Assembly: GCA_002321305.1 (NCBI GenBank)
Contig: DCMF01000098.1
Span: forward strand, 28,976 to 92,975
From: Verrucomicrobia bacterium UBA1629
GTDB lineage: Bacteria > Verrucomicrobiota > Kiritimatiellia > RFP12 > UBA1067
Length of the DNA: 64,000 nt
Direction of reading: 5' to 3'
A model generated the notes under the pieces. The model was not told the DNA's origin. It searched no databases and worked only from the letters and a program-made list of their open reading frames with translations. Of this stretch, positions 1 through 64,000 are shown piece by piece (positions within the stretch are counted from its first letter, which is position 1; each line of letters opens with the position of its first letter). A program made the position numbers and the translations under genes.

Positions 1-475
1 AGCCGGGCGAGCGCAGGACGGCGTTCGTCGGCAGCGCCGCGCCCGTCAGCTCGACTTCCGTCACGAGCCGCCGCATCGCGGCGACCTCCGGCACGAGCGT
101 CAGCTTCCAGCCGCCGTCCGGGAGCGCCGTCTCGCGAATCGCGAAGACGCCGTCGAACGCCGTGGCCTTCCCCGCGGCAAACGCATCCGTCGCCGCCCGG
201 ATCTCCGCATAGTGAGGCAGCTCGTCCAGCGACTTCTCCCGCCGCCCGTCCTCGTCCACGAAGACCATCGCGTTCGTCGTCATCGTGACGGACGACGCGA
301 ACGGCTCGCGCACCTCCCAGACGATGCCCTCGCCCGCCTTGCAGCGGACGACGCCGGACGACACGAGCGCGCGATCCGAACCGTCGAGCCGCCGCTCCAT
401 CGTCCAGGTCGCCGATGCGTCGAGCGCCGCCTGCAGCGCCGCGACAGCCGACGACGCCAAGAGAACAGAAACAAG
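1..475 (-). CDS. Hypothetical protein, partial: the ORF runs off the window start. An ATG lies at about 400, with possible TTG starts at about 460-475. It could be a LolA-like or other accessory protein of the adjacent lipid cluster, but the function is unassigned.
   Basis: I translated the minus strand of 1-400 by hand and found no stop. The product begins MERRLDGSDRALVSSGVVRCKAGEGIVWEVREPF...DGVFAIRETALPDGGWKLTLVPEV. An in-frame stop lies at 479-481. This ORF is not in the supplied track because it is truncated by the window edge. Confidence 0.4.
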
Positions 476-573
476 ACTCACCTTTTCGCCTCCCTCATAT
501 CTCACCCCTCACGACTCATATCCCATCCCTCATCTCTCACGACTCATCCCTCATATCCCATCCCTCGCCGCCA
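476..573. repeat. Family C heptamer minisatellite in inverted orientation. It overlaps the last codons and stop of the adenylation/dehydratase gene and the intergenic region.
   Basis: ctcaccttttcgcctccctcatatctcacccctcacgactcatatcccatccctcatctctcacgactcatccctcatatcccatccctc. Confidence 0.7.
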
Positions 574-1990
574 CAAGCCCCGACGCCGCACGGCCCGACG
601 CGACGTCCAGCGAAAAGGCGAAACGGCCCTCGCCTTCGCGCGTCACGCACAGCGTCACCGCGTCCGCCGGACGGACGAGCTTCTGGAACTTGAGCTTCCG
701 GTACGTCGCCGCGTCGGGGAAGTCGGGGAACGCCTGACGCGCGAAATGCCGCAGGAAATAGAGCTGCGCGACGCCCGGCAGGATCGGGAAGCCGGGGAAG
801 TGGCCCTGGAAACAGTCGCAGTCCGGCGGAAAGACGAGCGTCGCCTCCAGTCGCGCCGCCGTGGCCGACCAGGCGCAGACGACGGGCTCGCGGCACCACG
901 CGGACAGCGCCGCGCGCACGTCCGCCGCCGTCGTCTTGCCGCGCGCGTCCGTCGGCAGCTCGCGGACGAAGCGGATGCGGCGCGGGAACGCCCGCTCGCC
1001 GAGACCGGGCAGGAGGTCGCGCCGAAGGGCGGCGGCCAACGCCGCGTAAGCGCCCTTTGCGAGCGCGGCGCGCCCGTCGGCCGACAGGACGACGAGCGCC
1101 CCCAGGCGCGGCACGTCCGTTCCGCAGACTTCGGCGCGCACGTCCGCAACCAGCGGATGCCGCGCGAACGCCGCCTCGACGGCGGACAGCGAAACGAACT
1201 CCTCCAGAATCTTGACCTGCCTGTCGAGCCGTCCCAAGAGGCGGAACTGCTGCGGCGAGACGAATTCGACGGCATCGGACAGCGCGAACGGCCGCGCCAT
1301 CGCGTAGGGCGAATCGACGACCAGCGCGCCCGTCGCCGCATCGCGCGTCGCCGCGACGCCGCGCTGCAGGGTAAAGGGCTCGCCCTCGGACGAACGCCGC
1401 CACGCGACCGTGCCCGCCTCCGTCGAGCCGTAGATCTCGAGGGGACAGACCCCCAGGATCGTCCGCAGGGCCTGTGCCGTCGCCGGACGCAACGCGCCAC
1501 CCGAGACGACAACGCCCGAAAGGCGCCCCTTCAACGCCGGGAAATCGGGATGCTTCACGGCCTTTTCGAGAAAGGACGGCGTCGTGACGAACAGGACGCC
1601 GTCCGCCGCCGACGCGCCGACCTCGGCCAGCTCCTCGACGGAGATGACGACCGCCGGATGGACGGCGCATCCGGCGAGACGCGGCGCGCGCCGGCACCAG
1701 AGGTGGCCGAGCATGTGTTCGGGACGCGCCGACGAGACGATCCGCGGACGGTTCGCCCAGAGTTCGGGAAACGCCGCCACGAGCGCGCGCGCGTCGGCTT
1801 CCAGCGATGCGTCCGTGCGCACGATCTCCTTCGGCGTGCCGGTCGTGCCGGACGAGAGGAAGACGACGTCAGACACGGCGCACCCTCCGGCGCACGAGCC
1901 ATTCGCCCGCGAACATCGCCCCCAGCAGGACATACGCGAGGCAGCCGTTGTAGAGCGCCCAGGCCGTGCGGCTGGCGAAGACCGTCGCAA
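551..1990 (-). CDS. Fusion protein with an adenylate-forming (AMP-binding) domain and a C-terminal FabA/FabZ-like hotdog dehydratase domain. The N-terminal subdomain of the adenylation fold appears absent. The true start is probably the GTG near 1876 (VSDVVFLSSG).
   Basis: P-loop motif FLSSGTTGTPKEIV, later YGSTEAG and a C-terminal RGKT motif. The hotdog signature GHFPGFPILPGVAQLYF is near the C-terminus. The first roughly 38 codons of the track ORF are Arg/Ser-rich and overlap the upstream membrane-protein gene in another frame. Confidence 0.7.
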   Translation of the reverse strand: MRRSSPAARPGRSTTAASRMSCWGRCSRANGSCAGGCAVSDVVFLSSGTTGTPKEIVRTDASLEADARALVAAFPELWANRPRIVSSARPEHMLGHLWCRRAPRLAGCAVHPAVVISVEELAEVGASAADGVLFVTTPSFLEKAVKHPDFPALKGRLSGVVVSGGALRPATAQALRTILGVCPLEIYGSTEAGTVAWRRSSEGEPFTLQRGVAATRDAATGALVVDSPYAMARPFALSDAVEFVSPQQFRLLGRLDRQVKILEEFVSLSAVEAAFARHPLVADVRAEVCGTDVPRLGALVVLSADGRAALAKGAYAALAAALRRDLLPGLGERAFPRRIRFVRELPTDARGKTTAADVRAALSAWCREPVVCAWSATAARLEATLVFPPDCDCFQGHFPGFPILPGVAQLYFLRHFARQAFPDFPDAATYRKLKFQKLVRPADAVTLCVTREGEGRFAFSLDVASGRAASGLVAARDGI

Positions 1991-2282
1991 TCGTCACGGC
2001 GAGGTGTGCCGACAGGAAGACGACCCACGCGACCGTGACCTTTCGGCAGTAGGCGACGCCCCGCGCGTCCAGCGGCTCGCCCATCCGCCGCGCGAAGCAC
2101 TCCACAAGCGGCGTGCGGAACAGCGAGACGGCGAACCCGGCAAGGGCGACCGCGACGACGACCGCCGGATACAGCCGGAACCAGACGTTCGCCTTCAGGA
2201 AATAAAGCAGCCAGACGAGGGCGACCGCACCCACAAGGCGAAAAGCCGTTCGCGCGAGCCGCCCATTCATCGCGCCGCTCAC
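1869..2282 (-). CDS. Small integral membrane protein with four predicted TM helices (APE-cluster ApeG-like position).
   Basis: 137-aa ORF with hydrophobic segments VGAVALVWLLYFL, LYPAVVVAVALAGFAV, VTVAWVVFLSAHLAVTIATVF and LAYVLLGAMFAG. The GTG start overlaps the TGA stop of the upstream ACP gene. Confidence 0.5.
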   Translation of the reverse strand: MSGAMNGRLARTAFRLVGAVALVWLLYFLKANVWFRLYPAVVVAVALAGFAVSLFRTPLVECFARRMGEPLDARGVAYCRKVTVAWVVFLSAHLAVTIATVFASRTAWALYNGCLAYVLLGAMFAGEWLVRRRVRRV

Positions 2283-2539
2283 TTCGCCTGCTCGGCCGCG
2301 AGCTTCACGATGACGTCGGCGACGTCGCCGAGCGTGCGGATCGCCTTGAAGTCCTCGGCCTTGACCTTGAGGCCCGTCTGCTGCTGCAGGCGCACGACGA
2401 GATCGACCGCATCGATCGAATCGAGGTCAAGGTCCTCGAACAGCTTCGCCTCGGGCACGAGCTTCGCCCGATCCAGCTCGAACTCCGAGACCAGGACGTC
2501 CGCAATCGCCGCCAGCACTTCCTCTTTCGTCTTCATCAC
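2279..2539 (-). CDS. Acyl carrier protein (cluster-specific ACP).
   Basis: 86 aa with the phosphopantetheine attachment motif LDLDSIDAVDLV. Confidence 0.8.
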   Translation of the reverse strand: MMKTKEEVLAAIADVLVSEFELDRAKLVPEAKLFEDLDLDSIDAVDLVVRLQQQTGLKVKAEDFKAIRTLGDVADVIVKLAAEQAK

Positions 2540-2541
2540 CG

Positions 2542-2820
2542 TCAGTCCTCCAATGTCTCGCCGAGATTCGCCGCGATAAAATCCGCAAGCGACGCGATCG
2601 ACTTGAAATGCACCTTGTTCTCGGCCGAATTCGCCTTGAACTTCACCTGAAACCTCTTGCGCAACGCCGCGCCGATCTCCAGGGCGTCAATCGAGTCGAG
2701 GCCGACGCCCTCGCCGAACAGCGGCGCCCCCGCCGGCAAGTCCGCCGCCGTGAGGCCGTCGACCTCCACGCTCGCGAGAATCACCTGCCGAATCTCCTCT
2801 TCCAAATCCGCTCTTTTCAT
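2542..2820 (-). CDS. Acyl carrier protein, a second cluster-specific ACP. The start is at MKRADLEE, 92 aa.
   Basis: Motif GLDSIDALEIGAAL. The track ORF is extended upstream with Arg/Ser-rich junk. ATG is at 2820 by codon arithmetic. Confidence 0.75.
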   Translation of the reverse strand: MKRADLEEEIRQVILASVEVDGLTAADLPAGAPLFGEGVGLDSIDALEIGAALRKRFQVKFKANSAENKVHFKSIASLADFIAANLGETLED

Positions 2821-2851
2821 GGCGCGTATTATATCATATAATGTTCCGCCT
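2821..2851. promoter_or_regulatory. 31-bp divergent promoter region with TATAAT boxes on both strands placed about 7-10 nt from each ATG, suggesting leaderless transcripts. It contains the GGCGCGTATTATA motif that is also found at the htpG start.
   Basis: ggcgcgtattatatcatataatgttccgcctATG on plus. The reverse strand reads tatgatataatacgcgccATG. Confidence 0.4.
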
Positions 2852-3547
2852 ATGCCGAACCAGATACTCGTCCTGCCGGCCTTCGAGCCGAGTCCCCGGC
2901 TGCCGCAGCTCGTGCGCGCGCTTTCGGACGCCTTTGCCGCCGTCGTCGTCGTGGACGACGGGTCGCGGCAGTCCGCCGCCACCTTCGACGAAACCGCCGC
3001 CCTGCCGGGCGTCCGCCTGCTCCGCCACGCGGCAAACCGCGGCAAGGGCGCCGCGCTCAAGACCGCATTCGCCGAAGTCCGCCGCGCGTTCCCGGACGCG
3101 ACGGGCGTCGTGACGGCCGATGCGGACGGCCAGCACCTGCCGGAGGACATCCGCCGCGTCTCTGCCGCGTCGGCCGCGCACCCGGACCGCGTGACGCTCG
3201 GCGTGCGGTCGTTCGGCGGACGCGACGTGCCCTTCCGCAGCCGCCTCGGCAACCTCTGGACGTGCGGCGAGTTCTTCCTGCTCACGGGCACGTGGATCCG
3301 CGACACGCAGACGGGGCTGCGCGGCATCCCGCGCGCGCTGCTGCCGCGCTTCGCCGCGCTCGCGGGCGAACGCTACGACTACGAGGCGCGGATGCTCGTC
3401 GCGGCCGTGAAGCTGCCGCAGCCGCCCGTGCAGGTCCCGATCACGACCGTCTACGAGAACGGCAACGGCACGAGCCACTACCGTCCGCTCGCCGACACGT
3501 TCAGCACCCAGGCGGCGCTTCTCCGCGCCGCGTTCGGCCGCTTCTAG
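2852..3547 (+). CDS. Family 2 glycosyltransferase (DPM1 / ApeJ-like). It is the only plus-strand gene in the window.
   Basis: MPNQILVLPAFEP...VVVVDDGS...ANRGKGAALKTAF...TADADGQH. Start at Met66 of track ORF 2657..3547. Confidence 0.8.
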   Translation: MPNQILVLPAFEPSPRLPQLVRALSDAFAAVVVVDDGSRQSAATFDETAALPGVRLLRHAANRGKGAALKTAFAEVRRAFPDATGVVTADADGQHLPEDIRRVSAASAAHPDRVTLGVRSFGGRDVPFRSRLGNLWTCGEFFLLTGTWIRDTQTGLRGIPRALLPRFAALAGERYDYEARMLVAAVKLPQPPVQVPITTVYENGNGTSHYRPLADTFSTQAALLRAAFGRF

Positions 3548-3555
3548 GCGCCGCG

Positions 3556-4575
3556 TCAGATCACCGTCAGCAAGTCGTTGCGGTAAAGCGCGCGGATCGC
3601 ATCGCAGTCGAGCGTGTGCCCCGCGCGATAGCTGACGACCGTGCCGACGAAGCGGTGCGCGCCCGTCAGGGCCAAGGCCGCCATCAGGTCGAGCGTCGCC
3701 CGGTGCCAGACAGGCTCCAGGAACTTCTCGCCGACCGGGAAGCGAGGCTCCGTGTAGTAGCGCCCCTTCCCGTGGATGAGGATGTTGCGCTCGTTGTAGC
3801 CGAGGTTGCGCGTCGAGGCGAAGAGCCGCCCCACCGTCTTCGCAAGGATGTACTGCCGCCGCGTCGCGTTCGTCCGCGCCAGCGCGGCATAGCGGAACGT
3901 CTCCGGCGTCACGTCGAAGAGGATGCGCTGGTCGCCGATCACGGTGTTCCACGAGATGCCGCAGTCGATGCGCAGATTCCGCTCGCCATCCGCCGCCGGG
4001 AGGAACAGGAGGAAGTCGCCGCGGCTGCCGCCGAAGGCGACCGGCTCCTTCACCGTCACGCACGTCGCCGGCGCGTCCGTCTCGCGGATGCCCGCGTGCT
4101 CCACCGCCTTGACGAGCGGCAGGGACGATTGGTCGAAGAGCGGCGGGTCGCCGGAATTGACCTTCAAGAGCACGTCGTCGATGCCCAGCCCCAGCTTGAG
4201 CGCGATGATGTGCTCGACCATGCGCAGGTAGTTGTGGGGCGAGCCCGACCGCAGGACGAGGTTCTGCGCGCTCGTCCAGAGGTTCGCGATGTCGACCTGC
4301 GTGTCGAGCTGCTCCGGCTGGTCCATCCGGCGGATCCACCAGCCCGGCTTTTCGCTCGGCGCGAACGTCAGCGTCTGCTTGTGGCTGCCCTGGAACGTGC
4401 CGATGCCCGCGACCGGGGCCTCGCCCGCGAGCGTGCGCCGCGCCGACGGGAACGGCGAGACGCGTCTTTCCGCCAGCCGCGTCTCGTCAATCGGCAGCTC
4501 CCTAAAAAGTCGGTACGCCGCATCGATCGATGCGGCGCTCCCGAACACAATCTTGCCGATTGGATATTCCGGCAT
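3556..4575 (-). CDS. lpxC: UDP-3-O-acyl-N-acetylglucosamine deacetylase (LpxC family).
   Basis: VEHIIALKLGLGIDDVLLKVNSGDPPLFDQSSLPLVKAVEHAGI aligns with E. coli LpxC [44 protein letters not shown]. The zinc-ligand region WHRATLD is present. Confidence 0.75.
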   Translation of the reverse strand: MPEYPIGKIVFGSAASIDAAYRLFRELPIDETRLAERRVSPFPSARRTLAGEAPVAGIGTFQGSHKQTLTFAPSEKPGWWIRRMDQPEQLDTQVDIANLWTSAQNLVLRSGSPHNYLRMVEHIIALKLGLGIDDVLLKVNSGDPPLFDQSSLPLVKAVEHAGIRETDAPATCVTVKEPVAFGGSRGDFLLFLPAADGERNLRIDCGISWNTVIGDQRILFDVTPETFRYAALARTNATRRQYILAKTVGRLFASTRNLGYNERNILIHGKGRYYTEPRFPVGEKFLEPVWHRATLDLMAALALTGAHRFVGTVVSYRAGHTLDCDAIRALYRNDLLTVI

Positions 4576-4841
4576 TACTTCTCCGGCGCGGAACCGTCGT
4601 CGCCATAGCCCTTCGACTTCAGGTATTCGACGACCTTGCCGACCGTGGTGAGCTTCTCAGCGTCCTCTTCCGGAATCGCCGCGCCAAACTCCTCTTCAAA
4701 GGCCATGATGAGCTCGACGGAATCAAGCGAATCGGCCCCCAGGTCGTCGATGAACGACGCCTCCGTGGTGACCTGTTCGGCGTTCACTCCGAGCTGCTCA
4801 ACGATGATGTCTTTGACGCGATCTTCAAGCTTTCCTGCCAT
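4575..4841 (-). CDS. acpP: Acyl carrier protein AcpP (housekeeping).
   Basis: [24 protein letters not shown] canonical AcpP motif, with an AAGGAG RBS upstream. Confidence 0.9.
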
Positions 4842-4897
4842 AGTGTTTTCAACTCCTTGTTTCTTGTTGATGTTCGTATTATACTACATTTTGAGGG
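4842..4897 (-). promoter_or_regulatory. Sigma70-like acpP promoter (TTGCAC ... 18 nt ... TATAAT) followed by an AAGGAG RBS.
   Basis: Minus strand reads ttgcacgtgaccctcaaaatgtagTATAATacgaacatcaacaagaaacAAGGAGttgaaaacactATG. Confidence 0.4.
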
Positions 4898-6223
4898 TCA
4901 CGTGCAAGAGGGTGCCGAGAAAGTCGCGGCAAGGCGCCGAGCGAGGACGGGAAGTCCCGGGTCGCGGGCCCCGCATGTCACGAAGCATCCGAAGGCGCCG
5001 CGATGCGCCGCGCACCAGTCGAACGCCGCGTCGAGATCGGCGACCAGCCGTACGCGCGCGCCCGCCGCCGCGTCCGCGCGCGTCACCGCCGCAACGAGCG
5101 CGTCCGAGTTGATCGAGCGGTCGGTCGTTCCGCCCGCGTCGTAGACAGGCAGCAGCAGCAGCCGGTCCTGCGGACGAACCGTCTCCGCGAACATCGCCGC
5201 GAGCGCGTCCCTCATCTTCCTGAGCGGCGCGTAGCCATGCGGCCGCCAGATCGCGCAGACGCCCTGCGGATACCGCTCCGCCAGCGTCGTCCACATCGCC
5301 TTCAGCTTTTCCGGGTTGTGCGCGTAGTCGTCGTAGACGGCAGGTTCGGGAGGTTTGGAAGGTTTGGGAGGTTTGGAAGGTTCGGGAGGTTGGGGAGGTT
5401 GGGGAGGTTGGGGTGGGGTGATGAGCTGAAGGCGGCGCTCGACGCCACGGAAGGTCTTCATCGCGGCCACCGCATCGGACAGCTTCACGCCCAGAGCGAC
5501 CGCCATGCGCACCGCCAACTCGGCATTCTGCCGATTGTGCCGCCCCGGTACCGGCACTTCCAAACCTTCCAAACCTCCCGAACCTTCCAAACCGCCAAAC
5601 ACTTTCCTCCCATCCACCACCGGACCCTTGCAGCCTTTCACGAACGCATCGAAGACCGCATCCATCTCCTCCTTCGAGTAGTGGTCGGCGGAGGCGTTCG
5701 TGACAATGGCCGCATAGGGGCTGAAGGCGACGAGCGACTTGTCGCTCTCGTCCACCTCGGCGACGGCGAAGGCTCCGCGCCCGAAGCGCACCGCGCCCTC
5801 CCAGCCGGGCACGTTCGCGCCGTTCACGCACATCGGGTCCAGCCCACAGGACGCGAGGACGTGTCCGAGCATCGCCGTCACCGTCGACTTGCCGCAAGTG
5901 CCGACGACGGCGACGAGGCGATAGTCCCGAAGGGCGCGCGCAAGGGCCTTGGCGCGGTGCGTGACGGGAATGCCGAGCGCCTGCGCCTTTCGCAGCCCGG
6001 CGTTCGTCGGCTCAATGGCCGTCGAGACGATCACCTCGTCCGTCGCCGCATCGACGCCGCTGCCGTCGTCGGGAAAGACCTTCACGCCGAGCGATTCGAG
6101 AAACCGGACGTTCGGCGTGTCGCGTGTGCGATCCGCGCCCGTCACCCCGTCGCCCGACCGCACGAGCGCCGTCGCGAGCGCGCTCATGCCCACGCCGCCA
6201 ATGCCAATCAGATGCCGCTTCAT
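4898..6223 (-). CDS. murC: UDP-N-acetylmuramate--L-alanine ligase MurC. It carries two low-complexity in-frame insertions (GLEGSGGLEGLE and PPQPPQPPQPPEPSKPPKPSKPPEP).
   Basis: N-terminal IGIGGVGMSALA, Mur ligase motif VGTCGKST, and GRHNRQNAELAV. Confidence 0.85.
   Translation of the reverse strand: MKRHLIGIGGVGMSALATALVRSGDGVTGADRTRDTPNVRFLESLGVKVFPDDGSGVDAATDEVIVSTAIEPTNAGLRKAQALGIPVTHRAKALARALRDYRLVAVVGTCGKSTVTAMLGHVLASCGLDPMCVNGANVPGWEGAVRFGRGAFAVAEVDESDKSLVAFSPYAAIVTNASADHYSKEEMDAVFDAFVKGCKGPVVDGRKVFGGLEGSGGLEGLEVPVPGRHNRQNAELAVRMAVALGVKLSDAVAAMKTFRGVERRLQLITPPQPPQPPQPPEPSKPPKPSKPPEPAVYDDYAHNPEKLKAMWTTLAERYPQGVCAIWRPHGYAPLRKMRDALAAMFAETVRPQDRLLLLPVYDAGGTTDRSINSDALVAAVTRADAAAGARVRLVADLDAAFDWCAAHRGAFGCFVTCGARDPGLPVLARRLAATFSAPSCT
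5340..5418. repeat. Family A 9-bp tandem array (GGAGGTTTG/GAAGGTTTG units) inside murC. It encodes a PPQ/PPE/PSK tract.
   Basis: ggaggtttggaaggtttgggaggtttggaaggttcgggaggttggggaggttggggaggttgggg. Confidence 0.8.
5558..5600. repeat. Family A array in inverted orientation (CCAAACCTTCC units) inside murC. It encodes GGLEGSGGLEGLE.
   Basis: ccaaaccttccaaacctcccgaaccttccaaaccgccaaac is the reverse complement of the 5340-5418 array. Confidence 0.8.
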
Positions 6224-6262
6224 CCGCGTGTCAAGACGGCGTTCCCGTGTGCGCCGCCCCCG

Positions 6263-8845
6263 TTACAGGCTTCTCGGCAGCTCCTCCAGCGAGTAGCACT
6301 CGATCGTGTCGCCGACCTGGAAGCCCTCGTAGTTCGCGAAGCACACGCCGCATTCCTGCTGGCCCGTCACTTCCTTCACCTCGTCCTTGAAGTGGCGCAG
6401 CGTCTGCACCTTGCCGTCCCACACCTGCGCCTTGCTGCGGAGGATGCGGAAGCGCTCCTTGGCGACGAGCTTGCCGTCGAGCATCTGCGAGCCGGCGATC
6501 TTGCCGAGCTTGCCGATGTCGTAGATCGCCTTGATCTCGGCGTGGCCGAGGACGACTTCCTTGTACTCCGGCGGCAGCAGGTCGAGCATGCAGTTCTTGA
6601 CGTGATCCAGGAGCTCGTAGATGATGCGGAAGGAGTTGATCCGGACGCCGTCGTGGCGCGCCTGCTGCTGGACGCCCGAGTCGTTGCCGATGTCGAAGCC
6701 GACGAGGATCGCCTTGCCGGCGGCGGCGGACTTGACGTCCGTCAGCGAGACGTTGCCCGTGCCCGTGCCGATGATGTTCAAGGCCACCTTCTCGGACTTG
6801 ATCTCGTTCAGCGCCTGCACGATCGCCTCCAGCGAACCCTGCGTGTCGGACTTCACGATCACGTTGAGCTCGCGCTTGCCCTCGGCGGCCATCGCGCTCA
6901 TGAGCGCGTCGAGCGTCGCGGCCTTCGAGGTCGAGAGGGCCTCCTCCTTCTTCTCCTGCGCGGTCTGCTCGGCGAGCGTGCGCGCGCGCTTCTCGTCCAG
7001 CATGACGCGGAACTCGCTGCCGGCCTCCGGCACGCCCGACAGGCCCGTGCACTTCACCGGCGTCGCCGGCGGGGCCTCCTTGATGCGGCGGCCGTGGTCG
7101 TCGATGAGCGCGCGCACCTTGCCGAAATGCTCGCCGATGAGGATCGCGTCCCCGACCTTGAGCGTGCCGCCCGTGACGAGCAGCGTCGCGCACGGGCCAA
7201 GGCCCTGCTGCAGCTCGGACTCGATCACGAAGCCGTTCGCGCGGCGGTTCGGGTTCGCCTGGAGCTCCAGCACCTCCGCCTGCACGAGGATGTTCTCCAG
7301 GAGCGCGTCCACGCCGAGGCCCGTCACGCCCGAGACGGGGCAGCAGATGATGTCGCCGCCCCAGTCCTCCGGCGTCAGGCCCCGCTTCTGGAGCTGCTGC
7401 TTGACGCGATCGACGTTCGCCGTCGGCTTGTCGGCCTTCGTGATCGCGACCATGATCTGCACGCCCGTCTGGCGGCAGACCTTGATGCACTCCTCGGTCT
7501 GCGGCATGATGCCGTCGTCGGCCGCCACGATGAGGACGGCGATGTCGGTGATCTGCGCGCCGCGCGCACGCATCGCGCTGAACGCGGCGTGTCCGGGCGT
7601 GTCGAGGAACGTGATCTTCTTGCCCGCGATCTCGACCTGGTAGGCGGAGATCTGCTGGGTGATGCCGCCGGCCTCGCCCGCCGCGACATGCTCCTTGCGG
7701 ATGTAGTCCATCAGCGTCGTCTTGCCGTGGTCGACGTGGCCGAGGAACGTGACGACCGGCGCGCGCGGCTTCAGCGTCTCGGGCGGATCCTCCGGAATGA
7801 GGTCGTCCGCGTCGATCGCCTTCAGGACGGGCTTCGCCGCCGCCTTGTCGCGGGCGTGCTCGATCGTCACCTTGAAGCCGTACTTCTCCGCGACCTTCGT
7901 CGCGACGTCCGGCTCGACGCGCTGGTTGATGGACGCGAGGACCTTCAGCCCCATCAGGTCGGCGATGAGGCGGTTCGGCTTGATGTTGAGCTTCGCCGCG
8001 AGATCCTTCACGACCACCGCGCCGCGGATCGAGATCTCCTTGTTCGCCTCGTCCACGGAAATGCGGCTGCCCTGCTCCATCACCTTCGGCGCCACCACGC
8101 GCGGCGCGCCCTTGTCGAGGCCCTTGCCGCCGTCGCGGTCCTTCCGGCCCCTGCCGCCGTCACGCCCGGCGACGCCCACGGAAATCGTCGGCTTCGGCGG
8201 CTTCGGCTTCGGGGCGGCCGCGACGGAAATCGAGATCGTCGCCGCCGGCCGCGCGTGCTGAAGCGGACGGAACCCGGCCGCCGTCAGCCCCGTCTTCGCG
8301 GCGGAGATCGTCGGAATGACCTTCGGCTTCACGCCCGGCGCCATGCGGATCTTGGGCGTTGAGGGTTGAGTGGTGAGAGGTGAGGGATGAGAAGTGAGGG
8401 GTGAGGGATGAGAAGTGAGGGGTGAGGGGGAAGGGGTTGGAGAGGGCGGCGCCTCTCGCGTCCCTTCCGTCCCTCTCGTCACGGCAGCGGCAGCCGCCGC
8501 CGGAGCCGCCGTCGCCGCGGCCTTGAACGCCTTGCCTTCCGCCGCGTCCTTCGCGATCTTCAGGTGTTCGGCGAGCTTCGCCTTCTGCGCGGCGAAGAAC
8601 GCGGCGTTCAGGTCGGCCACGCGCTTCGCCTTGGCGGCGCGCGCCGCCGCGACGTCGGCCTTCGGCGCGTTCGCGAGCGCCAGCCTGAGCGCGGCGAGTT
8701 CGCCGTCCTCGACCGCGCTGATCGCGCTTGTGACCTCGACGCCGGCCTTTTCGGCCACGCGCAGCACCTCGGCGCTCGTGACGCCCGCCTCCTTGGCAAT
8801 TTCACAGACTCTCATGGGTTCAGCCTTCCTCTCCCTCGTGCGCAT
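6263..8845 (-). CDS. infB: Translation initiation factor IF-2. The start is possibly at Met11 (8815). It contains an in-frame heptad repeat insertion, SHPSPLT x3.
   Basis: N-terminal MRVCEIAKEAGVTSAEVLRV and G-domain VVTFLGHVDHGKTTLMDYIR...DTPGHAAF. Confidence 0.95.
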   Translation of the reverse strand: MRTRERKAEPMRVCEIAKEAGVTSAEVLRVAEKAGVEVTSAISAVEDGELAALRLALANAPKADVAAARAAKAKRVADLNAAFFAAQKAKLAEHLKIAKDAAEGKAFKAAATAAPAAAAAAVTRGTEGTREAPPSPTPSPSPLTSHPSPLTSHPSPLTTQPSTPKIRMAPGVKPKVIPTISAAKTGLTAAGFRPLQHARPAATISISVAAAPKPKPPKPTISVGVAGRDGGRGRKDRDGGKGLDKGAPRVVAPKVMEQGSRISVDEANKEISIRGAVVVKDLAAKLNIKPNRLIADLMGLKVLASINQRVEPDVATKVAEKYGFKVTIEHARDKAAAKPVLKAIDADDLIPEDPPETLKPRAPVVTFLGHVDHGKTTLMDYIRKEHVAAGEAGGITQQISAYQVEIAGKKITFLDTPGHAAFSAMRARGAQITDIAVLIVAADDGIMPQTEECIKVCRQTGVQIMVAITKADKPTANVDRVKQQLQKRGLTPEDWGGDIICCPVSGVTGLGVDALLENILVQAEVLELQANPNRRANGFVIESELQQGLGPCATLLVTGGTLKVGDAILIGEHFGKVRALIDDHGRRIKEAPPATPVKCTGLSGVPEAGSEFRVMLDEKRARTLAEQTAQEKKEEALSTSKAATLDALMSAMAAEGKRELNVIVKSDTQGSLEAIVQALNEIKSEKVALNIIGTGTGNVSLTDVKSAAAGKAILVGFDIGNDSGVQQQARHDGVRINSFRIIYELLDHVKNCMLDLLPPEYKEVVLGHAEIKAIYDIGKLGKIAGSQMLDGKLVAKERFRILRSKAQVWDGKVQTLRHFKDEVKEVTGQQECGVCFANYEGFQVGDTIECYSLEELPRSL
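8355..8445. repeat. Family C heptamer minisatellite in frame in infB. 3 x 7 bp gives a 7-aa period, producing SPLTSHP repeats.
   Basis: ggttgagtggtgagaggtgagggatgagaagtgaggggtgagggatgagaagtgaggggtgagggggaaggggttgg. Confidence 0.8.
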
Positions 8846-10106
8846 CCGCCGTCAGCGCCGCCACGGCCTTCGCCGCCGCGTAGACGCCCTTCGCCGTCAC
8901 CTCGTCGAGGCCCGTCGCCGCGATGAAGCTCGCCTCGTCCTCCTCCGCGATGCCGTCCACCGTGAGGTAGCCCGCGTCGGCCATTTGCGTCGCGACCGCC
9001 GTCGAGACGGAGAACATCTCGGCGAGTTCCTTGATGGCTGCGGCCTTCTGGTCCTCGAACGAGGCCGTCGCCATCGACTTCTTCACCTCGACGTGCCAGC
9101 CCGTGAGCTTCGTCGCGAGGCGAACGTTCTGGCCGCGCTTGCCGATCGCGAGCGAATACTGGTCTGCCGCCGCAACGCAGCGCACCGTGTTCGGCACCGA
9201 CGGGTCGATCTCGATGGACTCCAGCTTCGCCGGCGCGAGCGCCTGGGCGACGTACTGGCGGATGTCCTCGTTCCAGCGCACGATGTCGATCTTCTCGCCG
9301 GAAAGCTCGTTGACGATCGACCGCACGCGGCTGCCGCGCTGGCCGACGCACGCGCCGACCGGATCGACCGACTCGTTCGACGAGCGCACCGCGAGCTTCG
9401 CCCGGTAGCCGGGGTCGCGGCTCACGCCCATGATCTCCACGACGCCGTCGGCGATCTCGCTCACCTCCAGGCGGAACAGCGCCTCGACGAACTTGCCGTC
9501 GGCGCGCGACAGCGTCACGGACGGCCCCTTCGCGTCGGGATCGACGCGCTTGATGATCGCGCGGATCGGGTCGCCGACCTGGTAGTCCTCCGTCGGGATG
9601 CGCTCCTTGGCCGGCAGCACCATCTCGGTCTTGCCGACCGTCACGTAGGTGTCGCGGTGGGAGACTGCGGAGACCGTGCCGGACACGATGTCGCCGATGC
9701 GGTCGCGGTATTCGCTGAAGGTGTTCGTGCGCTCGGCCTCGCGGATCTTCAGCATGATCATCTGCCGCGACATCTGCGCCGCGATGCGGCCGAGGCGCGA
9801 CGCCGGCATCTCGACCTCGATCGTCTCGCCCACCGCCACGGGATTGCCGTGGTTGCAGCGCGCCGCGCGCGCCGTCGAGATGAAGCCGACGCCCGTGTCT
9901 TCGTCGGACACGACAAGCGTGTCGTAGACGTGGAATGAAAGATCCTTGCGGTCAATGGCGACACGCAAGTCGTTCGTCACGGTTGAATTCTTCCGGGCCG
10001 CCTGCGCAATCGCCTGCTCGATCGCCGTCAGGACGATCTCGCGGCTCACGCCACGCTCGCTTTCGATATGCTGCACGACTGCGAGCAGCTGACTGTTCAT
10101 CGCCAT
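8820..10106 (-). CDS. nusA: Transcription termination/antitermination factor NusA.
   Basis: 428 aa with NusA N-terminal, S1 and KH regions and an AAGGAG RBS. It sits in the conserved nusA-infB operon. Confidence 0.95.
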   Translation of the reverse strand: MAMNSQLLAVVQHIESERGVSREIVLTAIEQAIAQAARKNSTVTNDLRVAIDRKDLSFHVYDTLVVSDEDTGVGFISTARAARCNHGNPVAVGETIEVEMPASRLGRIAAQMSRQMIMLKIREAERTNTFSEYRDRIGDIVSGTVSAVSHRDTYVTVGKTEMVLPAKERIPTEDYQVGDPIRAIIKRVDPDAKGPSVTLSRADGKFVEALFRLEVSEIADGVVEIMGVSRDPGYRAKLAVRSSNESVDPVGACVGQRGSRVRSIVNELSGEKIDIVRWNEDIRQYVAQALAPAKLESIEIDPSVPNTVRCVAAADQYSLAIGKRGQNVRLATKLTGWHVEVKKSMATASFEDQKAAAIKELAEMFSVSTAVATQMADAGYLTVDGIAEEDEASFIAATGLDEVTAKGVYAAAKAVAALTADAHEGEEG

Positions 10107-10124
10107 CTTTCACTCCTTATTTCT

Positions 10125-10195
10125 GTCAAAAATCAAAACGCGCCCTTCGGTTCGACCCGCTGGATCGCCGAAAAACAATGCGTAGAATACATTAT
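10125..10195 (-). promoter_or_regulatory. Candidate nusA-infB promoter (TTGACA, 17 nt, TATTCT), with a second TTGACA nearer the RBS.
   Basis: Minus strand reads TTGACAttttcggccagataatgTATTCTacgcattg...ttgatttTTGACAgaaatAAGGAGtgaaagATG. Confidence 0.35.
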
Positions 10196-10222
10196 CTGGC
10201 CGAAAATGTCAAATACGCCCGG

Positions 10223-10879
10223 TCATCTTCCAAGCCCCAGTTCCATCTGCGCGACGGGGGCGAAGCTGCGGCGGTGTTCGGGACATGGCCCCAGGCGCGC
10301 GAGCGCGGCGAGGTGCGCCGACGTCGGGTAGCCCTTGTGCCGCGCGAACCCGTAGCCGGGGTAGGCGCGCTCCAGCCGCTCGCAGTCCGCGTCACGCGCC
10401 GTCTTCGCGAGAATCGACGCTGCCGCGATGAACAGCGACTGCGCGTCGCCCTTGACGAGGCTCGTCGAGCGCGGCAGCGACGCGACGGGCAGGCCGTCCA
10501 CGAGAATCGAGACCGTCGCCGCCGCGAGACCGTCCGCGCCGAGCTTCCGCGCGACCGCATCGGCCGCCCGGCGCATCGCGAGGTGCGTCGCGCGCAGGAT
10601 GTTGAGGCGGTCGATCTCCGCCGGACTCGCCGAGGCGACCGCCCATGTGCAGTCCGGCGTCGCCCTGATGACCGCCGCGAGCGCTTCGCGCCGCTTCGCG
10701 GAGAGCTTCTTCGAGTCGTTGACGGGCGACCAGGAGCCCGCGAGCAGCTCCTCCGCCCGCGCGAGCGGCACGGACACGGCGGCGGCGTAGACCCCTCCCG
10801 CGAGCGGTCCGCGCCCCGCCTCGTCGATCCCCATCACGGGATCGCCCGCCGCCAGCTCGTGCTTGAGTGTAATGGACAT
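10223..10879 (-). CDS. rnhB: Ribonuclease HII.
   Basis: Motifs GIDEAGRGPLAGGV and DSKKLS, 218 aa. Confidence 0.9.
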   Translation of the reverse strand: MSITLKHELAAGDPVMGIDEAGRGPLAGGVYAAAVSVPLARAEELLAGSWSPVNDSKKLSAKRREALAAVIRATPDCTWAVASASPAEIDRLNILRATHLAMRRAADAVARKLGADGLAAATVSILVDGLPVASLPRSTSLVKGDAQSLFIAAASILAKTARDADCERLERAYPGYGFARHKGYPTSAHLAALARLGPCPEHRRSFAPVAQMELGLGR

Positions 10880-10901
10880 GACAAGTCAATCGGCCTTCTT
10901 C

Positions 10902-12116
10902 TCATCTGACGTCCGCCAGAGAGGCCAACTGTCTCTGACGCCGTGCGCGAAAGGCGCCGTTTCTCGCGTTGTCGCGCTTCGTGTAGCGAATGGACCGCTC
11001 GATGTCATCGGAGATGTCGATCGCTCTCTGCTGTGCGGTACGCTTCCAGCCGCCCTGCAGATAGTCGATCAGCGCCTTGCCCAAGACTTCGCCGAAAACG
11101 GTCGGAACGGCATTCCCGACCTGCTGATACTGATTGGCGACCGTGCCCGCGAATTCCCATTCGGGCGGGAATCCCTGCAAGCCAGCGACTTCGCGCAACG
11201 TCAGGCGCCGCAACGTGCCGTCCGGCAGACGGATCCAGTCCTGACTCGACGATCCCGTCACCGTCCGGGCCGGCTTCGACTGATCTGCGATGAACATCCC
11301 CTGCCGATAGCCCCAATGCCCGTTCGGACGCGTCGCCTCTGCAACGCCCGGACTCTTCAGGCCCTTTCCGTCAGGAATGCCAGAAAGAACTGCGCGCGCT
11401 TTTTCCGTCGGCAAGATCCAATGGGATTTGTCCTTGTCTGCCGACGTCTTCAGATAGTCGCCAAGCGTTGTCCACCGCGCGCGTCGCTCCGTCTCAAACA
11501 GGGAGTCAACAGGATTTCCCGTGTGCGTTGGCGAGGGAATTTCGGGGGCGCCCGCAATCGAAGAGCCGAGAACGAAGCACCGAACACGCCGTTGCGGCGA
11601 TCCGTAATCCGCCGAATTGAGAAGACTTGCACGGCAACTGTAGCCAAGTTCGGCGAACATCTTGAGCAGCCCTTTCAAGACCTCGCCCGGTTCATCTGAA
11701 TTTCCCTTCGCCGTCACAAGTCCACGAACATTCTCAAAGAGAAAGACCTTTGGCCTGATTTCCTTGAGCAGGCGCAGATACTCATAGACAAGCGCGCCGC
11801 GCTCGTCGAAAATCGAGTCCTGCTTTCCCGCACTCGAAAACGCCTGGCATGGCGGCCCTCCCACGAGGCAGTCAACCGTCTTTCGCCGTCCCAGCATGTC
11901 CTGTGCGGAGATCTGCCGAATGTCCCCCTGCATGACATTCGCATGCTGAAAATAGGTTCGATCCGTTCCGGGAATGACTATTCGCCGTTCCTTCATGTTG
12001 CGCACGGTCTCGCAATACGACGGATGTATCTCAAGCGTCGAAAGGACGTCAAAACCGGCCCGCTCAATGCCGATGTCAAGCCCCCCTGCCCCCGTGAAGA
12101 TGCTGACAGCCGTCAT
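10902..12116 (-). CDS. DNA (cytosine-5)-methyltransferase of a type II restriction-modification (R-M) system.
   Basis: Motif I FTGAGGLDIG, motif IV GGPPCQAFS, and motif VI ENV. GC is about 55%, against about 70% in the flanks. Confidence 0.9.
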   Translation of the reverse strand: MTAVSIFTGAGGLDIGIERAGFDVLSTLEIHPSYCETVRNMKERRIVIPGTDRTYFQHANVMQGDIRQISAQDMLGRRKTVDCLVGGPPCQAFSSAGKQDSIFDERGALVYEYLRLLKEIRPKVFLFENVRGLVTAKGNSDEPGEVLKGLLKMFAELGYSCRASLLNSADYGSPQRRVRCFVLGSSIAGAPEIPSPTHTGNPVDSLFETERRARWTTLGDYLKTSADKDKSHWILPTEKARAVLSGIPDGKGLKSPGVAEATRPNGHWGYRQGMFIADQSKPARTVTGSSSQDWIRLPDGTLRRLTLREVAGLQGFPPEWEFAGTVANQYQQVGNAVPTVFGEVLGKALIDYLQGGWKRTAQQRAIDISDDIERSIRYTKRDNARNGAFRARRQRQLASLADVR

Positions 12117-12117
12117 T

Positions 12118-13047
12118 TCAATGCGTCCTCAAATAGCGCGTCAATGCCGCAATGTCATATTCCCAAAAGACAATGCCCCCGGCGTTGATCAAGGACTCAT
12201 ACTCTTTCTGCGGCACAAACCCCGACAAGACGACAGCGCAGACGATGCTTTCGCCAAACCGCTCCTTCCAGTCGTCAAACTTCTCGCGGCATTCCTTGAC
12301 ACGCTTAAATGCATCAATGCGAACGCCGATTGCCTTGGCTTCGATCAAGAGCAGTTTTCCGCTTCCCTTCAGGCGAACGGCCAGATCGGCCTTTTGGACA
12401 TTTCGACCCCGGACACGGCATTCGCGGCTATACTGCCCGACAAGCAAATCGTCGATTGACGTGACGATTCGCCGCGTCTGCACCGAAACATAACCCGCCT
12501 TGACAATGCCCTTTACGGCCGTCGTCTCCTGGAGTTCCTTCCGCCAGTTCCGGAATGCCGTTGCCGAATTCTGGTTGGCTATCAGCGAACACGTCCAGCG
12601 CTTCGCGTAACTTTCAGCGAGCGAAAGCTCATGGCCCTGCAAAGTCTCCTGAAGCCACAGAAACCGCTGCGAGTCCAAGTAGCGGTTGACCATGCGGCAG
12701 ATTTCGGGCGCAACGGCCGACAGCGCCTTCCCCTGCCGCCCTCGATCGACAATGTTTTCCTCGAAGTCAGCCGTCGAAACAAGCCCCACCAGCTGTCCGA
12801 GTTTCATCTGGCTCAGGACCGGGAGCATGCAATAGCGAAGGACCTTGATGATTCGGCTGTCTTCGAGGAGCATACGCGGGGTCACTTGTTCGCGAAACCC
12901 GTTCGTCTTCCGAAAGGCGATGTCATACAGCGAATCACATCGCGTCTCCGAATCCGAATAGAGCTTTTTCGACATCTCGAAAAAGATGTTCGTCTCGAAG
13001 CGTTCTGACTTTCTCAGCACGTCGGCGATGCGATCCGCTTTCTTCAT
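12118..13047 (-). CDS. Putative type II restriction endonuclease, the partner of the upstream C5-methyltransferase.
   Basis: 309 aa, 1 nt downstream of the MTase stop. Lowest GC in the window, about 50%. A PD-(D/E)xK-like arrangement is present (SIDDLL ... LLLIEAKAIG). Family is not recognised. Confidence 0.55.
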   Translation of the reverse strand: MKKADRIADVLRKSERFETNIFFEMSKKLYSDSETRCDSLYDIAFRKTNGFREQVTPRMLLEDSRIIKVLRYCMLPVLSQMKLGQLVGLVSTADFEENIVDRGRQGKALSAVAPEICRMVNRYLDSQRFLWLQETLQGHELSLAESYAKRWTCSLIANQNSATAFRNWRKELQETTAVKGIVKAGYVSVQTRRIVTSIDDLLVGQYSRECRVRGRNVQKADLAVRLKGSGKLLLIEAKAIGVRIDAFKRVKECREKFDDWKERFGESIVCAVVLSGFVPQKEYESLINAGGIVFWEYDIAALTRYLRTH

Positions 13048-13057
13048 GACGACACGC

Positions 13058-14977
13058 TTACTTGAGCATCAGGTTCGCGAGCAGCTTCGAGAAGCGCGCG
13101 CCGTCCGTGACGGGCGAGCCCTCGGCGATGAGAGCCGAGTCGTAGAGGAGCGTCACGGCGTCCTTCAGCGCGTCGCCCTCCAGCCCCTTCACCTTCGCGA
13201 TGAGCGGATGGTTCGGGTTCACCTCCAGGATGCGCTTGTCGTCCGGCACCTCGTTCTTCATCGCGCGCATCATGCGCACCATCGACGGCGGCAGCGCGTG
13301 CTCCTGCGCGACGAGGCAGCACGGCGAGTCGGTGAGGCGCGTCGAGACGCGCACGTCCGAGACGGACGCGGCCAGCTCCTTCTTGACGGCCTCAAGGAAC
13401 GGCTTCAGGTCGGCGGACGCCTTCTCGTTCGCCGCCTTCTCGGCCTTTTGCTCGTCTTCGCTGCCGAAGGAGACGTCGCCCTTCGCGATGTCGACGAGCT
13501 TCTTGCCGTCGAACTCGCGCAGCGACTCGGTCAGGTAGTCGTCCACGGGATCGCAGAAGAGCAGCACGTCGCACCCGTGCTTGCGCGCGGCCTCCAGGAC
13601 GGGCGACTTGCGCGCGTCCTCCTCGCGCTCGGCGCAGACGTAGTAGATGTCCTTCTGCGTCGCGGGCATGTCCTTCACGTAGTCTTCGAGGAAGATGCGC
13701 TTGCCGGCCTCGGTGCGCGCCGTCGGGTACTTCAGGAGCCTCTTGATGCGGTCGGCGTGATCCCAGTCGACGTGCACACCCTCCTTGACGACCGTGCCGA
13801 ACGCCGACCAGAACTCGTCGTAGCGCTTCGCGTCCTTCTTCTTCAGGTCCTCGAGCGCCGAGAGCACCTTCGCCGTCACGGCGTCCTTGATCTTCTTGAT
13901 GACCGCGTCGTCCTGCAGCATCTCGCGCGAGACGTTGAGCGGCAGGTCGGCGGAATCGACGACGCCCTTCACGAACCGGAGCCAGCTCGGCAGCAGCATC
14001 TCGACGTCGTCGCCGATGAAGACGTTGCGCACGTAGAGCGAGAGGCCGCGCTTCTGGTTCGGCATGAAGAGCTCCATCGTCGCCTTCTTCGGCAGGAAGA
14101 GGAGCGCCTTGAACTCGACCGCGCCCTCGCCGGAGAACGGGATAGTCTCGAACGGCGCCTCCCAGTCGTGCGTCAGGTGCTTGTAGAACTCGTCGTACTC
14201 CTCCTGCTTGACGTCCTTCTTCGCGCGCTTCCAGAGCGCGACCATCGTGTTGAGGGGCTTCGCCTCGCGCTCCTCGCGGCGCTTGCGGTCCTCCTCGCTG
14301 CGCTTCTTCTCGTCGTCCGTCTTGGCCTCCGGCTCGACGACGTTCAGCTCCTTGAAGTAGATCGGGTAGGCGATGAAGTCGGAGTACTTCTTCACGAGGT
14401 CCGACACGCGCCAGTAGTCGAGGTATTCGAGCTGGTCGTCGCGCAGGTGCAGCGTGATGGACGTGCCGGGGAAGTCGCGCGCGCCGTCGGAGATCGTGTA
14501 GGAGCCGGACATGTCGGACTCCCACCTGAACGGCGTCTCGGTGCCGCGCTTGAGCGTCTCGACCGTCACCTTGTCCGCCACCATGAACGCCGCGTAGAAG
14601 CCGACGCCGAACTGTCCGATCAGCTCGGGCAGGGACTCGCCGCCCTTCTCCTTGAGCATCTCGCGGAACTTCTTCGTGCCGGAGCTCGCGATCGTGCCGA
14701 GGTTCTGCTCCAGCTCGGCCGCGTCCATGCCCGTGCCGTTGTCGGAGATCATGAGCGTCTTCGCGGCCTTGTCCGCCGCGATCTGGATCTTCCACTCCGG
14801 GTTGTCCGCGACGAGCGACTTGTCCGTCAGCGAGAGGAACTTCGCGCGGTCGATCGCGTCGGAGGCGTTGGAAATGAGCTCGCGCAGGAAGATCTCCTTC
14901 TTCGAGTAGAGCGAATTGACGACGAGATCGAGCATTTCGGCGATCTCGGCCTTGAACTGATTGGTCTTCTTTTCCAT
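13058..14977 (-). CDS. htpG: Molecular chaperone HtpG (Hsp90).
   Basis: ELISNASDAIDRAKF and GQFGVGFYAAFMVADKV, 639 aa. The start is immediately preceded by tataatacgcgccgct. Confidence 0.95.
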   Translation of the reverse strand: MEKKTNQFKAEIAEMLDLVVNSLYSKKEIFLRELISNASDAIDRAKFLSLTDKSLVADNPEWKIQIAADKAAKTLMISDNGTGMDAAELEQNLGTIASSGTKKFREMLKEKGGESLPELIGQFGVGFYAAFMVADKVTVETLKRGTETPFRWESDMSGSYTISDGARDFPGTSITLHLRDDQLEYLDYWRVSDLVKKYSDFIAYPIYFKELNVVEPEAKTDDEKKRSEEDRKRREEREAKPLNTMVALWKRAKKDVKQEEYDEFYKHLTHDWEAPFETIPFSGEGAVEFKALLFLPKKATMELFMPNQKRGLSLYVRNVFIGDDVEMLLPSWLRFVKGVVDSADLPLNVSREMLQDDAVIKKIKDAVTAKVLSALEDLKKKDAKRYDEFWSAFGTVVKEGVHVDWDHADRIKRLLKYPTARTEAGKRIFLEDYVKDMPATQKDIYYVCAEREEDARKSPVLEAARKHGCDVLLFCDPVDDYLTESLREFDGKKLVDIAKGDVSFGSEDEQKAEKAANEKASADLKPFLEAVKKELAASVSDVRVSTRLTDSPCCLVAQEHALPPSMVRMMRAMKNEVPDDKRILEVNPNHPLIAKVKGLEGDALKDAVTLLYDSALIAEGSPVTDGARFSKLLANLMLK

Positions 14978-15066
14978 AGCGGCGCGTATTATAGCACAAA
15001 AACGGCCTTTGGGCGTCCCGCCATCGACCGCGCGCCCCGTGCCCGAGAACGGAACGTCCCTGCGGC

Positions 15067-15702
15067 TCAGCCGATGTAGACGAGGTCGTTCGGCGGGGGC
15101 GCGACAAACGTGACGCGCCTCTTCGTCAGCGGATGCAGGAACGACAGCTCGACCGCGTGCAGGAGCGTCCGCGCCGGCTTGCGGCGCAGGTGCCGGTCGC
15201 GCGCCGCGTCACCGTAGAGCGGGTCGCCGACAATCGGACAGCCCAGCTCCTTCGCCGCGTGAATGCGAATCTGGTGCGTCCGCCCCGTCTCGATGTCGAA
15301 GCGCACGAGCGCGAGCGCACCCTGCCGCCCCAGCACCTCGTAGCGCGAGACGGCGCGCTGACGATCGATGGGGCGCGTCAGCGTACCCTTCGTCGCGAGG
15401 CCATGCCGCCAGTGGCAGACGGCGAGGTACGTCTTGCGGACGTCGCGATGCGCCTCGAACTGGCGGCGCAAGTCGAGATACGCCGCCTGCGTCCGCGCGA
15501 AGACCATCACGCCGCTCGTGTCGATGTCGAGGCGGTGGACGACGCCCGGACGCTCCCGCGAGCCGACGGACGCCATCTCCGGGAAGCGGCGCACAAGCTC
15601 GTCCGTCAGGGCGCCCGTCTCGTGCCCGGGCGCCGGGTGGACGATCTGGCCCGCCGGCTTGTCAACGACGACGAACGCCGCGTCCGCGCAGAGAATCCTC
15701 AT
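15067..15702 (-). CDS. Pseudouridine synthase, RluA family.
   Basis: HRLDIDTSGVMVFA catalytic-Asp motif, 211 aa. Confidence 0.8.
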   Translation of the reverse strand: MRILCADAAFVVVDKPAGQIVHPAPGHETGALTDELVRRFPEMASVGSRERPGVVHRLDIDTSGVMVFARTQAAYLDLRRQFEAHRDVRKTYLAVCHWRHGLATKGTLTRPIDRQRAVSRYEVLGRQGALALVRFDIETGRTHQIRIHAAKELGCPIVGDPLYGDAARDRHLRRKPARTLLHAVELSFLHPLTKRRVTFVAPPPNDLVYIG

Positions 15703-16336
15703 ATTCCTTCAGCCCGCGCGCGCGCAGCCGGCACGCGGGACACGTCCCGCAGCCGGCGCCGGGCACGCCGTTGTAGCAGGTCACGGTCTCGTTCTTGACG
15801 AGATCGAGGATGCCCAGCCTGTCCGCAAGCGCCCACTCCTCCGCCTTCGTCTTGTGGATGAACGGCGTCTCGATGCGGATCGGGCAGTCGAGCGCGAGGC
15901 GGATCGCCTTCTCCTGCGCGCGGATGAACGCGGCGCGGCAGTCGGGATAGCCGGAGTAGTCCGCCTCCGACACGCCCGTGTAGAGGACGGTCGCGCCAAG
16001 CGTCTTCGCCCACACGGCCGCCGCGAGGAGGAAGAAGGCGTTGCGCCCCTCCACCACGGTCGTCGGACACGTCGCGCCACGCGTGCGCGCGATCTTCATC
16101 GTCGGGTCGAGAAGCGCGTTCGTCGTGAGGTCACGGTAGAAGCCGAACTTCACGACCTTGTGCGCGGCGACGCCGAAGCGCTTCGCAAGGCGCCGCGCGT
16201 ACTTCGTCTCGACCGCATGGCGCTGGCCGTAGGCGAACGTGATGGCGGCGACCTCGTCCGCACCGTACTTCTTCACGGCAAGCGCAAGACACGTCGCGGA
16301 GTCCTGCCCGCCCGAAAGGACAACAATGGCTTTCAC
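15662..16336 (-). CDS. queC: 7-cyano-7-deazaguanine synthase QueC (GTG start).
   Basis: VVLSGGQDSATC PP-loop and a C-terminal Cys cluster CGTCPAC. It overlaps the RluA gene by 41 nt. Confidence 0.9.
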   Translation of the reverse strand: MKAIVVLSGGQDSATCLALAVKKYGADEVAAITFAYGQRHAVETKYARRLAKRFGVAAHKVVKFGFYRDLTTNALLDPTMKIARTRGATCPTTVVEGRNAFFLLAAAVWAKTLGATVLYTGVSEADYSGYPDCRAAFIRAQEKAIRLALDCPIRIETPFIHKTKAEEWALADRLGILDLVKNETVTCYNGVPGAGCGTCPACRLRARGLKEYEDSLRGRGVRRR

Positions 16337-17377
16337 TTACTTCTTCTTCAGGGCGGGGTTGACCGGGGTCGCCTTCACGAGGTCGACGATCTTCTGCGTG
16401 ACGTCCGGGTTGGCCTTCAGGTAGTCGATCGTCGCGAGCGAGCCCTGCGCGAGCTGCGAGTCGCCGAAGGAGAGCCAGCTGCCGCGCTTCTCGACGATGC
16501 CGCGCGATAGCGCCGCGTCGAGGACGCTGCCCTCGTAGGAGATGCCGCACGTGTAGAGGATGTCGAACTCGGCCTCCGTGAACGGCGGCGCGACCTTGTT
16601 CTTCACGACCTTCACGCGCGTGCGGTTGCCGACGACCTGCCCGGCCGTGTTCTTGATCGCGCCGATGCGCTGGACCTGCAGACGGCAGGAGGCGTAGAAC
16701 TTCAGCGCCTTGCCGCCCGGCGTCGTCTCGGGGTTGCCGAACATGACGCCGATCTTCTCGCGCACCTGGTTCGTGAAGATGATGAGCGTCTTCGTCTGCG
16801 CGACGACGGCCGTCAGCTTGCGCATCGCCTGCGACATGAGGCGCGCCTGGAGACCCATGTGGCTGTCGCCCATGTTGCCGTCGATCTCCGCCTGCGGCGT
16901 GAGCGCGGCGACCGAATCGACGACGATCACGTCGAGCGCGCCGGACTTCGCGAGCTGCTCGCAGATCGTCAGCGCCTCTTCGCCGGAGTTCGGCTGCGAG
17001 ACGATGAGGTTGTCGAGATCGACGCCGATCTTCTTCGCGTAGGTCGGGTCGAGCGCGTGCTCCGCGTCGATGAACGCCGCGACGCCGCCCGCCTTCTGGG
17101 CGTTCGCGACGACGTGCAGCGTGAGGGTGGTCTTGCCGGACGACTCCTGTCCGTAGCACTCGACGATGCGTCCGCGCGGGAGGCCGCGGACGCCGAGCGC
17201 GAGGTCGAGCGAGAGCGCGCCCGTCGAGATGACGGGAATCTCCTCGATTTCCTTGTCGCCGAGGCGCATGATCGACATCTCGCCGAATTCCTTGCGGATC
17301 TGGCTCATCACCGCGTCCAGCGCGGTGTTTCCGGTCGATTTCTTCGTTTCAGCCTTTTCTGTCTTCTTCTCTGCCAT
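16337..17377 (-). CDS. recA: Recombinase RecA. The start is at MAEKK, which is Met32 of the track ORF.
   Basis: [20 protein letters not shown] Walker A and [11 protein letters not shown]. The upstream 31 codons of the track ORF lack an RBS and RecA homology. Confidence 0.95.
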
Positions 17378-17397
17378 GATGTTGGTTCTCTTGAGGT

Positions 17398-17472
17398 TTG
17401 AGCGTGAGATTAAAGGGACGCCTGTTGTTGACATGAGAGACGCGAGGGGCTTGAGGGACATGAGGCCCAATC
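17398..17472. repeat. Family D palindromic element (GTGAGGGAC / GAGAGAC motifs), intergenic between recA and the C10 peptidase gene.
   Basis: gagcgtgagattaaagggacgcctgttgttgacatgagagacgcgaggggcttgagggacatgagg. Confidence 0.6.
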
Positions 17473-17477
17473 GCCTT

Positions 17478-20400
17478 TCACTCGATTTCTTTTATTCCTT
17501 CCTTGGCTTCGGCCTTCCAGAACTGCGCGCCGCCGGTCGTGATGACGTTCGTCGTCCAGACCAGGGCGGCGTCCGCCGCCGCCTGTTCCCACGCGCCTGT
17601 CGTGACGAAGCCCTTCGTCAGGTCGTCCGTCGCCAGGAGGCGGTAGTGGCACCACGGCACACGGTTCGTGATCTCCAGCGTCCATTCGGTTTCGGAGACA
17701 CGCGTAATCGCACGGAACGCGATCGGCGTCGGGTAGTTCGTCGTGACGGCAGGCGGGTCGGGCTCCGGCGGATCGACCTTCTCGACAATCGTCAGCGTCG
17801 CCGTCAGGGGGGTGATCGGCTCGTAGTTGGCGGCATCGCCCGTGAACGTCGCCGTGACCGTGTAGCGGCCGACTTCCGTCTTTTCGTTGCCCGGCTGGCT
17901 GTCGCCAGCCTCATCGGCGATCGTATAGGAGACCGTGACGCCCGTCGGCAACGTGCCCGTGATCGCCAGCGACTTGGGCTTGCCGTCATAGGTAAACGTC
18001 TGGCTCGCGAACGCGACGCCGCTCATGTCGTAGACGGCTTTCGCGATTGTCCAGCGGATCGTGCGCGCCGCCGTCGTGCCGTCCGCCCACGCAAAGCCCG
18101 CCTTTGGCGTCGCCGTCGCCGTGTAGGCGCCCGCGTTCGTCTGCGGCTCGCACGCGAAGACGTAGCCGTGGTCGGACGAAAGGCAGACCTTCGCCGTGCC
18201 GTCGTAGACGAAGTTCGTCACGACATTCGCGATGGCCGTCGTCAGGGTCTCGCCGCCCGGCACCGGCTCATAAGTCTTCCCGTTGTCCGTGACCTTGCCG
18301 TCCGCACCGAGCGCGTCGCTCCAGACGAGCAGCGTCTCGCTGTCGCCCGTCACAGCGAGGCCGACGTCACCCGTCAGGTCGTGCGTGAAGTTGTGCGCCG
18401 AGTCGGCGAGCTGCGCGGCCGTGCCGGAGAAGCCCGCCGCGACGCAACCAAAGACGTTCGACGAGACCGTCACGCCCGGCACGTAGCCGACGCGACCGGT
18501 GAACGGCGAGACCAGGAGCAGCGGGGACTTCGTCGCGACATAGAGATTGTTGGGGCTTCCGTCAGTCGCCGTGTTGTCCGTCGCGACAAAGCCGCCGCCA
18601 ATCTCGACCGTCGACTCGTTGCCGATGTAGACGGCACCGCCGAGATCGGACACGCACCCCGTCACCGTGCCGCCCAAGAGCCGCACACGGCTGGACGAGT
18701 CCGCCGCCACCGCGCCGCCGCAGCTGTAGCGCGCGCCTCGGCTCGTGCAGTTGCGGATCTCGGAACCGTCCAGCATCGTCAGCGCACCCTTGTAGACCCT
18801 GATCGCACCGTCCGCGCGTTCGGTGCCGCGCGCCACGTCCCGCACCACCGCGCCGGCGCCGAGCGTCAGTTCGCCGTACTGCACGTCGAAGAGAACGCCC
18901 GTGCCGAAGCGGCCTGCGTCCAGCTCGCCGGAGACCGTCACGTTCTGAACCGTCAGCGCACCGTTCGTCAGCACGGAGAACCGGCACGTCGCCGCGCGGG
19001 AAACGACGAACGGCCCGCCCGCGCCGCTCGTCAGCGTGACGCGCGTCGTCACCGTCACGTCGTCAGCCAAGGCCGTATCCGCCAGGACTTCAACCGTCGC
19101 ATCGCCCGCCACCACGCCGAACGCATCCGCCAAGGAGCCGTAGCAGAGCGACGTGCCGCCCGACGTGACGCGCGCGACGGCGACCGACGGATCGACGGGC
19201 TTGATGCTGCCGTCATCCTTTTTCCACACGAGCGTCTTGTAGTCGTCGCTCGGCACGGCCGCGAGATCCGCGTTCGTGTCGCAGAAAAAACGCGCGCACG
19301 ACTGAAGGATCTTCGCATGGTCGGTAAAGTTCGCCTCCACCGCAAGGAATGCGTTGCCGACCGTCGTGACCGAACGCGCGGCCGAACCGGCACCTCGGAT
19401 GCCGACGGCGCTGCCCGTCTCCAGAAGGCCGGACAGGATGAGCGTGTGCGCCGCCGAAGCCGGCACCCGATAGTAGCTGATGTCGTCTGCGGACGTCTTG
19501 TTCGCGGACGACACAATCACGTTGCCCTGAATCGTCAGGTAGCCGGACAGCCGCACCATGGCCTCCTTGCCCATGTAGACGCCGCCGCCCGCGCTCCGCG
19601 CCCGGCAGTTCGTGATGACCACGCGATCTCGCAAGACGAGTTCGCATGCGCTGTCCTTGAGGTAAATCGCGCCGCCGCAGGAACCCGCCGTGCCGTTGAC
19701 GCAGCCGTCGAAGACGACCGCGCCGCCAGCCGAGCCGACCGTGGCCTTGCCGGACAGCACGGCAATCGCGCCGGAATAGGTGTTCGTGCCCTCGATGTTC
19801 GTGAACGACGTCTCGCCGCCGACCGTCAGTTCGCCGCCGTTGACCAAGAAAAGCGAATCGCCCGTGTAGCCGTCAACCGCGAGATCGCGCACCGTCAGCG
19901 TCGCGTTCGCGCCGACGTCGAAGCCCGCCGCCGCGCCGAACGCGCCAATCGTCACGCCCGCCGTCTCGCCGCGCAGCGTCAGGTTGCCCGTGACCGCAAA
20001 ACGCTTCGTCAGCTCCAGTCCCGCAAGATTGCGGATGACGATCTCGCCCGTCGTGCCGACGGTGCCGGACGTCTGCATGTTCGCGTACTTCTCCAGCAGG
20101 CGGTCGAGCCGCGCCGCCGTGTTCGTCGCGCCGGAAGCGTCCACGAAGTAGCCGGCAGATTCGCTCAGCGGCACGGGAATCTCGCCCCACTTCAGGAAAA
20201 TCTTGCCGCCTTCCGCAACGGCGATGCCGCGCGTCTCGCCGAGCGTGTCGCGGACGTTGGAGATCCGCGCCGCGCAGTTTGAGGCCACGAGGGAATCGCA
20301 GACCGCCGTGCCGAAGACGCCGTTCACGTCCGGCGCGGCCGCGCAGTCAATCGCAAAGCCGTTCGTCAGCTCCGCCGCAAGCACAAAGCCGTCCGACGCC

Positions 20401-22412
20401 GCGGTGCTGACGGCGGCCACCGACGACGGCACGCCGAAGTCCACGCCCGACGCGAGCGCGAGCCGTCCGCCCTCCGCCACCGTGACGGCGGTCGAGGCCT
20501 GCGCGGCGAACGTCACGTTGGAGAGCGCGAGCGTCCCGCCCGCCGCGACCGCCAGCGCGGCGTTGCCGCTGCGGACAACCGGCACCGCCGTGGGGTCTGG
20601 CCCCACGGCCGTCAGCGCGCAGGGGAAGTCGATCGTCGCCGGCGCCGACAGCGGAATCGTCTCAAGGATCTCGACCTGAACGCCCGGCGCACCGGCGGCG
20701 ACAAACGCCTTCGCCGCCGCAAGCGCCTTGTCGAGCGTCGCGTAGACGTTCGTCACCGCGCCAAGAACGATGCGCGCGCGGGGCGCGACGACCTGCACGT
20801 CGTTCCCCCAGGCGTTGCCGACGCTCGTCACGACGGGAATGTCCGTGTACGTCTCAGTCCAGTTGAGGGACGGGTTGATCCGTCCGGAGATGCTCTGCCG
20901 CGCCGACAGCGTCTCGGCGGCGCGGACGCCCGCCCGCCGCTCGACGGGACACCCCGTCTGCTCGATCTCGACGTCATACGCGCCGACCGGCAGGAGGAAC
21001 CCGTAGACGCCGTTCGCCGTCGTCACGCCGTTCGTGACGAGAGTCGTCGTGCCCGCCGCAGAAACGCGCACCGCCGCGCCCGCGAGCGCATTCGTCGAGG
21101 CGTCCACCACGCGGCCCGCAAGCGTCGCCTGCGCCGCGCCGCGCGCCGCCGTCGGGAAGATGTTGAAGACGAGATCGTCAAAGACCGTGAAATGGTAGTC
21201 TCTCGTGTCGATGTCCGGCAGGTTGTACCAGTAGTCGGACTGCCCCGACCAGCCCATGTTGAGGTGAACGTAGACCGTGCCGCCGTTGTAGCCGTAGCCG
21301 TCGCCGACGATCGCGTGCCCGCCGTCGCCGCTGATGCCCATCAGCACCGGGAAGCCCGCGTCGAAGTTCGAGAACATCGCCCGCTGCAGCACGCCCGCGT
21401 TCGCCGAGACCTCGTCCGCACGGTAGTAGGCGGCGTTCGCATACCCGAAGACGCCCGTGAGTGCGTTCGCGACGTTGAACAGGAATGCGCCGCTGCCGCC
21501 CGCCGACCCAAGGTCATAGCCCATGCAGACGGAGATGCCGGCGTCCGACGTGAGCTTGCCGATGGCGTCGCACTGCGCGTCCGTCACGCCGGCCGCCGGC
21601 ACGAGCGGCATGTTCGCCCAGTCGTAGACGCCCGCCTTCGTCGTCAGGTTCGTGACGGACGCGCGCCCGCGCGACGCGGCCTGGACATAGCATTTGCGCG
21701 TGACGGGGGCGACGGAGGCCGTCGGGTAGCCGTGGTAGCGCATGACCTGCGCCATCGCCGTCGCGACGCAGCCGCAGACGGCGTTCTTGCCGTCCGAAAG
21801 CGTCGGCGTGAAGCGGTTGTAGCACGTCTTGCCGTCCGCCACGTCCTGATTCCACTTCGACTGCACAAGCGGACCCGCGCGCAGGTCGCCGAGGCAGGAG
21901 AGGTGCGTCCGCGACGGCTGTCGGATCGTCGCGTCTTCCAGCGCCGCGCCTTCGGCGAGCAAGGCCGCCCACTGGGCGGCGGCGCGCGAGGCAGCGGGCG
22001 TGGCGGCCGTGGCGGCTGCCGACGCGGTGGCGGCCGACGCGGCCACAGGCGAAACGGGCGCCGACGCGCGCACCTCCGCATCGCGGCTCAGGAGCGCCCA
22101 GAGGGGACTCGCCGAATCAATCGCCTCATCGTCCGCCGACTCGCCGGTGAACGCGATGACCGGCTCGCGTTCCGTGTCGGCGGAGAGAAAGACCGTGCCG
22201 CCGCCGCGCATCTTGACCGAATAGAGGGTCGTGCCGTTCGGCAGCGCCTGCGCGGTCGTGCGCGCCACGGCGTCGCCGAGACGCGCACCGAGCGTGCCGC
22301 CGCGCGACACCCACGCGCGCGCAGCGCGCGCGGCCTCGTTGACGGAAACCGGCACGGCCGACGCCTGGAAGACAAGCGACAGCAGCGCCATGAAAAGAAC
22401 GGAACGCTTCAT
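17478..22412 (-). CDS. Giant secreted protein of about 1645 aa. It has an N-terminal signal peptide, a C10 (streptopain/SpeB-like) cysteine peptidase domain, and long Pmp-type (GGA[IV], beta-helix) repeat regions. The start is at [19 protein letters not shown].
   Basis: [17 protein letters not shown] matches the SpeB catalytic Cys motif GCVATATAQIMKYH, with the catalytic His in [13 protein letters not shown]. Pmp-like repeats appear as [19 protein letters not shown] and [12 protein letters not shown]. Confidence 0.8.
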
Positions 22413-22470
22413 GGACTTTCTCCTATTCAAGATGATCCGAATTATACCAAAAAATGGGCCGTCCCGTGGG
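22413..22470 (-). promoter_or_regulatory. Promoter of the C10-peptidase gene: TTTTTTGGTATAAT extended -10 and AGGAGA RBS.
   Basis: Minus strand reads ggcccaTTTTTTGGTATAATtcggatcatcttgaatAGGAGAaagtccATG. Confidence 0.45.
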
Positions 22471-25734
<3,264 letters not shown>

Positions 25735-26513
25735 TTTCGATCATTTCCTCAAAAGGTTTCAGAAGGCCAAGAATTGGTCAGAAAGCCAAGAATTGGGAAG
25801 TTAGAAAGTGGTATGAAGCGTGGCATGAAGAGTTATATGAAGAGTTGTATGAAATGAAGGCGAGAAGTTAAGGCGAGAAGTTAAGGCTAGACATATAAGA
25901 CTAGAAATTAAAGCAAGAAGTTAAGGCAAGACATAAAGGCTAGAAGTTAAGGCTAGAAGTTTCTGAAAGCTTGATTTTTATTTTGCCATTCGACGGACTC
26001 ATTCCCGCTGCGCGTCCATTCGTCCGTCGCGGCGCGGCGGTTGGACGGACGGGCAGGCATCTGCACACGCCCGTTCCCGCTGCGCGTCCATTCGTCCGTC
26101 GGCAACAGCACGGCGGCGCGGGCCGGGAATCAGGCCGTCTTTCAGGGGGCGCCGCACGTCGACCGTCGCACGAGCGGACGCGCAGCGGGAGTGAGTGCGA
26201 CGGCTGATGAACTTACCTTCCGTCATCTGGCCTCTCCCCTGTCATCTGGTCTCTCCCCGATCATCTGACCTCTGGTCTCTCCCCAGTCATCTGGTCTCTT
26301 CCCAGTCATTTGACCGCTGGACTCTTCCCTGTCATTTGACCTCTTCTCAATCATTTGATCTCTTTCCTCCTTCTCGTCTTCTTCTCCCTCCTTCTCTCTT
26401 CTTCTACCTTCATCTACCCGTCGTCTCTCCGCTTCCCCTTCGCCCTTCCTCTTGTCGCCCCCTCTTCTTTCGGCATCCTCTCCGCCTGCTGAGATCCGCT
26501 TTTCGTCCTCCCT
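25735..26513. repeat. 779-bp intergenic region upstream of uvrA with four distinct repeat blocks. They are paired CCAAGAATTGG boxes, a purine-rich tandem array (AAGGCGAGAAGTT units, about 25850-25965), two 28-bp direct repeats embedded in hairpins (26002-26029 and 26074-26101), and a pyrimidine-rich tandem array (GTCATCTGGTCTCTCCCC units, about 26220-26340).
   Basis: Read directly from the sequence. No convincing ORF, tRNA or CRISPR structure is present. Confidence 0.7.
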
Positions 26514-27410
26514 TCACAGGTTCGGGATGTGATGCGAAAGCTTCTCCGCCAGCACGTCTTCCAGCCGGGCGAAGTCGCGGAAGGAAAGCGAGATCAGCCT
26601 CTTCTTCTCGCGCTGATACAGGATCTGCTTCTTCTGCCGGTTCGCGACATACGCCGGCGTGTCCATCCCCCAATACTCGATGTACAGGTCAAACTCCGGC
26701 AAGTAGAAGTCGGGACGAATCCGGTCGCCGCCCGCAACCATCATGCGCGCGTCATAGCGGTAGGCAATCCCCTTCGCCGCCAGCCAGTCGCCGATGCGCT
26801 TCTCGCCCCGCGACTGCACCGCCACCTCGTCCACCGTCCTCAAGCGCTTCGCCGCCTCGACGTTCGTCTCGAACTGCGCGTCCTCATGCGTCTTCTCCTC
26901 GAAGCAATGAAAGCAGTAGGTCTTGCCGTATTTCGCGCGGCTCCGCATCGCCTCCTCTTCGGAGACGACCCGACGGCAGCGCGTGCACCAGTGCTTCAGG
27001 CGCGCCCGACACTTCTCCTCGGCGGCTTCCGCCGCCGCGATCGCCTCGTTGGCGGCGTCCCGCACATACGCGGGATGGTTCGGATTGCGCACGACATCCC
27101 GCAGGACATCCAGCTGCAGCACCGTCAGCCGGTCCGCGCACTTCCGCAGCGTCTTCAGGAGATACTGCAGGACCTGCGGACGCGCCTCCTTCTCAATCGC
27201 CGCCGTCAGCGGCACGACCAGCAGTCCCCGCAGGTCGGGCGCCCGGTCAACCAGCTTGCCGAGCGCACTGGCCGCCGCGCGCCGCACGGCCGGGAAGGGA
27301 CTCTTCAGCAGCCCTTCCAGCTCCCGCGCGTCGGACGACGAACCCGTCTCGCCGAGCGCGACCGCCCGTGCGCGAAGCGCTTCGGCTTCAGCTGGACGTG
27401 ACACTGCCAC
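26514..27410 (-). CDS. Hypothetical protein with N-terminal HEAT-like repeats, a central zinc ribbon (CTRCRR...CFHCFEEK), and a C-terminal DUF559/Vsr-like PD-(D/E)xK endonuclease-like domain.
   Basis: The C-terminal region reads GEKRIGDWLAAKGIAYRYDARMMVAGGDRIRPDFYLPEFDLYIEYWG...QKKQILYQREKKRLISLSFRDF. This matches the DUF559 pattern (E..L...G..f.r......DF.lP...l.IE.dG). Confidence 0.55.
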   Translation of the reverse strand: MAVSRPAEAEALRARAVALGETGSSSDARELEGLLKSPFPAVRRAAASALGKLVDRAPDLRGLLVVPLTAAIEKEARPQVLQYLLKTLRKCADRLTVLQLDVLRDVVRNPNHPAYVRDAANEAIAAAEAAEEKCRARLKHWCTRCRRVVSEEEAMRSRAKYGKTYCFHCFEEKTHEDAQFETNVEAAKRLRTVDEVAVQSRGEKRIGDWLAAKGIAYRYDARMMVAGGDRIRPDFYLPEFDLYIEYWGMDTPAYVANRQKKQILYQREKKRLISLSFRDFARLEDVLAEKLSHHIPNL

Positions 27411-27425
27411 GGGCCCCGCCCCCGC

Positions 27426-29003
27426 CTACAGGTTCTTGTTCACGTCGAGCGCGAGCAGGAACTCCGGGTTCGACTTCGTCTTCTTCAGCGAGTTCAGGAC
27501 CGAGCGCATCGCCGATTCTGGACCCGCCGCCGCGAGGATGCGCCGCATGCCCCACGTCTTCTCCAGCTCCATCGGGTCCAGCAGGAGGTCTTCCTTGCGC
27601 GTGCCCGACTTCTCGATGTCGATGGCCGGGTAGATGCGCTTGTCCGCCAGGCCGCGGTCCAGCACGATCTCCATGTTGCCCGTGCCCTTGAACTCCTCGA
27701 AGATGACCTCGTCCATGCGCGAGCCGGTGTCCACGAGGCCCGTCGCGATGATCGTCAGCGACCCGCCGCCCTCGATGTTGCGCGCCGCGCCGAAGAAGCG
27801 CTTCGGACGGTGCATCGCCAGCGCGTCCACGCCGCCCGTCAGGATCTTGCCGGAGTGCGGCTGGACGGTGTTGTAGGCGCGCGCCATGCGCGTGATCGAG
27901 TCCATGAGGATGATGACGTCCTTGCCGTTCTCGACCTGGCGCTTCGAGAACTCCAGCACCATCTCCGTCACGTTGACGTGGTGCTGCGGCTCCTCGTCGA
28001 ACGTCGAGGACAGCACCATCGCCTTCGTGTTGCGCTGCATGTCCGTCACCTCCTCCGGCCGCTCGTCGATGAGCAGGATGATGAGGATCGCCTCCGGGTA
28101 GTTCTTCGAGATCGCGTTCGCCATCTTCTGCAGGAGGACGGTCTTGCCGACGCGCGGCGGCGCGATGATGAGGCCGCGCTGGCCGAAGCCGATCGGCGTG
28201 AAGAGGTCGATGACGCGCGTCGAGAACTCCTTCGGGTCGGTCTCCAGCAGGATGCGCCGCGTCGGGAAGGTCGCCGTCAGGTTCTCGAAGTGGATGACGC
28301 GCGCGGCGACGGACGGCTCCTTGCCGTTCACCGTCTGCACGTTGCCGAGGCAGAAGAAGCGGTCCTTGTCGCGCGGGTCGCGGATCGGGCCCTCGATGAG
28401 GTCTCCCGTGCGGAGCGCGTGGCGGCGGATCTGCTGCTGCGTGACGAACACGTCCTCCGGGCAGGCGAGGAAGTTGTTCTTCGCCGACCGCAGGAAGCCA
28501 TGGCCCTCGCGCACGATCTCCAGGCAGCCCGACGCCAGGACGGCGCCGCCCTGCTGGAGGTACTGGCGGATCGCCGCGAAGATGAGCTCGTGCTTGCGGT
28601 AGGTGCCAAGCTCTTCCGGATCGGCCCCCGGCATCATGCGCTCGACGATGACCGGCGCGGGCCACGTCTGGATGTCGGCGAGGCGGTATTCGGGCATCTC
28701 CGGGTTGCGGTGCGGATTCGCCGGCGCGGACTCGGTCGCCTTCGGCTCCGTCGGCAGCGGCGCGTTGAGGAGCGGGTTCACCGACTCCTCGCCGTTCGCG
28801 CCGCGAATGGGCGAGCTGTTCTGCCGCGCGCCGCCGTTGCCGCCGCGATTGAAGTTGCCGCGATTCTTGCCGAAGAACTTCTTCTTCGGCGGATTCTGCT
28901 TCTGCGCGGGCGCGGCGTTTCCGTTCGGATTGCCGCCGTTGCCTTGGTTCTGCTGCTTGGAGGCTTTCATCGCCCCCGCGAATACGTCTAGTTCGTCGGA
29001 CAT
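27426..29003 (-). CDS. rho: Transcription termination factor Rho with a Gly/Asn/Gln-rich N-terminal extension.
   Basis: Walker [18 protein letters not shown], the RNA-binding CSD region, and a conserved C-terminus. 525 aa. Confidence 0.95.
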
Positions 29004-29125
29004 GATGAGATGTGAGAGGTGAGGGATGAGATGTGAGAAGTGAGGGATGAGGGATGGGAGGTGAGAAGTGAGGGATGAGAGGTGGGAGGTGAGAAGTGAG
29101 GGGTGGGAGGTGAGGGATGGGGTGT
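29004..29125. repeat. Family C heptamer minisatellite (GTGAGGG / ATGAGAA / GTGGGAG units), intergenic between rho and coaE.
   Basis: gatgagatgtgagaggtgagggatgagatgtgagaagtgagggatgagggatgggaggtgagaagtgagggatgagaggtgggaggtgagaagtgaggggtgggaggtgagggatgggg. Confidence 0.8.
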
Positions 29126-29805
29126 CAGGAATGGCGTGTGAGCCATGTCAGGAATTTTTTAACTTCTTCTTTCAGTTCTTCGGGTGTGCCGTCGTTGTGA
29201 ATCACGTAGTGGGATTTGGCGGCCTTCTCCGCAACCGGCATCTGCGCCGCCAGTCGGGCCTCGGCCTCTGCGCGCGTGTAGCCGCGCGTCGTCATCATCC
29301 GCGAGATCTGCGTTTCCCTCTCGGAGACGACGCAGCATATTATATCAAAATTTTTCTCCCAGTGTGCTTCGAAGAGGAGAGGGATGATGGCGAGGCGAAA
29401 GTTTGGGACGTTTGGGAGGTTTGGAAGGTTCGGGTGGTTGGGGAGGTTTTTTTGGGGGGGTAAAGGATGGGAAGATTTGAAAAACGTGTGACCAGAACCC
29501 CTTCCTGCACAGTTCCTATCTAGACTTTCCAAACCTTCCAAACCTCCCAAACCTCCCAAACTTTCCGAACCTTCCAGAAATTCCTCAATCCTTTCCTTCA
29601 CAACCGGATGAAGCTTCGCTTCGAGTGCGCGGCGCTTCGCGGGGTCGGAAAAGACTTCGGCGGCGAGGCGTTTGCGCTCCGCCGGATCGGGAATCAGCTC
29701 ATGCACGATGTCGTCGGCGTCAATCGTCTCGACGCCGAAGTCGTTCAAGAAACGGGCAACGAGCGATTTGCCGCACGCAATGCCACCTGTCAAGCCTATT
29801 CTCAT
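29125..29805 (-). CDS. coaE: Dephospho-CoA kinase CoaE. It carries a roughly 60-aa in-frame insertion derived from a family A inverted-repeat element.
   Basis: MRIGLTGGIACGKS Walker A, with C-terminal CoaE homology resuming at RLAIIPLLFE. The insert is LEGSESLGGLGGLEGLESLDRNCAGRGSGHTFFKSSHPLPPQKNLPNHPNLPNLPNVPNF. Confidence 0.85.
   Translation of the reverse strand: MRIGLTGGIACGKSLVARFLNDFGVETIDADDIVHELIPDPAERKRLAAEVFSDPAKRRALEAKLHPVVKERIEEFLEGSESLGGLGGLEGLESLDRNCAGRGSGHTFFKSSHPLPPQKNLPNHPNLPNLPNVPNFRLAIIPLLFEAHWEKNFDIICCVVSERETQISRMMTTRGYTRAEAEARLAAQMPVAEKAAKSHYVIHNDGTPEELKEEVKKFLTWLTRHS
29396..29585. mobile_element. Family A MITE-like element inside coaE. Terminal inverted arrays of GGTTTGGAAGG units flank a roughly 60-bp unique core.
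   Basis: Left arm gtttgggacgtttgggaggtttggaaggttcgggtggttggggagg. Right arm ccaaaccttccaaacctcccaaacctcccaaactttccgaaccttcc. The core does not encode CoaE-like sequence. Confidence 0.55.
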
Positions 29806-29834
29806 GGCTGGGATACTGTCAGTTCTGCTTTTTC

Positions 29835-30040
29835 AACACAGAGCCGCTTCGCGGGGCGATTGGAGAGATCGTGGGATTCGCTTCGCACCCCTTCGATCTC
29901 GTGATTCGCCCCGCCCATCAATTCTTTTGAATCAGGGGATTTCCTCCGTTTCGCTTCACCCGATACGCAAGAACATTCGCTGAATGCGCGGAGCGAACAT
30001 CCCGCGACACTCACATTGCCCCGCGAAGCGGCTCTGTGTT
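29835..30040. other. 206-bp element bounded by perfect 22-bp inverted repeats (AACACAGAGCCGCTTCGCGGGG / CCCCGCGAAGCGGCTCTGTGTT) in the coaE upstream region. It may be a MITE or a long closed-helix ncRNA.
   Basis: Arms at 29835-29856 and 30019-30040. The interior has partial further complementarity (gatcgtgggattcgc with gcgaacatcccgcgac). No ORF. Confidence 0.35.
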
Positions 30041-30047
30041 AAGCAAA

Positions 30048-30085
30048 ACGCCAAAGGCACAGAGACGTGCATCCCTGTGCCTTTT
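30048..30085. terminator. GC-rich hairpin (AAGGCACAG...CTGTGCCTT) followed by a T-run on plus and by UUUGGCGUUUUGCUU on minus. It may be a bidirectional terminator downstream of the secretin gene.
   Basis: aaaggcacagagacgtgcatccctgtgccttttcttcc. Confidence 0.3.
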
Positions 30086-30124
30086 CTTCCGCGCCGCTGT
30101 GCGTCCACACATCGGCGCGCATCC

Positions 30125-33100
30125 TCACTCCGCCTTGGGGGCGGGCTTGACTTCGGCCTCGTCCACCCGCCCGCTGCTCATCGAAAGCTCGCGGCCAGAC
30201 GGCGTGATCAGGCGGCCCGTCACGAAGATCAGCAGGTTCCGCTTCGTCGTCTTCTCCGCATGGCTGCGGAAGAGGCGGCCGATGAAGGGCAGGTCGCCCA
30301 GGAACGGCACCTTGTCGTCCATCGCCTTGCGCGCCTCGGTGATGAGGCCGCCCATGACGACCGTCGAACCCGGCGTGATCGACACCTTCGAGTCGATCGA
30401 GCGAACATGGAAGAACGGCTGTTCCATCGGCGCGTCATACCACGTCATCGTCGAGGAGGAGGCCGTCGAGACGTTCGCCGCCGCGTCCGTCGCCGACGAG
30501 ACAACCGTCTTGGCCAACGCAGCCGTTTCATTTGGCGTGAGACTCGCGCCAATCGTCGTCAGCGCCGTCGACATGCCCGTGAAGATGTTGCCGATGTCGG
30601 CCATCATGCCCGACGACGTGTTGCCGGAGAACGGGATGCGCATGCCGTAGTTGTGCCAGATCGGCTCGTCGACGACCGCCGGCTTCAGCTCGAGGTCGAT
30701 CGTGCCGCCGTTCGCCTCGGAGTAGGTCGGGATGACGTCGAGGATCACGCCAACCTCACGCATCGTGAAGTTCTGCGGCTCGACGACCGCGAGAATCGCC
30801 GACTGCCCGCCGCCCGATGAGCCGCTGGACGAACCCGACGAACTCGACTGGAGCTGCACGTCGTAGTCCTGCGGATAAATATACTCCGTGACGACCTTGA
30901 TGATGGCCTGTTCGCCCGACTTCGTGACGACCTTCGGGGCCGAGAGAAGATCCGTGTCGCTGCGCTGCGAGAGCATGTGCAGGATCATCGAGAGGTCAGC
31001 CTGGCCAAGGAAGGCGTTCACCCGCAGGAACTGGTCGTTGTTCGACGCCGACTCACCCGAAATGTGGTTGCCGACCGTCGAGAGGTAACGGTTGCCGTTG
31101 CCATAGTCCGACGTGCCGCCAAAGGCGTCCACGCCAACATGGCCTGAACGATCCCCTTTCGCATACTCTCTACTCCAAACATCAGACACAACACCTGACG
31201 ACGTTGTGCGTTTCACAACCTGTCTCGGTCTTAACGTCGTGCCAGCACCCGTTTTGACCTCTTCAAGGACGACTTCATCAAGTACCCCCCCATCCGAGGT
31301 CGTCGATCCATAGCCTGCCCTCTTGAAGCCCAGTGCCTTGCCAAGACCGTCTTTGAGCGCCAGGTTGCTGTTCAGGATCCACTCGAAGCCGAGCGAGTTG
31401 AGGTCTTCCTGCGAGACTTCGACGAAGCGCGTCTCGATCTCGATGAGCTGCGGCTGGCCGCCGAGTTCGTCAAGCACCTTCTCGAACTCCGCGAGGTTTT
31501 CGCGCGTGTTGCGGACATAGAGCTTGCCGAGGGCCTTGATGTGCTTGATCGACGAGCCTTCCGGCCACTTGACGCCCATCTCCTCGAAGAACGCCTTCCA
31601 GTCGCGGCCTTCGCCCTCGCCCTCTTCGTCCGCCGCCTTCTTCGCCTGGCGGTTGGACGCGCCGAAGCCGCCCATCTCCTTCATTTCCTCGGACGCGGAG
31701 TTTACGCGCTCGACGAACGCCTCCGGCACGTTGTACTTGCGCGAGAGAAGCTCGGCGGTCGACATGTCCTTCTGCATGACCATGACGATCGGCCCGCGGA
31801 CGATGAACTTGTAGTCGACCGAGTCGCAGACGAGCTTCAACGCATCGTAGAACGAGATGTCGCTCGCAGTGATCTTCGGAATCGGCGGAAGGCCGTTCGC
31901 CGACGCCTCGGAATCGTCCGACGCATTGGACGAGAAGTCGTCCGACGACTCTTCCTGCGCCGCCTGCTGCTTGATGGCCCCGACCGGGGTGCGCAGCACG
32001 AAGTTGAAGCCGCGCTTCTCGATCGGGATGTCAGGACGGTCATAGTCGCGCGACGCCGTGCGGAAGAACTCGACGGCCTCGATGATCGTCGCCGGCGGCT
32101 TGAACTCGATCGTCGGCAGACGCATCGCGCGCATGCGCTTCTCGATGTCCTGCTCCTGCGTCCGCTCCGGGTCTTCGCCCGCCTGCGCCTTGACGGTCTC
32201 GGACGACGCCTCCGTCAGCTGCGCGGCGTTGACGGCGTAGACGGGCCGCCACGCCTCATCGACGTCGGCAATCATGCCGTCGCGCGCCGCGACACGCTCC
32301 TGCTCCAGAATCGTCTGGCGCTTGCGCTGAATCGCCCTGCGCAGACGAATCGCCTCCTGATTGTACGGATCGGCCTTCAGGACGATTTCGCATTCGTCGA
32401 GCGCGCGCGCCATGTCGCGCAACGCGAAATACTGGCGCGAACGACGCAGATGACGGCGAATCTCCTCGCGGTCAGCCTTGTAGTCGTCGTCGTTGCGGCG
32501 CTGGGACGCCTCCGTGAAATCGGTCTTCGCCTCGTCGACGGTGCTCTGGGCCGTCCACTTCTCCAGCGCACGACGCGCCTTCGGGTGGCGCATCTCCAAC
32601 GCCTTCTCCATCAGCTCGACCGCCCGCGCGCGACGACCGATCTCGTCCTCCTGCAGGGCGGCGCGGTAAAGGCCCTCGGCGATGCCCTGGGCGCACTCCT
32701 TGCGCAGGGCCTTCGACGTGGGGCTGTCGTTCAGCAGCTTTGTCGCGAGGCCATAGTGGCGAACGGCGTCGGTGAACTCCTTCGACTCCATGCTCGCGCG
32801 CGCCGAGAGAATCTCGCGCTTCGCCTGCGCGTCGAGCGAGTCGCGGCGAAGGCGCTCGGTCGTCGCGATGTTCACGAGAAGCTCCTCGTCAGGGCGTTTC
32901 GCGGTGGCGGCCTTTTCGGCCTTCTTCGCCTTCGGATTAGTCGAGGCGACTTCTTCGGCCTCATCAGCCTTTGGCTCAACGGCCTTGTCCGCCGCAGACT
33001 TGGCCGACTCTTCTTCGGCCAGCTGGTCGAGCAGATTCAGCACGTCATCGACTTTCGCGGTTGCGGCCGCTTCGGCCTTCGGCTCATCGGCCTCGTCTGC

Positions 33101-33385
33101 CGCAACCGGTTCAGCCGCCGCTTTCGCCACCGGGGCTTCCGCCGTTGCCGAAGGCTCTTCCGCCGCCGAGGTTTCGGTCTTTGTCTCTTCGGCGGACACC
33201 ACAGGCTCGGCCTCGGCCTTTGCGGTGGGCGCCTCGACCGCCTCCGCCTTTGCGGCGGGCTTCGCGGCCTCGCCCTCAAGATCCTTGAGCAGGTCGTCAA
33301 GGTCGTCTTGCGCCGACACGCTCAACGAGGTAACCGACATCGCCAACGCCGCACTGCACGCGACAATCTTTTTGAAGTTCGTCAT
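30125..33385 (-). CDS. Secretin (PilQ/GspD family), 1086 aa. It has a signal peptide, an Ala/Glu/Lys-rich and TPR-like N-terminal region, and a C-terminal secretin domain.
   Basis: C-terminal VPFLGDLPFIGRLFRSHAEKTTKRNLLIFVTGRLITP is the secretin signature. The signal peptide is MTNFKKIVACSAALAMSVTSLSVSA. Confidence 0.85.
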   Translation of the reverse strand: MTNFKKIVACSAALAMSVTSLSVSAQDDLDDLLKDLEGEAAKPAAKAEAVEAPTAKAEAEPVVSAEETKTETSAAEEPSATAEAPVAKAAAEPVAADEADEPKAEAAATAKVDDVLNLLDQLAEEESAKSAADKAVEPKADEAEEVASTNPKAKKAEKAATAKRPDEELLVNIATTERLRRDSLDAQAKREILSARASMESKEFTDAVRHYGLATKLLNDSPTSKALRKECAQGIAEGLYRAALQEDEIGRRARAVELMEKALEMRHPKARRALEKWTAQSTVDEAKTDFTEASQRRNDDDYKADREEIRRHLRRSRQYFALRDMARALDECEIVLKADPYNQEAIRLRRAIQRKRQTILEQERVAARDGMIADVDEAWRPVYAVNAAQLTEASSETVKAQAGEDPERTQEQDIEKRMRAMRLPTIEFKPPATIIEAVEFFRTASRDYDRPDIPIEKRGFNFVLRTPVGAIKQQAAQEESSDDFSSNASDDSEASANGLPPIPKITASDISFYDALKLVCDSVDYKFIVRGPIVMVMQKDMSTAELLSRKYNVPEAFVERVNSASEEMKEMGGFGASNRQAKKAADEEGEGEGRDWKAFFEEMGVKWPEGSSIKHIKALGKLYVRNTRENLAEFEKVLDELGGQPQLIEIETRFVEVSQEDLNSLGFEWILNSNLALKDGLGKALGFKRAGYGSTTSDGGVLDEVVLEEVKTGAGTTLRPRQVVKRTTSSGVVSDVWSREYAKGDRSGHVGVDAFGGTSDYGNGNRYLSTVGNHISGESASNNDQFLRVNAFLGQADLSMILHMLSQRSDTDLLSAPKVVTKSGEQAIIKVVTEYIYPQDYDVQLQSSSSGSSSGSSGGGQSAILAVVEPQNFTMREVGVILDVIPTYSEANGGTIDLELKPAVVDEPIWHNYGMRIPFSGNTSSGMMADIGNIFTGMSTALTTIGASLTPNETAALAKTVVSSATDAAANVSTASSSTMTWYDAPMEQPFFHVRSIDSKVSITPGSTVVMGGLITEARKAMDDKVPFLGDLPFIGRLFRSHAEKTTKRNLLIFVTGRLITPSGRELSMSSGRVDEAEVKPAPKAE

Positions 33386-33433
33386 TTAAACCACCTATTC
33401 GTTAGTATGGGGAGTAGTATACAATATCTTTTC

Positions 33434-34549
33434 TCACTGTTCAAGGGCTTCAAGTGTCCGGCGCTTGCCCGTGCGGACGTTCTGGAAGGTCACCTTCGCG
33501 CCCTTTCCGGCGGGCACGACCTCGACGACCTTGAACTTTTCGCCGTTCAGATCCAGCTCCGTACCGGGCACGGCCTCGAACGTCGTGACGCTGCCGCGCG
33601 TGTAGTTGAGCGTCGCCATCACGTCCACCGGCTGCGGCTTCGCCCGCTTGTCCTGCACGATCACGAGCGTGACGGTCTTGCCGTCCGCCTTGCGCGCGAC
33701 CGTGACTTCCGAGACGTCATCCGTCACGAACAGGCCCTTCATGCCCTTGCGCGGACGCTTCACCTCTTTTTTCTCGTAGGTCTTGAGGACGAAGCCCGAC
33801 GGGGTCTTCGTGCCCTTGCCGATCTCCTCGCCGAGGACGGCCGAGAGCGTCCGCCCGGCGCGGCCGTAGTCGTCGCGCTGGTTGGGGTCGAAGAACTCGC
33901 ACCGCCAGCCCGACGGGATCTTCGTCGCCTTCGTGAAGACGAACGGCAGGTAGGTCTCCTTGAGCGGCAGGGCGATCTGGATCGAGTCGAGGTAGTCCGG
34001 ATGGTCGCGGCGGTCGGTCGGATCCGTCTTCGCGAGATACTCCTCGAGGTTCGTGAAGCCGTCGCCGTCCTTGTCGGCGTTCGCGTCCGACGGATCGTTC
34101 GGGTTCAGCCCATAGCGCTTCTCCCACTCGTCCGGCATGCCGTCGCCGTCGGAGTCGAGGACGACCTTCTTCTCCACCTCCTGCTTCTCGCCGCAGAAGG
34201 GGCAGTTCGGGAACGCCTTGACGTCGCCGGGAATCACCTTCTGGCACTTCTTGCACTTGACGCGCCGCTCGCTTGCGAGGAACGACGCGCTCGTCCCCGT
34301 CAGCTCGTTCACGACCGTCGGGCTCTTGACGAGCCGGACGGCGCCGGCGTACGCCGTCATGTCCACGGCCGCGACGCCTGTCTCGGACGGCTTCATGCGG
34401 CTGACGGCCTGCGCGGCATTCGCGGCGGCCGTCTCCGGGTCGTCGCCGGCGGAGAGCGCGAAAAAGGCGATTCCGCCCACGAGCGCCAGCACACCGACGC
34501 CGGCGGCGATTCGGTCGTAATAGGCCGCAAAGAAATTCTGGTCTCTCAT
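33434..34549 (-). CDS. Membrane-anchored protein in the PilP/GspC position. It has an N-terminal TM helix, a zinc ribbon (CKKCQ...CPFCGEK), TSP3-like acidic repeats (DSDGDGMPDEWEKRYGLNPNDP, DKDGDGFTNLEEY), and a C-terminal beta domain. Start at MRDQNFF.
   Basis: The true start was found by ATGA overlap with the upstream gene and a GGAGG RBS. The upstream 315 codons of track ORF 33434..35494 are Arg/Gly-rich and out of frame with the real PilO-like gene. Confidence 0.6.
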   Translation of the reverse strand: MRDQNFFAAYYDRIAAGVGVLALVGGIAFFALSAGDDPETAAANAAQAVSRMKPSETGVAAVDMTAYAGAVRLVKSPTVVNELTGTSASFLASERRVKCKKCQKVIPGDVKAFPNCPFCGEKQEVEKKVVLDSDGDGMPDEWEKRYGLNPNDPSDANADKDGDGFTNLEEYLAKTDPTDRRDHPDYLDSIQIALPLKETYLPFVFTKATKIPSGWRCEFFDPNQRDDYGRAGRTLSAVLGEEIGKGTKTPSGFVLKTYEKKEVKRPRKGMKGLFVTDDVSEVTVARKADGKTVTLVIVQDKRAKPQPVDVMATLNYTRGSVTTFEAVPGTELDLNGEKFKVVEVVPAGKGAKVTFQNVRTGKRRTLEALEQ

Positions 34550-35571
34550 TTTCCAACCTCCTCCGTCTTGGCTTCGTCCTCCATTGTCCTGAAATCGTAG
34601 ACGGTCAGGGACAGCGTGACCGTGAACGGCGCATCCAGCGCCGGGTCCGTGACGATGCCGTTCTTCGCCTCGGCCGCGTCCTTCTTCTCCTCGACGACCG
34701 CGCCGCGCCGTCCGCGACGGCCGCGCCCCGACGCCGCGTTCCGCGCCGCCTCGCGCTTGTCGCCGACGCCGAGCGCCTCGGCGACCGGATCGGCCGTGCG
34801 CGCAAAGGTGAAGCCGTCGATGACCATGAACCGCTCGTTCGTGCCGAGCGCGTTCACCGCCTTGACGAACGCCGGCGCGCGCGTCGCGAAGGTGAAGACA
34901 TACGAGAAGGCCGACGGCTGGGAAGCCGCCGCGCCTTCCGCCGCCGGACGCTTCTTCGCCGACGGCTTCTTGCCGCCCTTCTTCGCCTTCTTCTCCTGCG
35001 CGTCGTCCTGTGACGCCGTCGCCTTGAAGTCGACGTTCACGAGTTCGGAGACGCCGCAGGATGCCAGCGTCTCGACGACGAGCATGACGTCGTTCCACCG
35101 GCGCTGCAGCTCCGGCAGCTCGGCGTCCGTCGGCATCTTGCCCTCGGCGATGTAGCTGCGGAACGGGCCGAACGCGAAGTCGGGCTTCACGAGGACGCCG
35201 TTCACCGCGCCCGGCAGCGCCGAAAGGCGCTTCGCGTCCGCGACGAGGTCGGTCTTGAACTGCGCGGGCGTCATCTTGCGGATCGGGTGGTCGCCGCGCG
35301 CGGCCAGCTTCTCGGCCTCCGCGCACCACGCCGTCAGGCGCGCCGCGTTCTCCTCGATCGCCTTGACGCTCGCCGGACAGGGATAGACGCTCTTGCGCGA
35401 GAGCGCCTGGGCTTTCGCCTGGACGGTCTCCAGACCGTCGTTCCCCTCGTCGTCGCCCTCGATGGCCGCGACTTTCGCGGCGTAGGCGCTCCAAGTGAAA
35501 TAGGCCATGGCCAGGACGGCCAAGCCGATCACGCCGCCCGAGACGGCCAGAATCATTCGGTTCTTGTTCAT
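34546..35571 (-). CDS. PilO/GspM-like bitopic membrane protein. It has an N-terminal TM helix, a coiled coil and a Lys-rich linker.
   Basis: MNKNRMILAVSGGVIGLAVLAMAYFTW TM segment. Its position between the PilMN and PilP-like genes and the ATGA overlaps at both ends support the call. Confidence 0.5.
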   Translation of the reverse strand: MNKNRMILAVSGGVIGLAVLAMAYFTWSAYAAKVAAIEGDDEGNDGLETVQAKAQALSRKSVYPCPASVKAIEENAARLTAWCAEAEKLAARGDHPIRKMTPAQFKTDLVADAKRLSALPGAVNGVLVKPDFAFGPFRSYIAEGKMPTDAELPELQRRWNDVMLVVETLASCGVSELVNVDFKATASQDDAQEKKAKKGGKKPSAKKRPAAEGAAASQPSAFSYVFTFATRAPAFVKAVNALGTNERFMVIDGFTFARTADPVAEALGVGDKREAARNAASGRGRRGRRGAVVEEKKDAAEAKNGIVTDPALDAPFTVTLSLTVYDFRTMEDEAKTEEVGK

Positions 35572-37169
35572 TTGAACTTCATCTCCACCGTGAATTGTTC
35601 GACCTGCGCGTCCTTGCCCAGCGCGCTCATGTCCGAAATCTTGACCGTGTCGGCGTCAATGCAGGGCCGCCCCTTGAGCTTGTCGACGACAAGCTCGCCC
35701 GGCGTCTTGCCGCCCTGGCCCTTCACGCGGTCGCTCCAGTAGCGCACCGTCAGGCGCCCGTCGTCCCAGCGCTCGATCCACATGCCGGGCAGCAGGGAGT
35801 CGCGCACCGCGTTGACGCGCTGCGCGGCGGCCGCGCGCGCGACGAGCAGCTTGCGCAGCGACTCGGCCTCGGCCTCGGCGGCCGCGAACTTCTCCGTCGC
35901 CGCCTGGACCTTGCGGTCGGACGCCGTCAGCGTCGCGACCTGCGCCTGCACGGCGTCGCGCTGCGCGGCGACGACCTCCTCCTGACGGCCGATCCCCAGC
36001 ATCACGCAGACGAGCGCCGCGACGAGCGTCACGCCGGCCGCGATGACGAACGGGATCTTGGCCTTCTCGGCCCGCGCCGCGACAAGCGACGGCGGCAGCA
36101 GGTTGATCGCGAAGCGCGCCGCGCCCGCCTCGTGCAGGGCGAGGCCCGCCGTGACGGCGATGAGCGCGCCGTCCGCCTCCAGCGCGGCCGCATCGACCTT
36201 CGGGCCGACGGCCAGCGCCTCGAACGGATTGAAGAACACGACCTCGATCTGGAGCGACTCCTGGAAGAAGACGTCGATCTGCGGCAGGAGGGCCGTGCCG
36301 CCCGTCAGGTAGAGGCGCGTCGGCGCCGTGCCGCCCTGCTGGCTGCGGTAGAAGTTGATCGAGCGCGAGATCTCGGCGTTGAGGCGCGTCATCACCGCGC
36401 GGCAGGCCTTCGAGATCCGGTCGGCGACCTCGTCGTCGTCCTCCGTCACGCCGCCCATCGAGACGTAGCCCTTCTCGCGCTTGAGCTGTTCGGCCTCCTC
36501 GGTCGTGCAGCCGAGCGCGGCGGCGATCTCCTTCGTCACGGCGTTGCCCGCGACGGGGATCGAGCGGTTGTAGATCTTGTCGCCCTCGACGATCACGAGC
36601 GACGTCGTCTTCGAGCCGATGTCGAGGAGGACGCTGCACGAGCCGTCGTCGCCGATCGCGTGGCGCAGGGCGTTCGTGAGCGCGAGCGGCGCGGCGTCGA
36701 CGAGCTCCGGCGTGAAGCCGGCGGCCGCGACGGCCGTCGTCAGCGCCTCGACCTGGTCGACCTTCGCGGCGACGATCATCACCGACTTGTCGCCCGTCTC
36801 CGTGTCGCCCAGCACCTGGCGGTCGCAGACGATCTCGTCGATCGGGAACGGGATGTTCTGCTCGATCTCGTAGCGCACCATCTGCTCGAACTTTTCCGCG
36901 CCGCCCGCCATCGGAATCGCGGCGAAGCGCGGGAAGACCATCTGGCCGGAGATGGCGAGCGCGATCTTGCCGGGGCGGATGCCCTTCGTGCGCACGACCT
37001 CCTGGATCGCGGGCGTGAGGATCGCGCCGGCGTCGCCGCCGTCCAGCGGCGCGGCAAGCGGCGCCGTGCCGTAGTTCACGAGCGTCAGCGCGCCTTTCGC
37101 GCCGGCCTCGTACTCGGCGAGCTCGATGTTGGCCGCGCCGATGTTGAGGGTTAGATATCGTTTAGCCAT
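35568..37169 (-). CDS. PilM-PilN fusion protein. An actin-like PilM ATPase-fold domain is followed by the PilN INLLP motif, a TM helix, a coiled coil and a periplasmic domain.
   Basis: The N-terminus LTLNIGAANIELAEY is PilM/FtsA-like. The internal sequence FAINLLPPSLVAARAEKAKIPFVIAAGVTLVAALVCVMLGIG carries the PilN signature and a TM helix. Confidence 0.8.
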   Translation of the reverse strand: MAKRYLTLNIGAANIELAEYEAGAKGALTLVNYGTAPLAAPLDGGDAGAILTPAIQEVVRTKGIRPGKIALAISGQMVFPRFAAIPMAGGAEKFEQMVRYEIEQNIPFPIDEIVCDRQVLGDTETGDKSVMIVAAKVDQVEALTTAVAAAGFTPELVDAAPLALTNALRHAIGDDGSCSVLLDIGSKTTSLVIVEGDKIYNRSIPVAGNAVTKEIAAALGCTTEEAEQLKREKGYVSMGGVTEDDDEVADRISKACRAVMTRLNAEISRSINFYRSQQGGTAPTRLYLTGGTALLPQIDVFFQESLQIEVVFFNPFEALAVGPKVDAAALEADGALIAVTAGLALHEAGAARFAINLLPPSLVAARAEKAKIPFVIAAGVTLVAALVCVMLGIGRQEEVVAAQRDAVQAQVATLTASDRKVQAATEKFAAAEAEAESLRKLLVARAAAAQRVNAVRDSLLPGMWIERWDDGRLTVRYWSDRVKGQGGKTPGELVVDKLKGRPCIDADTVKISDMSALGKDAQVEQFTVEMKFK

Positions 37170-37185
37170 AGGATTGAAGCCCTTG

Positions 37186-37270
37186 TTCCCGTCTGTCCTC
37201 CGCCTTCTGTCGCCTGTCCTTCGAGACGAGAGCGTTCAGGACAGCGGACAATGGACAAAAGACGAACGGG
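37186..37270. repeat. Family E imperfect palindromic element immediately upstream of the pilMN start. A related copy is at 41696-41780.
   Basis: cccgtctgtcctccgccttctgtcgcctgtccttcgagacgagagcgttcaggacagcggacaatggacaaaagacgaacggg. Confidence 0.6.
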
Positions 37271-37294
37271 GGTGTTCTCTCATTCGATCATTTC

Positions 37295-37999
37295 TTACTG
37301 CATCGTCGTCTCGTAGTCGTTCGGGTTCACGAGCGCCCAGATCGTCTTCGAGCGATCGACGAGGCCCTGACGGCGCTCGACCATCGGCTTGCCGCCCTGC
37401 TGCGCGTTCATGATGTTCTGGTCGTCCCAGAACTGCGAGTCGGCCTTGATGCCCTTGATCTCGCTCACGGTGCCGCCGCCGAGGACGTCGCCGTTCTGGT
37501 TCGACACCGTGAAGCCGATCGCCTTGGGCTCGCCGTAGAGCTCCAGGTAGGACGGCGGCAGGCAGACGCACGCGGCGTGCGAACCCTGCGGGATGTTGTA
37601 GTAGGTCACGGTCGTGTTGAAGTAGCTGTACGGCGGCAGGCCCATCTTGTTGCCCTTGTTCTCCTTCGCGCTCTTCGTCTCCAGCATCACGTGCCAGGTG
37701 AACGTGAGCTGGTCGAGGAACTTCGCGTAGGTCGTGTACTTCGTCTCGATCACGATCCACTTGCGCGGCTTCGTGTAGCAGTTGCCGATCATCGTCGCGC
37801 CCTGGATGGACGGCGCGGGCAGACAGCTCGACTGGCCCGTTTTCGGCATCTGGTCGATGAGGATCTTCGCCTCCTTGCCCGTCGTCACGGGACCGTCCTC
37901 GTTGCCGGCCATCGCCTGGACGCCCTTCTTTGTGCGCGGCGCCGCAACCGCCGCCGCGACCGCCACCATCGCCACCGTCATAACCATCAGCTTCTTCAT
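37295..37999 (-). CDS. Secreted hypothetical protein (signal peptide MKKLMVMTVAMVAVAAAVAA). Function unknown.
   Basis: 234 aa. Start at Met16 of the track ORF, with AAAGGAAC upstream. No recognisable domain. Confidence 0.55.
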   Translation of the reverse strand: MKKLMVMTVAMVAVAAAVAAPRTKKGVQAMAGNEDGPVTTGKEAKILIDQMPKTGQSSCLPAPSIQGATMIGNCYTKPRKWIVIETKYTTYAKFLDQLTFTWHVMLETKSAKENKGNKMGLPPYSYFNTTVTYYNIPQGSHAACVCLPPSYLELYGEPKAIGFTVSNQNGDVLGGGTVSEIKGIKADSQFWDDQNIMNAQQGGKPMVERRQGLVDRSKTIWALVNPNDYETTMQ

Positions 38000-38000
38000 G

Positions 38001-38080
38001 TTCGTGTTCCTTTCTGGTTTTTTGGTTTTCGAATTCAGATTCAAGATTTCAGATTTAAAATTTCAGATCTCTGTTTTATC
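38001..38080. promoter_or_regulatory. AT-rich upstream region of the secreted-protein gene with three direct ATCTGAA(A)T repeats. It is a candidate operator or UP element.
   Basis: Minus strand reads agATCTGAAATtttaaATCTGAAATcttgaATCTGAATtcgaaaaccaaaaaaccagaaaggaacacgaacATG. Confidence 0.3.
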
Positions 38081-38190
38081 AGACGTGAAAGACGAGAGAG
38101 GCGTGAGGGACAGGAGGCCCTTGGCCGCTCGTTGTCGCCTTAGTCTCTTCGCGCTCACGTCTCTCATGTCACTTGTCCCTCATGTCGTTG
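38081..38190. repeat. Family D palindromic element (GGCGTGAGGGACAGG ... CTTGTCCCTCATG), intergenic.
   Basis: gacgagagaggcgtgagggacaggaggcccttggccgctcgttgtcgccttagtctcttcgcgctcacgtctctcatgtcacttgtccctcatg. Confidence 0.7.
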
Positions 38191-38199
38191 AGAATTTTC

Positions 38200-39285
38200 T
38201 CACATCACCTTCATCTTCGGCAGGTCCTGGATGTCCACAAGCCCCACGATGCGGCCTTCCGCGTCGCAGACGGGCAGGTCGTCGATTCGCATCCTCTCGA
38301 AGATCTTCAGCAGCTCCGCCGCGTAGGCGTCGTCATGGACGAACTTGGGCGATTTCGTCATATGCTCGGCGACAGGCGCCGAGAGAATAATCGAATAATC
38401 GAATCGCCGAATCGTCGAATCGGGGGAAGTCTCCGAACCCGACGAAGCCCCCGTCTCTTCATTCATTCGATCATTCGACCATTCGTTCATTCGATTATTT
38501 TCCCGACTCATCACCCGCCGGAAGTCGCCGTCGGTGAAGATGCCGAGAAGCCGGCCCGCCGCATCGGCGACGACCGCCGCGCCGCCCTGCGCCTTCGTCA
38601 TCGCCATCACGGCCTCCATCACCGTCGCCGTCGGCGCGACCTTCGCGAGCCGGTCGCCCGTGCGCATGATGTCCGTCACCTTGAGGACAAGCGCACGGCC
38701 GATCGCGCCGGCCGGATGGTTCGCCGCGTAGTCCGCAAGCGAGAACTTCTGCGCGTCGATCATCACCATCGCGAGCGCGTCGCCCATCGCGAGCGTCGCC
38801 GTGACCGAGTTCGTCGGCGCCATGCCGAAGGGACACGCCTCCTTGCCGCAGGGAATCTCCACGTGCAGGTCGGCGAGCCGCGCGAGCGTCGACTGCGGAT
38901 TGCCCGTCAGCGCAATGACCTTCAGCCCGTGGCGGCGAATCGCCGGGATGAGCCGCACGACTTCCTCGGACTCGCCGCTGAACGAGAGCGCAATCAGCAG
39001 ATCGCGCGACGACACCATGCCGAGGTCGCCGTGCATCGCCTGCACGGGATTGAGGACGATCGAGCGCGTGCCCGTCGAGGCGAAGATCGCGCTCATCTTC
39101 TCCGCGACGTGCAGGTTCTTGCCGACGCCCGTGACGACGACGAGTCCGTCGTTCGCCACGCAGTCCCGCATGAGGCGGATGGCCGAGACGAACGATGCGC
39201 CGAGCGAGTCGCGGGTCTTCTTCAGACCCTCGATCTCGATGTCGAAGACTTGCTTCGCGCGCGTGATCATCTCGGTTTCGGTCAT
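38200..39285 (-). CDS. kdsD: Arabinose-5-phosphate isomerase (KdsD/KpsF type, SIS plus tandem CBS domains). It carries a family B in-frame insertion between the CBS domains.
   Basis: SIS region VVVTGVGKNLHVAEKMSAIFASTGTRSIVLNP...ALSFSGESEEV and CBS pairs. The insert is MSRENNRMNEWSNDRMNEETGASSGSETSPDSTIRRFDYSIILSA. Confidence 0.85.
   Translation of the reverse strand: MTETEMITRAKQVFDIEIEGLKKTRDSLGASFVSAIRLMRDCVANDGLVVVTGVGKNLHVAEKMSAIFASTGTRSIVLNPVQAMHGDLGMVSSRDLLIALSFSGESEEVVRLIPAIRRHGLKVIALTGNPQSTLARLADLHVEIPCGKEACPFGMAPTNSVTATLAMGDALAMVMIDAQKFSLADYAANHPAGAIGRALVLKVTDIMRTGDRLAKVAPTATVMEAVMAMTKAQGGAAVVADAAGRLLGIFTDGDFRRVMSRENNRMNEWSNDRMNEETGASSGSETSPDSTIRRFDYSIILSAPVAEHMTKSPKFVHDDAYAAELLKIFERMRIDDLPVCDAEGRIVGLVDIQDLPKMKVM
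38382..38504. repeat. Family B element in frame in kdsD.
   Basis: gagagaataatcgaataatcgaatcgccgaatcgtcgaatcgggggaagtctccgaacccgacgaagcccccgtctcttcattcattcgatcattcgaccattcgttcattcgattattttcc. Confidence 0.8.
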
Positions 39286-39342
39286 TTCGGTTGGCGATTA
39301 AGAGTTATCGGTTGTTGTCATCTGTTTTTGACTGAAGGGGCG

Positions 39343-39432
39343 TGAGGGACGCGAGAGACAAGAGACCGAACCGTCTCTCATTGTCGCTCTTGTCTCTTTG
39401 TCTCACGTCTCTCATGACTCTCGCGCCCCTTT
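39343..39432. repeat. Family D palindromic element, intergenic between kdsD and pta.
   Basis: aaggggcgtgagggacgcgagagacaagagaccgaaccgtctctcattgtcgctcttgtctctttgtctcacgtctctcatgactctcgcgcccctt. Confidence 0.75.
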
Positions 39433-39440
39433 TGTCAATT

Positions 39441-40478
39441 TTACTTCGTCGTCGACTGCAGCAGCGTCACGCACATCGTGCCGACGATGTCCTCCGCCGA
39501 GCAGCCGCGCGAGAGGTCGTTCATCGCCTTCGCGAGCCCCTGCAGGTTCGGGCCGATCGCGTCCGCCTCGCCGAGGCGCTGCGCGATCTTGTAGCCGATG
39601 TTGCCCGCCTGGAGGTCCGGGAAGATGAAGACGTTCGCATCGCCCTGGATCGCGCCGTCCCGGTTCTTCTGCCGGCCGACCGACGGCACGATGGCCGCGT
39701 CGAACTGCAGTTCGCCGTCCATCCGAATGCCCTTCTCGGCGAAGGCCGGCTTCGCCAGCTCGACCGCCTTCTGCACCTTCTCGACGAGATCGCCGCCGGC
39801 GGAACCCTTCGTGGAGAACGAGAGGTACGCGACCTTCGGCTCGTTCCCCGTCAGGTCCCGGTACGTCTGCGCCGTCGCGAGGCCGATGTCGACGAGCTGT
39901 TCCGCCGTCGGGTTGGGAATGACGGCGCAGTCGCCGAACGCGAGCACGCTGTCGCCCGAGGCCGTCGGCCGCTTGAGGTCGAGGATGAAGCACGAGGAGG
40001 CCGTCTTCACGCCCTTCTGCGTGCCGAGCGTGTGGAACGCCGCACGCAGCATGTCGCCCGTCGAGGCGATGGAGCCGGCGACAAGGCCGTTGACGCGGCC
40101 GAGCTTGACCATCATGCCGCCGAAGTAGATGCGCTTCGTGCGGAGCGTCTTCTGCGCCCCGGCGAGGTCGATGATCTTCTGCTTCTCGGCGGGCTTGCGC
40201 GACTCCTTTGCGTTCCAGGCCGCGAGATAGGCCTCTTCGAGTTCCGCGTCGCCCTGCGTGTAGTCGATGACCCGGATGCTGCGGTCGGCGAGCTTCAGGC
40301 CCGCCTTCGCCTCGGCGTCGGCGATCTCCGCCGCCGTGCCCAGCACGACCGGCGTGCAGATCTGGCGATCGACGACGGCGCAGGCCGCCGTGATGACGCG
40401 CGGGTCGTTTCCCTCGGGCAGAACGACCGTGCCGTTCAGCTTCGAGGCCCTTTCGATAATGTTCTTGATGGCGTTCAT
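39441..40478 (-). CDS. pta: Phosphate acetyltransferase Pta (short form, 345 aa). Start at MNAIKNIIERA.
   Basis: Pta core motifs (IYFGGMMVKLGRVNGLVAGSI, SFSTKGSAGG) are present. The ATG overlaps the ackA TGA stop in an ATGA. The remainder of track ORF 39441..41783 is antisense junk. Confidence 0.9.
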   Translation of the reverse strand: MNAIKNIIERASKLNGTVVLPEGNDPRVITAACAVVDRQICTPVVLGTAAEIADAEAKAGLKLADRSIRVIDYTQGDAELEEAYLAAWNAKESRKPAEKQKIIDLAGAQKTLRTKRIYFGGMMVKLGRVNGLVAGSIASTGDMLRAAFHTLGTQKGVKTASSCFILDLKRPTASGDSVLAFGDCAVIPNPTAEQLVDIGLATAQTYRDLTGNEPKVAYLSFSTKGSAGGDLVEKVQKAVELAKPAFAEKGIRMDGELQFDAAIVPSVGRQKNRDGAIQGDANVFIFPDLQAGNIGYKIAQRLGEADAIGPNLQGLAKAMNDLSRGCSAEDIVGTMCVTLLQSTTK

Positions 40479-41671
40479 TTCTTTCCCCCCAAGACCCTTA
40501 CCGTGTCGCGGGCGATCATCAGCTCCTCGTTCGTCGGGATGACCACGACGGGGATCTTCGAGTCCTTCGTCGAGATGACCTTCAGCTCGCCGCGCACCCT
40601 GTTCGCCGCCTTGTCGAGCTTGATGCCGAGCGCGCCGAGGCGCGCGAGGATGCGCGCGCGCACTTCCGACGAGTTCTCGCCGATGCCGCCGGTCAGGACG
40701 ATGGCGTCCGCCCCGCCGACGATCGTGTTGTAGCCGCCGATGTAGAGCGCGACGCGGTAGGCGAGCATCTCCAGCGCGAGTTCGGCCATCTTGTCGCCCT
40801 TGTCGGCCTTCGCGCAGATGTCGCGGCAGTCGCTCGACCCCGTGAGCGCAAGCAGGCCCGACTTCTTGTTGAGGAGCGTGTCCGCCTGCTCCGGCGTGAG
40901 GTGCTCGGCCTCCATGATCGCGAGGACGGCCGCCGCGTCGATGTTGCCGCAGCGCGTGCCCATCACGAGGCCGGCGAGCGGCGTGAGGCCCATCGTCGTA
41001 TCGACGACCTGGCCGTTCTTGATCGCCGCAAGCGAGCTGCCGTTGCCGAGGTGGCACGTGACGAGGTTCACCTTCGCGAGCGGCTTCTTCAGGAACTTCG
41101 CCGCCGCGAGCGTCACGAACTTGTGGGACGTGCCGTGGAAGCCGTACTTGCGGATGCCGAGCTTCCTGTAGTACTTCGGGTCGATCGCGTACATGCCCGC
41201 GCAGTCCGGCATCGTCGCGATGTGGAAGGCCGTGTCGAAGACGCCGACGTTCGGGACGCCCTTGAAGATCTTCTCGCACGCCTCGATGCCGCCGAGGTTC
41301 GCCGGCATGTGGAGGGGGCCGAACTTCACGAGCTTCCTCGCCTTCGCCATGTTCGCCTTGTCCATGAGCGCCGAGTCCTTGAAGACCTCGCCGCCGTGGA
41401 GGACGCGGTGGCCGATCGCGTCGATGCCAAGCGGGTTGCGAGACGTGAGGCGTGAGTCGTGCGTCGAGACGAGGGCCGGATTCGCCGAGAGCTCGGCGAC
41501 GACCTGCTTCAGGGCCTCGGCGTGATCCTTCGGGCCGCCGCAGCCGATGCGCTCGATGACGCCCTTCGCGAGACGCGTCTCGGTCTTCATGTCGAAGAGC
41601 TGGTACTTGAGCGAGCTGGAGCCCGAATTGATGACGAGAACTTTGCGAATTTCCTTTTTCATCATAGTCAC
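40475..41671 (-). CDS. ackA: Acetate kinase AckA.
   Basis: VLVINSGSSSLKYQLF N-terminus and FHGTSHKFV motifs, 398 aa. Confidence 0.95.
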   Translation of the reverse strand: MTMMKKEIRKVLVINSGSSSLKYQLFDMKTETRLAKGVIERIGCGGPKDHAEALKQVVAELSANPALVSTHDSRLTSRNPLGIDAIGHRVLHGGEVFKDSALMDKANMAKARKLVKFGPLHMPANLGGIEACEKIFKGVPNVGVFDTAFHIATMPDCAGMYAIDPKYYRKLGIRKYGFHGTSHKFVTLAAAKFLKKPLAKVNLVTCHLGNGSSLAAIKNGQVVDTTMGLTPLAGLVMGTRCGNIDAAAVLAIMEAEHLTPEQADTLLNKKSGLLALTGSSDCRDICAKADKGDKMAELALEMLAYRVALYIGGYNTIVGGADAIVLTGGIGENSSEVRARILARLGALGIKLDKAANRVRGELKVISTKDSKIPVVVIPTNEELMIARDTVRVLGGKK

Positions 41672-41695
41672 TTTCGGTTTCAGATTTGTCTTTTC

Positions 41696-41780
41696 CCCGT
41701 CCCGTTTGTCCGCTGTCCTTTGCGCGCCGTCCTTCCTTCGAGAGCCTCGGACAGAGGACAGCCGACAGCGGACAAACAGG
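41696..41780. repeat. Family E palindromic element in the ackA leader, downstream of the giant gene stop.
   Basis: cccgtttgtccgctgtcctttgcgcgccgtccttccttcgagagcctcggacagaggacagccgacagcggacaaacagg. Confidence 0.6.
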
Positions 41781-41845
41781 CATTCATCTCATTCGATTAT
41801 TCAGTCATTCGATTATTCGATTATTCGATCATTCGATTACTGTTC
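41781..41845. repeat. Family B-type single-orientation array (CATTCGATTATTCG units) spanning the 3' end and stop of the giant gene.
   Basis: cattcatctcattcgattattcagtcattcgattattcgattattcgatcattcgattactgttcgatctcgacc. Confidence 0.6.
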
Positions 41846-44800
41846 GATCTCGACCTTGTAGAAGCCGCCGGTCGCCTGGACGTCGGACATCGGAACGCGG
41901 ATGACGCCCGACTTCAGGCTGTCGCCCGAAACCGTCACCGCCTCCGTCGCGACCGTCTGCCATTCGCCCGCAAGCGTCGCGGTGTGCAGCACCTTCACCG
42001 TCACCGTCGAGCCGAGCTTGACGCGGTAGACCCCCGACGCGACCTGTTCCGGCTGCGTGACCGAACCCGCGACCGTCAGCTCGACAGCCCCCGCCGCCGC
42101 GTCGAACGCCATGCCGGAGATGACCAACGTACCGTCCTCGACGGTCGGGTTTTGGCAGAGCTCGCCCGTCGCCGGATCAACCGTCAGGTTCGGCGAAACG
42201 CCCATCGCCAGCGCCGCGAAGGACGCGGACGAGAGGAAGGCGTTCTGGATGCCGCTCGCCAGACCCGCCGTCGGCACGTTCGCGCGGTTGATCTCGTAGA
42301 GCATGTCCCTGACCAGGGTGTTGTCGATGGCGACCTCGCCCGCACCCGACAGGGTCAGGCGATCCACGCCCTTGGCCGTCAGGAACGTGCCGTTCGCGCG
42401 CTGTGCCGCCGTCGCCATCACGTACTCCCAGGCGTCCGGCAGGTTGTCGCCGTCCGTGTCAGCGTCTTCGAGGTAGATCGTCACCGCCTCGCTCGCGCCC
42501 ACGCTGCCGCCGACCGTGACCGCCACCGGGTTGAGGTAGTCGGCCGTCGAGCCGTCACGCTGGCAGAAGTAGCCCATCGACTCCCACTTGTCCCAGACGC
42601 CGTTGCCGTTCGAGTCCACGAACGCCTGCAGGTAGTAGTCGCCCTTCGGGAGCCCGAGGAGGCGGCAGTTGACGCCGCCGTCCGTCACCGTCTTGTCGAC
42701 GAATCCGCCGGAGACCGGCGCACCCGTGAAGTCGGGCGACGTGTAGGCCCGGACGCGGATGAGCGCGTTCGCGTCGTTCGTGACGACCGCCGGCCCGTAG
42801 TAGCGGACGGACGTCTGGATGCTGCCGATGTCGTAGCCGTTCGTCTGCACGCCCATGCGGAACGTGCCGCCCGTGACGAAGCTGTCGTTCTTGAACTTCG
42901 CGTTCGCCGCGGAAATCGACCACGTGTACGCCTTGTTGTTCTCGAAGACGCCCGTCGCGCCCGCCGGACGGTCGCCGACGAACACCGGCGCCGCCCATGT
43001 GTAGACGCCGTCCGCATCCGCCGCCGGCATCCGCAGGTAGTCGCTCGTCCAGCTGAACGCGCCATCCGCGCTCTTGATCATGACCTTGAACGCCGTGTAG
43101 CCGTTGCTGTTGTAGGGCATCCGCCACTGGAACGTCGGCTGACCCAGCTTCACGACGCCGTTGCCGCTGGCAATCGGCTCGGGCAGAAGGCGCTTCGTGT
43201 CGAACCAACGCACCGGCATCACCTTCGACATGTTGCTCGATTCACCAAGGGACGCAACCGATTCGTTTCCAATTACAATGCGGTAGACGACACCGAGTAC
43301 ATCGCCCAACATGTACTGTGAAGCCCCCGTCGAAGACGGAATGCGCCCGTTACTGCCTATCCGACTAATAACATCACCATACAAAGTCTCCCAATCTACA
43401 TCTAACGCGCCCGTCGCCAAGAAGTTAGCCTCGGTAATCCACGGATTCACGCCATCAGAGACTTGCATGTCAAGGATGACGCGATTGCCTCCTGCGCCAA
43501 CATCTTCAGCGAAAACCTCGCCCTGCGTACCGAAGATGATGTGCCGCACGACGCGGATGCGGTTGTAGACGCCGCCGCTCGGCTGGGACGCCGACACGAA
43601 GTTCGTGTAGTTGCCGCTTTCCGTGCCGTAGAGGACCGTGCGATCATCGAGACCCTTGATCGGATCGACGCGCGCAAAGACCGGCGTCGTGTCCGTCAGC
43701 ATGAGCGCGGCCGACGTGCCCTTCCACGAGACGTCCACGCCCGTGACGCAGCCATAGGGCTCGCCCGCCGTGTACGCGCCGTCGCCGTCCAGGTCGGCGA
43801 AGGCGATGATCGTGTTCAGGCCCTCGCGGACGTGGCCCGTGTCGGCCTGACCGAGGTAAAGCTTGCGCGGCAGGCCCACCGCCTCGTTCGCCGAATAGGC
43901 GATACGGAAGGACTGATCCTCCAGCGAGATGTAGTCGCTGTCATTCGTCACGTTGGAGACGTACTGATCCTTGAAGACACCAAGGTTGAGGTCGAATGCA
44001 CCCGTGGTCAAATCGACCGTGCCAAGCACGCGCCCCGACTTGGTGTGAAGCCACTTCGCGGTCTTGCTGCTCTCGTCGCTGCGAACCTCCAGATCCGTCA
44101 GCACGCTGTACTCCGTGCCGCGCGAGAGAAGCTCAACGTTGTTGTCGCCGTACTTGCGCCTGTCGGCGTCATATTCGGCGCGCGTACCGCGCTTGTCCTC
44201 GTACCACACCTTTCCCGTGGCGACGCGGTAGTGGGTGACCGACCAGCTGTACGTCTCGCTCGACGGATCGTAGCAGAACTCAAGCTGCAGGGAGTTCTTG
44301 TTAATGTAGCCCGGCGTCAACGTACCGATCGCGTGGCGATTCGACCACTTGCCAATCGTCCGCGTATAGGCCGTGCCGTCGGCGGTCTGCGACGAGCCGC
44401 TGCCGGAACTGGACGTTCCCGTGCCTGTGCTGCTCGTCTTGCTGACCTTGCCGATGTTGTAGACGGCATCCGCCCCGCGGTTCATGTTCGTGCTCGTGTA
44501 CGTCTGGACGACGAGCGACGCCTTCTCGACCGCATCCTTGCGCGGACCCGCGTAGTTGACGGCGAGTGCAACCGCCGGGATCGGATAGTCCGCCACAAGG
44601 CCATCGGCCGCCGCATAGTGCGACTGCTCATCGGCAACAATCGGCATGCCCTGCTTCGCGTAGCGCGCCTCGCTGCGGTTCGACCAGCCGTCGCCGTCCG
44701 CATCCGCATACGGGTCATAGACGCTGCGCGAGGCATAGCCGTCCGAATAGAGGTCTTCCCAAGCGTCGTCCACAAGGTCGTGGTCAGTGAAGATCTCGCC

Positions 44801-47800
44801 GACGTAGAGGTCGCCGACCTGGAAGAAGTAGTCGGGCACGCCCGGATTCACCGAATCGGCGCGCGTCGGGTCGAACCGCTTGCCCAGCTTCGAGAACACC
44901 TCGGAAAGAAGGTATTCGACATAGTTCGGGAGGCCGTCGTTGTCATGGTCGTCGAGGCCGGACTCGTTCTGGAGGCCGTAGAGTTCCTCCCACCAGTCGG
45001 GCAAGCCGTTGCCGTTGACGTCGTAGCGCTGACGGAATTTCTCGACGCTGGCGTCGTCCGTAACGGGGTCATCGTTCTCGTCACCGTGATAGCCGCGCGC
45101 CAAGTCGCGCAGATACGCCTCGTAGGCCTTCATGTACGTGCCATTCGTCTGGTCGGGCCACCTGACGAGCGTTTCCCAGCCGATGTCGCCCGTTCCCGTG
45201 ACCGCGTTGTCGCGGTAGAGGTCATTGGCCAGCTTCTCCCACCAGTCAGGCAGGCCGTCGCCGTCCTCGTCGGCGCCGGCGACCTCCCAGTTCGAGGACG
45301 ATCCCTGGCTGTCCCACAGGTCATCGGTGTGCTTCGCGTAGGCGCCGCCGAGCGCAAGCAGATCGTCGCCCATCTGGTTGAGATGGCGCCCCGTGAACTC
45401 GAAAAGCGTCACGAAGTTCGAATTGTTCGACACGGCGGCGTCATACGTCGCCGCGAAGTGGCGACGGCTGCTCGCCGCAAAGTATTCCGCGTCCGTGTAC
45501 TTGACGTCGCCGCGCAGGTACTGCGTCCAAAGCGAAACCGGCTCGGCCGTGCGGGCGAACTTGTACGAACCTGCCATGTCGCCCTTGTAGTCCTCGCTCC
45601 AGTAGCGGGAGTCGAGCGTCGTGCCGTCGTAGCGCGGCAGGTGCGCGACGGTGTTCGGCACCCAGCAGATCCACGCCGGGTGGTTGTAGACCGTGTCCGT
45701 GTAGCCCGCCAGAACGTCCTGCCACCACGCGATGCCGTAGCCCTCCGGGCGCGAGCGGAGCGCACGCCCGCCGTCGCCAGCCGCGTTCACGCCTTCGTAG
45801 TCGAACCCGGCCGGGGCCGTCGCGACCGCGCCCTCGTTCGCCGCGCCGAAGAGCGAGTCGAACGCCCAGTGGAAGCGCAGTTCCGCCGGGAGCGGATACG
45901 GATTGCCGCTGCCGTCCTTCGCGTAGCGGCCGCGGTAGATGTCGCTCACGCCGCCCTTGCTCCACTCGGCGAAGAACGCCTCGCGGTTCGCCTTCGCGTC
46001 CTCGGACGTGAAGCGCGTCATCTTCGCGGCGGCGATCTCGTCCGCCGTGCGCGCGCCGTCCCAGATGCGGACTTCATCGACAAAGCCCGTGAAGAAGCTC
46101 TTGTAGGCGTCCCAGCCGAGGCCGCGCGTGACGTCCAGCGCGAGACCTTTGCGTCCGTCGGCCGTCGTCTTCACGCTCGCGCCGATGACGATCGCGTGAT
46201 GCGAGTAGATGCGTCCGCCGAGGTACGCGCCGCCGGGGTCACTCGTCGCGGCGTCGATCATCCCATAGGTCGGCTGAAGCCCCGACTTGACGTAGCCGGC
46301 AACCTTGCCGTCCACGTAGAGCGTCAGCGTGTCCGCATCATACGTCGCCGCGAGATGCGTCCATGCCGTCGTCGCCGGAAGATCGCTGAACGCCTCGACG
46401 GTGTTGCGCGTCGTGTCGTTCGGGTCGAAGCCCGTGTACCACCGGCCGCCCTTCAGGCCGAGGCGGAAGTTGCAGCGGACGTACTCGCGGTCGTCCGGGC
46501 TCGACATCTCCACGCGCACCGCGCGCTCGATGACGGTCGCGTCGTCCAGCGACTCCGCCTTGACCCAGCACTCGACCGTGTACTGGACGAACTCCATGTC
46601 ATCAGGATACCGCCCGCCACGGGAAGCCAGCGGATGGTACTCGCGTGTGAAGGGCATGGTCTGGAGGATCGAGGGGCGCGTCGGGCCCTGGAAGTACATC
46701 GCCTGGCGACGGCGCGGCGAATCCGCGTCGATCGGGTCGGTCTTGCCGCGATACTTGCCAGCGACCTCGTCCTGGTCATTGAGGCCGTCATGGTCGGAGT
46801 CGAAGCCCTCGTTCTGCTCGAAGGAAGCGACCCAGCCATAGGCGTTGTTCACGCCGACGACCTTCCAGGCGTCGGGGTTGTAGCCGATGAACGCGCCACC
46901 GGCCATGTCAGCCGACGCATAGCCGTCAAAGTCGGCGAACCGATACGTCTGGCCCCCGAAAGTGAAGCCGTCGCCCGACAGCATGATCGCCTCGGCGCGA
47001 TACGGCATGCGGTAGTTCATGCGCACGAGCGAGTTCGAGTAGGTCGAGTCGGTCATCCACAGCGGCGTCGGGTCGGTATGGTGCCAGATCGCCGTCGGAT
47101 TGACGAGCGGCATGATCGCCTCCTCCTGGTTGCGGATGCCGTCGCCGTCGGGGTCGGCCGTCGCGAGGCCGTTCAGCCACGGGAAGACCTCGAAGTCGTA
47201 GCCGTTGCCACGCGGCTGCTTGCCCGTCCAGCTCGGCAGGGAGACCTTGCGCTGCCAGTAGTTCAGGGTGGAGGCGGTTTCTCCCCAGGCCTCCGGCGTC
47301 AGCTTCGTGTTCGAGTAGAGCGCGTCATAGATGACGTCAAAGCCGCCCGAATCCTTCAGCTGGCCACTCCGTCCCAGAAGCGGGTTCATGCCGTGGAAGA
47401 CCTCGTAGTAGTCGTCCATGCCGTCATGGTCGGTGTCAGGGTCGATCGGCGAGCAGCTCGCGTACTTCGTCGGCACGTAGTTGATGTCGCTCGGCTTCGC
47501 GCCCAGGACGGCCTCCCACGCCGCGCCCCACGTGTCCTTGAACTTGTGTTCGTTGGCGCGGTCGTAGAACCAGTAGTAGGCGCCGGTCGTCTTCTTCTTG
47601 CCCAGCGTAAAGTCGAGATAGGCCGCGTCCCAGACGTTCGTCACGCGCGAGAAGTACTGCGCGCCCGAACCCATGTCCATGACGAGGTGCGGGTTGTAGA
47701 TCGCGCTGGAGGCGTCCACGAGCGTCTTGTACCAGAACTCGTTCACGTCGTCGCTGCCGAGCAGGCCGGCCGCGTGGAACTTGCGCGCCGCCGCGCCCGC

Positions 47801-50800
47801 GTCGAAGACGACGTTGGTCGTGGCGGGATCGACCGTGTAGTAGAAGTCGGACGGCAGATAGGTCAGCGGGCTGAACGGGTCATCGTAGCGCCAGCAGCGC
47901 ATTGTGCCCGTCAGGTACTCCTGCCAGTTCTCCAGGCCGTCGTTGTCATAGTCGCGGTTGACGTCGCCCGGCTTCGTGTAGGCGTCCTCGACCGTGCCGT
48001 CCATGCCGTCGACGTAGCCCTTGGTCTCGTCCGTCGTCCCGTCCTTCGCGTAGACCGTCTTGCCCGCGAACTGCTTCTCCCAGCCGTCGGGGAGACCGTC
48101 GCAGTCGGTATCGACCGAGTTCGGGTTGAGGCCGCCGCCGGGGATGACGCGGAGCGTACCGTGCGTCGCGTCGTCATACGTCGCCGTCGTGTAGGCGAAG
48201 GCGTTCCGCTCGTCGGCGTCCTTCACGCCGTCGCCGTCGGTGTCGGGACTCCACGGATCGGTCGGGAAGAACTTGTTGAGCCACTTCCAGCCATCGTCGC
48301 CGTGCTTGACGGTGTCCGAATACTTGGCGTAGTAGAGCATCGTGTCGGTGCCCTCGAACTCCTGGAACTCGTTGAGGCCGTCGCTCATCTCCTGGCCGCC
48401 GAGGTAGATCTGGTTGCTCGTGTCGTTCGACTTCGCGGACTCGATGAACGGCGAGAACCAGCTCTTCTCCATCGCCTCGGTCGCGTTCGCGGGCGTGAAG
48501 CCGGCATACGGCGGCGCGAAGACGTAGGCGCCGTCCTTCTTCTTCGGGCCGGCCATCACGTAGAGTTCCCAGCCGTCCGGCACGCCGTCGTCGTCCGTGT
48601 CGGCGCCGTTCGTCGAGCTGCGCCCGTAGTAATGTTCAGACGACGTCTTCTCCGCGTCGTTCGGGCCCTGCGGATTCGTCGTCAGCGCCCACCAGAAACG
48701 CGCGAGGCTCGGCGCGTCCTTGGCCATCACGGAGGTCTCGTAGCTCAGCGTCTCGCCATCGGGCGTGTTGTTGACGAAGAAGGCGCTCACGAGGAACTCG
48801 TCGTAGTTCGCGTAGGCGCGCGTCCGGGCCGGGACGCCCGTGTAGCCGCCGCGATCGACGACGTAGATGCCCTCCTCGGCCTCGCCGTTCGTGACCTTGC
48901 CCCAGCGCTTGTGCAGCGGGTTCGTCGGATTCCACGCCGTGCGCGGATCGAAGCCGAACTCCTGGTAGCAGAGGAAGTGGAGGAACGCGACATCGCGCTC
49001 GTCGCTCGGCAGCGCGGCGACCTCGGCGCCCGCCGCGACCGCGCGCTGACGCGCGAGCGCGAGGCAGCCGTACTCCGCCGCCGTCTCGGCGACTTCGCCA
49101 AGCTGCGTCCGCGCCGCGCCCTTGCCGTAGATCCAGCAGGCGTTGGCGTCCTTCGCGTCAATCGCCGTCGCGATCTTGTAGGACTTGACCTCCTCGGCGA
49201 GCGGCGTCACGACGACCCGCGTGCCGATCGGCAGCGTGTAGGGATAGCCGAGGGCCTTCTCCTCGGTGGCGCCGTCCGGCTTCCACGTCACGAGCGTCCG
49301 GACCTTCGTGTCGACCGCGAGGCGCGAGACGGAGCCTTCCGTCGCCACCGTCGGCTCGGTCTCGGCGAAGAACGTGGCGGTCGCGCCGTCCACGACGGCC
49401 GTGACCTGATAGCCGCCCGCAAACGTCGCGAGGACTTCCAGCTTCGACGTCGGGTCGGCCTTCACCGCGTACCACTGCACGCCGTCCGTGTCGCCGCTCG
49501 CGTCGATGACCGCAAACGTCCAGCGCTTGGCGTGCTCGTAGTTGACGGGCACGGGCAGCTCGGTCTGCTCCAGCTTGTAGGAGCTGATCGCCATCGCGTC
49601 GCCGTCCGTGTTGCGCTCGGTGTCGGAGAGGCCGTCGGCATAGCTCTGGGCCATAAGCGGGTCGAGCCCGGCGATCATGACCTCCCAGCCGTCCGGCAGC
49701 CCGTCGCCGTCGGTGTCGAAGTCAAACGGGTTCGTGCCCAGCTCGAACTCCAGCAGGTCGGGCAGCCCGTCGTTGTCGCTGTCGCGCGTCGCCGCGTCCG
49801 ACCCCGTGTATTTCACGCGCGGATCCATGATCTCGGCGATCGTCTCCGACGTGATGAGCGTGCCCAGCCCCGGATTCTTCTCGTCGTAGCGACGACCCGT
49901 CAGGTACTTGTGATTGCCGTACGCATCAATGTAGCCGACGTGCGCGAGATACCAGTAGTAGTACTCATAGCCATCGGAGAAGCCGTCCTTGTCGGTGTCC
50001 TCCTCCGTCGGATCTGTCGGGCGCTCCGGTGACCAGTCTGCCTCGGTCGCGCCCGGATGCGCCGCCTTGTACTCGCTCCACGCGAGCCATTCGACGCGGC
50101 TGAGCGTCGAGGTCGGGCAGGTCGCCGGGTCTTCGTAGATCCGAACCGACGTGACACCAAGCCCAAGCTGCTCCAGCGCGTCGTTCAGGCCCTTGCCGTA
50201 GCCACGGATTTCAAGGTCTGCCGTGAACGGAGACGACCAGTCATCCTTCAGGCCGGGGATCAGCGACCCGTAGATCGCGTTGTCGGCCGCCGGCAGATAG
50301 TCCTCGTCCTCGTTGTACGCAGACAGGTCTTCCAAGTCATCGCCAGAGATCTGAAGCGTCTGCGGGTCAATGACGCCAAAGCCGAACTTCTTCACGGCAA
50401 CGTCCGGGATGCCGTCCTGGTTGATGTCGCCCGCATTGTCCGTGGGGAGGTACTCGCGGGAGAAGACCGCTTCCCAGTACTGCATCGGGTAGGATGTCGT
50501 CGCGCCCGAACTGCTGTTGTTGCCCTGATTGGCGCTGTCCGGCAGGGAGAGAACCGTCTCGCCCTGGTCGGTGATGTTCAGCTTGAAGGTCTCCGTCTGC
50601 CCGCCGCTCGACTCGCCGCCCGAAGACGCCGCGTTGTTGCAGACCCAGGCATAGACGAAGCTGTCATAGCCGTGAAGCCCCCACCTGTTCTGCTTCGAGT
50701 AGTTGTAGAACTCATCGGGCGCGATCGTCGTGCCTTTCGACCAATTGCCGGCGCTGTCAATGCCCTTGCTCTGCGCCAGCGAGCCATTGTCGTATGACCC

Positions 50801-53800
50801 GTCCGCCTTGTAGCCGCGCGCATACGCCTTCACGGACTTCTCGGTCTCGCCGAAGGAATAGGTGTGAACGAACCGCTCGACCTTCTGCGGCCCGGCACTC
50901 CCGGCGAAGACCGCGCCCGCGCCAAGTCCCGGCGCATCGCTGTAGCGTTCCGAATGCCCGCCCGCAACGCCATTGGCCGGTCCGTGCGCGCGCAGTTCCA
51001 GCCGCTTCGAAGGCTTGACGAAATAGTACAGCGTTCGCCGCGCCGATTCCTGATCCTTGTCGGTAAAGACGATTTCGACCACATGCGCACCCTCGCCGTC
51101 GAACTCGACCGAATAGGTCTGCATCGTGGAGTCCGTAACCGTTTTCGTGGTCGCCAGAACGCCATCGACCGAGATCTCGACCTTGATGCCTTTCGCAAGG
51201 TCAGCCGCAACGTCCGAGCAGGCGTAGTTGATCGCATACGGCGTATTGGCGCTCGCGTTCATGTTCGTGTAGGCCGCCTCGGCATCAGACGGGCGGAGAA
51301 TCTCCGGCGCCGCATTCGAGATCCTGATGATCTGCGGTTCGGCCTTGGTGTAGAACGCACTCCACTTGACGCCGTCGGCATTGAGCGTTTCCGTCGTCAC
51401 GTGGGCGTTAAGATCCAGGCCGGCCAGCGTCTCGATCGTGCCGTCCATGTCGGAGACGATCAGGATCTTCTGCTGGACGTTCGCGCCGAAGGTCAGGTCA
51501 TACGCACCCGGAATCGCATTGCCGTCCGCATCCGTCGCCGCCGCGACCGAGCCTTCCTGGAGGCGCAGCTTGAGATAGCCGCCGTCCGCCGCCGACGTCT
51601 GGCTGACCGCGAAGCGCACCGTGATCGGGTCCGACGCCGGCTCCGTCAGGGAGACGGTGATCGTCGAGACGTTCTTGTCCTTCTCGACGAACATCGACGA
51701 GGACGGGGCGATCTCCACGCGCGGCGTATCCTTGATCTTCGCGGTGAAGCTGAAGTTCGGCACCAGCGGATACGCCAGCATGTCCTTGTCCTTCACGTAG
51801 ACCTGCACAAGCGCATTGTCCTTCTCGTTCGCGAACTTGTGCTTGACGGCGAACGTGGCCGACTCGTCGTGCGACACCTCGTAGGACATCCCGTCGATGA
51901 CCCACCGCACCTTCATCGCGTCAGCGCCCGTCGCGTTGAGGTCGGCGTCCACGTCGTCCACCACGACCGAGAACGTCTTCTCGACGCCCCGCGAGATCGC
52001 CTGCGTCAGAAGCTTGCCGTTCATGGTCGTGTCCAGGTACTGGCCGGCCGCCGTCACGGACGTCACCTGCGGCGGACGGTTCGTGACGGAGAAGGTGATC
52101 GTGCCGCAGCCAAACTCCGCAACCGGATGCGCCAGGTCGTTCGCCGAGCAGAGCACCGCCTTGAGCGTCAGGTCCTTGCCGCCGTCAAGGAAGGCGATTT
52201 CCTTCGGGGCTTCGACCGGCTTCGTTCCGCGCGCGATCGTTGCACCATGCGACGTGAGGTCAGACCGAATGAAGCCGAGCTGGCTCGCATCGTCCGCCGA
52301 GAGGAAGATGAAGCCATCGCCGGCGGTGTAAGCCTGCGTGAGGCCCAGCTTGACCCAAGTCGTCTCGCCTTCGCAGAAGACGATGCGCTCGTCCGTGCGG
52401 GCGATCGTCGTGTACTTGCCGTCGTTGACGACAAGCCAGTACTTCACGCTGGCCTTCGTGCCGTTCGGCGACGTCACCTGCAGCGTCAGTTCAGAGCCAT
52501 CGCGCACGGTGTAGAACTTCGCGCTCGCCTCAAAGCGCCCGTCCTCGTTCCGGGTGACGCCCGGGGCGTCATTGACGTCATCGCCGTCAACCTTCCACTT
52601 GAACGTGTAGCCCGTGTCCGTGTCGTTGAGGTTCTTGTACGTGTCCTCGATCTCGAGTCTGAAGTCGACGGTCGCGCCGGAACCCGTCTCGATCGTGCCC
52701 AGCGTCTCGCCCACGGTGAACTCGGGCGTCGCGCTGACGATCAGGGGCGGGTTCGTCTTGCTGATCTTCAGGATGCAGTTGGAATCGGGAACCTGCACGC
52801 TCGACGGCGCGGTGACCTTCTCCAGCGAGAACGTCACGCCCTTCGTGTGGGTCGTCGACGTCGCGCCAAGCAGGTAGAGGTTCAGCGGCAGCGTTGACGC
52901 GTTGGCCGGAATCGTCACTTCCGTCACCTTCTGGTCGATCGGATCGCCCGTGAACGTGCCCGCCGCGATGCGCAGGACATTCTGGTCGAAGATGTCCGCG
53001 AGCGTATTCAGCGTGCTGTCGCCGCTGACCGCCGCCTTGATGCGGACGGTGATCGGGTCCGGGCAGGTCGGCGTCACCGTCAGGATGAGCTGGCCGCCCG
53101 CCGTCTCATAGTCCGGCACGGCGACCTTCGTGTCCGTCACCTTGTCCTGCGCGTTGATGAAGATCCGCACCGTCGGCTCGCGCGGCGCACCGATGCGCAC
53201 CTTCCGGCTCACCGTCACGCCCACGAGATCGCCTGACGGACGGTAGACGGCGTTCGCGACCGGGCTCATGTAGATCTCGGCCTCGTCGCCTTCGGCCGCG
53301 CCCGCCACGCCCTTCATCGAGAAGGTGACGGAACTGGACCCCGCCGGAACCGGCACGCGCAGGAGGTGCCGGCCGTCCGTCGTCGTGATGACCGTGTTGT
53401 CGCCCGATGCCGCCAGCTCGACCTTCGACTCGTCGGACGACCAAAGGTAGACGACCGTCGCCGCCGTGTTCTCGCCGCCGACGACCATCAGGGACGGGAT
53501 CGTGTCGGGGCCGAGACCCTCGTAGACCTCGCGCCAGTAGCCCGTGAGCGACGGGTCGCCCGAATCGAAGTCGATCGTCTTCACGAACGCGCCCTCGGCC
53601 GCGAGGTCGAAGTTCCGCACCGGGCCCTCCGTCGTGGCATTGCCGTTCGGCCAGTTCACGCCCGAAGGAAGGGCATCCGCGCCATAGAAGAAGTTCGCGA
53701 CGTTGCCGTCGGGGTCGCACAGGACAAAGTGCTGGGAACCCGCCTGGCAGTTGAGCAGGTAGTAGGCGGCATCCGTGTCGCTGTCGTCCGCCGGGCCGGT

Positions 53801-54352
53801 GCCCGCCCCATTGAGAAGGCGGATCGGCAGGCTGAGGTCGCCGGCCTGGACCGTGTAGCAGAAGTAGAAGTCGGTGAAGTACCGGCAGTCCGTGTCGGCG
53901 TTGCCGAGATCATCCGTCACGAGCGTACCGCTCTGCTGCCACGGCTGGGGGCCGAAGTCGCTCAGCTCGGCGTAGGCCGGCGCACGGTCTTCGCCCATGT
54001 AGAGGCCGAGCTTCGGGCGGTTGAGCAGGCTGCCGCCCAATGCGCCGTCCCTGAACGTCCACGCCTTCGGCTCCGCGAGGCCGCGCCGCACGGCATCGTA
54101 GTTGCGCACGAGCATGCGGACGCGGATGTAGAGCTTGTCGCCCGCCGAGAGCGGATGATCCGCCGAGCAGAGGTAGGGGTTCCCGGCATTTCGCGTCGAG
54201 CCGAAGTACATGAGGTTGGCCGCATCGTCCATCGCGCGGATTTCGACGATGTCGCCAGAGGCCGCCTCGCTCGGCGTCGCCGCGAACGCCGCGAGCGCGA
54301 AGGTCAGGATTGAGAGTCGTTTGCTGATGTTCATGGTTGTCTTCCTCTTCAT
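41837..54352 (-). CDS. Giant secreted protein of about 4172 aa. It has a signal peptide, many thrombospondin type-3-like Ca-binding repeats (DxDxDGxPDxWE), a LamG/concanavalin-like domain, and Ig-like or beta-sandwich regions. Start at MKRKTTMNISKRL, or 18 nt downstream at MNISK.
   Basis: Repeats DTDGDGLPDGWE, DSDNDGLPDLLEFELGTNPFDFDTDGDGLPDGWE, DEDGDGLPDWWEKL and DHDNDGLPNYVEY. The LamG-like block reads RCNFRLGLKGGRWYTGFD...LTLYVDGKVAGYV. The first 38 codons of the track ORF overlap the upstream lipoprotein gene. Confidence 0.85.
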   Translation of the reverse strand: MKRKTTMNISKRLSILTFALAAFAATPSEAASGDIVEIRAMDDAANLMYFGSTRNAGNPYLCSADHPLSAGDKLYIRVRMLVRNYDAVRRGLAEPKAWTFRDGALGGSLLNRPKLGLYMGEDRAPAYAELSDFGPQPWQQSGTLVTDDLGNADTDCRYFTDFYFCYTVQAGDLSLPIRLLNGAGTGPADDSDTDAAYYLLNCQAGSQHFVLCDPDGNVANFFYGADALPSGVNWPNGNATTEGPVRNFDLAAEGAFVKTIDFDSGDPSLTGYWREVYEGLGPDTIPSLMVVGGENTAATVVYLWSSDESKVELAASGDNTVITTTDGRHLLRVPVPAGSSSVTFSMKGVAGAAEGDEAEIYMSPVANAVYRPSGDLVGVTVSRKVRIGAPREPTVRIFINAQDKVTDTKVAVPDYETAGGQLILTVTPTCPDPITVRIKAAVSGDSTLNTLADIFDQNVLRIAAGTFTGDPIDQKVTEVTIPANASTLPLNLYLLGATSTTHTKGVTFSLEKVTAPSSVQVPDSNCILKISKTNPPLIVSATPEFTVGETLGTIETGSGATVDFRLEIEDTYKNLNDTDTGYTFKWKVDGDDVNDAPGVTRNEDGRFEASAKFYTVRDGSELTLQVTSPNGTKASVKYWLVVNDGKYTTIARTDERIVFCEGETTWVKLGLTQAYTAGDGFIFLSADDASQLGFIRSDLTSHGATIARGTKPVEAPKEIAFLDGGKDLTLKAVLCSANDLAHPVAEFGCGTITFSVTNRPPQVTSVTAAGQYLDTTMNGKLLTQAISRGVEKTFSVVVDDVDADLNATGADAMKVRWVIDGMSYEVSHDESATFAVKHKFANEKDNALVQVYVKDKDMLAYPLVPNFSFTAKIKDTPRVEIAPSSSMFVEKDKNVSTITVSLTEPASDPITVRFAVSQTSAADGGYLKLRLQEGSVAAATDADGNAIPGAYDLTFGANVQQKILIVSDMDGTIETLAGLDLNAHVTTETLNADGVKWSAFYTKAEPQIIRISNAAPEILRPSDAEAAYTNMNASANTPYAINYACSDVAADLAKGIKVEISVDGVLATTKTVTDSTMQTYSVEFDGEGAHVVEIVFTDKDQESARRTLYYFVKPSKRLELRAHGPANGVAGGHSERYSDAPGLGAGAVFAGSAGPQKVERFVHTYSFGETEKSVKAYARGYKADGSYDNGSLAQSKGIDSAGNWSKGTTIAPDEFYNYSKQNRWGLHGYDSFVYAWVCNNAASSGGESSGGQTETFKLNITDQGETVLSLPDSANQGNNSSSGATTSYPMQYWEAVFSREYLPTDNAGDINQDGIPDVAVKKFGFGVIDPQTLQISGDDLEDLSAYNEDEDYLPAADNAIYGSLIPGLKDDWSSPFTADLEIRGYGKGLNDALEQLGLGVTSVRIYEDPATCPTSTLSRVEWLAWSEYKAAHPGATEADWSPERPTDPTEEDTDKDGFSDGYEYYYWYLAHVGYIDAYGNHKYLTGRRYDEKNPGLGTLITSETIAEIMDPRVKYTGSDAATRDSDNDGLPDLLEFELGTNPFDFDTDGDGLPDGWEVMIAGLDPLMAQSYADGLSDTERNTDGDAMAISSYKLEQTELPVPVNYEHAKRWTFAVIDASGDTDGVQWYAVKADPTSKLEVLATFAGGYQVTAVVDGATATFFAETEPTVATEGSVSRLAVDTKVRTLVTWKPDGATEEKALGYPYTLPIGTRVVVTPLAEEVKSYKIATAIDAKDANACWIYGKGAARTQLGEVAETAAEYGCLALARQRAVAAGAEVAALPSDERDVAFLHFLCYQEFGFDPRTAWNPTNPLHKRWGKVTNGEAEEGIYVVDRGGYTGVPARTRAYANYDEFLVSAFFVNNTPDGETLSYETSVMAKDAPSLARFWWALTTNPQGPNDAEKTSSEHYYGRSSTNGADTDDDGVPDGWELYVMAGPKKKDGAYVFAPPYAGFTPANATEAMEKSWFSPFIESAKSNDTSNQIYLGGQEMSDGLNEFQEFEGTDTMLYYAKYSDTVKHGDDGWKWLNKFFPTDPWSPDTDGDGVKDADERNAFAYTTATYDDATHGTLRVIPGGGLNPNSVDTDCDGLPDGWEKQFAGKTVYAKDGTTDETKGYVDGMDGTVEDAYTKPGDVNRDYDNDGLENWQEYLTGTMRCWRYDDPFSPLTYLPSDFYYTVDPATTNVVFDAGAAARKFHAAGLLGSDDVNEFWYKTLVDASSAIYNPHLVMDMGSGAQYFSRVTNVWDAAYLDFTLGKKKTTGAYYWFYDRANEHKFKDTWGAAWEAVLGAKPSDINYVPTKYASCSPIDPDTDHDGMDDYYEVFHGMNPLLGRSGQLKDSGGFDVIYDALYSNTKLTPEAWGETASTLNYWQRKVSLPSWTGKQPRGNGYDFEVFPWLNGLATADPDGDGIRNQEEAIMPLVNPTAIWHHTDPTPLWMTDSTYSNSLVRMNYRMPYRAEAIMLSGDGFTFGGQTYRFADFDGYASADMAGGAFIGYNPDAWKVVGVNNAYGWVASFEQNEGFDSDHDGLNDQDEVAGKYRGKTDPIDADSPRRRQAMYFQGPTRPSILQTMPFTREYHPLASRGGRYPDDMEFVQYTVECWVKAESLDDATVIERAVRVEMSSPDDREYVRCNFRLGLKGGRWYTGFDPNDTTRNTVEAFSDLPATTAWTHLAATYDADTLTLYVDGKVAGYVKSGLQPTYGMIDAATSDPGGAYLGGRIYSHHAIVIGASVKTTADGRKGLALDVTRGLGWDAYKSFFTGFVDEVRIWDGARTADEIAAAKMTRFTSEDAKANREAFFAEWSKGGVSDIYRGRYAKDGSGNPYPLPAELRFHWAFDSLFGAANEGAVATAPAGFDYEGVNAAGDGGRALRSRPEGYGIAWWQDVLAGYTDTVYNHPAWICWVPNTVAHLPRYDGTTLDSRYWSEDYKGDMAGSYKFARTAEPVSLWTQYLRGDVKYTDAEYFAASSRRHFAATYDAAVSNNSNFVTLFEFTGRHLNQMGDDLLALGGAYAKHTDDLWDSQGSSSNWEVAGADEDGDGLPDWWEKLANDLYRDNAVTGTGDIGWETLVRWPDQTNGTYMKAYEAYLRDLARGYHGDENDDPVTDDASVEKFRQRYDVNGNGLPDWWEELYGLQNESGLDDHDNDGLPNYVEYLLSEVFSKLGKRFDPTRADSVNPGVPDYFFQVGDLYVGEIFTDHDLVDDAWEDLYSDGYASRSVYDPYADADGDGWSNRSEARYAKQGMPIVADEQSHYAAADGLVADYPIPAVALAVNYAGPRKDAVEKASLVVQTYTSTNMNRGADAVYNIGKVSKTSSTGTGTSSSGSGSSQTADGTAYTRTIGKWSNRHAIGTLTPGYINKNSLQLEFCYDPSSETYSWSVTHYRVATGKVWYEDKRGTRAEYDADRRKYGDNNVELLSRGTEYSVLTDLEVRSDESSKTAKWLHTKSGRVLGTVDLTTGAFDLNLGVFKDQYVSNVTNDSDYISLEDQSFRIAYSANEAVGLPRKLYLGQADTGHVREGLNTIIAFADLDGDGAYTAGEPYGCVTGVDVSWKGTSAALMLTDTTPVFARVDPIKGLDDRTVLYGTESGNYTNFVSASQPSGGVYNRIRVVRHIIFGTQGEVFAEDVGAGGNRVILDMQVSDGVNPWITEANFLATGALDVDWETLYGDVISRIGSNGRIPSSTGASQYMLGDVLGVVYRIVIGNESVASLGESSNMSKVMPVRWFDTKRLLPEPIASGNGVVKLGQPTFQWRMPYNSNGYTAFKVMIKSADGAFSWTSDYLRMPAADADGVYTWAAPVFVGDRPAGATGVFENNKAYTWSISAANAKFKNDSFVTGGTFRMGVQTNGYDIGSIQTSVRYYGPAVVTNDANALIRVRAYTSPDFTGAPVSGGFVDKTVTDGGVNCRLLGLPKGDYYLQAFVDSNGNGVWDKWESMGYFCQRDGSTADYLNPVAVTVGGSVGASEAVTIYLEDADTDGDNLPDAWEYVMATAAQRANGTFLTAKGVDRLTLSGAGEVAIDNTLVRDMLYEINRANVPTAGLASGIQNAFLSSASFAALAMGVSPNLTVDPATGELCQNPTVEDGTLVISGMAFDAAAGAVELTVAGSVTQPEQVASGVYRVKLGSTVTVKVLHTATLAGEWQTVATEAVTVSGDSLKSGVIRVPMSDVQATGGFYKVEIEQ

Positions 54353-54783
54353 TTGGAAATGGGGTCCTTGGGGGTGATGCGCGCACGCACCGTGTTCAGC
54401 GTCGCCTTGCGGCTCGCCTCGACCTTGGCCGTCGCCTCTTCGCACTGACGGCAAAGCTCCTGCCACGCCGGCTCCTTCTCCAGCTCGGCCTTGACCTTCG
54501 CCAGGTCGTCCGTTCCGAGCGCGCGCTTCTTCGCGTCAATCATCGCCTTCATCTGCGAGACGATTTCGCTGCGGGCGCGCAGAAGCCCCTGCCGCGCCTT
54601 GCGGTCGGCCGAGAGCTTCTGGCGAAACGCCGGGTCGTTCATGTAGCTTTCGGGGGCGGACGGATCGACCGTCGCCGCCGCCTTTTCGGACTTGCCGCAC
54701 CCGGCGACAAGCAACAGGCACGCGCCCGCCGCGCACAGCGCGAAAGGCACGAGATTCGGACTCGTACTCGTCTTCAATGTCAT
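54349..54783 (-). CDS. Small lipoprotein with lipobox LLVAGCGK, translationally coupled (ATGA) to the giant gene. Start at MTLKTST.
   Basis: MTLKTSTSPNLVPFALCAAGACLLLVAGCGKSEK..., then a predicted coiled coil. 144 aa. Confidence 0.55.
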   Translation of the reverse strand: MTLKTSTSPNLVPFALCAAGACLLLVAGCGKSEKAAATVDPSAPESYMNDPAFRQKLSADRKARQGLLRARSEIVSQMKAMIDAKKRALGTDDLAKVKAELEKEPAWQELCRQCEEATAKVEASRKATLNTVRARITPKDPISK

Positions 54784-54907
54784 AATTCTAGCCCTGTGAG
54801 AAAACCTCTCCCACTCTTGCACTTGCGGATAATACCAAAAATCGCTGACAAAAGGCAAGGGTTATCGACTGCCGGCAGACAGGATGGCACAAGGTTGTCG
54901 ACTGTCT
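54784..54907 (-). promoter_or_regulatory. Promoter region for the lipoprotein-giant gene operon. It has a TTTTTGGTATTAT extended -10 and two direct repeats GGTT(A/G)TCGACTG(C/T)C spaced about 34 bp apart.
   Basis: Minus strand reads cgATTTTTGGTATTATccgcaagtgcaa. Upstream lie gacagtcgacaacc and ggcagtcgataacc. Confidence 0.4.
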
Positions 54908-57900
54908 TCATGGCGTGTCGTCCTCGAAAGGCTCCCTGTCGTAGGTTGACTCCTTGTCAAGCGTCTCGACCGTGACCGGCGGACGCGCGTCGTCGCCCAG
55001 CATCCACTTGAAGAACATCGACGTGCCGCGCCACTTGGTCCAGCCGTAGTCGTAGCCCGGCGAGGAGACCGAGTACGGGTCGAGAATCTCGACCGCCGCG
55101 ATGAAGTCGTCGTCGAAGCTGTCCGGCCCGAACGTGAACCAGCGGAACGGCAGGAAGCTGTTGTTCACGAGGCCGTTCTGCAGGGCCGCCGTCACCCGGA
55201 ACGTGACCGACGTCCAGTTGGCCGTCAGCGACGGATCGTCCGACTTCTCGTTGCCGAGGCCCTGCAGGCGAAAGGGGGCGTAGACGACCTGGTCCGTGTC
55301 GTTCGACAGGTAGAGCTTCACCCGGACGAGTCGGTTGGTGTAGTGCTCCGTCCAGTGCGCGTTCCACTGCCGCTTGCGGTAGATCGGCTCGCCCCTGGCC
55401 TCGATGACGTCGCCGCGCAGCCACCAGCCCGGATTCGTCGGGTCGATGTCAAGCCAGTACATCGCCTTGAGCGTCAGCGGCTCCGGCTCGTCGGACTCCA
55501 TCAGGCCCTTGTAGTGGCCGAGCGAGATCGGCCCCTCCGGGTTCTTCAGCGTTCCCGCCGCCGCGCGGTCGGCGAGCCACTTCGCCACGGCGGGCGTGTA
55601 GCGGTCGTTCGGGTCGAGCCCCGCGTCAAGCAGCTGCGAGCTGACGCCCGCGTGCGCGACCACGTAGGTCGTCTCGGTGACGTTGTTCAGGTTGAGCGTG
55701 TAGGCCGACCGCCCCGTCGCCGCCGCGTTCGTCACGCCGTTCACCGTCAGCGCGCCGATGCCGTGCCACGGCAGCGCCTCGTAGACGATGTTGGTGCTGC
55801 CGCCGACGTTGACGATGGCGTAGGTGTCGCGCAGCGTGTCCTTGCCGATGCGCTGGGAGAGCGCGTCGCCGACCACCCGCGCGTAGACCCAGATGCTGTC
55901 GCCACGCGGCGGAACGTACCACCCGACGAGCGGATCCTGCCCGGCATTGACGCGACCGGGCGTGAACGCCATCGCCGGCGACCAGCCGCCCTCCTCGCCG
56001 TGCGCGCCGCCCGTCACGCCGAACGACGAGAGCGTCCGCCCGTCCGCCAGCGTGCCGTTGTCGTTGCCGGCGAAATAGCGCTTGGCGCTGTAGGAGATCT
56101 CGTTCAGCTCGCGCACGAGGTTCGTGCCCTCATACGTGTAGGCATACGACTCGAATGCGCCGCCGATCATCGTGTTCGTGCCGCCGACGACGATCTGCTG
56201 CTCCAGGATGCCGCTCGGCCGGTAGAGCGAGAACTCGTAGGGCGTGTCAAACTGGAGCGACGATTTGGGGAAGGTGCTGGAAAGCGACGTCGACGTCCAC
56301 GTGCCGTCCGGCACGAACGGCTGGCCGGTCACGCTGTCGACGAGCGCGCCGGCGGCCTTCGTCTGCGGACTTACCAGCACAAGGAAGTCGTAGTCGCCGC
56401 TGCGATGCCCGTCCGTCGTCTTCTTCATCGTCGGAACGCCGTTCTGGCCGAGGACGGCGAGCGTGAGTGTGCGGTGGTTGATGTCCGTCATCTGCAGGCG
56501 CCAGCCCTTGAGGTCGACGCCCCACGGCACGGCAAGCTCAATGAACTCGTTGGTGACGCTGCGGTAGTCGCCGTCGTTCCAGTTCAGCTCGTTGATCCAC
56601 ACGCGCCCCGGCAGCACCGCCTCGAGGATCGTGTACGGCGAGAAGTGCGCATGGGCCTCGCCGTATTCGTCGTTGTAGTCGACCGGCGCATACCACGTCG
56701 GGTTCGTCCATTCGTCGCCCTCGACCTCGCCGTCGCCAATCATCGCCGACAGCTCTTCCGTGCCGCCGCGCTCGTAGTAGTAGGCCGTCACGACGTACTG
56801 CACGACGGCGTTGCCGCCGGACGAGTCCGGCTTGTAGATCGATGCCGGGACGCTCCCCGTCGAGCGGAAGGTGTAGTTCGTCTTCGGCCCGACCTGCGTC
56901 AACTCGACCTCGGCGCTCGCGCCGGCGTCGTCGAGCCAGCGGTCATAGCCCCACGGGCTCGTGCCCGTGAAGGTGCGCAGCGTCACGCGGAAGCCCCGGT
57001 CGGTGTCGATGTCGTCCGCGAGCTGGTCGAGCTTGAGCTGGGTCTGCACGCCCCACGACTCACCGCTCAACGGCTGCTGGCTCTTGTCGAGGATGTCTTC
57101 GACGACCCAGTCGTTCTCGATGCCGTTGCGGAACGGGCGCGCGTAGACGAAGCCGACCTTCGAGTCGGTCTTCTCCGTGACGGCCACCTCGTCCAGCAGG
57201 ACGCGCTGCGGCGTCACGCCCGTCGCGGGGTTGATCACGTTGTCCACCACGAGGCGGATCGCCGCGAAGTTCCGCTGCGCCGGCGCGCGGTATTCGAACA
57301 GCTCATAGACCGGCGTCGTGACCGTGAAGTTGGTGACGGGGTCGCCCCAGTCGGTCGCCGCGCCATCCCGTACGCCGTAGAGCGTGACGGTCGCCGGCGT
57401 CATCGCGGCCGCGTTCGTCTCGTAGAGGCGCGCCCGGAAGCGCACCTGGCCGATCGACGCCTGCTTCACGACGCCGTTCGTCAGCGTGTACGAGCCGAAC
57501 GTCGGCGACTGCACGCACGGGTTGACCTTGTCGTATTCCGAGACGTCGCCCGCAATCTGGCGCAGCGAGTCGTTGAGGCCCGCCGAGAGGCCCGAACCGA
57601 TCTCGCCGCCGGACTTGCTGACCGAGGCGTCGGAGAGCAGCATGCGGCGCTCCGTGTCCTCCGAGTCGCCCACGACGCGCAGGTTGAAGCCGATCCAGCT
57701 GCGCGTGTCGAGCGCCGGCTCGTCGTGCACGTAGACGTCCGTGAGCGTGATCGCGCCGTAGTCGGGATTCGTCTGCGCCCGCCCGGAGGCTTCCGTGACG
57801 ACGGACGGCGCGACCGCGAGGCGAATCACGCCTTCGAGCGGATGATCCGCATGGTCGTGCCAGCCGAGGTAGTATTCCTTCGTCGTCGCGTCCTTGAGCT

Positions 57901-60900
57901 CGTCGTAGGCGTATTCGCGCACGGTGATCCACTGCGGAATCTGCGCATCCGTCCCCAGCGGAACCGCGTTCGTCGCGTAGTTGTAGCCGCGCGTGCCGTT
58001 CAGGTTGCTGCGGACGTCGTTCGTCGCGACCTGCACGAGGAGGCGGCAGCCCTCCTGCACGTCCTTGTACGAGAAGCCGACCATGCCGAGGCCGTTCAGG
58101 AGCGGCGAGCGCACCGACAGCGCGCGCGCCGGGTTCGCACGCGCCGGCTGGAGCGTCACGTAGCGGTTCGTCACGTCGCCGCTGATGATTTCGTCCACGC
58201 GCGCCTGCGTGTAGACGAAGTCCCGCGACAGGCCGTCGATGCCCTCGATGTCCTGCCCGTTCCACGCCGTCTGGCGGATGTCCCAGACCGTGACGTCCGT
58301 CGGCTTCGCGCCCGAGACGAGCTGCACATGGCAGTTCGCGTTCGTGCGCAGCGTGACCTCGAACGGGTCGAAGGCGTAGCGGCTGACGACGACGTTCGTG
58401 ACCGTCTGCCACCCGCCGTCGCCGCTGGCGGGCTTGAGCTGGACATTCACCGTCTGCGTCAGGTCGTCCGGCGCCTTGACGCCGTAGAGCCAGCTGAGAT
58501 TCGAGATCTTGTTCGTCGAGATCTCGGTGCGGCTCGGCTGGAAGACCCAGGCGTCCCCCTTCAGCGCATCGCCCATGCTGGTCTGGGTTGTGCCCGACCG
58601 ATTCACGAACTTCACCTTCTGCGAATCGGCGTAGCCCCTCCAGAGCGGATACGCGGCCGTCTCCTCGGCCTTGAGCGGCGTCCACGTCACACTGGACTGC
58701 GGCACGACGGCCGTCCAGCGGCGCGGATCGATGAACTGGCCCCGGCAGTTCGTCGGCAGGACGCCGAACGTGCCGAACGTGTGGCGCGTCTTCGTGTCGT
58801 CGACCACGCAGAGCGAGCGGTAGTTCGAGTCGCTGAACGCCGCCGCCGGGCTGTCGTTGCCGACGGACAGGCCCGCCAAGATCGTCGTCGCGCCAGACGC
58901 CGACGCGTCTTCGCCCAGCGAGAGGTAGAGGCACCACGTCTTCGGAACCTTCTCGGACAGTTGGCCGACCATGTTGCCGGAACCGCCGTCATGCTGCATC
59001 GTCGCGCCCGCGAACCAGCGCGAAGCGAGGCACTCGCTCTTGACCTCGCCGTCGATGAGCCGCCACTTGTAGAGCAGGAGCTGCAGGCCGTCGCTGCCGC
59101 GCCGCTCGACCCGGAACTCATAGCAGCCGCGCCCCGGAAAGTAGTAGCCGACGACGCTCATCGCCGCGTTCGGCGCGTAGTCGTTGCCGTTCGCGGCCGA
59201 CATGACCGCCGGGCAGACGAACGTGTAGTTCCGCAGCGTCAGCGTGTCGCCGCTGTAGCACGGCGAGAAGTCGGCGAACGTGACGGCCTGCGCGAGACGC
59301 GCCTGGAAGCTGATCTTCTCGATGCCGGACGGCGTGTCGTTCTGCGTGTAGGAGACGTTGCCCCGTCCGCGCCCCGCCATCTGCCAGGCGATCCCCGCCT
59401 TCGTCGTCTTGTCGACGTAGTTCGAGAGCGTCAGCGCCGCATCGACGAAGAGGCCGTTCACGCCGTTCCACCGGTGCGGCATCTTCTGCGAGATGTAGTC
59501 CGCCGTGTACTTCGGATAGCCGTCGTTGATGTAGCTTCCGAGGTCGAAGTCCTCGTTCCAGGTCGAGTCGGTCGACTTGAAGGGCGACCACGTGATCATG
59601 TGGGCGTTCGTCTGGATCATCTCGGCGACGCTCACGCCGCTCGTCTCGGCATAGCTGCCGACGAACGTCTCGCCCTCGCGCCGCGCGTCATGCCACTGGT
59701 TGAACGTCTGGAACTCGGCGTGCCCGACGGTGAAGACGCCGCTTTCGTCATTGAACTGGAATTCAAGGTAGCCGGAGGCGTCGTCGACCGCGATCGAACG
59801 CGGCGACCCGCCCGTCTTCGCCTGGCCGCGGCCCGGCAGCTGCCTCACGTCCGTCAGCGGGAACCACTGCGCCGACCCGGCCGGCTTCGCGCCCCATTCC
59901 TCCCAGCGGTCGATGCCGTCGAAGAAGAAGGTCGACGTGCCGGACGTGCCGATCGGCACGCGCACCATGCCGCGCCAGAGATGGTCGCCGACCAGCTCCA
60001 TCGGCTGGTTGGCCGTCAGGTCGCCGGCGAGGACGACGTTCACGCCGCCCCACGGACTCCGCCCCGCACGGTAGCGGAAGAACCAGTCGCGCGTCGCGCT
60101 CAGGCGGTTCGTGACCGTGCCCGTCTCTTCCGTATAGAGCCCGCCGAGCTTCAGCGCGCGGTCGGGGTCGGCCCCCGAATAGTCGTAGTAGTCGTAGTAG
60201 GGAATCGCCGTGAAGCTTTCGTAGAAGAACTCCACGTCACCCGACTGCGCGGGCACCTCCAGCGGCGTCGAGGCCCGGTAGTCGTCGAACGGACTCAAGT
60301 CGACCGACAGCCAAGAACCGTCCGCCGGCTCAAAGCGCTGGTTCAGGTAGCGCCAGCGGTATTTCATGCGGGCGAGCAGCACCATCGCCTTCGGGTCGAG
60401 GTTCGTCACCGCGCTGACCCACGTCGCGTTCGTCGCGCGGGCGTAGATTTCGCGGTCGTTGACGGACGGGAACGGCACGTTGAACGCGCCCTCCTGACCG
60501 ACCGTGAGACGCCCCGTCTTCTCGGCATCGACCCGCCCGTGCGGCTGAAGCGACACGACCGACTTCGGATACGAGACCAGCACGTTGTCCACGGCCAGGA
60601 GATACTGGACGTAGTCAAGCGACATGTTGGCATCGGCCGTCGCGCGGCGGATGCGGAAGCGCACGGGGCCGCGATAGTCCACGTTCGCGCAGATGCGGAA
60701 GAAGTTGTTGACCGTCTTGCCCTGGGCGATGTCCAGCACAACCTCGTCCGTCTCCGCAAGGCGCGTGAACGTCGCGGCCCCGTTGTCGCGCTTGAGCGGG
60801 ACAAGCGCGACCTTCTGCCACCGGTCTTCCGTCAGCCGCCCGAAATCCTCGACGTTGCCGTAGGCATTCGCGCCGCGGCAGTTCGCGTCCGTCGGCGGCA

Positions 60901-63814
60901 GGCTCGCCCCCGTCGCCGTGTCCACGACGTTCGTCGCGATCTCGACGACGAGATGCGAAACCTCCGGCGGACACTGCGACGTCGTGCGCGTGTTGATCGC
61001 GTCGAAATAGATCGTGCCGATGCCGTTCGTGTAGCACGGCGAGTAGATCGCGGCGCCCGTCGTGTTGCGGAAGACCATCCACCCCGCCTCGACGTTCGAG
61101 CCGCCCGACGCCGTCTCGGGCGAGATCGGTCGCGCCGTTGCCGACGTCGGCAGAAACACCCGGACCTCGCCCTCGTCCGCCAAGTTGGCCTTGCTGAACG
61201 TATTGCCGAGAAGGATGTCCGTGAACCGCCACAGCACATTCGTCGCACCCGTGTCGTCCCGATAGCTGAGGCGGTGGTCTGCGCCGGGGTACTTGCGCAG
61301 GTTCGGAACGTCGGTAGAAACGGCATGCGTCCCCGTATGCGTCCAGAAGACGGCGTGTTCGGCGGCGTTCGTCTGCCAGTAGCTCTGGTCGGTCACCTCG
61401 TGTCCGGGCGCCGTGTCGTCGTTCGCGAGCAGGACACGCCCCGACAGCGTCAGGGACGGTGCCGCGCCCTTCAAATTGTCCATCGTCTGCGAGCCCAGGA
61501 TGCAGAAGTCGACATGGCATTCGAGATCCTCGTATTCGAGGTTCCTGTTCACCAGCTCATAGCTGACGCGATACGCGCCGCCTTGCGTCGGCATCCCCGC
61601 CAGCGTCGCGCCCGTGCCGGCGTCAAGGAAGCGGCGGACGAACGTGCCGTCGGCGATAATCGGATCCGTGACGGTCGCGGGCGCCTCGCCTTCGTTCCAC
61701 ATCGTCTTCGACAAGGATGGCAGCCGCCGCCAGAAGTTGACGCGATAGCCGTTGCGCACCACGAGATCAAACCCGGCATCGACTTCATTCTGTCGCGCGT
61801 CGGCATCCGACTGCGTCCAGTCGGCGAACACCGTGTCCGGCTCGTGATCCGGCACGGTCGCCGTTGACCGCAGGCACCAGTAGAGGCGAATCAGCTGCGG
61901 CGTGGAACTGATGCGCGGCAACCGCACGTAGACGACGCTTTCGCCGCGCGCATTCCAGTCGCGCTCACCGCAGGAATAGGGCAGCACATTGCCGTCCGCA
62001 TCCGTGAAGGCCAACGACTGGCCATCGACCGCGCGCGAATAGAGGAAGCCCGGCAGTCCCTTTTCCGAGAGCGTGACGCGATACGGGAAGTTTGTCAGTT
62101 CCGCCGGGGACGTGCCGACGTAAGTGAGGTTGGTGATCTCGACATAGTCAATGAAGCGGTCGCCGAGGCCGTTGACGATGCGGAAGTCGTCGTAGACGTA
62201 GCGCGGCGTCGGCACGTAGTTGCCGTCCGACGGCGTGGTCGCGCGCGCCCAGTAATGGCCAATCTCCGTCGGCTTGGCGCTGCTCCACTGCTCTTCGGCA
62301 ATGCCCGCCGCCGCTTCGCCCTCCGTGTAGGCGGCATACGAGACGTCGATCGCCGCCCAGTCGGGGGTGACGTCGATGATCGGGCGCGGCGTCGCCTCGT
62401 CCGGCGTGCCGCGCATCCAGTCCTTCTGCTGGAAGCCGCCGAGCGACACCGCGACCGGCGTAATCGTAAACGAAGACGTGATGGACGTAAAAACGTAGTT
62501 GTCCGAATCCGGCGCGCTCGCGCGAATCCAGTAGTCGCCCGCATCCGTCGGGCGCGTCGCCGACCAGCCGTCGTCGGACGGGCGGCTCGACCCGCCCTTC
62601 CGCTTGTACTCGTAGAGCGGTTCGACCCACGACGGATCGACCGTGCACGTCGGTTCGGGCAACGGCGTGGCGTTATAGGCCCATCCTGCCAAGGACAGGC
62701 CGCTCAACGAGACCGGGCACTTTGCAATCGTCATCGTGACCGTGACAGCGTCCGTCGAGCCGTCCGGCCACGTCACGCCCGCCCGCAGGTGCGCCGTCGC
62801 CACATAGGTTCCCGCATTCGTCCCGACGTTGTCGCCCGACACGGAATAGAAGGCGTTCGGCGTGATCGACGCATGCGCCGTGCGGTCGTAGGTGTAGGTC
62901 ACCGTCGCATCCGGCTTCGTGAAGGTGCCCTCCATCACACGGGAGATGCGGACGTAGACGACGCCGGAGCCGCCCTTGCCCGCCGCCGCCGCCGCGTTCT
63001 TGCCCGCGCCGCCGCCGCCGCCGCCGAACCCGTCCGCGCCCGCCGTCGCCTCGCCGCCGTCCGCCGGCTTGCGCCCGACGCCGCCCTGGCCGCCGCCGCC
63101 CACGCCGCCGGCGATGCCAGACGTCGCGCCCGTGACGGTCTTGTCGCAGTTGCCGCCGCCGCCGCCGCCGCCGTAGAGCGCCGCGTCGCCCGCGCCGCCC
63201 GCGAACCCCTGTCCGTCCGTCCCCGCGCCGCCCAGCTGCGGCACGCCGGCCTTGCCCTCGACCTTCTGCGCGCCGCCGCCGCCGGAGCCGCCCGCGAGGC
63301 CCGCGCCCTGACCGCCGCCGCCGCCGCCGCCCAGCGCCTCGACCCACGCCTCGCCGTCCAGCAGGATCGTCGTGCGGCCGCCGGACTCGCCCGAATAGTC
63401 GTCCGTCGCCTTCGCGCCGCCCTTGCCCGCCGCGCCGCCCGCGCCGACCGTCACCGCGTACGTGCCCGCGCCCAGCAGGCCGTCCCGCTCCACGACGCCG
63501 CCGCCGCCGCCGCCCGCGCCGCCCGCAGACGGCGACGCGCCGCCAAGGATGTTCAGCCCGCCGCCGCCGCCGCCGCCGCCCACCGCCAGCACGCGCGCCG
63601 ACGCCGTCCCCGGCAACGTGAACGTCCCCGCTTCATCAGCCGTGAACTTCAGCAGGAGGTCGGAACCGACGTGGCTCACCTCGGCCGCGCCCGTGTAGGT
63701 GACGACGCCGCCGCCCGACACCGTTTCCTGACCGTCGGCCGCAGAGGCGGTGACGGCCAGCGCGCTCACGACGAGCGGCAGCAGCCCGACGAAACTTTTC
63801 ATGACACTCTTCAT
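54908..63814 (-). CDS. Giant secreted protein of about 2969 aa. It has a signal peptide and a glycine-rich (poly-Gly / GGxGG) N-terminal region, followed by a long beta-rich body with no confidently recognised catalytic domain. Start at MKSVMKSFVGLLPLVVSALA.
   Basis: Continuous open frame. N-terminal LAVGGGGGGGGLNILGGASPSAGGAGGGGGGVV. The TGGTATAAT promoter lies about 80 nt upstream. Confidence 0.8.
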   Translation of the reverse strand: MKSVMKSFVGLLPLVVSALAVTASAADGQETVSGGGVVTYTGAAEVSHVGSDLLLKFTADEAGTFTLPGTASARVLAVGGGGGGGGLNILGGASPSAGGAGGGGGGVVERDGLLGAGTYAVTVGAGGAAGKGGAKATDDYSGESGGRTTILLDGEAWVEALGGGGGGGQGAGLAGGSGGGGAQKVEGKAGVPQLGGAGTDGQGFAGGAGDAALYGGGGGGGNCDKTVTGATSGIAGGVGGGGQGGVGRKPADGGEATAGADGFGGGGGGAGKNAAAAAGKGGSGVVYVRISRVMEGTFTKPDATVTYTYDRTAHASITPNAFYSVSGDNVGTNAGTYVATAHLRAGVTWPDGSTDAVTVTMTIAKCPVSLSGLSLAGWAYNATPLPEPTCTVDPSWVEPLYEYKRKGGSSRPSDDGWSATRPTDAGDYWIRASAPDSDNYVFTSITSSFTITPVAVSLGGFQQKDWMRGTPDEATPRPIIDVTPDWAAIDVSYAAYTEGEAAAGIAEEQWSSAKPTEIGHYWARATTPSDGNYVPTPRYVYDDFRIVNGLGDRFIDYVEITNLTYVGTSPAELTNFPYRVTLSEKGLPGFLYSRAVDGQSLAFTDADGNVLPYSCGERDWNARGESVVYVRLPRISSTPQLIRLYWCLRSTATVPDHEPDTVFADWTQSDADARQNEVDAGFDLVVRNGYRVNFWRRLPSLSKTMWNEGEAPATVTDPIIADGTFVRRFLDAGTGATLAGMPTQGGAYRVSYELVNRNLEYEDLECHVDFCILGSQTMDNLKGAAPSLTLSGRVLLANDDTAPGHEVTDQSYWQTNAAEHAVFWTHTGTHAVSTDVPNLRKYPGADHRLSYRDDTGATNVLWRFTDILLGNTFSKANLADEGEVRVFLPTSATARPISPETASGGSNVEAGWMVFRNTTGAAIYSPCYTNGIGTIYFDAINTRTTSQCPPEVSHLVVEIATNVVDTATGASLPPTDANCRGANAYGNVEDFGRLTEDRWQKVALVPLKRDNGAATFTRLAETDEVVLDIAQGKTVNNFFRICANVDYRGPVRFRIRRATADANMSLDYVQYLLAVDNVLVSYPKSVVSLQPHGRVDAEKTGRLTVGQEGAFNVPFPSVNDREIYARATNATWVSAVTNLDPKAMVLLARMKYRWRYLNQRFEPADGSWLSVDLSPFDDYRASTPLEVPAQSGDVEFFYESFTAIPYYDYYDYSGADPDRALKLGGLYTEETGTVTNRLSATRDWFFRYRAGRSPWGGVNVVLAGDLTANQPMELVGDHLWRGMVRVPIGTSGTSTFFFDGIDRWEEWGAKPAGSAQWFPLTDVRQLPGRGQAKTGGSPRSIAVDDASGYLEFQFNDESGVFTVGHAEFQTFNQWHDARREGETFVGSYAETSGVSVAEMIQTNAHMITWSPFKSTDSTWNEDFDLGSYINDGYPKYTADYISQKMPHRWNGVNGLFVDAALTLSNYVDKTTKAGIAWQMAGRGRGNVSYTQNDTPSGIEKISFQARLAQAVTFADFSPCYSGDTLTLRNYTFVCPAVMSAANGNDYAPNAAMSVVGYYFPGRGCYEFRVERRGSDGLQLLLYKWRLIDGEVKSECLASRWFAGATMQHDGGSGNMVGQLSEKVPKTWCLYLSLGEDASASGATTILAGLSVGNDSPAAAFSDSNYRSLCVVDDTKTRHTFGTFGVLPTNCRGQFIDPRRWTAVVPQSSVTWTPLKAEETAAYPLWRGYADSQKVKFVNRSGTTQTSMGDALKGDAWVFQPSRTEISTNKISNLSWLYGVKAPDDLTQTVNVQLKPASGDGGWQTVTNVVVSRYAFDPFEVTLRTNANCHVQLVSGAKPTDVTVWDIRQTAWNGQDIEGIDGLSRDFVYTQARVDEIISGDVTNRYVTLQPARANPARALSVRSPLLNGLGMVGFSYKDVQEGCRLLVQVATNDVRSNLNGTRGYNYATNAVPLGTDAQIPQWITVREYAYDELKDATTKEYYLGWHDHADHPLEGVIRLAVAPSVVTEASGRAQTNPDYGAITLTDVYVHDEPALDTRSWIGFNLRVVGDSEDTERRMLLSDASVSKSGGEIGSGLSAGLNDSLRQIAGDVSEYDKVNPCVQSPTFGSYTLTNGVVKQASIGQVRFRARLYETNAAAMTPATVTLYGVRDGAATDWGDPVTNFTVTTPVYELFEYRAPAQRNFAAIRLVVDNVINPATGVTPQRVLLDEVAVTEKTDSKVGFVYARPFRNGIENDWVVEDILDKSQQPLSGESWGVQTQLKLDQLADDIDTDRGFRVTLRTFTGTSPWGYDRWLDDAGASAEVELTQVGPKTNYTFRSTGSVPASIYKPDSSGGNAVVQYVVTAYYYERGGTEELSAMIGDGEVEGDEWTNPTWYAPVDYNDEYGEAHAHFSPYTILEAVLPGRVWINELNWNDGDYRSVTNEFIELAVPWGVDLKGWRLQMTDINHRTLTLAVLGQNGVPTMKKTTDGHRSGDYDFLVLVSPQTKAAGALVDSVTGQPFVPDGTWTSTSLSSTFPKSSLQFDTPYEFSLYRPSGILEQQIVVGGTNTMIGGAFESYAYTYEGTNLVRELNEISYSAKRYFAGNDNGTLADGRTLSSFGVTGGAHGEEGGWSPAMAFTPGRVNAGQDPLVGWYVPPRGDSIWVYARVVGDALSQRIGKDTLRDTYAIVNVGGSTNIVYEALPWHGIGALTVNGVTNAAATGRSAYTLNLNNVTETTYVVAHAGVSSQLLDAGLDPNDRYTPAVAKWLADRAAAGTLKNPEGPISLGHYKGLMESDEPEPLTLKAMYWLDIDPTNPGWWLRGDVIEARGEPIYRKRQWNAHWTEHYTNRLVRVKLYLSNDTDQVVYAPFRLQGLGNEKSDDPSLTANWTSVTFRVTAALQNGLVNNSFLPFRWFTFGPDSFDDDFIAAVEILDPYSVSSPGYDYGWTKWRGTSMFFKWMLGDDARPPVTVETLDKESTYDREPFEDDTP

Positions 63815-63879
63815 ATCGCACATTTGTTTTGAGGGCGGAAGATGCACCCCGCGCGTGGCGAGGGCACACTCCACCCAGT

Positions 63880-63915
63880 TTATTTCGTAGCGAATTATAC
63901 CAAAAATCGCCGCGC
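63880..63915 (-). promoter_or_regulatory. Promoter of giant gene 3, ATTTTTGGTATAAT extended -10.
   Basis: Minus strand reads ggcgATTTTTGGTATAATtcgctacgaaataaactggg. Confidence 0.45.
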
Positions 63916-64000
63916 GCGGACAAGAGCCGCGCGCGCGTTGCGCGCGCCAGGGGGACGAGGTTCGGCGGCTGCGCACCGCGCGAGCGCCTGCCTTCGGTTC

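What the first reader, a model, noticed from the sequence alone, without database searches (positions are those of the whole stretch)
1..4841. Edge of an aryl-polyene (APE)-like lipid biosynthesis cluster abutting lpxC and acpP
The gene order ACP, ACP, small membrane protein, adenylation enzyme fused to a hotdog dehydratase, and downstream hypothetical protein, plus a divergently transcribed GT2, mirrors the apeE-apeF-apeG-apeH-apeI...apeJ core of aryl-polyene or related specialised-lipid clusters. The ketosynthase, reductase and exporter genes would lie beyond the window start. It is unusual that the cluster sits directly beside lpxC, housekeeping acpP and murC. It is also unusual that the adenylation enzyme and the dehydratase are fused.
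Basis: partly seen in the sequence, partly recalled or inferred. Interest (0 to 1): 0.6.

Follow-up and report, generated by a model that had tools for sequence, protein, structure and literature searches.

The report
Fragment of a scattered aryl-polyene lipid cluster
These genes are the loading, sugar-attachment and export part of the widespread aryl-polyene outer-membrane pigment-lipid pathway, in a gut Kiritimatiellia bacterium that appears to keep the chain-building genes elsewhere in its genome, so it is an ordinary member of a known family with a rearranged layout.

Summary
- ACP92 matches ApeE.
- ACP85 matches ApeF.
- The 133-aa membrane protein matches ApeG.
- The ligase-hotdog fusion matches ApeH plus ApeI.
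- The divergent GT2 matches the N-terminal domain of ApeJ.
- The "hypothetical" gene is a LolA_3-type carrier (the ApeL role).

The source contig was recovered and runs past coordinate 1. It carries only one more ape gene there: a 939-aa fusion of an ApeM-like RND exporter with an LpxM-like acyltransferase (the C-terminal domain of ApeJ). After that come tuf, rpmG, secE, nusG, rplK and rplA. No ketosynthase, chain-length factor, ketoreductase, ApeP or ApeD is found in about 70 kb of contiguous sequence.

Sister Kiritimatiellia genomes show every stage, from a complete cluster to stand-alone apeP-Q-R-C-D operons flanked by unrelated genes. The cluster is therefore dispersed in this lineage. The five genes compared are under purifying selection (dN/dS 0.06-0.31).

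Neither "unusual" feature stands. The ligase-dehydratase fusion lies in a single ORF in 81 of 88 related loci, across several phyla. The lpxC/acpP/murC neighbourhood is not conserved, and lpxC is transcribed convergently to the GT2.

Verdict: a new member of a known kind, of low to moderate interest.

The parts
1..481 (-). LolA-like periplasmic carrier (the ApeL role). It is 170 aa with an N-terminal hydrophobic, signal-like segment. The last 31 nt lie beyond the window start.
   Evidence: Pfam LolA_3 PF19574, 31.4 bits against a cut-off of 23. Weak hit to NF053544, flexirubin LolA2. Hydropathy. It follows the ligase gene in 55-59% identical Kiritimatiellia loci. There is no direct blastp or phmmer hit to E. 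coli ApeL.
491..566 (.). Short-period (7/14/21/35-nt) tandem repeat that fills the 69-nt gap between the ligase-hotdog gene and the LolA-like gene.
   Evidence: Tandem Repeats Finder. The same repeat type occurs at 8360-8437 and 29006-29114: 13 pattern hits against 0.04 expected.
551..1876 (-). ApeH::ApeI fusion, 441 aa. Residues 1-~325 are a short ANL adenylation enzyme that begins directly at the SSGTTGxPK P-loop. Residues ~340-441 are an ApeI-like hotdog dehydratase with the GHFP...LPGV motif.
   Evidence: Pfam AMP-binding 54.6 bits, AMP-binding_C 27.2 bits and ApeI-like 32.3 bits, all above cut-off. The best NCBIfam hit is the 4-coumarate ligase model TIGR02372, 103 bits, which is below that model's cut-off. 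blastp: residues 4-321 match E. coli ApeH 135-445 at 30% (7e-33); residues 343-412 match ApeI at 34%. Conserved motifs are seen in 16 homologues. AF2 mean pLDDT is 89, and Foldseek top hits are ANL aryl/acyl ligases. dN/dS is 0.20.
1869..2270 (-). ApeG-like small membrane protein, 133 aa with 3-4 hydrophobic segments. It overlaps the ligase start by 8 nt.
   Evidence: blastp: 37.5% identity to E. coli ApeG residues 78-189, E 2e-19. No Pfam hit. Hydropathy. dN/dS 0.24.
2279..2536 (-). ApeF-type acyl carrier protein, 85 aa, with the DLDSID phosphopantetheine site.
   Evidence: NCBIfam NF003757, 104 bits against a cut-off of 65. 46% identity to E. coli ApeF, E 6e-25. dN/dS 0.06.
2542..2820 (-). 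ApeE-type starter acyl carrier protein, 92 aa. It has the GEG glycine-rich motif before the GLDS site and an N(S)AE 'lid' loop.
   Evidence: NCBIfam NF006617, 71.4 bits against a cut-off of 70. 49% identity to E. coli ApeE, E 2e-24. The motifs are read from the sequence and compared with the ApeE features described in PMC12624758. dN/dS 0.14.
2814..2842 (+). Sigma-70-like promoter match (TTTTCA-17-TATAAT) in and just upstream of the 31-nt divergent gap, immediately before the GT2 start.
   Evidence: Consensus scan: 1 site found against 0.3 expected. This is only a consensus match. The 31-nt divergent spacing is conserved in L005 and L106.
2852..3547 (+). Stand-alone GT2 glycosyltransferase, 231 aa, equivalent to the N-terminal glycosyltransferase domain of ApeJ. 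It is divergent from apeE and convergent with lpxC.
   Evidence: Pfam Glycos_transf_2, 49.6 bits. 30% identity to E. coli ApeJ residues 9-233, E 5e-17. Outside the close clade, its best hits among the fetched loci are ApeJ GT domains inside complete APE clusters. The best NCBIfam hit is PpgS, a polyprenyl-P-GalNAc synthase, below cut-off. The divergent pairing with apeE is conserved in three different genomic contexts. dN/dS 0.31.

Best explanation
The locus is one sub-operon of an aryl-polyene-lipid (APEL) pathway that is split across several places in the genome of a gut Kiritimatiellia bacterium.

Shown here:
- The genes are orthologues of apeE, apeF, apeG, apeH+apeI (fused) and the glycosyltransferase half of apeJ.
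- A LolA_3-type carrier gene sits where apeL would be, but it has no direct sequence match to E. coli ApeL.
- Just outside the window lies a 939-aa protein that joins an apeM-type RND exporter to the LpxM-like acyltransferase half of apeJ.

Inferred from the Xenorhabdus, E. coli and Acinetobacter work:
1. The short adenylating domain activates an aromatic acid with ATP. In the model systems this acid is 4-hydroxybenzoate. The domain loads it directly onto the ApeE-type ACP.
2. Ketosynthases (ApeR, ApeO with ApeC), the ketoreductase ApeQ and the dehydratase pair ApeI/ApeP extend it into a polyene. The ApeI partner is the hotdog domain fused to the ligase. The other enzymes would be encoded at another locus.
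3. The GT2 builds the sugar-phosphate head group on a glycerolipid.
4. The exporter-fused acyltransferase moves the ACP-bound chromophore onto the sugar.
5. The RND domain, ApeG and the LolA-like carrier deliver the lipid to the outer membrane.

The adjacent acpP-lpxC-murC genes are ordinary housekeeping neighbours.
For: - One-to-one blastp matches to E. coli CFT073 Ape proteins. The ACPs pass the family-specific NCBIfam models and the hotdog domain passes Pfam ApeI-like.
- A profile of the C-terminal domain of the 939-aa protein hits LpxM (5kn7, E 9e-10) and PatA. H-x-G-x-x-E and GDR are conserved (H, the G and the D invariant).
- More distant relatives of the fusion protein sit in complete, canonically ordered APE clusters (C-D-E-F-G-H/I-J-K-L-M-N-O-P-Q-R).
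- Within Kiritimatiellia, L012 and L017 carry E-F-G-HI-L-M::AT-O-P-Q-R-C-D in one block. Other genomes stop after apeO, or keep only E-F-G-HI with or without the LolA-like gene or the GT2.
- Stand-alone apeQ-R-C-D and apeP-Q-R-C-D operons occur among unrelated genes.
- One metagenome (ERZ4568013) holds two contigs at similar coverage, 10.3x and 12.1x: an acpP-lpxC contig whose LpxC is 96% identical to this window's, and a stand-alone apeP...Q-R-C-D contig.
- dN/dS of 0.06-0.31 against a relative that also lacks adjacent KS genes.
- Gene roles are taken from PMC8253772, bioRxiv 10.1101/2020.12.19.423268 and PMC12624758.
Against: - The chain-building genes were not found for this genome.
- The link between the two ERZ4568013 contigs rests only on shared sample and similar coverage, and that organism is a relative, not this one.
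- The nearest species-representative genome (L016) carries a copy of the module riddled with deletions, so loss does occur in the clade. Alternatively, that contig is misassembled.
- The ligase lacks the ~130 N-terminal residues that E. coli ApeH has, and its substrate is unknown.
- The source of 4-hydroxybenzoate in this organism is unknown. It may lack a ubiquinone pathway (my inference; not checked).
- No experiment exists for any Kiritimatiellia APE.
Confidence: 0.7

Rival explanations
1. The module works without a dedicated type II PKS. The ligase loads an aromatic or other acid onto the ApeE-type ACP. The acyl group then goes directly onto a sugar-phospholipid through the exporter-fused acyltransferase, or is first extended by housekeeping FAS II. 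The product would be a non-polyene aroyl or omega-aryl acyl lipid exported to the outer membrane.
For: - No KS, CLF, KR, ApeP or ApeD within about 70 kb.
- The genes are under purifying selection even in relatives that also lack adjacent KS genes.
- The unit GT2 + E-F-G-HI is kept intact in three unrelated genomic contexts.
- A canonical acpP lies 1.8 kb away.
Against: - The fused ApeI-like dehydratase has no obvious role without a KS/KR cycle.
- Relatives in the same clade carry highly conserved ApeR (75-99% identity to the query within the class) in stand-alone ape PKS operons. Dispersal explains the missing genes more simply than loss does.
Confidence: 0.15
2. The module is a decaying remnant of an APE cluster that lost its PKS genes and is no longer functional.
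For: - The PKS genes are absent from the locus.
- The nearest species-representative relative, L016, has a copy with two internal deletions that remove apeE, apeF, apeG and both ends of the ligase gene.
Against: - All reading frames are intact and all catalytic and carrier motifs are kept.
- dN/dS is 0.06-0.31.
- Close homologues of the same length occur in hundreds of metagenome contigs.
Confidence: 0.07
3. The ACP, ligase and GT2 genes belong to a lipid A synthesis or modification pathway together with the adjacent lpxC and acpP.
For: - Physical adjacency to lpxC and acpP in this genome.
- The acyltransferase domain is LpxM-like.
- PMC8253772 speculated that the APE anchor might be lipid A-like.
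Against: - The adjacency is absent from all other related loci and from a relative with 96% identical LpxC.
- lpxC converges on the GT2, so they are in separate transcription units.
- LpxC here is the standard, highly conserved Kiritimatiellia LpxC.
- The solved APE lipid anchor is a GalNAc-phosphate-glycerolipid, not lipid A.
Confidence: 0.03
4. This is a classical contiguous APE cluster whose KS, KR and exporter genes continue immediately beyond coordinate 1.
For: The gene order matches apeE-I of the model clusters. The exporter does lie beyond coordinate 1.
Against: The source contig shows tuf, rpmG, secE, nusG, rplK and rplA directly after the exporter gene. No ape PKS homologue is present.
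Confidence: 0.02

Closest known systems
E. coli CFT073 APE cluster (c1186-c1204, apeA-apeR; Cimermancic 2014, cited from my own knowledge; Johnston 2021, PMC8253772)
   Same: The order apeE-apeF-apeG-apeH-apeI is the same, with 30-49% identical proteins. Also shared are a GT2, a LolA-like carrier, an RND/MMPL exporter and an LpxM-like acyltransferase domain.
   Different: Compared with E. coli:
- apeH and apeI are separate genes in E. coli and fused here.
- The ligase here lacks the first ~134 residues of ApeH, and ApeG lacks its first ~77.
- ApeJ is GT2::acyltransferase in E. coli. Here the GT2 stands alone and is divergent, and the acyltransferase is fused to the exporter.
- apeA, B, C, D, K, N, O, P, Q and R are absent from the locus.
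Xenorhabdus doucetiae ape cluster and its product, the aryl-polyene lipids (bioRxiv 10.1101/2020.12.19.423268)
   Same: It supplies the functional model. ApeH loads ApeE. The glycosyl/acyltransferase ApeJ attaches GalNAc and then the chromophore. ApeM, ApeG, ApeL and ApeN export the lipid.
   Different: That paper defines ape clusters by the co-occurrence of apeO/R, apeE/F, apeC, apeI/P, apeQ and apeM. This locus has only apeE/F, apeI and apeM. The product in Kiritimatiellia is unknown.
Complete Kiritimatiellia clusters (loci L012 and L017, rumen and gut MAGs)
   Same: They share the fused ligase-hotdog protein (56-59% identity), the same short ApeG, the LolA-like gene and the exporter::acyltransferase fusion, all in the same order.
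   Different: In those genomes apeO-P-Q-R-C-D follow directly after the exporter gene. Here tuf follows.
Xanthomonadin and flexirubin clusters (related aryl-polyene pigment systems)
   Same: They also use an aryl-acid ligase, ACPs, LolA-like carriers and an RND exporter. The LolA-like protein here gives a weak hit to the flexirubin LolA2 model. A 350-aa short ANL ligase from Dyadobacter (4gs5) is among the fold matches.
   Different: All matches to the flexirubin-specific model are far below its cut-off. The one-to-one matches are to the E. coli-type Ape proteins. No DarA/DarB or XanB2 equivalents were seen in the window, and this was not searched systematically.

Membership tests
Aryl-polyene (ape) biosynthetic gene cluster | Tandem specialised ACPs, ApeE and ApeF | tested here: met
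   NF006617 scores 71.4 against a cut-off of 70, and NF003757 scores 104.4 against 65. Identity is 49% to E. coli ApeE and 46% to ApeF. The ApeE GEG motif and NAE-type lid are present. Both ACPs fail the AcpP model TIGR00517 (18.8 and 40.2 against 70.45).
Aryl-polyene (ape) biosynthetic gene cluster | ApeH-type aryl-acid:ACP adenylating ligase | tested here: met
   30% identity to E. coli ApeH over 323 alignment columns, E 7e-33. The P-loop, GSTE motif and the invariant Lys314 near the C-terminal end of the ligase part are conserved. The fold is ANL. Substrate was not tested. The N-terminal ~130 residues of ApeH are missing.
Aryl-polyene (ape) biosynthetic gene cluster | ApeI-type hotdog dehydratase | tested here: met
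   Pfam PF22818 ApeI-like scores 32.3 against a cut-off of 28.5. 34% identity to E. coli ApeI. The His of the GHFP motif is invariant. The domain is present as a C-terminal fusion.
Aryl-polyene (ape) biosynthetic gene cluster | ApeM RND/MMPL exporter with LolA-like carrier and ApeG | tested here: met
   The 939-aa protein just beyond the window is 27% identical to E. coli ApeM, E 3e-22, and hits the HAE3 model below cut-off. LolA_3 is above its Pfam cut-off. ApeG is 37.5% identical. No ApeN/DUF3261 was found.
Aryl-polyene (ape) biosynthetic gene cluster | ApeJ glycosyltransferase plus acyltransferase | tested here: met
   Both domains are present but on different proteins. GT2 matches ApeJ residues 9-233. 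The C-terminus of the 939-aa protein matches ApeJ residues 349-446. A profile of that domain hits LpxM, E 9e-10.
Aryl-polyene (ape) biosynthetic gene cluster | APE ketosynthases ApeO and ApeR and chain-length factor ApeC in the cluster. From memory, this is also the antiSMASH 'arylpolyene' rule. | tested here: not met
   There is no KS active-site motif and no phmmer hit with E. coli or Kiritimatiellia ApeO/R/C in the 64-kb window plus 6.4 kb beyond it. The contig continues into tuf and ribosomal genes.
Aryl-polyene (ape) biosynthetic gene cluster | Ketoreductase ApeQ, dehydratase ApeP and acyltransferase ApeD in the cluster | tested here: not met
   No hits in the window or in L001.
Aryl-polyene (ape) biosynthetic gene cluster | The missing PKS genes are present elsewhere in the same genome | not testable with these tools
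   Only this contig of the genome is reachable. Relatives show stand-alone apeP-Q-R-C-D operons.
Aryl-polyene (ape) biosynthetic gene cluster | The product is an aryl-polyene chromophore bound to an outer-membrane lipid | not testable with these tools
   This needs chemistry. No data exist for Kiritimatiellia. A yellow Pontiella isolate was only tentatively linked to carotenoid or APE genes (PMC7356697).
Lipid A biosynthesis or modification operon | Conserved linkage and co-transcription with lpxC | tested here: not met
   The linkage is seen only in this species (L001-L004 are all this species). It is absent in L005, L007, L012, L106 and the others. A relative with 96% identical LpxC has acpP-lpxC without ape genes. 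lpxC and the GT2 are convergent, 8 nt apart.
Housekeeping AcpP and LpxC | The 88-aa ACP is a canonical AcpP, and the 339-aa protein is the lineage's normal LpxC | tested here: met
   AcpP scores 109 on TIGR00517 against a cut-off of 70.45. LpxC scores 118 bits on Pfam, and the residues aligned to E78, H79, H238, D242 and H265 of E. coli LpxC (numbering from memory) are kept. There are 2397 homologues, the listed ones 81-100% identical, and those carrying a source name are from Kiritimatiellae MAGs where NCBI names them LpxC. LpxC is below the TIGR00325 cut-off (78 against 187), as expected for a divergent phylum.

The most novel reading that the evidence does not exclude
In this lineage the loading, attachment and export module may have become independent of the polyene synthase. 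A minimal adenylating enzyme that starts at its P-loop would load an aromatic acid onto ApeE. An acyltransferase physically fused to the RND exporter would couple the final acylation of a sugar-phospholipid to its export. The product would be a non-polyene aroyl glycolipid in the outer membrane of strictly anaerobic gut bacteria.
Probability: 0.1. Interest if true: 0.6.

Novelty: new member of a known kind. Interest (0 to 1): 0.28.

Why it matters
[quoted passage not shown] Their products protect against oxidative stress and affect biofilm formation. This case makes two practical points.

First, in gut Kiritimatiellia the pathway is often broken into separate operons. Cluster-based detectors that require a ketosynthase, and reference definitions that require all core genes together, will miss or mis-score loci like this one.

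Second, the domain arrangements recorded here are natural experiments. They indicate which steps work together:
- ligase fused to dehydratase;
- acyltransferase fused to glycosyltransferase, to the exporter, or free;
- a ligase that starts at its P-loop.

In particular, the exporter fusion suggests that the final acylation is coupled to export.

None of this changes the known mechanism, so the value is incremental.

Tried and rejected
- Exact look-up of the 479-aa maximal ORF of the ligase failed, because the real start is 38 codons downstream. The LpxC look-up recovered the contig instead.
- Pfam finds nothing for the 939-aa protein or the 133-aa protein, even at E=1. Their assignments came from NCBIfam weak hits, direct comparison with E. 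coli Ape proteins and a profile search against PDB.
- I tried to find this genome's own ApeR by looking up the ApeR variants closest to that of the 96%-LpxC relative (P0174 and P0177). Both come from other samples.
- I tried to link proteins to one assembly through accession numbers. The collection returns none.
- A lipid A link was considered and rejected on comparative and transcriptional grounds.
- The idea that the fusion is rare was rejected.
- I considered that the GT2 might be an unrelated neighbour. It was kept as part of the system for two reasons. The 31-nt divergent pairing with apeE recurs in three different genomic contexts. Its best remote hits are ApeJ GT domains. In the 55-59% clade, however, no GT2 is adjacent.
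- The fold search of the AF2 model only confirmed a generic ANL fold and gave no substrate information.

Full report
**1. Observation**

The window is the exact reverse complement of part of ENA contig ERZ808281 NODE_34 (93 kb; locus L001). Identity is 100% over the 14,575 nt that overlap.

Using the gene calls on that contig, the window coordinates are as follows.

| Gene | Coordinates | Strand | Note |
|---|---|---|---|
| LolA_3-like | 1-481 | - | 31 nt cut off by the window start |
| Ligase::hotdog | 551-1876 | - | 441 aa |
| 133-aa membrane protein | 1869-2270 | - | |
| 85-aa ACP | 2279-2536 | - | |
| 92-aa ACP | 2542-2820 | - | |
| GT2 | 2852-3547 | + | 231 aa |
| LpxC | 3556-4575 | - | |
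| AcpP | 4575-4841 | - | |
| MurC | 4898-6223 | - | |

infB and nusA follow MurC.

**2. What lies beyond coordinate 1**

L001 extends 6.4 kb past the window start. The LolA-like gene is followed, with a 4-nt overlap, by a single 939-aa gene. After it come tuf, rpmG, secE, nusG, rplK and rplA.

The 939-aa protein has about 12 hydrophobic segments in two bundles, plus one more at the start of a C-terminal soluble domain. Pfam finds nothing in it. NCBIfam gives a below-cut-off HAE3 RND hit and a faint lysophospholipid-acyltransferase hit.

The window and the extension contain no ketosynthase active-site motifs. phmmer finds no hit to ApeA, B, C, D, K, N, O, P, Q or R from E. coli. It also finds no hit to ApeO, P, Q, R, C or D from a Kiritimatiellia cluster.

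**3. Direct comparison with a characterised cluster**

I fetched the E. coli CFT073 APE cluster from RefSeq (NC_004431, locus L090) and compared the proteins with blastp.

| Protein here | E. coli match | Identity | E-value |
|---|---|---|---|
| 92-aa ACP | ApeE | 49% | 2e-24 |
| 85-aa ACP | ApeF | 46% | 6e-25 |
| 133-aa membrane protein | ApeG 78-189 | 37.5% | 2e-19 |
| Fusion, residues 4-321 | ApeH 135-445 | 30% | 7e-33 |
| Fusion, residues 343-412 | ApeI | 34% | 2e-7 |
| GT2 | ApeJ 9-233 | 30% | 5e-17 |
| 939-aa protein, N-part | ApeM | 27% | 3e-22 |
| 939-aa protein, last 249 residues | ApeJ 349-446 | 36% | 9e-13 |

Supporting details:
- The two ACPs pass the specific NCBIfam models NF006617 and NF003757, and both fail the AcpP model.
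- The 92-aa ACP carries the glycine-rich GEG motif and an N(S)AE loop. These were shown to be functionally important features of the starter ACP ApeE (PMC12624758).
- I built a profile from 17 copies of the C-terminal domain, taken from ApeJ-type and exporter-fused proteins. H-x-G-x-x-E and GDR motifs are conserved (the H, the G and the D invariant). It hits the lipid A acyltransferase LpxM (5kn7, E 9e-10) and PatA.

This fits the role proposed for the ApeJ acyltransferase half. That half is thought to move the ApeE-bound chromophore onto the 6-OH of GalNAc in a GalNAc-phosphate-glycerolipid (bioRxiv 10.1101/2020.12.19.423268).

**4. The fusion protein**

Sixteen homologues all begin M-[AS]-[DE]-V, followed at once by the SSGTTGxPK P-loop. 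This adenylation domain therefore lacks everything before motif A3. E. coli ApeH has about 134 more residues at its N-terminus.

Among the fetched loci there are two forms:
- A short form, where the ligase starts directly after apeG. It is found in 28 loci: all Kiritimatiellia plus Gastranaerophilales.
- A long form, with about 125-140 (46-163 overall) extra residues. It is found in 49 loci.

The GSTE, GR-DR-K and C-terminal GK motifs are invariant. So are the GHFP...LPGVAQL motifs of the hotdog domain. AlphaFold2 gives mean pLDDT 89 (pTM 0.60). Foldseek returns ANL enzymes, including benzoate, anthranilate and 4-chlorobenzoate ligases and a 350-aa short ligase from Dyadobacter. This says nothing specific about the substrate.

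**5. Is the fusion unusual?**

No. A scan of one genome per species found at least 576 relatives. In 81 of the 88 loci held at that point, the ligase and hotdog parts lie in one stop-free ORF. These include Paraburkholderia, Caballeronia, Trinickia, Thalassospira, Propionivibrio, Pseudoxanthomonas, Fibrobacter, Spirochaetales, Lentisphaerae and Gastranaerophilales. One caveat applies: the 80 loci kept by the scan are the best full-length matches, so they are biased toward the fused form.

Outside Kiritimatiellia, the loci inspected are nearly all complete, canonically ordered APE clusters, C-D-E-F-G-H/I-J-K-L-M-(N)-O-P-Q-R.

The acyltransferase domain comes in three arrangements:
- fused behind the GT2, as in E. 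coli (22 loci);
- free-standing, or not fused to a recognised GT2 or MMPL domain (16 loci);
- fused behind the exporter (12 loci: all Kiritimatiellia plus one Sphaerochaetaceae MAG).

**6. The cluster is dispersed in Kiritimatiellia**

More than 300 homologues of the fusion protein were found. All are about 438 aa, and the named ones come from Kiritimatiellae MAGs. Their contexts differ.

| Loci | Identity to this ligase fusion | Arrangement |
|---|---|---|
| L012, L017 | 56-59% | E-F-G-HI-LolA-M::AT-O-P-Q-R-C-D in one block |
| L020, L022, L023, L024 | 55-58% | end after apeO |
| L007, L013, L014 | 58-59% | only E-F-G-HI-LolA; in L007 this follows mlaEFD |
| L005/L009 | 78% | only GT2 + E-F-G-HI, in one context |
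| L106 | 82% | only GT2 + E-F-G-HI, in a second, different context |
| L010 | 80% | only E-F-G-HI |

The converse also holds. ApeR is highly conserved in the class (75-99% identity to the L012 query). It occurs in stand-alone operons among unrelated genes:
- apeQ-R-C-D between dnaE / a Na+/H+ exchanger and redox genes;
- apeP-Q-R-C-D among sulfatase and glycosidase genes;
- apeP-[MmeI restriction-modification insert]-apeQ-R-C-D next to an HU gene.

One Hadza gut metagenome (ERZ4568013) contains two relevant contigs. NODE_4485 (10.3x) carries acpP-lpxC, with LpxC 96% identical to this window's and no ape genes nearby. NODE_1568 (12.1x) carries the stand-alone apeP...Q-R-C-D operon. This is circumstantial evidence that a close relative keeps the PKS half at a separate locus.

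Purifying selection acts on all five genes compared with L009. dN/dS is 0.20 for the fusion, 0.24 for apeG, 0.06 for the 85-aa ACP, 0.14 for the 92-aa ACP and 0.31 for the GT2. That argues against a dead remnant.

One warning comes from the nearest species-representative genome, L016 (87-93% nt identity). Its copy has two internal deletions, leaving GT2(partial)-ligase(partial)-LolA. This is either real decay in that lineage or a misassembly.

**7. The lpxC/acpP/murC neighbourhood**

The 88-aa ACP is a canonical AcpP (TIGR00517, 109 bits against a cut-off of 70).

The 339-aa protein is a genuine LpxC homologue:
- It scores 118 bits on the Pfam LpxC model.
- It keeps the residues aligned with the LpxC catalytic and zinc-binding residues, E78, H79, H238, D242 and H265 in E. 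coli numbering recalled from memory.
- It has 2397 homologues, the listed ones 81-100% identical. Those carrying a source name are Kiritimatiellae MAG proteins that NCBI calls LpxC.

It is therefore the lineage's normal LpxC.

The acpP stop and the lpxC start overlap as TAATG. That pair is kept in the 96% relative but not in an 84% relative. No other ape locus has lpxC or this acpP beside it. lpxC ends 8 nt from the end of the GT2 on the opposite strand. The adjacency is a local accident of gene order, not a functional link.

**8. Mechanism**

Shown:
- orthology of each part;
- conserved motifs;
- conserved operon structure: tight spacing or overlaps from apeE through the ligase gene, and between the LolA-like gene and the exporter;
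- a sigma-70-like promoter match at 2814-2842, just before the GT2 start.

Inferred from the model systems (PMC8253772, the APEL preprint and PMC12624758):
1. The ligase adenylates an aromatic acid and loads the ApeE-type ACP.
2. ApeR starts the polyene chain and ApeO/ApeC extend it. ApeQ reduces, and the ApeI domain together with an ApeP partner dehydrates. All except the ApeI domain would be encoded elsewhere.
3. The GT2 builds the sugar-phosphate head group.
4. The exporter-fused LpxM-like domain transfers the chromophore.
5. The RND domain, ApeG and the LolA-like carrier move the lipid to the outer membrane.

The starter acid is unknown. The source of 4-hydroxybenzoate is unclear for an organism that may not make ubiquinone (my inference; not checked).

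**9. Rivals**

- A PKS-independent pathway that makes a non-polyene aroyl lipid: about 0.15.
- A non-functional remnant: about 0.07.
- A lipid A modification pathway: about 0.03.
- A contiguous classical cluster: about 0.02, refuted.

The first two cannot be excluded without the rest of the genome.

**10. Novelty and score**

This is an APE-family locus in a phylum where such clusters have barely been discussed. The only paper found is a tentative remark about a yellow Pontiella isolate (PMC7356697).

The differences from the model clusters are a matter of layout:
- dispersal into sub-operons;
- a ligase that starts at its P-loop;
- ligase-dehydratase and exporter-acyltransferase fusions.

All of these recur in many public genomes. 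I rate it a new member of a known kind, with interest about 0.28.

**Limits of the analysis**

- Ketosynthase absence rests on motif and phmmer scans of stop-to-stop ORFs.
- Context comparisons use metagenome contigs, some of them short.
- The same-genome link for the ERZ4568013 contigs rests only on shared sample and similar coverage.
- The antiSMASH rule is quoted from memory.

Noticed in passing
window 491-566, 8360-8437, 29006-29114; also 5338-5413, 5557-5593, 29401-29449, 29527-29584; and 23507-23589, 24762-24900, 38463-38499, 41791-41839: Short-period tandem repeats are scattered through intergenic and coding DNA. There are three types: 7-nt TGAGGGG/TGAGAGG, 9-nt CGGGAGGTT/TTCCAAACC, and 8-nt ATTCGACG. 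A 19-nt pattern for the 7-nt type gives 13 hits against 0.04 expected. Inside genes the repeats stay in frame as Pro/Ser/Thr-rich inserts: PLTSHPS repeats in IF-2, a PQPPEPSKP-type insert in MurC, and a similar linker in the 939-aa exporter-acyltransferase.
   Followed up: partly
window 4573-4577: The acpP stop and the lpxC start overlap as TAATG, giving a translationally coupled acpP-lpxC pair downstream of murC. The pair is conserved in a relative with 96% identical LpxC (L095) but not in one with 84% identity (L096). This is an unusual home for a canonical acpP, which normally sits in the fabD-fabG-acpP-fabF operon.
   Followed up: partly
L016 9437-11396: The nearest species-representative genome (87-93% nt identity) has a copy of the module with two internal deletions. 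They remove apeE, apeF, apeG, both ends of the ligase gene and its hotdog domain. No exporter gene follows. This is either real gene decay or a misassembled MAG contig.
   Followed up: partly
L098/L099 3249-6866: A 1205-aa MmeI-family restriction-modification gene is inserted between apeP and apeQ in a stand-alone ape PKS operon of a related Kiritimatiellia. A sister contig (L105) has apeP and apeQ about 140 nt apart, without the insert.
   Followed up: no
window 10902-13047: A restriction-modification pair: a C5 DNA methyltransferase (404 aa) and a XamI-family endonuclease (309 aa). They lie between rnhB and htpG, according to the Pfam labels on the source contig.
   Followed up: no
window 41837-54466 and 54908-63976 (minus strand): Two giant ORFs of 4209 and 3022 aa fill the last third of the window. 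They were not analysed.
   Followed up: no
window 2820-2852: The start codons of the divergent GT2 and apeE genes are only 31 nt apart. This spacing is identical in relatives in other genomic contexts (L005, L106). Any apeE promoter must therefore lie inside the GT2 coding region, or be shared.
   Followed up: partly
L007 6424-9046: In one 58% relative the apeE-F-G-HI-LolA operon follows directly after mlaE-mlaF-mlaD. These are lipid-trafficking genes, so this could be a functional association or a coincidence.
   Followed up: no

Follow-up and report, generated by a model that had tools for sequence, protein, structure and literature searches.

Why murC, an essential, single-function gene, should carry two inverted arrays of the same short unit, with a conserved stretch of the enzyme between them, is the question raised by this locus. 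We favor, with a probability of about 0.55, the reading that the arrays belong, as a split member, to a family of hairpin repeats inserted in frame like the Rickettsia palindromic elements (RPEs), and that they evolve in concert. The window referred to below is the whole 64-kb stretch of DNA that was analyzed.

Two inverted arrays enclose a segment of murC

The arrays lie within the 441-aa ORF of murC, at 5338-5413 and 5557-5596; they are mutual reverse complements and 143 nt separate them. The features of the gene are as follows.

4898-6223, minus strand: murC, encoding UDP-N-acetylmuramate--L-alanine ligase (Pfam Mur_ligase N, M and C domains)
5338..5413, minus strand: C-rich arm (coding strand) at site 2, about 8 units
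5414..5556, minus strand: native murC segment between the arms, 143 nt, encoding VPVPGRHNRQNAELAVRMAVALGVKLSDAVAAMKTFRGVERRLQLIT
5557..5596, minus strand: G-rich arm (coding strand) at site 1, about 4 units of GGAGGTTTG/GAAGGTTYG

Tandem Repeats Finder described 5338-5413 as 8.4 copies of the unit CGGGAGGTT (period 9, 88% matches) and 5557-5593 as 4.1 copies of CTTCCAAAC (period 9, 85% matches). The 40-nt arms at 5349-5388 and 5557-5596 were 90% complementary and can pair as a stem of about 40 bp. In the predicted RNA fold of 5325-5615 (-146.7 kcal/mol, z = -6.5) the arms pair with each other.

The site 1 tract encodes FGGLEGSGGLEGLE, between DGR and VPVPGRHN, and the site 2 tract encodes PPQPPQPPQPPEPSKPPKPSKPPEP, between RRLQLIT and AVYDDYAHNPE. 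Together they flank the conserved VPVPGRHNRQNAELAV…GVERRLQ (PGRHNRQNA…GVERRLQ). The essential PGxHNxxNA motif is contained in the enclosed segment. The original prediction of inverted 9-bp arrays within murC was thus correct in coordinates, unit family, orientation, spacing and peptides. It had also assigned them to the same family as an element in coaE, and this was borne out: the 19-mer GGAGGTTTGGAAGGTTTGG, allowing up to 3 mismatches, occurred 15 times in the 64-kb window, where shuffled sequence gave an expectation of 0.01, and these occurrences were confined to murC and to 29406-29574 inside coaE. Inspection by eye revealed no evident direct repeat at the boundaries of the coaE or murC elements.

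The tracts are placed in surface loops

The top NCBIfam match of the ORF was murC TIGR01082 (5.6e-76, 256 bits), short of the equivalog cut-off of 335 bits, and a phmmer comparison with solved MurC structures gave 1.9e-40 to 4hv4. Site 1 is the region where solved MurC carries approximately 45-60 additional residues, and a shortened central domain may contribute, besides the repeat tracts, to the sub-cut-off score. Site 2 aligns to the first beta-hairpin loop in the C-terminal domain of 4hv4. In the AlphaFold2 model, pLDDT was below 50 at residues 210-217 (site 1) and 286-289 (site 2), and there was no secondary structure over 268-294 at site 2.

More than 60 species have repeat-free loops at these positions (8-13 aa at site 1 and 5 aa at site 2), and the majority of Kiritimatiellae species have no arms and short loops at both. 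Judged from these sequences, short repeat-free loops appear to be the ancestral murC state. AlphaFold2, solved MurC and the orthologues with empty loops place both tracts at fold-compatible surface positions. Both are derived insertions encoding predicted disordered linkers.

Selection on the protein, with the tracts serving as flexible tethers or interaction motifs and DNA complementarity being incidental, would agree with their always being in frame and stop-free and with their predicted location on surface loops. We regard this as very improbable, because the tract sequences are radically different between close relatives: depending on the relative, site 1 is built of Gly/Leu/Glu, Cys/Ser/Ile/Arg or Glu/Lys, and site 2 of Pro/Lys, Gln/Ser/Asn or Phe/Gln/Thr. 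The tracts are also absent in most species and predicted to be disordered, and selection at the protein level does not predict complementarity of the DNA.

Hairpin elements in other genes of the window

Scoring of palindromes against shuffled sequence gave six elements in the window with scores above all shuffles, and all six were inside ORFs. The ORFs of murC, coaE, uvrA (three elements) and kpsF read through them. The elements outside murC, together with one solo array, are as follows.

29397..29576, minus strand: coaE compact element of the same 9-mer family as murC, in frame (ORF 29125-29805)
24758..24905, minus strand: uvrA hairpin element near aa 279, 8-mer family (ATTCGAyy), palindrome score 22.5 vs shuffle maximum 18
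23450..23591, minus strand: uvrA hairpin element near aa 718, 8-mer family, 27.5 vs shuffle maximum 23
24068..24142, minus strand: uvrA compact palindrome near aa 531 (25 residues), 32.5 vs shuffle maximum 14
38380..38505, minus strand: kpsF hairpin element, 8-mer family, in frame, 21 vs shuffle maximum 14
8360..8437, minus strand: infB N-terminal linker, a solo in-frame 7-mer array (TGAGGGR on the plus strand) encoding PSPLTSHPSPLTSHPSPLT

The kpsF gene is the 361-aa ORF at 38200-39285, which we read from its sequence as a KpsF/arabinose-5-phosphate-isomerase-like SIS+CBS protein. Two further tracts in the window were rejected as hairpin elements: the infB array, with a non-significant palindrome score of 8.5 (shuffle mean 7.0), and a uvrA tract near aa 147, with a score within the shuffles. 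Predicted hairpin folds reached z = -6.5 and -4.8.

The coaE element consists of a G-arm, a unique AT-rich 78-bp core that is non-native, and a C-arm, and encodes GSESLGGLGGLEGLESL-DRNCAGRGSGHTFFKSSHPLPPQK-NLPNHPNLPNLPNVPNF. The cores of this element and of the three 8-mer-family elements were mutually unrelated, with only the tandem-unit arms in common. Since the compact elements have unique non-native cores, the layout of murC is atypical, and it is the sole split case here. The three uvrA elements and the kpsF element, all in frame, share this layout of G-arm, core and C-arm. Among UvrA orthologues, the loop near aa 531 was hypervariable, and the loops holding the elements were empty in some relatives and filled by many differing repeat families elsewhere. 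The same was seen in coaE, where the equivalent loop of orthologues was empty in some and held other repeat families in others. A scan of the whole window with Rfam returned zero families at gathering thresholds, and ARAGORN found no tRNA adjoining the L124 element.

Unit families and arm matching among murC orthologues

GTDB species representatives were a poor test set for arm complementarity, as most are without tracts; the informative relatives were metagenome contigs retrieved by exact protein look-up. The number of units varied between relatives, as the original prediction had anticipated: the site 1 tracts of L001, the window and L090 measured 11, 17 and 20 aa, and at site 2 the lengths were 14 and 29 aa. 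Tract length varied by whole units and the reading frame was kept throughout (for example, steps of 21 nt in 7-mer arrays, P0060 vs P0080). The contingency-like switching that had been proposed does not fit these changes, which leave the essential gene in frame. The arrays are neither absent elsewhere nor identical in distant relatives, and their description as dispersed repeats, not fixed lineage linkers, holds.

At the two murC sites the close clade carries at least nine unit families, usually as complementary pairs and always with the G-arm first. Besides that of the window, the families whose arms matched at the DNA level were ATTGTTCG, GGTTGCAAG, GTTGAAAAG, GAATGTTC, GGGATGA, GGGAAGA, GAGGTCR and GTTGCGGG. 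Alignment of site 1 with the reverse complement of site 2 scored 15-38.5, compared with shuffle means of 5.6-8.6 and 4-8 for the direct orientation. Peptides were antisense-compatible in 55 of the 83 unique site pairs, against 29% of permuted pairs.

About a quarter of the unique site pairs were non-complementary. The abundant type with RGLEVWKFGSLEV at one site and SPSHPLTLSPSPS at the other is a mismatched pair (L089 scored 5.5), and several lineages had an array at site 1 with site 2 empty. Such mismatched and one-armed alleles were common, the most populous cluster being among them. Because they exist, arm complementarity is neither obligatory nor rapidly restored.

Across 117 orthologues there were zero C-type tracts at site 1 and zero G-type tracts at site 2. 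This bears on the suggestion that the arrays are two independent insertions, that is, separate solo arrays in permissive loops whose orientation and family match by coincidence. Both murC loops do tolerate insertions, solo arrays are known (infB; murC site 1 alone), and site 1 of L006, P0014 and P0016 has accepted an unrelated insert. Random independent choice of orientation and family would rarely give the observed pattern, in which matched families in G-then-C order recur as pairs at the same sites in at least nine cases, and independent events have little chance of being the answer. The insert at site 1 in L006, P0014 and P0016 is itself palindromic.

The original prediction had offered an inversion event as the other possible origin. 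Inverted repeats around a coding segment are a hallmark of the intragenic invertons of gut bacteria (PMC10028968), and the arrays could accordingly be imagined as recombination sites for a programmed inversion that would make MurC phase-variable or recode it. This was effectively refuted by simulated inversion at each complementary register, as a stop codon followed right after the arm (…GGVMS*) in every one, truncating MurC at about residue 229-244. The enclosed segment, moreover, holds the motif essential to the enzyme, and the orientation was forward in every readable orthologue (117 proteins; 75 loci).

Within genomes, the two arms shared unit variants. Of the 11-mers in the L090 C-arm, 49% were common to its own G-arm and 8-14% to the G-arms of the window and L001. 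In the sister families GGGATGA and GGGAAGA, arms of one genome had 52% and 29% of their 11-mers in common, and arms of different genomes 0%. Unit families followed the clades of the enclosed segment, differing by one or two substitutions per unit, and the murC arm families reappeared at other loci on the same contigs.

Exchange of the block bounded by the arms

L088 and L091 were 100% identical for more than 1 kb on either side of a stretch of about 330 nt in which identity fell to 48-73%. This divergent block, whose end coincides exactly with the C-arm's outer edge, matches the L092 type at 83-98%. The arm-segment-arm block has thus been exchanged between genomes by homologous recombination, forming an island of divergence. 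Recombination involving the arrays, as originally suggested, is supported; what was seen is allelic exchange of this whole block between genomes, and exchange of the murC copy with that of coaE is not supported.

The enclosed 43 aa were the most divergent stretch of MurC among close orthologues, with a mean identity of 0.75 compared with 0.88-0.98 in all other 43-aa windows, and were conserved in armless outgroups. Values for the enclosed segment were elevated (pN 0.222 vs 0.066; pS 0.611 vs 0.433). In the armless outgroups its pS ratio was 0.96 and its pN ratio 1.86; because of the latter, the variability of the segment is partly intrinsic. Positive selection on the segment was rejected, as dN/dS was 0.2-0.4 and not above 1.

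A selected structure would be a functional long-range stem in murC mRNA or DNA, with selection maintaining arm complementarity; it might act in the processing or stability of the mRNA, make translation pause around the catalytic segment, or form a boundary promoting cassette exchange. Formally, co-variation of the arms over at least nine families is what a conserved stem would leave behind, a strong fold is predicted (z = -6.5), and the enclosed segment acts as a separate evolutionary unit. We nevertheless consider such a structure distinctly unlikely: arms are absent from most Kiritimatiellae species, the alleles with mismatched or single arms include the most populous cluster, and like elements with presence/absence variation are found in many unrelated genes. 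The zero Rfam matches and the dN/dS of the enclosed segment, which carries no sign of diversifying selection, also count against it.

Orientation beyond the window and origin of the arrays

In 641 kb, 12 array pairs were convergent and 0 divergent, and all were G-first (12/12). A metagenome scan with the 19-mer produced chiefly chance matches in unrelated genes and 7 real array pairs; these lay on unrelated contigs and were again G-first (7/7), with 0/7 from Kiritimatiellae. The same 9-mer family was present in unrelated organisms and phyla, with 44-68% GC.

In the reading that we favor, a split hairpin repeat evolving in concert, the two murC arrays would be the arms of one hairpin-type repeat, G/T-rich at the 5' side and C/A-rich at the 3' side whichever strand is read. 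Such repeats would be dispersed in genomes of the gut/rumen Kiritimatiellae clade, in frame in the surface loops of housekeeping proteins, and in murC the element would be split, its arms occupying two insertion-tolerant loops around 143 nt of native gene. Concerted evolution would maintain arm complementarity: replication slippage may spread unit variants within one array, and template switching or gene conversion between the inverted arrays may carry them to the opposite arm. Crossovers, either of two cassette types or of a cassette with an armless allele, could be the source of mismatched and one-armed alleles. Inside the cassette, recombination would be blocked by the heterologous arms, so that the segment stays deeply divergent while its flanks are homogenized. 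The tracts would be of no benefit to MurC and tolerated as selfish or neutral DNA; the murC repeats are probably fast-evolving, selfish hairpin DNA, exchanged as a block between strains. By itself, concerted evolution does not account for the 9-mer family in unrelated organisms, for the constant G-first order or for the first matched pair around native sequence.

Several of these observations are directly predicted, alone among the models considered, by paired de novo synthesis, in which 3' ends undergo templated or reiterative extension, starting from a double-strand break or from a pair of nicks, one in each strand. Once both 3' ends had received G-rich repeats, joining and fill-in would yield a G-arm, the intervening DNA and a C-arm; in murC, nicks 143 nt apart would leave native sequence between the arms. 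Synthesis of this kind predicts universal G-first polarity (12/12 and 7/7 here, and the convergent pairs of Xanthomonas; PMC4692102), arms of one family but unequal length, unique junction cores without evident target-site duplication, one-armed alleles as half-products, and the same 9-mer turning up in unrelated phyla. Against it, the 78-bp AT-rich core of coaE is non-native and is not simply inter-nick sequence, and families that track clades and differ by 1-2 substitutions per unit better fit gradual concerted change than repeated rewriting. Insertion loops on opposite strands of a heteroduplex would also give one-armed daughters unless repaired. On balance we judge it unlikely. The bolder form of the idea, that the arrays are not inherited mobile copies but footprints of an undescribed, telomere-healing-like process by which templated, family-specific G-rich units are added to the 3' ends of both strands at breaks or staggered nicks, is a long shot. 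If true, it would explain G-first polarity, unequal arms of the same family and unique cores, as well as one-armed alleles, the murC split and the 9-mer in unrelated phyla.

Comparison with known systems

RPEs are short palindromic repeats lying in frame in many unrelated housekeeping genes (Ogata et al., 2000, 2002, summarized in PMC10969869), adding peptide segments at positions compatible with fold and function and varying in presence or absence between relatives (PMC10969869). Our elements resemble them in their palindromic halves, their in-frame insertion in several unrelated genes and their fold-compatible surface loops. RPE families have a full-length consensus of about 100-150 bp, whereas here only the arms, made of tandem 7-9-nt units, are repeated and the cores are unique; no conserved full-length consensus including core and peptide was found for the window elements. 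Other differences are the many coexisting unit families, the far faster turnover and the splitting of the murC arms around native coding sequence. The hosts also differ: an obligate intracellular alphaproteobacterium in the case of RPEs, and free-living gut Kiritimatiellae here. In-frame palindromic repeats have hitherto been treated as a peculiarity of Rickettsia, and the present elements show an analogous, more dynamic system in an abundant uncultured gut/rumen lineage, with hairpin repeats of 7-9-nt units colonizing loops of MurC, CoaE, UvrA and KpsF and turning over between close relatives. As the repeat tracts dominate the lengths and identities of MurC, CoaE and UvrA in these MAGs, annotation and phylogenetics are affected.

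MITE, REP and REPIN elements are likewise small, dispersed, hairpin-forming repeats without coding capacity that show presence/absence polymorphism, and some MITE/REP-type elements insert in genes as in-frame fusions (PMC10969869). Our elements differ from them in having no conserved internal sequence, and their arms are tandem arrays of variable length, not defined terminal inverted repeats. None of the observations suggested diversity-generating retroelements, integron attC sites or hairpin ends of the IS200/IS605 type. The likeness to intragenic invertons (PMC10028968), namely inverted repeats flanking a coding segment within a gene of a gut bacterium, ends where inversion truncates an essential enzyme and no inverted allele is seen among readable orthologues.

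A divergent homologous block in an essential cell-wall gene, with identical flanks, recalls mosaic alleles. Penicillin-binding-protein genes of Neisseria and Streptococcus acquire such alleles through homologous recombination. Unlike those, the murC block is bounded by non-homologous arrays and its dN/dS has no sign of positive selection; to our knowledge there is no selective agent for it. The murC hairpin repeats delimit a block swapped between genomes that holds the gene's deepest divergence, and non-homologous inserts may carve recombination islands within core genes.

Xanthomonas carries dispersed tandem arrays of the heptamer GGGAATC, with about 70-75 convergent nearby pairs (Rehm et al., 2015, PMC4692102); these lie mainly between genes, are under-represented in coding sequence and are discussed as G-quadruplex formers (PMC4692102). 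Convergent, G-first pairs of tandem arrays on opposite strands are common to that system and ours. The heptamer repeats of cyanobacteria, tandem G-rich 7-nt arrays, are grouped with the Xanthomonas type. Our arrays differ in lying in frame in essential genes (6/6 elements in ORFs, with no intergenic bias), in that paired arms co-vary across lineages, and in that some units lack G3 runs. Nine matched families and a strict G-first polarity make a natural dataset on the origin and upkeep of inverted tandem arrays. As to the four or more G3 tracts that a G-quadruplex takes, the 9-mer unit has GG runs only and the 8-mer ATTCGAyy none, whereas families of the GGGATGA type could, by their sequence, form G-quadruplexes.

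Inverted arrays in murC

Tandem Repeats Finder identified two arrays of 9-bp units (RGGTTTGRR type) inside murC.

5338-5413, 9-bp array, 8.4 copies
5557-5593, 9-bp array, 4.1 copies
4898-6223, minus strand, murC ORF of 441 aa with Mur ligase N, M and C domains (best NCBIfam match, murC)

The arms at 5349-5388 and 5557-5596 are reverse complements over 40 nt (90% complementary), and the window holds 15 occurrences of a two-unit 19-mer (at most three mismatches; 0.01 expected), all of them in murC or at 29406-29574 in coaE. This confirmed the original prediction that arrays of one family occur in both genes, in opposite orientation within murC, and the predicted spacing of ~140 bp around a MurC motif region was found to be 143 nt. 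On the coding strand a G/T-rich array (G-arm) comes first, at site 1, encoding FGGLEGSGGLEGLE; the conserved stretch VPVPGRHNRQNAELAV…FRGVERRLQLIT follows, and a C/A-rich array (C-arm) comes last, at site 2, encoding PPQPPQPPQPPEPSKPPKPSKPPEP and then AVYDDYAHNPE. A 1119-aa open frame on the plus strand (5003-8362), antisense to murC and infB, is continuous through both arrays (…GRFGRFGRFGRLGRLG… and …FQTFQTSRTFQT…) and is probably a side effect of high GC.

A known RNA family was rejected for the murC repeat. Inversion, one of the explanations originally offered for the arrays, also failed: every inversion register gives a stop codon (…GGVMS*) truncating MurC at about residue 229-244, and an invertible recoding switch was rejected.

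Ancestral state and protein context

Scanning the MurC alignment against species-representative genomes gave 80 loci, mostly Kiritimatiellae where taxa were recorded (with several older labels in use), from human (Hadza, Nepal), cattle, goat, sheep, yak and chicken gut. Both sites are short and without repeats in >60 species (e.g., DGR-VYGEADVS-VPGRHN and RRLQ-KYGEC-VYDDY), and the tracts are therefore derived insertions of a sub-clade. Tract sequences are unrelated between close relatives, so a conserved protein linker was rejected. An assembly artefact is unlikely, as contigs of many samples, with differing assembler naming styles, carry the tracts at identical codons.

The complementary arms occupy two insertion-tolerant loops. 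Aligned to 4hv4, site 1 falls where canonical MurC has about 45-60 extra residues, the central domain of this clade's MurC being ~45-60 residues shorter (query 186-222 vs 4hv4 chain 207-288), and site 2 falls in the first beta-hairpin loop of the C-terminal domain. Mapping thus placed the inserts in a variable region (site 1) and a loop (site 2), and in an AlphaFold2 model (mean pLDDT 78.5) both tracts were unstructured (pLDDT <50). At 256 bits, the window MurC falls short of the 335-bit equivalog threshold of NCBIfam murC.

In the murC neighborhoods of loci L081-L092 and L090, gene order differs among close relatives (neighbors include purB, heparinase-like, Na/Pi cotransporter, histidine-kinase-like, poly(A) polymerase, glycosyltransferase and purE genes), which suggests extensive rearrangement in the clade.

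Co-variation of site 1 and site 2

Most differences among the 120 MurC proteins nearest in sequence (72-88% identity, 399-453 aa) fall at three places, namely sites 1 and 2 and a third one that follows NSDAL. In a single protein, the peptides at the first two sites are often opposite-strand translations of one repeat, which changes from lineage to lineage. For a test at the DNA level, contigs were obtained by exact protein look-up; site 1 scored 15-38.5 against the reverse complement of site 2 (shuffle means 5.6-8.6, shuffle maxima 10.5-17, direct-orientation scores 4-8). The families matched across lineages were GGAGGTTTG, ATTGTTCG, GGTTGCAAG, GTTGAAAAG and GAATGTTC/GATTGTTT, together with GGGATGA, GGGAAGA, GAGGTCR and GTTGCGGG. 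At the peptide level, 55 of 83 unique site pairs were antisense-compatible, against 29% in permuted pairs. About a quarter of site pairs are mismatched (L089 and its large cluster, for instance, combine a 9-mer G-arm with C-arm units of CCTCTCA), and some lineages are one-armed, with an array at site 1 and an empty site 2 (RHGAN or RVGEG).

Arrays vary between relatives in family and, as had been suspected, in unit number, even between near-identical proteins (SPSHPLTLSPSPS vs SPSHPLTLSPSHPLTLSPSPS; CoaE C-arms with 1-3 LFPLPSS units). Such changes always keep the frame; the suggested contingency-like switching, and with it a frameshift-type contingency locus, was therefore rejected.

The third site (window ~5000-5100) is hypervariable, with long repeat tracts in some lineages (e.g., proteins P0042, P0096 and P0113); the L081 tract is of the same 8-mer family as L081 sites 1 and 2. 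No array lies there in the window's murC copy.

Unit families go with clades of the enclosed segment, the native stretch between the arms.

Unit families by type of cassette (arm-segment-arm block)
EWVT-type: 7-mers GGGATGA, GGGAAGA, GGGATCA, GAGGTCA, mostly one or two bases apart
AVL-type: GTTGCGGG, GTTGCAAG, GTTGAAAAG, ATTGTTCG
LEV-type: GGTTTGGAA

In L090 (9-mer family), 49% of C-arm 11-mers were common to its own G-arm; with the G-arms of L001 and the window the share was 8-14%. For the sister families GGGATGA and GGGAAGA, the arms of one genome had 52% and 29% in common and those of different genomes 0%. This is a pattern of compensatory-type covariation. It is compatible with concerted evolution, in which slippage within arrays and template switching or gene conversion between inverted arms probably keep the arms complementary; selection for a stem would fit the covariation equally.

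Cassette exchange and divergence of the enclosed segment

The 43-residue stretch enclosed by the arms had a mean pairwise identity of 0.75 in a set of 87 orthologues of equal length, compared with 0.88-0.98 for all other 43-aa windows. The type of enclosed segment goes with arm family, not with the remainder of the protein.

Identity (protein pairs) and divergence (pN, pS) of the enclosed segment and its flanks
P0062 vs P0087: N-terminal 98.5%, enclosed segment 69.8%, C-terminal 96.6%
P0062 vs P0097: N-terminal 95.9%, enclosed segment 86.0%, C-terminal 89.7%
Flanks (16 loci): pN 0.066, pS 0.433
Enclosed segment (16 loci): pN 0.222, pS 0.611

At the DNA level, L088 (P0062) and L091 (P0087) are 100% identical over >1 kb on each side of a divergent block of about 330 nt (48-73% identity), which starts ~45 nt before the G-arm, ends precisely at the C-arm's outer edge and resembles the L092 (P0097) type (83-98%). 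This difference is an allelic replacement of the whole cassette by recombination. A smaller second mosaic patch lies in purB, upstream of murC (alignment columns 270-420); identity drops there to 85-97% between sequences that do not otherwise differ, and L091 agrees with L092, as expected if homologous recombination is frequent in this population.

The enclosed segment has a dN/dS of 0.2-0.4. In 34 armless outgroup loci, enclosed-to-flank ratios were 1.86 for pN and 0.96 for pS, and together with the armed-clade values these indicate a segment that is intrinsically less constrained, yet more deeply diverged in the armed clade, where we read it as an island of divergence. Recombination may be unable to resolve within the 129-143 nt between non-homologous arms, in which case cassette types would persist and be transferred solely as blocks. 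The mismatched and one-armed alleles could be products of crossing over, either within the conserved FRGVERRLQ end or with alleles that lack arms.

Related elements at other genes

The murC arrays belong to a clade-wide element class and are not a murC-specific feature; arrays were found in coaE, as predicted, with other in-frame pairs in uvrA and a KpsF-like gene. The first five features below were significant against shuffles.

24758-24905, in-frame inverted array pair, uvrA
23450-23591, in-frame inverted array pair, uvrA
24068-24142, compact in-frame palindrome, uvrA
38380-38505, in-frame inverted array pair, SIS+CBS (KpsF-like) gene
29397-29576, in-frame inverted array pair, coaE
29006-29114, long 7-mer array, TGAGGGA/TGAGAAG family, between coaE and rho start
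491-566, same family, opposite strand to the 29006-29114 array, near window start
8360-8437, same family, in-frame infB tract
25857-25961, purine-rich arrays, 13-mer AAGGCTAGAAGTT, intergenic upstream of uvrA (25750-26420)
25991-26029 and 26164-26202, GC-rich core with its own inverted repeats, upstream of uvrA
26222-26418, pyrimidine-rich arrays, 45-mer and 19-mer units, upstream of uvrA
41837-54466, minus strand, 4209-aa ORF

Each element has a unique core, of 17-44 bp in the uvrA and kpsF copies and 78 bp (AT-rich) in the coaE copy; the repeated part is therefore the tandem-unit arms only. The same architecture shows presence/absence variation: some of 120 CoaE orthologues have nothing in the loop (…FLATPALRLAI…, 175-184 aa), others together hold >10 different G-arm/core/C-arm inserts there, and UvrA orthologues have four hotspot loops for such inserts, also with empty states. 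Arm families were found again at further loci on the same contigs. The observation is real and goes beyond its first description; the tracts are probably DNA that is tolerated, selfish or neutral, and the split repeat in murC bears on genome evolution.

Site 1 of murC in L006, P0014 and P0016 also took an unrelated palindromic insert, so this loop attracts unrelated hairpin elements. The palindrome, which in L006 (~3620-3720) has ends TTTTTAACCACGG…CCGTGGTTAAAAA inside the site 1 array, encodes …NHGLTRMDTE…KIRENSWLK…. By eye, the purine-rich and pyrimidine-rich blocks upstream of uvrA showed no evident complementarity. An 8-mer array (41791-41839) at the 3' end of the 4209-aa ORF overlaps its final three bases.

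Among known phenomena, Rickettsia palindromic elements come closest, being palindromes repeated in frame within many housekeeping genes (PMC10969869). A defining feature of those elements is a conserved full-length consensus, whereas the murC-type element has none, and its arms are tandem arrays that can be split.

Arm polarity

Polarity is fixed, with the G-rich arm always at site 1 of murC; none of 117 MurC proteins had a C-type tract at site 1 or a G-type tract at site 2. In 641 kb (window plus fetched loci), 12/12 complementary array pairs had the G-arm first and 0 the C-arm, 10 of these pairs being murC itself. A 19-mer metagenome scan found seven genuine pairs of the 9-mer family on unrelated contigs (44-68% GC), with the partner arm downstream in 7/7; these pairs were apparently outside long ORFs, and some were terminator-like. 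The Xanthomonas heptamer arrays, with about 70 GGGAATC pairs in convergent arrangement, share this architecture but are mostly intergenic (PMC4692102).

The arrays might be written by a templated process that extends 3' ends at breaks or at staggered nicks. Such a process would cover the constant 5' G-arm, the recurrence of the 9-mer family in unrelated phyla and a matched pair's first flanking of native sequence (compact elements, with arms and core in one insert, have non-native cores); we consider it unlikely, however.

The RGGTTTGRR 9-mer family forms long hairpins in L100, L110, L113, L114 and L124/L133, some followed by T-runs, and the L110 core holds a second small hairpin.

Follow-up and report, generated by a model that had tools for sequence, protein, structure and literature searches.

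Cyanobacterial STRR heptamers are dispersed families of tandem heptanucleotides (CCCCAGT and others) and serve mainly as intergenic fingerprinting targets. The tandem heptanucleotides analyzed here, found in a 64,000-nt stretch of Kiritimatiellia DNA (the window), are likewise dispersed, but their units and their host taxon differ; the STRRs of Calothrix and Nostoc enter this comparison as cited in PMC4692102. The G-rich heptameric simple-sequence repeats (SSRs) of Xanthomonas (GGGAATC) and Nostoc (GGGGAYT) are dispersed, mostly intergenic and variable in copy number (Rehm et al. 2015, PMC4692102). A minority are intragenic and lie on the non-coding strand, and their runs are capable of forming G-quadruplexes (G4). 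Two placements are preferred: with the G-rich strand antisense, no more than 50 bp ahead of an ORF, and with it sense, across a stop codon or no more than 50 bp from one (PMC4692102). Two arrays in the window fit both placement rules: the array at 29006-29114 adjoins the rho ATG with its G-rich strand antisense, and the array at 491-566 overlaps the stop codon of the gene at 551-1876 with its G-rich strand sense, an agreement that, with two arrays, is consistent rather than statistical. Unlike the Xanthomonas and Nostoc heptamers, the unit here is TGAGRRR, which comes as a mixture of variants and has no single consensus, and the host, a member of the Kiritimatiellia, is of another phylum. A further array lies well inside an essential gene, infB, where it is translated and polymorphic in frame between strains, and its G4 is a prediction from the sequence motif.

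Long-unit SSRs (LSSRs, units of 5-11 nt) are the broader class. As relayed in PMC4679880 and PMC4692102, Mrázek, Guo and Shah (2007) describe heptanucleotides as the most abundant and over-represented LSSRs in prokaryotes, ascribe LSSRs to polymerase slippage, find them enriched in larger, GC-rich, non-pathogen genomes, and report that units that are multiples of three are favored in coding DNA. The infB array departs from this coding preference, at least as those two papers relate it, in that its unit is non-triplet and it persists through a higher-order period of three units. TAACTGA direct repeats, found in marine Beggiatoaceae and cyanobacteria, are essentially intergenic and are proposed translational regulators (MacGregor 2015, PMC4679880); their arrays occupy the stretch immediately before start codons, in many cases with no Shine-Dalgarno sequence there. 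As with TAACTGA, forward TGAGRRR carries stops in all frames and only the reverse orientation is translatable, but TAACTGA is a different, AT-rich unit, and an in-frame coding variable-number tandem repeat (VNTR) is not described there (PMC4679880).

Two other systems place repeats within genes. Contingency loci of host-adapted pathogens share with infB a non-triplet SSR in a coding region with strain-variable copy number, but the infB changes keep the frame, and the gene is essential, cytoplasmic and free of ON/OFF switching. Rickettsia palindromic elements (RPEs), which Ogata and colleagues are said to have described in 2000, are reportedly palindromes of 100-150 bp with a full-length consensus, lying in frame in housekeeping genes at permissive surface sites. 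Repeat DNA is similarly tolerated in frame at a permissive site of a housekeeping protein in the window, but the heptamer array consists of tandem short units without palindrome, consensus or defined ends; the likeness is closer for the inverted-pair modules of 8-mers and 9-mers in the window than for the heptamers. Against this background, the infB array is a clean case of a known kind of bacterial SSR and not a new system. It is very probably a slippage-prone heptameric SSR that is tolerated in a permissive linker of initiation factor IF2, where selection passes only frame-preserving changes. The features discussed below are collected in Table 1.

Table 1. Coordinates of the repeat features and of their host gene in the window
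Feature	Position	Strand	Basis or remark
infB (IF2, 850 aa), intact	6263-8815	minus	ORFs, Pfam, homologues, gene calls in L001 and L206
Hypervariable IF2 linker, aa 95-153	8357-8533	minus	conservation, variation in length and composition, AlphaFold
Heptamer array within infB	8360-8437	minus (sense)	TGAGRRR on the plus strand (G-rich); YYYCTCA on the sense strand (C-rich)
21-bp unit present in the window, missing in L001	8379-8399	minus	sense CCTCACTTCTCATCCCTCACC; placement ambiguous owing to the repeat register
9-mer tract, ACGRRAGGG x3	8455-8480	minus	TRF; encodes TRG-TEG-TRE
Heptamer array, same unit class	29006-29114	plus (G-rich)	TRF, 15.6 copies; pattern search
Heptamer array, same class, opposite polarity	491-566	minus	G-rich sense; TRF periods 14/21/35; period-7 register from pattern matches
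Extents of pattern matches	494-560; 8353-8426; 29006-29114	minus; plus; plus	TGAGNNN x3+ followed by TGAG
G4 motifs, G3+N1-7 x4	8419-8446; 29100-29122		sequence motif only

The infB gene lies directly downstream of nusA (8820-10106). Across the array, the sole long ORF with coding-type GC3 (0.94) is that on the minus strand at 6263-8845, whose Pfam domains (IF2_N, GTP_EFTU, EF-G_D2 and IF-2) identify it as IF2. Translation likely starts at the Met at 8815 (MRVCEIAKE...), in agreement with the start of all homologues. TRF reads the array as head-to-tail heptamers (11.1 copies, 73% matches, score 79), within the 5-11-nt unit range and above the minimum of three to four copies that mark long-unit SSRs, and scores it higher at period 21 (3.3 copies, 91% matches, score 110). 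The encoded peptide is TPSPSPLTSHPSPLTSHPSPLTTQPS (IF2 aa 127-152), with the repeat read as PSPLTSH-PSPLTSH-PSPLTTQ. A first-pass annotation of the window had recognized a heptameric DNA array that yields a 7-residue repeat in IF2, which TRF, the translation and the intact IF2 ORF confirm. It had also held that the heptamers come in multiples of three; the array itself, at 11.1 units and 78 bp, does not bear this out, but its net length and its recent duplication unit of 21 bp are both divisible by three.

A search of the window for TGAGNNN repeated at least three times and followed by TGAG, with at most one mismatch, returns 27 matches, all inside three arrays, and none in 100 dinucleotide shuffles. 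The TGAGRRR arrays of the window are thus real and non-random, and their dispersed recurrence is far above chance. The earlier proposal of a repeat family at the DNA level with non-coding copies, as opposed to a repeat of the protein, is supported. A weak run of three to four TGAGNCG units in acetate kinase (41440-41466) was judged marginal and possibly due to chance.

The linker that hosts the infB array joins an N-terminal helical domain to a conserved IRMAPGVKPK motif. From G94 to P154 there are zero conserved columns among 28 homologues, and AlphaFold pLDDT falls below 50 at aa 101-150, compared with ~90 at aa 1-92 and ~85 in the domain on the other side; the linker is predicted to be disordered. 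The array is therefore a coding VNTR in a region without conservation or predicted structure, with intact Pfam domains on both sides. All relatives keep the linker, and its length and composition vary: among cluster members that share 98-100% identity over their C-terminal 600 aa, total length runs from 838 to 877 aa, with the change confined to the linker. At this position some close relatives have a degenerate version of the array, others a different minisatellite with a 42-bp unit, and others nothing. The 42-bp minisatellite occupies the same linker site in a sister lineage in 2, 3 or 4 copies; a heptamer-built origin of its 14-aa repeat was considered and rejected, as the two repeats are unrelated. 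At the DNA level, CCCTCA-type heptamers persist at the infB site in relatives down to ~89% IF2 identity, and going by peptide resemblance they are possibly also found in P0013 (~83% IF2 identity). The frame is kept in 120/120 homologues among the matches listed, in further cluster members and in all three close alleles.

Comparison of infB repeat number between strains, suggested by the first-pass annotation, reveals copy-number polymorphism in repeat register. When a second, closely related strain, L001, is aligned to the window with blastn, 18,794 nt of L001 align with 0 mismatches and a single gap, which lies in the infB array and removes 21 bp, or three heptamers. The 850-aa allele is found on 3 contigs from at least 2 samples and the 843-aa allele on 1 contig; both come from independent assemblies, made by the same megahit pipeline from sister samples, and SPAdes also recovers the long allele. 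A third allele, L209, equals the window in unit count and differs by +9 bp and +18 bp in adjoining repeat tracts, the former being one extra unit of the ACGRRAGGG tract. It carries ~5 substitutions in the 78-bp array versus 8 in 2,070 nt at the 3' end. Apart from the 21-bp unit, indels in the IF2 linker measure 9, 18 and 42 bp. Heptamer-array indels seen directly at the infB locus number one, and the 21-bp rule there rests on that one event plus the indirect evidence of the periodicity.

Evidence from other arrays bears on whether 21 bp is a property of slippage or of selection. In related strains the heptamer array of coaE differs by 14 bp, and a further 1 bp compensates to give 15 bp, with the protein intact; this is the one informative case among 7 unique indels in locus pairs of at least 97% identity surveyed among 80 rho loci, a number of indels too small for statistics on their concentration in arrays. 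The two non-coding arrays have zero indels in the two strains available (29006-29114 compared with L005). Autocorrelation peaks at a lag of 21 for the infB array, whereas the non-coding arrays at 29006-29114 and 491-566 peak at 28 and 35, respectively; coding heptamer arrays in other phyla are too short or too pure to show a higher-order period of 21. Because the non-coding arrays favor 28 and 35, a 21-bp step is not built into slippage itself. Of the two explanations offered at first pass, selection for frame preservation fits the 21-bp indel, the contrast in lags, the coaE 14+1-bp change and the linker indels of 9, 18 and 42 bp. The accompanying expectation that copy numbers other than multiples of three would mark disrupted genes was mis-specified: arrays of 28-56 bp sit in intact ORFs, and in intact genes the number of recognizable units is frequently indivisible by three, the rest of the length being taken up by degenerate units at the edges.

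Coding arrays are also constrained by strand, a point missing from the first-pass annotation. On the G-rich strand every frame meets a TGA once per 21 nt, which leaves the C-rich strand, encoding Pro, Ser, Leu, Thr and His, as the only possible coding strand. In other phyla the C-rich strand is sense in 17/17 TGAGRRR arrays within ORFs; for 7-9-mers in ORFs of the clade there is a trend the same way (21 versus 5), set aside because the counts are small and include leaders and related loci. A genome scan finds TGAGRRR arrays in many phyla. The idea of a special pan-bacterial element was dropped, as other versions of the unit are similarly frequent in control scans; viral contigs hold 65 TGAG arrays versus 40 for TGGG, 51 for CGAG and 83 for TAAG. 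Unrelated genomes commonly contain heptamer arrays that are purine-rich, whatever the unit. A literature search on tandem TGAGGGA and TGAGGAG strings returned no relevant paper.

These observations suggest how a slippage-prone SSR may come to show a 7-residue repeat. Units would be gained and lost by replication slippage or unequal recombination, as the repeat-register indel indicates. Given that infB is essential, the survivors would be those with a net change divisible by three, either 21-bp (three-unit) steps or compensated combinations. Surviving steps of 3n would then build up the 21-bp higher-order period and the peptide repeat, as the strain comparison and the contrast with the non-coding arrays suggest. 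The array would persist within the gene only with the stop-free C-rich strand as sense, and its residues are probably tolerated by the flexible linker. The array peptide is most likely neutral filler, since the linker position holds other sequence in close relatives. A generally higher mutability of heptamer arrays is not demonstrated, the non-coding arrays being unchanged in the strains available, and slippage alone does not account for one unit class at three loci. Some room for a selected role of the nucleic acid is left by a partial hairpin (z = -2.5), by a canonical G4 motif on the margin of the array and by the CCCTCA-type heptamers that persist in relatives.

Such a role could take the form of selected cis-acting elements, with a G-quadruplex or triplex on the G-rich (template) strand modulating transcription, or a C-rich, G-free RNA acting as a Shine-Dalgarno-independent leader or Rho-loading (rut-like) tract, especially upstream of rho, a gene that in E. 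coli is autoregulated via attenuation. The array at 29006-29114 fills the spacer from the coaE stop (29125) to the rho start (29003), where an intergenic copy had been noted at 29004-29125, and its sense RNA has zero G (GC skew of +1.00 on the plus strand). Repeat units differ in the rho leaders of relatives, and array-bearing leaders are always C-rich and G-poor on the sense strand (G5/C63 in L140, G9/C64 in L135, G12/C50 in L128) and lack the AAGGAG-type site that is present in the leaders of array-free relatives. The 64 kb holds three canonical G4 motifs, all in repeat arrays and each with the G-rich strand antisense to the gene; most of each heptamer array has loops longer than 7 nt and falls outside the canonical motif. 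The placement also fits the bias reported for G4-forming heptamers (PMC4692102). Within infB, an imperfect sense-strand hairpin (8424-8475, minus strand; 18 bp, z = -2.47 by folding) pairs the purine-rich 9-mer tract with a pyrimidine-rich segment, the first in the linker (CCUCUC..CCCUUCC..CCCUC), leaving the heptamer run 3' of it unpaired, and the whole window has no Rfam match at the gathering threshold. We nevertheless regard a cis-acting role as unlikely. L126, the closest rho relative (96% identity), has neither array nor spacer, its coaE stop overlapping the rho ATG, which argues that the element is dispensable. Arrays are missing in many relatives, unit sequences are not conserved between lineages, the polarity counts are low and come from phylogenetically related loci, and the infB array is translated, so that ribosomes would shield a rut site. 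The polarity of the 491-566 array is opposite. Described at first pass as an inverted intergenic copy at 476-573, it is indeed inverted but not purely intergenic: an AMP-binding/ApeI-like gene (551-1876) takes its final 5 codons and its TGA stop from the array, whose last unit, GGGAGG, resembles a Shine-Dalgarno site and lies 8 nt ahead of the GTG (479-481) at which a LolA_3-like gene starts.

A broader proposal is lineage-specific, active repeat seeding in rumen and gut Kiritimatiellia, in which 7-, 8- and 9-bp arrays would enter permissive loops of essential proteins in frame, as well as leaders, as a tandem-repeat analogue of the RPEs; leader arrays with a C-rich sense strand would then be Shine-Dalgarno-independent or Rho-loading. 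The proteins named for it are IF2, UvrA (three sites), CoaE, a Mur ligase and a KpsF-like protein, and the leader is that of rho. This proposal is doubtful. In-frame modules of 7-9-bp repeats do occur in housekeeping proteins of the clade (UvrA, CoaE, Mur ligase and KpsF-like), and some modules are hairpins with conserved outer ends, GGAAATAATCGAAT...ATTCGATTATTTCC. In the window, the modules of the 8-mer family are built as inverted pairs whose outer ends are conserved, and both uvrA and the kpsF-like gene carry them in frame.

The same 8-mer modules, the partial hairpin adjoining the infB array and the presence of one unit class at three unlinked loci could suggest that the array was left by a mobile or selfish element (RPE- or MITE-like) on insertion in infB, in frame, and at the other two loci. 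The infB array does lie in frame in a coding gene at a permissive site, as such an insertion would, but this origin is very improbable. The three heptamer arrays are of single polarity, and an inverted-repeat search finds no inverted partner; they lack the palindromic architecture and conserved ends of RPEs and MITEs, although the 8-mer modules do share ends. On inspection the arrays have no common termini, flanks or core beyond the unit and no visible target-site duplication, and their lengths and unit orders differ. The variation seen is in-register unit loss, which is typical of slippage, and purine-rich heptamer arrays are widespread in unrelated genomes. A mobile origin was rejected for the heptamers on the missing partner arms and common flanks, a rejection that covers the heptamers and not the 8-mer modules.

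Selection on the PSPLTSH peptide itself, as a proline-rich spacer or IF2 interaction motif with the DNA periodicity as a by-product, is less credible again. Linkers rich in Pro, Ser and Thr are common functional spacers, and all relatives keep the linker at variable length, but the units are near-identical in DNA, including synonymous positions (91% at period 21), which points to a recent duplication of DNA. Non-coding spacers contain this unit too, and it is found in both polarities; close relatives carry unrelated sequence or a different minisatellite instead, and in a region of zero conserved columns, conservation of PSPLTSH across divergent lineages is not seen. That the array is a contingency locus switching IF2 or its isoforms by frameshifting, or that the polymorphism is an assembly artefact, is barely conceivable: the heptamer, like the units of classical contingency loci, is not divisible by three, and translation of a shorter isoform could conceivably begin at the conserved Met of IRMAPG just downstream, in the manner of the internal starts of E. 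coli infB, but the observed change is 21 bp, all alleles and homologues stay in frame (steps of 21, 9, 18 and 42 bp), no Shine-Dalgarno-like sequence precedes the internal Met, IF2 is encoded by an essential housekeeping gene rather than a surface, host-interaction or restriction-modification gene, and the 78-bp array is shorter than a typical read, with both alleles recovered by one pipeline and the long one by SPAdes as well.

As a slippage-prone SSR, the infB array illustrates how a non-triplet microsatellite is survivable in an essential gene, through a disordered linker, a stop-free sense strand and selection for net changes of 3n. It is one case of the clade-wide colonization of permissive protein loops by 7-9-bp repeats, a setting that the first-pass annotation did not recognize, and these in-frame modules across the clade are the more unusual part, more so than the infB array. 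The odd low-complexity inserts in the housekeeping proteins of this clade are real, a caution for annotation, and the infB linker VNTR is a ready strain-typing marker for an uncultured lineage of gut Kiritimatiellia. Each lineage has refilled the same permissive loops of IF2, UvrA and CoaE with a different set of repeat families, and this refilling is a possible system for studying the birth of protein linkers and loops from repeat DNA.

The infB array is a heptameric simple-sequence repeat of a kind already known, acting as an in-frame VNTR in a linker of IF2 that is predicted to be disordered. On the plus strand, 8355-8445 is a purine-rich run of heptamers (TGAGGGT TGAGTGG TGAGAGG TGAGGGA TGAGAAG TGAGGGG TGAGGGA TGAGAAG TGAGGGG TGAGGGG ...). 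Tandem Repeats Finder (TRF) scores 8360-8437 at 79 as period 7 (11.1 copies, 73% matches) and higher, at 110, as period 21 (3.3 copies, 91% matches). With up to one mismatch, the TGAGNNNTGAGNNNTGAGNNNTGAG pattern has 27 matches in the window, confined to three arrays, and none in 100 dinucleotide-preserving shuffles; these arrays are exactly the sites named in the first-pass annotation, and the pattern search found no further strong member of the family in the window. A weak run of three to four TGAGNCG-like heptamers in the acetate kinase gene ackA encodes STHDSRLTSR and resembles the TGAGTCG units of the array at 491-566 (hereafter the 491 array); it is marginal and possibly of chance origin.

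The window has a GC content of 65.7%, and nearly all of its ORFs with coding-type GC3 lie on the minus strand. Among them, ORF 6263-8845 (GC3 0.94) stays open across the array and encodes IF2_N (two stretches, best at aa 269-315), GTP_EFTU (354-510), EF-G_D2 and IF-2 domains. IF2 relatives start at MRVCEIAKE, that is, at 8815, right after the nusA stop; the closest named one belongs to a Kiritimatiellia MAG, and the related contigs come from gut/rumen-type metagenomes. As the annotation had claimed, the heptamers are translated into a protein repeat inside IF2 (aa 127-152, TPSPSPLTSHPSPLTSHPSPLTTQPS). Across 28 aligned homologues, no column is conserved from G94 to P154, and conservation returns on either side (AEGK... 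and IRMAPGVKPK...). AlphaFold2, run on the same alignment, gives pLDDT values of ~90 for aa 1-92, ~80-87 for aa 250-320 and below 50 for aa 101-150. The host site is thus a permissive linker, with disorder predicted from the model.

Length in this linker varies between strains. In the 90%-identity cluster that contains the window's IF2, members with 97-100% identity over the C-terminal 600 residues vary from 838 to 877 aa, and every difference falls within the linker. A related 74-kb contig, L001 (ENA ERZ27300220), matches window positions 1-18815 without mismatch and with one gap, a 21-bp segment (CCTCACTTCTCATCCCTCACC) that is exactly one three-heptamer unit; the inter-strain comparison of infB repeat number proposed in the annotation therefore returns an allele shorter by three heptamers. 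An assembly artefact is unlikely, because three contigs, drawn from two or more samples, carry the long allele, one of these comes from the megahit project that also yielded the short allele, and the 78-bp array is shorter than one sequencing read. Another allele, L209, keeps the heptamer number and carries ~5 substitutions within the array, +9 bp (one unit) in a neighboring 9-mer tract and +18 bp in an Ala-rich tract, against 8 mismatches in the 3'-end 2,070 nt and 3 in the first 255 nt of infB. The linker is thus diverging at a rate an order of magnitude above that of the remaining infB sequence, and every indel in it is a multiple of three. Relatives at 93% and 89% IF2 identity have degenerate CCCTCA-type heptamers at the same place, and a sister lineage (97-99% identical over the C-terminal 600 aa) has an unrelated 42-bp minisatellite there (L208, 1359-1482; cluster members P0126, P0129, P0133 and P0134), whose alleles of 2, 3 or 4 copies give IF2 of 849, 863 or 877 aa. 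The site is a general tandem-repeat hotspot, irrespective of unit.

Self-similarity peaks at lag 21 (0.84) in the infB array, whereas the array in the rho leader peaks at lag 28 (0.88; TRF period 28, 89%) and the 491 array at lag 35 (0.85; TRF period 35, 85%). Steps of 21 bp are therefore not intrinsic to slippage in this repeat class; three-unit steps are the survivors within a reading frame. Independent support for frame-preserving selection comes from two loci at least 97% identical (L143 and L144), whose coaE heptamer array (TCTTCCC) differs by 14 bp + 1 bp, or 15 bp, leaving both CoaE proteins intact, with a difference of five residues between them. Together with the 21-bp gap, these results agree with the first of the two readings proposed earlier, in which the 7-bp by 3 periodicity reflects selection against frame disruption. 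The accompanying test, which requires every coding array to hold a multiple of three units, is invalid as stated because the infB array itself holds 11.1 units and intact ORFs elsewhere contain arrays of 28-56 bp; the 3n requirement falls on net length only.

Orientation is constrained as well. Since 7 is coprime to 3, a TGA-containing unit places a stop in all three frames of the G-rich strand every 21 nt, an argument also made by MacGregor (PMC4679880) for TAACTGA repeats; the C-rich strand of TGAGRRR arrays is stop-free and encodes P/S/L/T/H. Scanning one genome per species for (TGAGRRR)x4 returned at least 120 loci, and the matches listed include Planctomycetota, Gemmatimonadota, Acidobacteriota, Bacteroidota, Verrucomicrobiota, Cyanobacteria, Myxococcota, Proteobacteria, Firmicutes and Chloroflexi. 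Among these listed matches, at least 17 arrays lie within long ORFs with coding signal, and the C-rich strand is sense in 17/17. Their hosts include UvrA, PheT, an ABC-F ATPase, an NRPS adenylation domain and a decarboxylase, with peptides such as SPLTPHPSPLTPH and HPSSLIPHPSS.

The annotation had also described two intergenic copies. The plus-strand copy (29004-29125) stands: its array fills the 121-bp spacer from the coaE stop (29125) to the rho start (29003), and its sense RNA has no G. The minus-strand copy (476-573) is only partly intergenic, because the final five codons and the stop (TGA) of an AMP-binding/ApeI-like gene (551-1876) come from the 491 array, which has opposite polarity to the other two. 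The GGGAGG that ends this array precedes the GTG start codon (479-481) of a gene resembling LolA_3 by 8 nt. Within the clade, the coaE-rho junction is a hotspot for repeats (0-250 nt upstream of rho in L126-L205): in some lineages the coaE stop overlaps the rho ATG without a spacer, and others carry arrays of quite different units (ATTCGAYC, AACCACCT, CTCCAA, CCCCTRA, CTAACCA, ACAACTA, ACTACCTA). Despite these differing units, leaders with an array are rich in C and poor in G on their sense strand. They lack an AAGGAG-type (Shine-Dalgarno-like) site, which array-free relatives have.

These properties would suit an unstructured leader or one that loads Rho, and they are among several features that might speak for a selected cis function of the arrays. 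Only three canonical G4 motifs (G3+N1-7 x4) occur in this 64-kb, 66% GC window, each inside a repeat array, and in the sense RNA upstream of the infB heptamers a tract of purine-rich 9-mers pairs with the first pyrimidine-rich segment in an imperfect hairpin of 18 bp (z = -2.47). However, the spacer is missing altogether in the closest rho relative (L126, 96% Rho identity), so the rho-leader array is dispensable, and a selected cis function for the arrays overall is improbable. A contingency locus is rejected since infB is essential and its length changes preserve the frame, as is an RPE- or MITE-like element since the array has neither inverted partner nor defined ends. TGAGRRR as a special unit is ruled out by a viral contig collection, where (TGAGRRR)x4 occurs at 65 loci and the controls (TGGGRRR)x4, (CGAGRRR)x4 and (TAAGRRR)x4 at 40, 51 and 83.

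Purine-rich heptamer arrays of any unit are common, and preferred units appear genome-specific, as described for Xanthomonas and Nostoc. Among long simple-sequence repeats in prokaryotes, heptamers are over-represented, which Mrázek et al. (2007), as cited in PMC4679880 and PMC4692102, ascribe to polymerase slippage. The G-rich heptamer arrays described by Rehm et al. (PMC4692102) are dispersed and lie mostly between genes. They favor two placements: the G-rich strand is antisense and no more than 50 bp ahead of an ORF, or it is the sense strand and the array overlaps a stop codon. [quoted passage not shown] Literature searches found no tandem TGAGGGA- or TGAGGAG-type strings, and an Rfam scan of the whole window gave no matches. 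Overall, the original observation is confirmed and its interpretation supported.

Comparison with L001 places two further genes, for a restriction endonuclease (RE_XamI) and a DNA methylase, between RNase HII and HSP90; no ORF there passes the GC3 coding filter applied to the rest of the window, which points to an atypical composition and possibly to recent acquisition. A cluster of secretin, TSP3-like, Amuc_1100-like, PilM-like and Amuc_1102-like proteins resembles the Akkermansia type IV pilus-like locus, consistent with a gut organism of the PVC superphylum.

Coordinates of repeat features and other loci in the window
Feature	Coordinates	Strand	Host or remark
TGAGNNNTGAGNNNTGAGNNNTGAG-pattern array	494-560	minus	pattern search, up to one mismatch
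TGAGNNNTGAGNNNTGAGNNNTGAG-pattern array	8353-8426	plus	pattern search, up to one mismatch
TGAGNNNTGAGNNNTGAGNNNTGAG-pattern array	29006-29114	plus	pattern search, up to one mismatch; rho leader
TGAGNCG-like run	41440-41466		ackA (40475-41788, minus)
Canonical G4 motif	5384-5418	plus	antisense to overlapping/adjacent gene
Canonical G4 motif	8419-8446	plus	antisense to overlapping/adjacent gene
Canonical G4 motif	29100-29122	plus	antisense to overlapping/adjacent gene
8-bp hairpin module	24735-24915		uvrA (22471-25734, minus)
8-bp hairpin module	23440-23600		uvrA
8-bp hairpin module	38370-38515		KpsF-like SIS/CBS gene (38200-39285, minus)
Lone arm of 8-bp module	41791-41839		
9-bp inverted pair	29397-29574		coaE
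9-bp inverted pair	5339-5616		Mur-ligase gene (4898-6223)
Third UvrA insert	25191-25230		aa 169-182, 9-mers
Repeat-filled spacer	25740-26514		774 bp, uvrA start to HEAT-repeat gene
Restriction-methylase region	~10881-13026	minus	
Secretin/PilM-like cluster	30125-37999	minus	
Giant ORF	41837-54535	minus	4,233 aa; coding-type GC3
Giant ORF	54908-64000	minus	at least 3,031 aa, past window end; coding-type GC3

Several modules in the window are built from units other than heptamers. The 8-bp units (ATTCGAYN, higher-order period 24) form in-frame hairpin modules with arms of 27-41 nt and 78-91% complementarity, the forward arm encoding NNR(I/M)VESS repeats and the complementary arm IRRFDxS. The outer ends GGAAATAATCGAAT...ATTCGATTATTTCC are common to the three full modules, and the rho leader of L128 carries the same units and terminal motif. 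By analogy, with the Rickettsia RPE as the named comparison, they look more like a mobile palindromic element than the heptamers do. The 9-bp inverted pairs (GTTTGGRAG / CTYCCAAAC) are also in frame. The coaE pair is one module within a protein loop whose length ranges from ~5 to ~70 residues among relatives; the Mur-ligase arms (complementarity up to 94%) lie on either side of 150 nt encoding the conserved GRHNxxNA...RR part of the enzyme, which places a conserved stretch of protein in the 'loop' of what could be a long hairpin. In orthologues from L126-L205, each of the three UvrA sites is hypervariable, with fillers such as QAPSTKH x4 (L196), TEPPHHLT x5 (L168) and SGAERNEPKARDGQTKIA repeats (L151, L152). 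The UvrA of L108, from an unrelated bacterium, carries an insert derived from TGAGRRR (SPLTPHPSPLTPH) shortly before a zinc-finger (C-x-x-C) motif, the same motif as at UvrA site 1 in the window. Several unrelated units, arranged in tandem, make up nearly all of the spacer upstream of uvrA (19-mers, 12-mers, the 13-mer AAGGCTAGAAGTT x8, a 45-mer x3 and 10-mers).

Heptamers are thus one among several short-unit families in this genome. In 750 kb of sequence taken from 80 related rho loci, TRF detects 41 array clusters of period 7, 38 of period 8 and 39 of period 9, about one per 6 kb, and roughly half fall in likely coding sequence. In the window, in-frame repeat modules occur in UvrA (three sites), CoaE, the Mur ligase and the KpsF-like SIS/CBS protein, many of them as inverted array pairs. 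In orthologues the same loops can be as short as ~4-5 residues or as long as 70 or over 100, with lineage-specific repeat fillers; the IF2 linker is therefore one of a set of permissive sites refilled repeatedly by repeat DNA in this clade. These in-frame repeat modules across the clade are more unusual than the infB finding itself.
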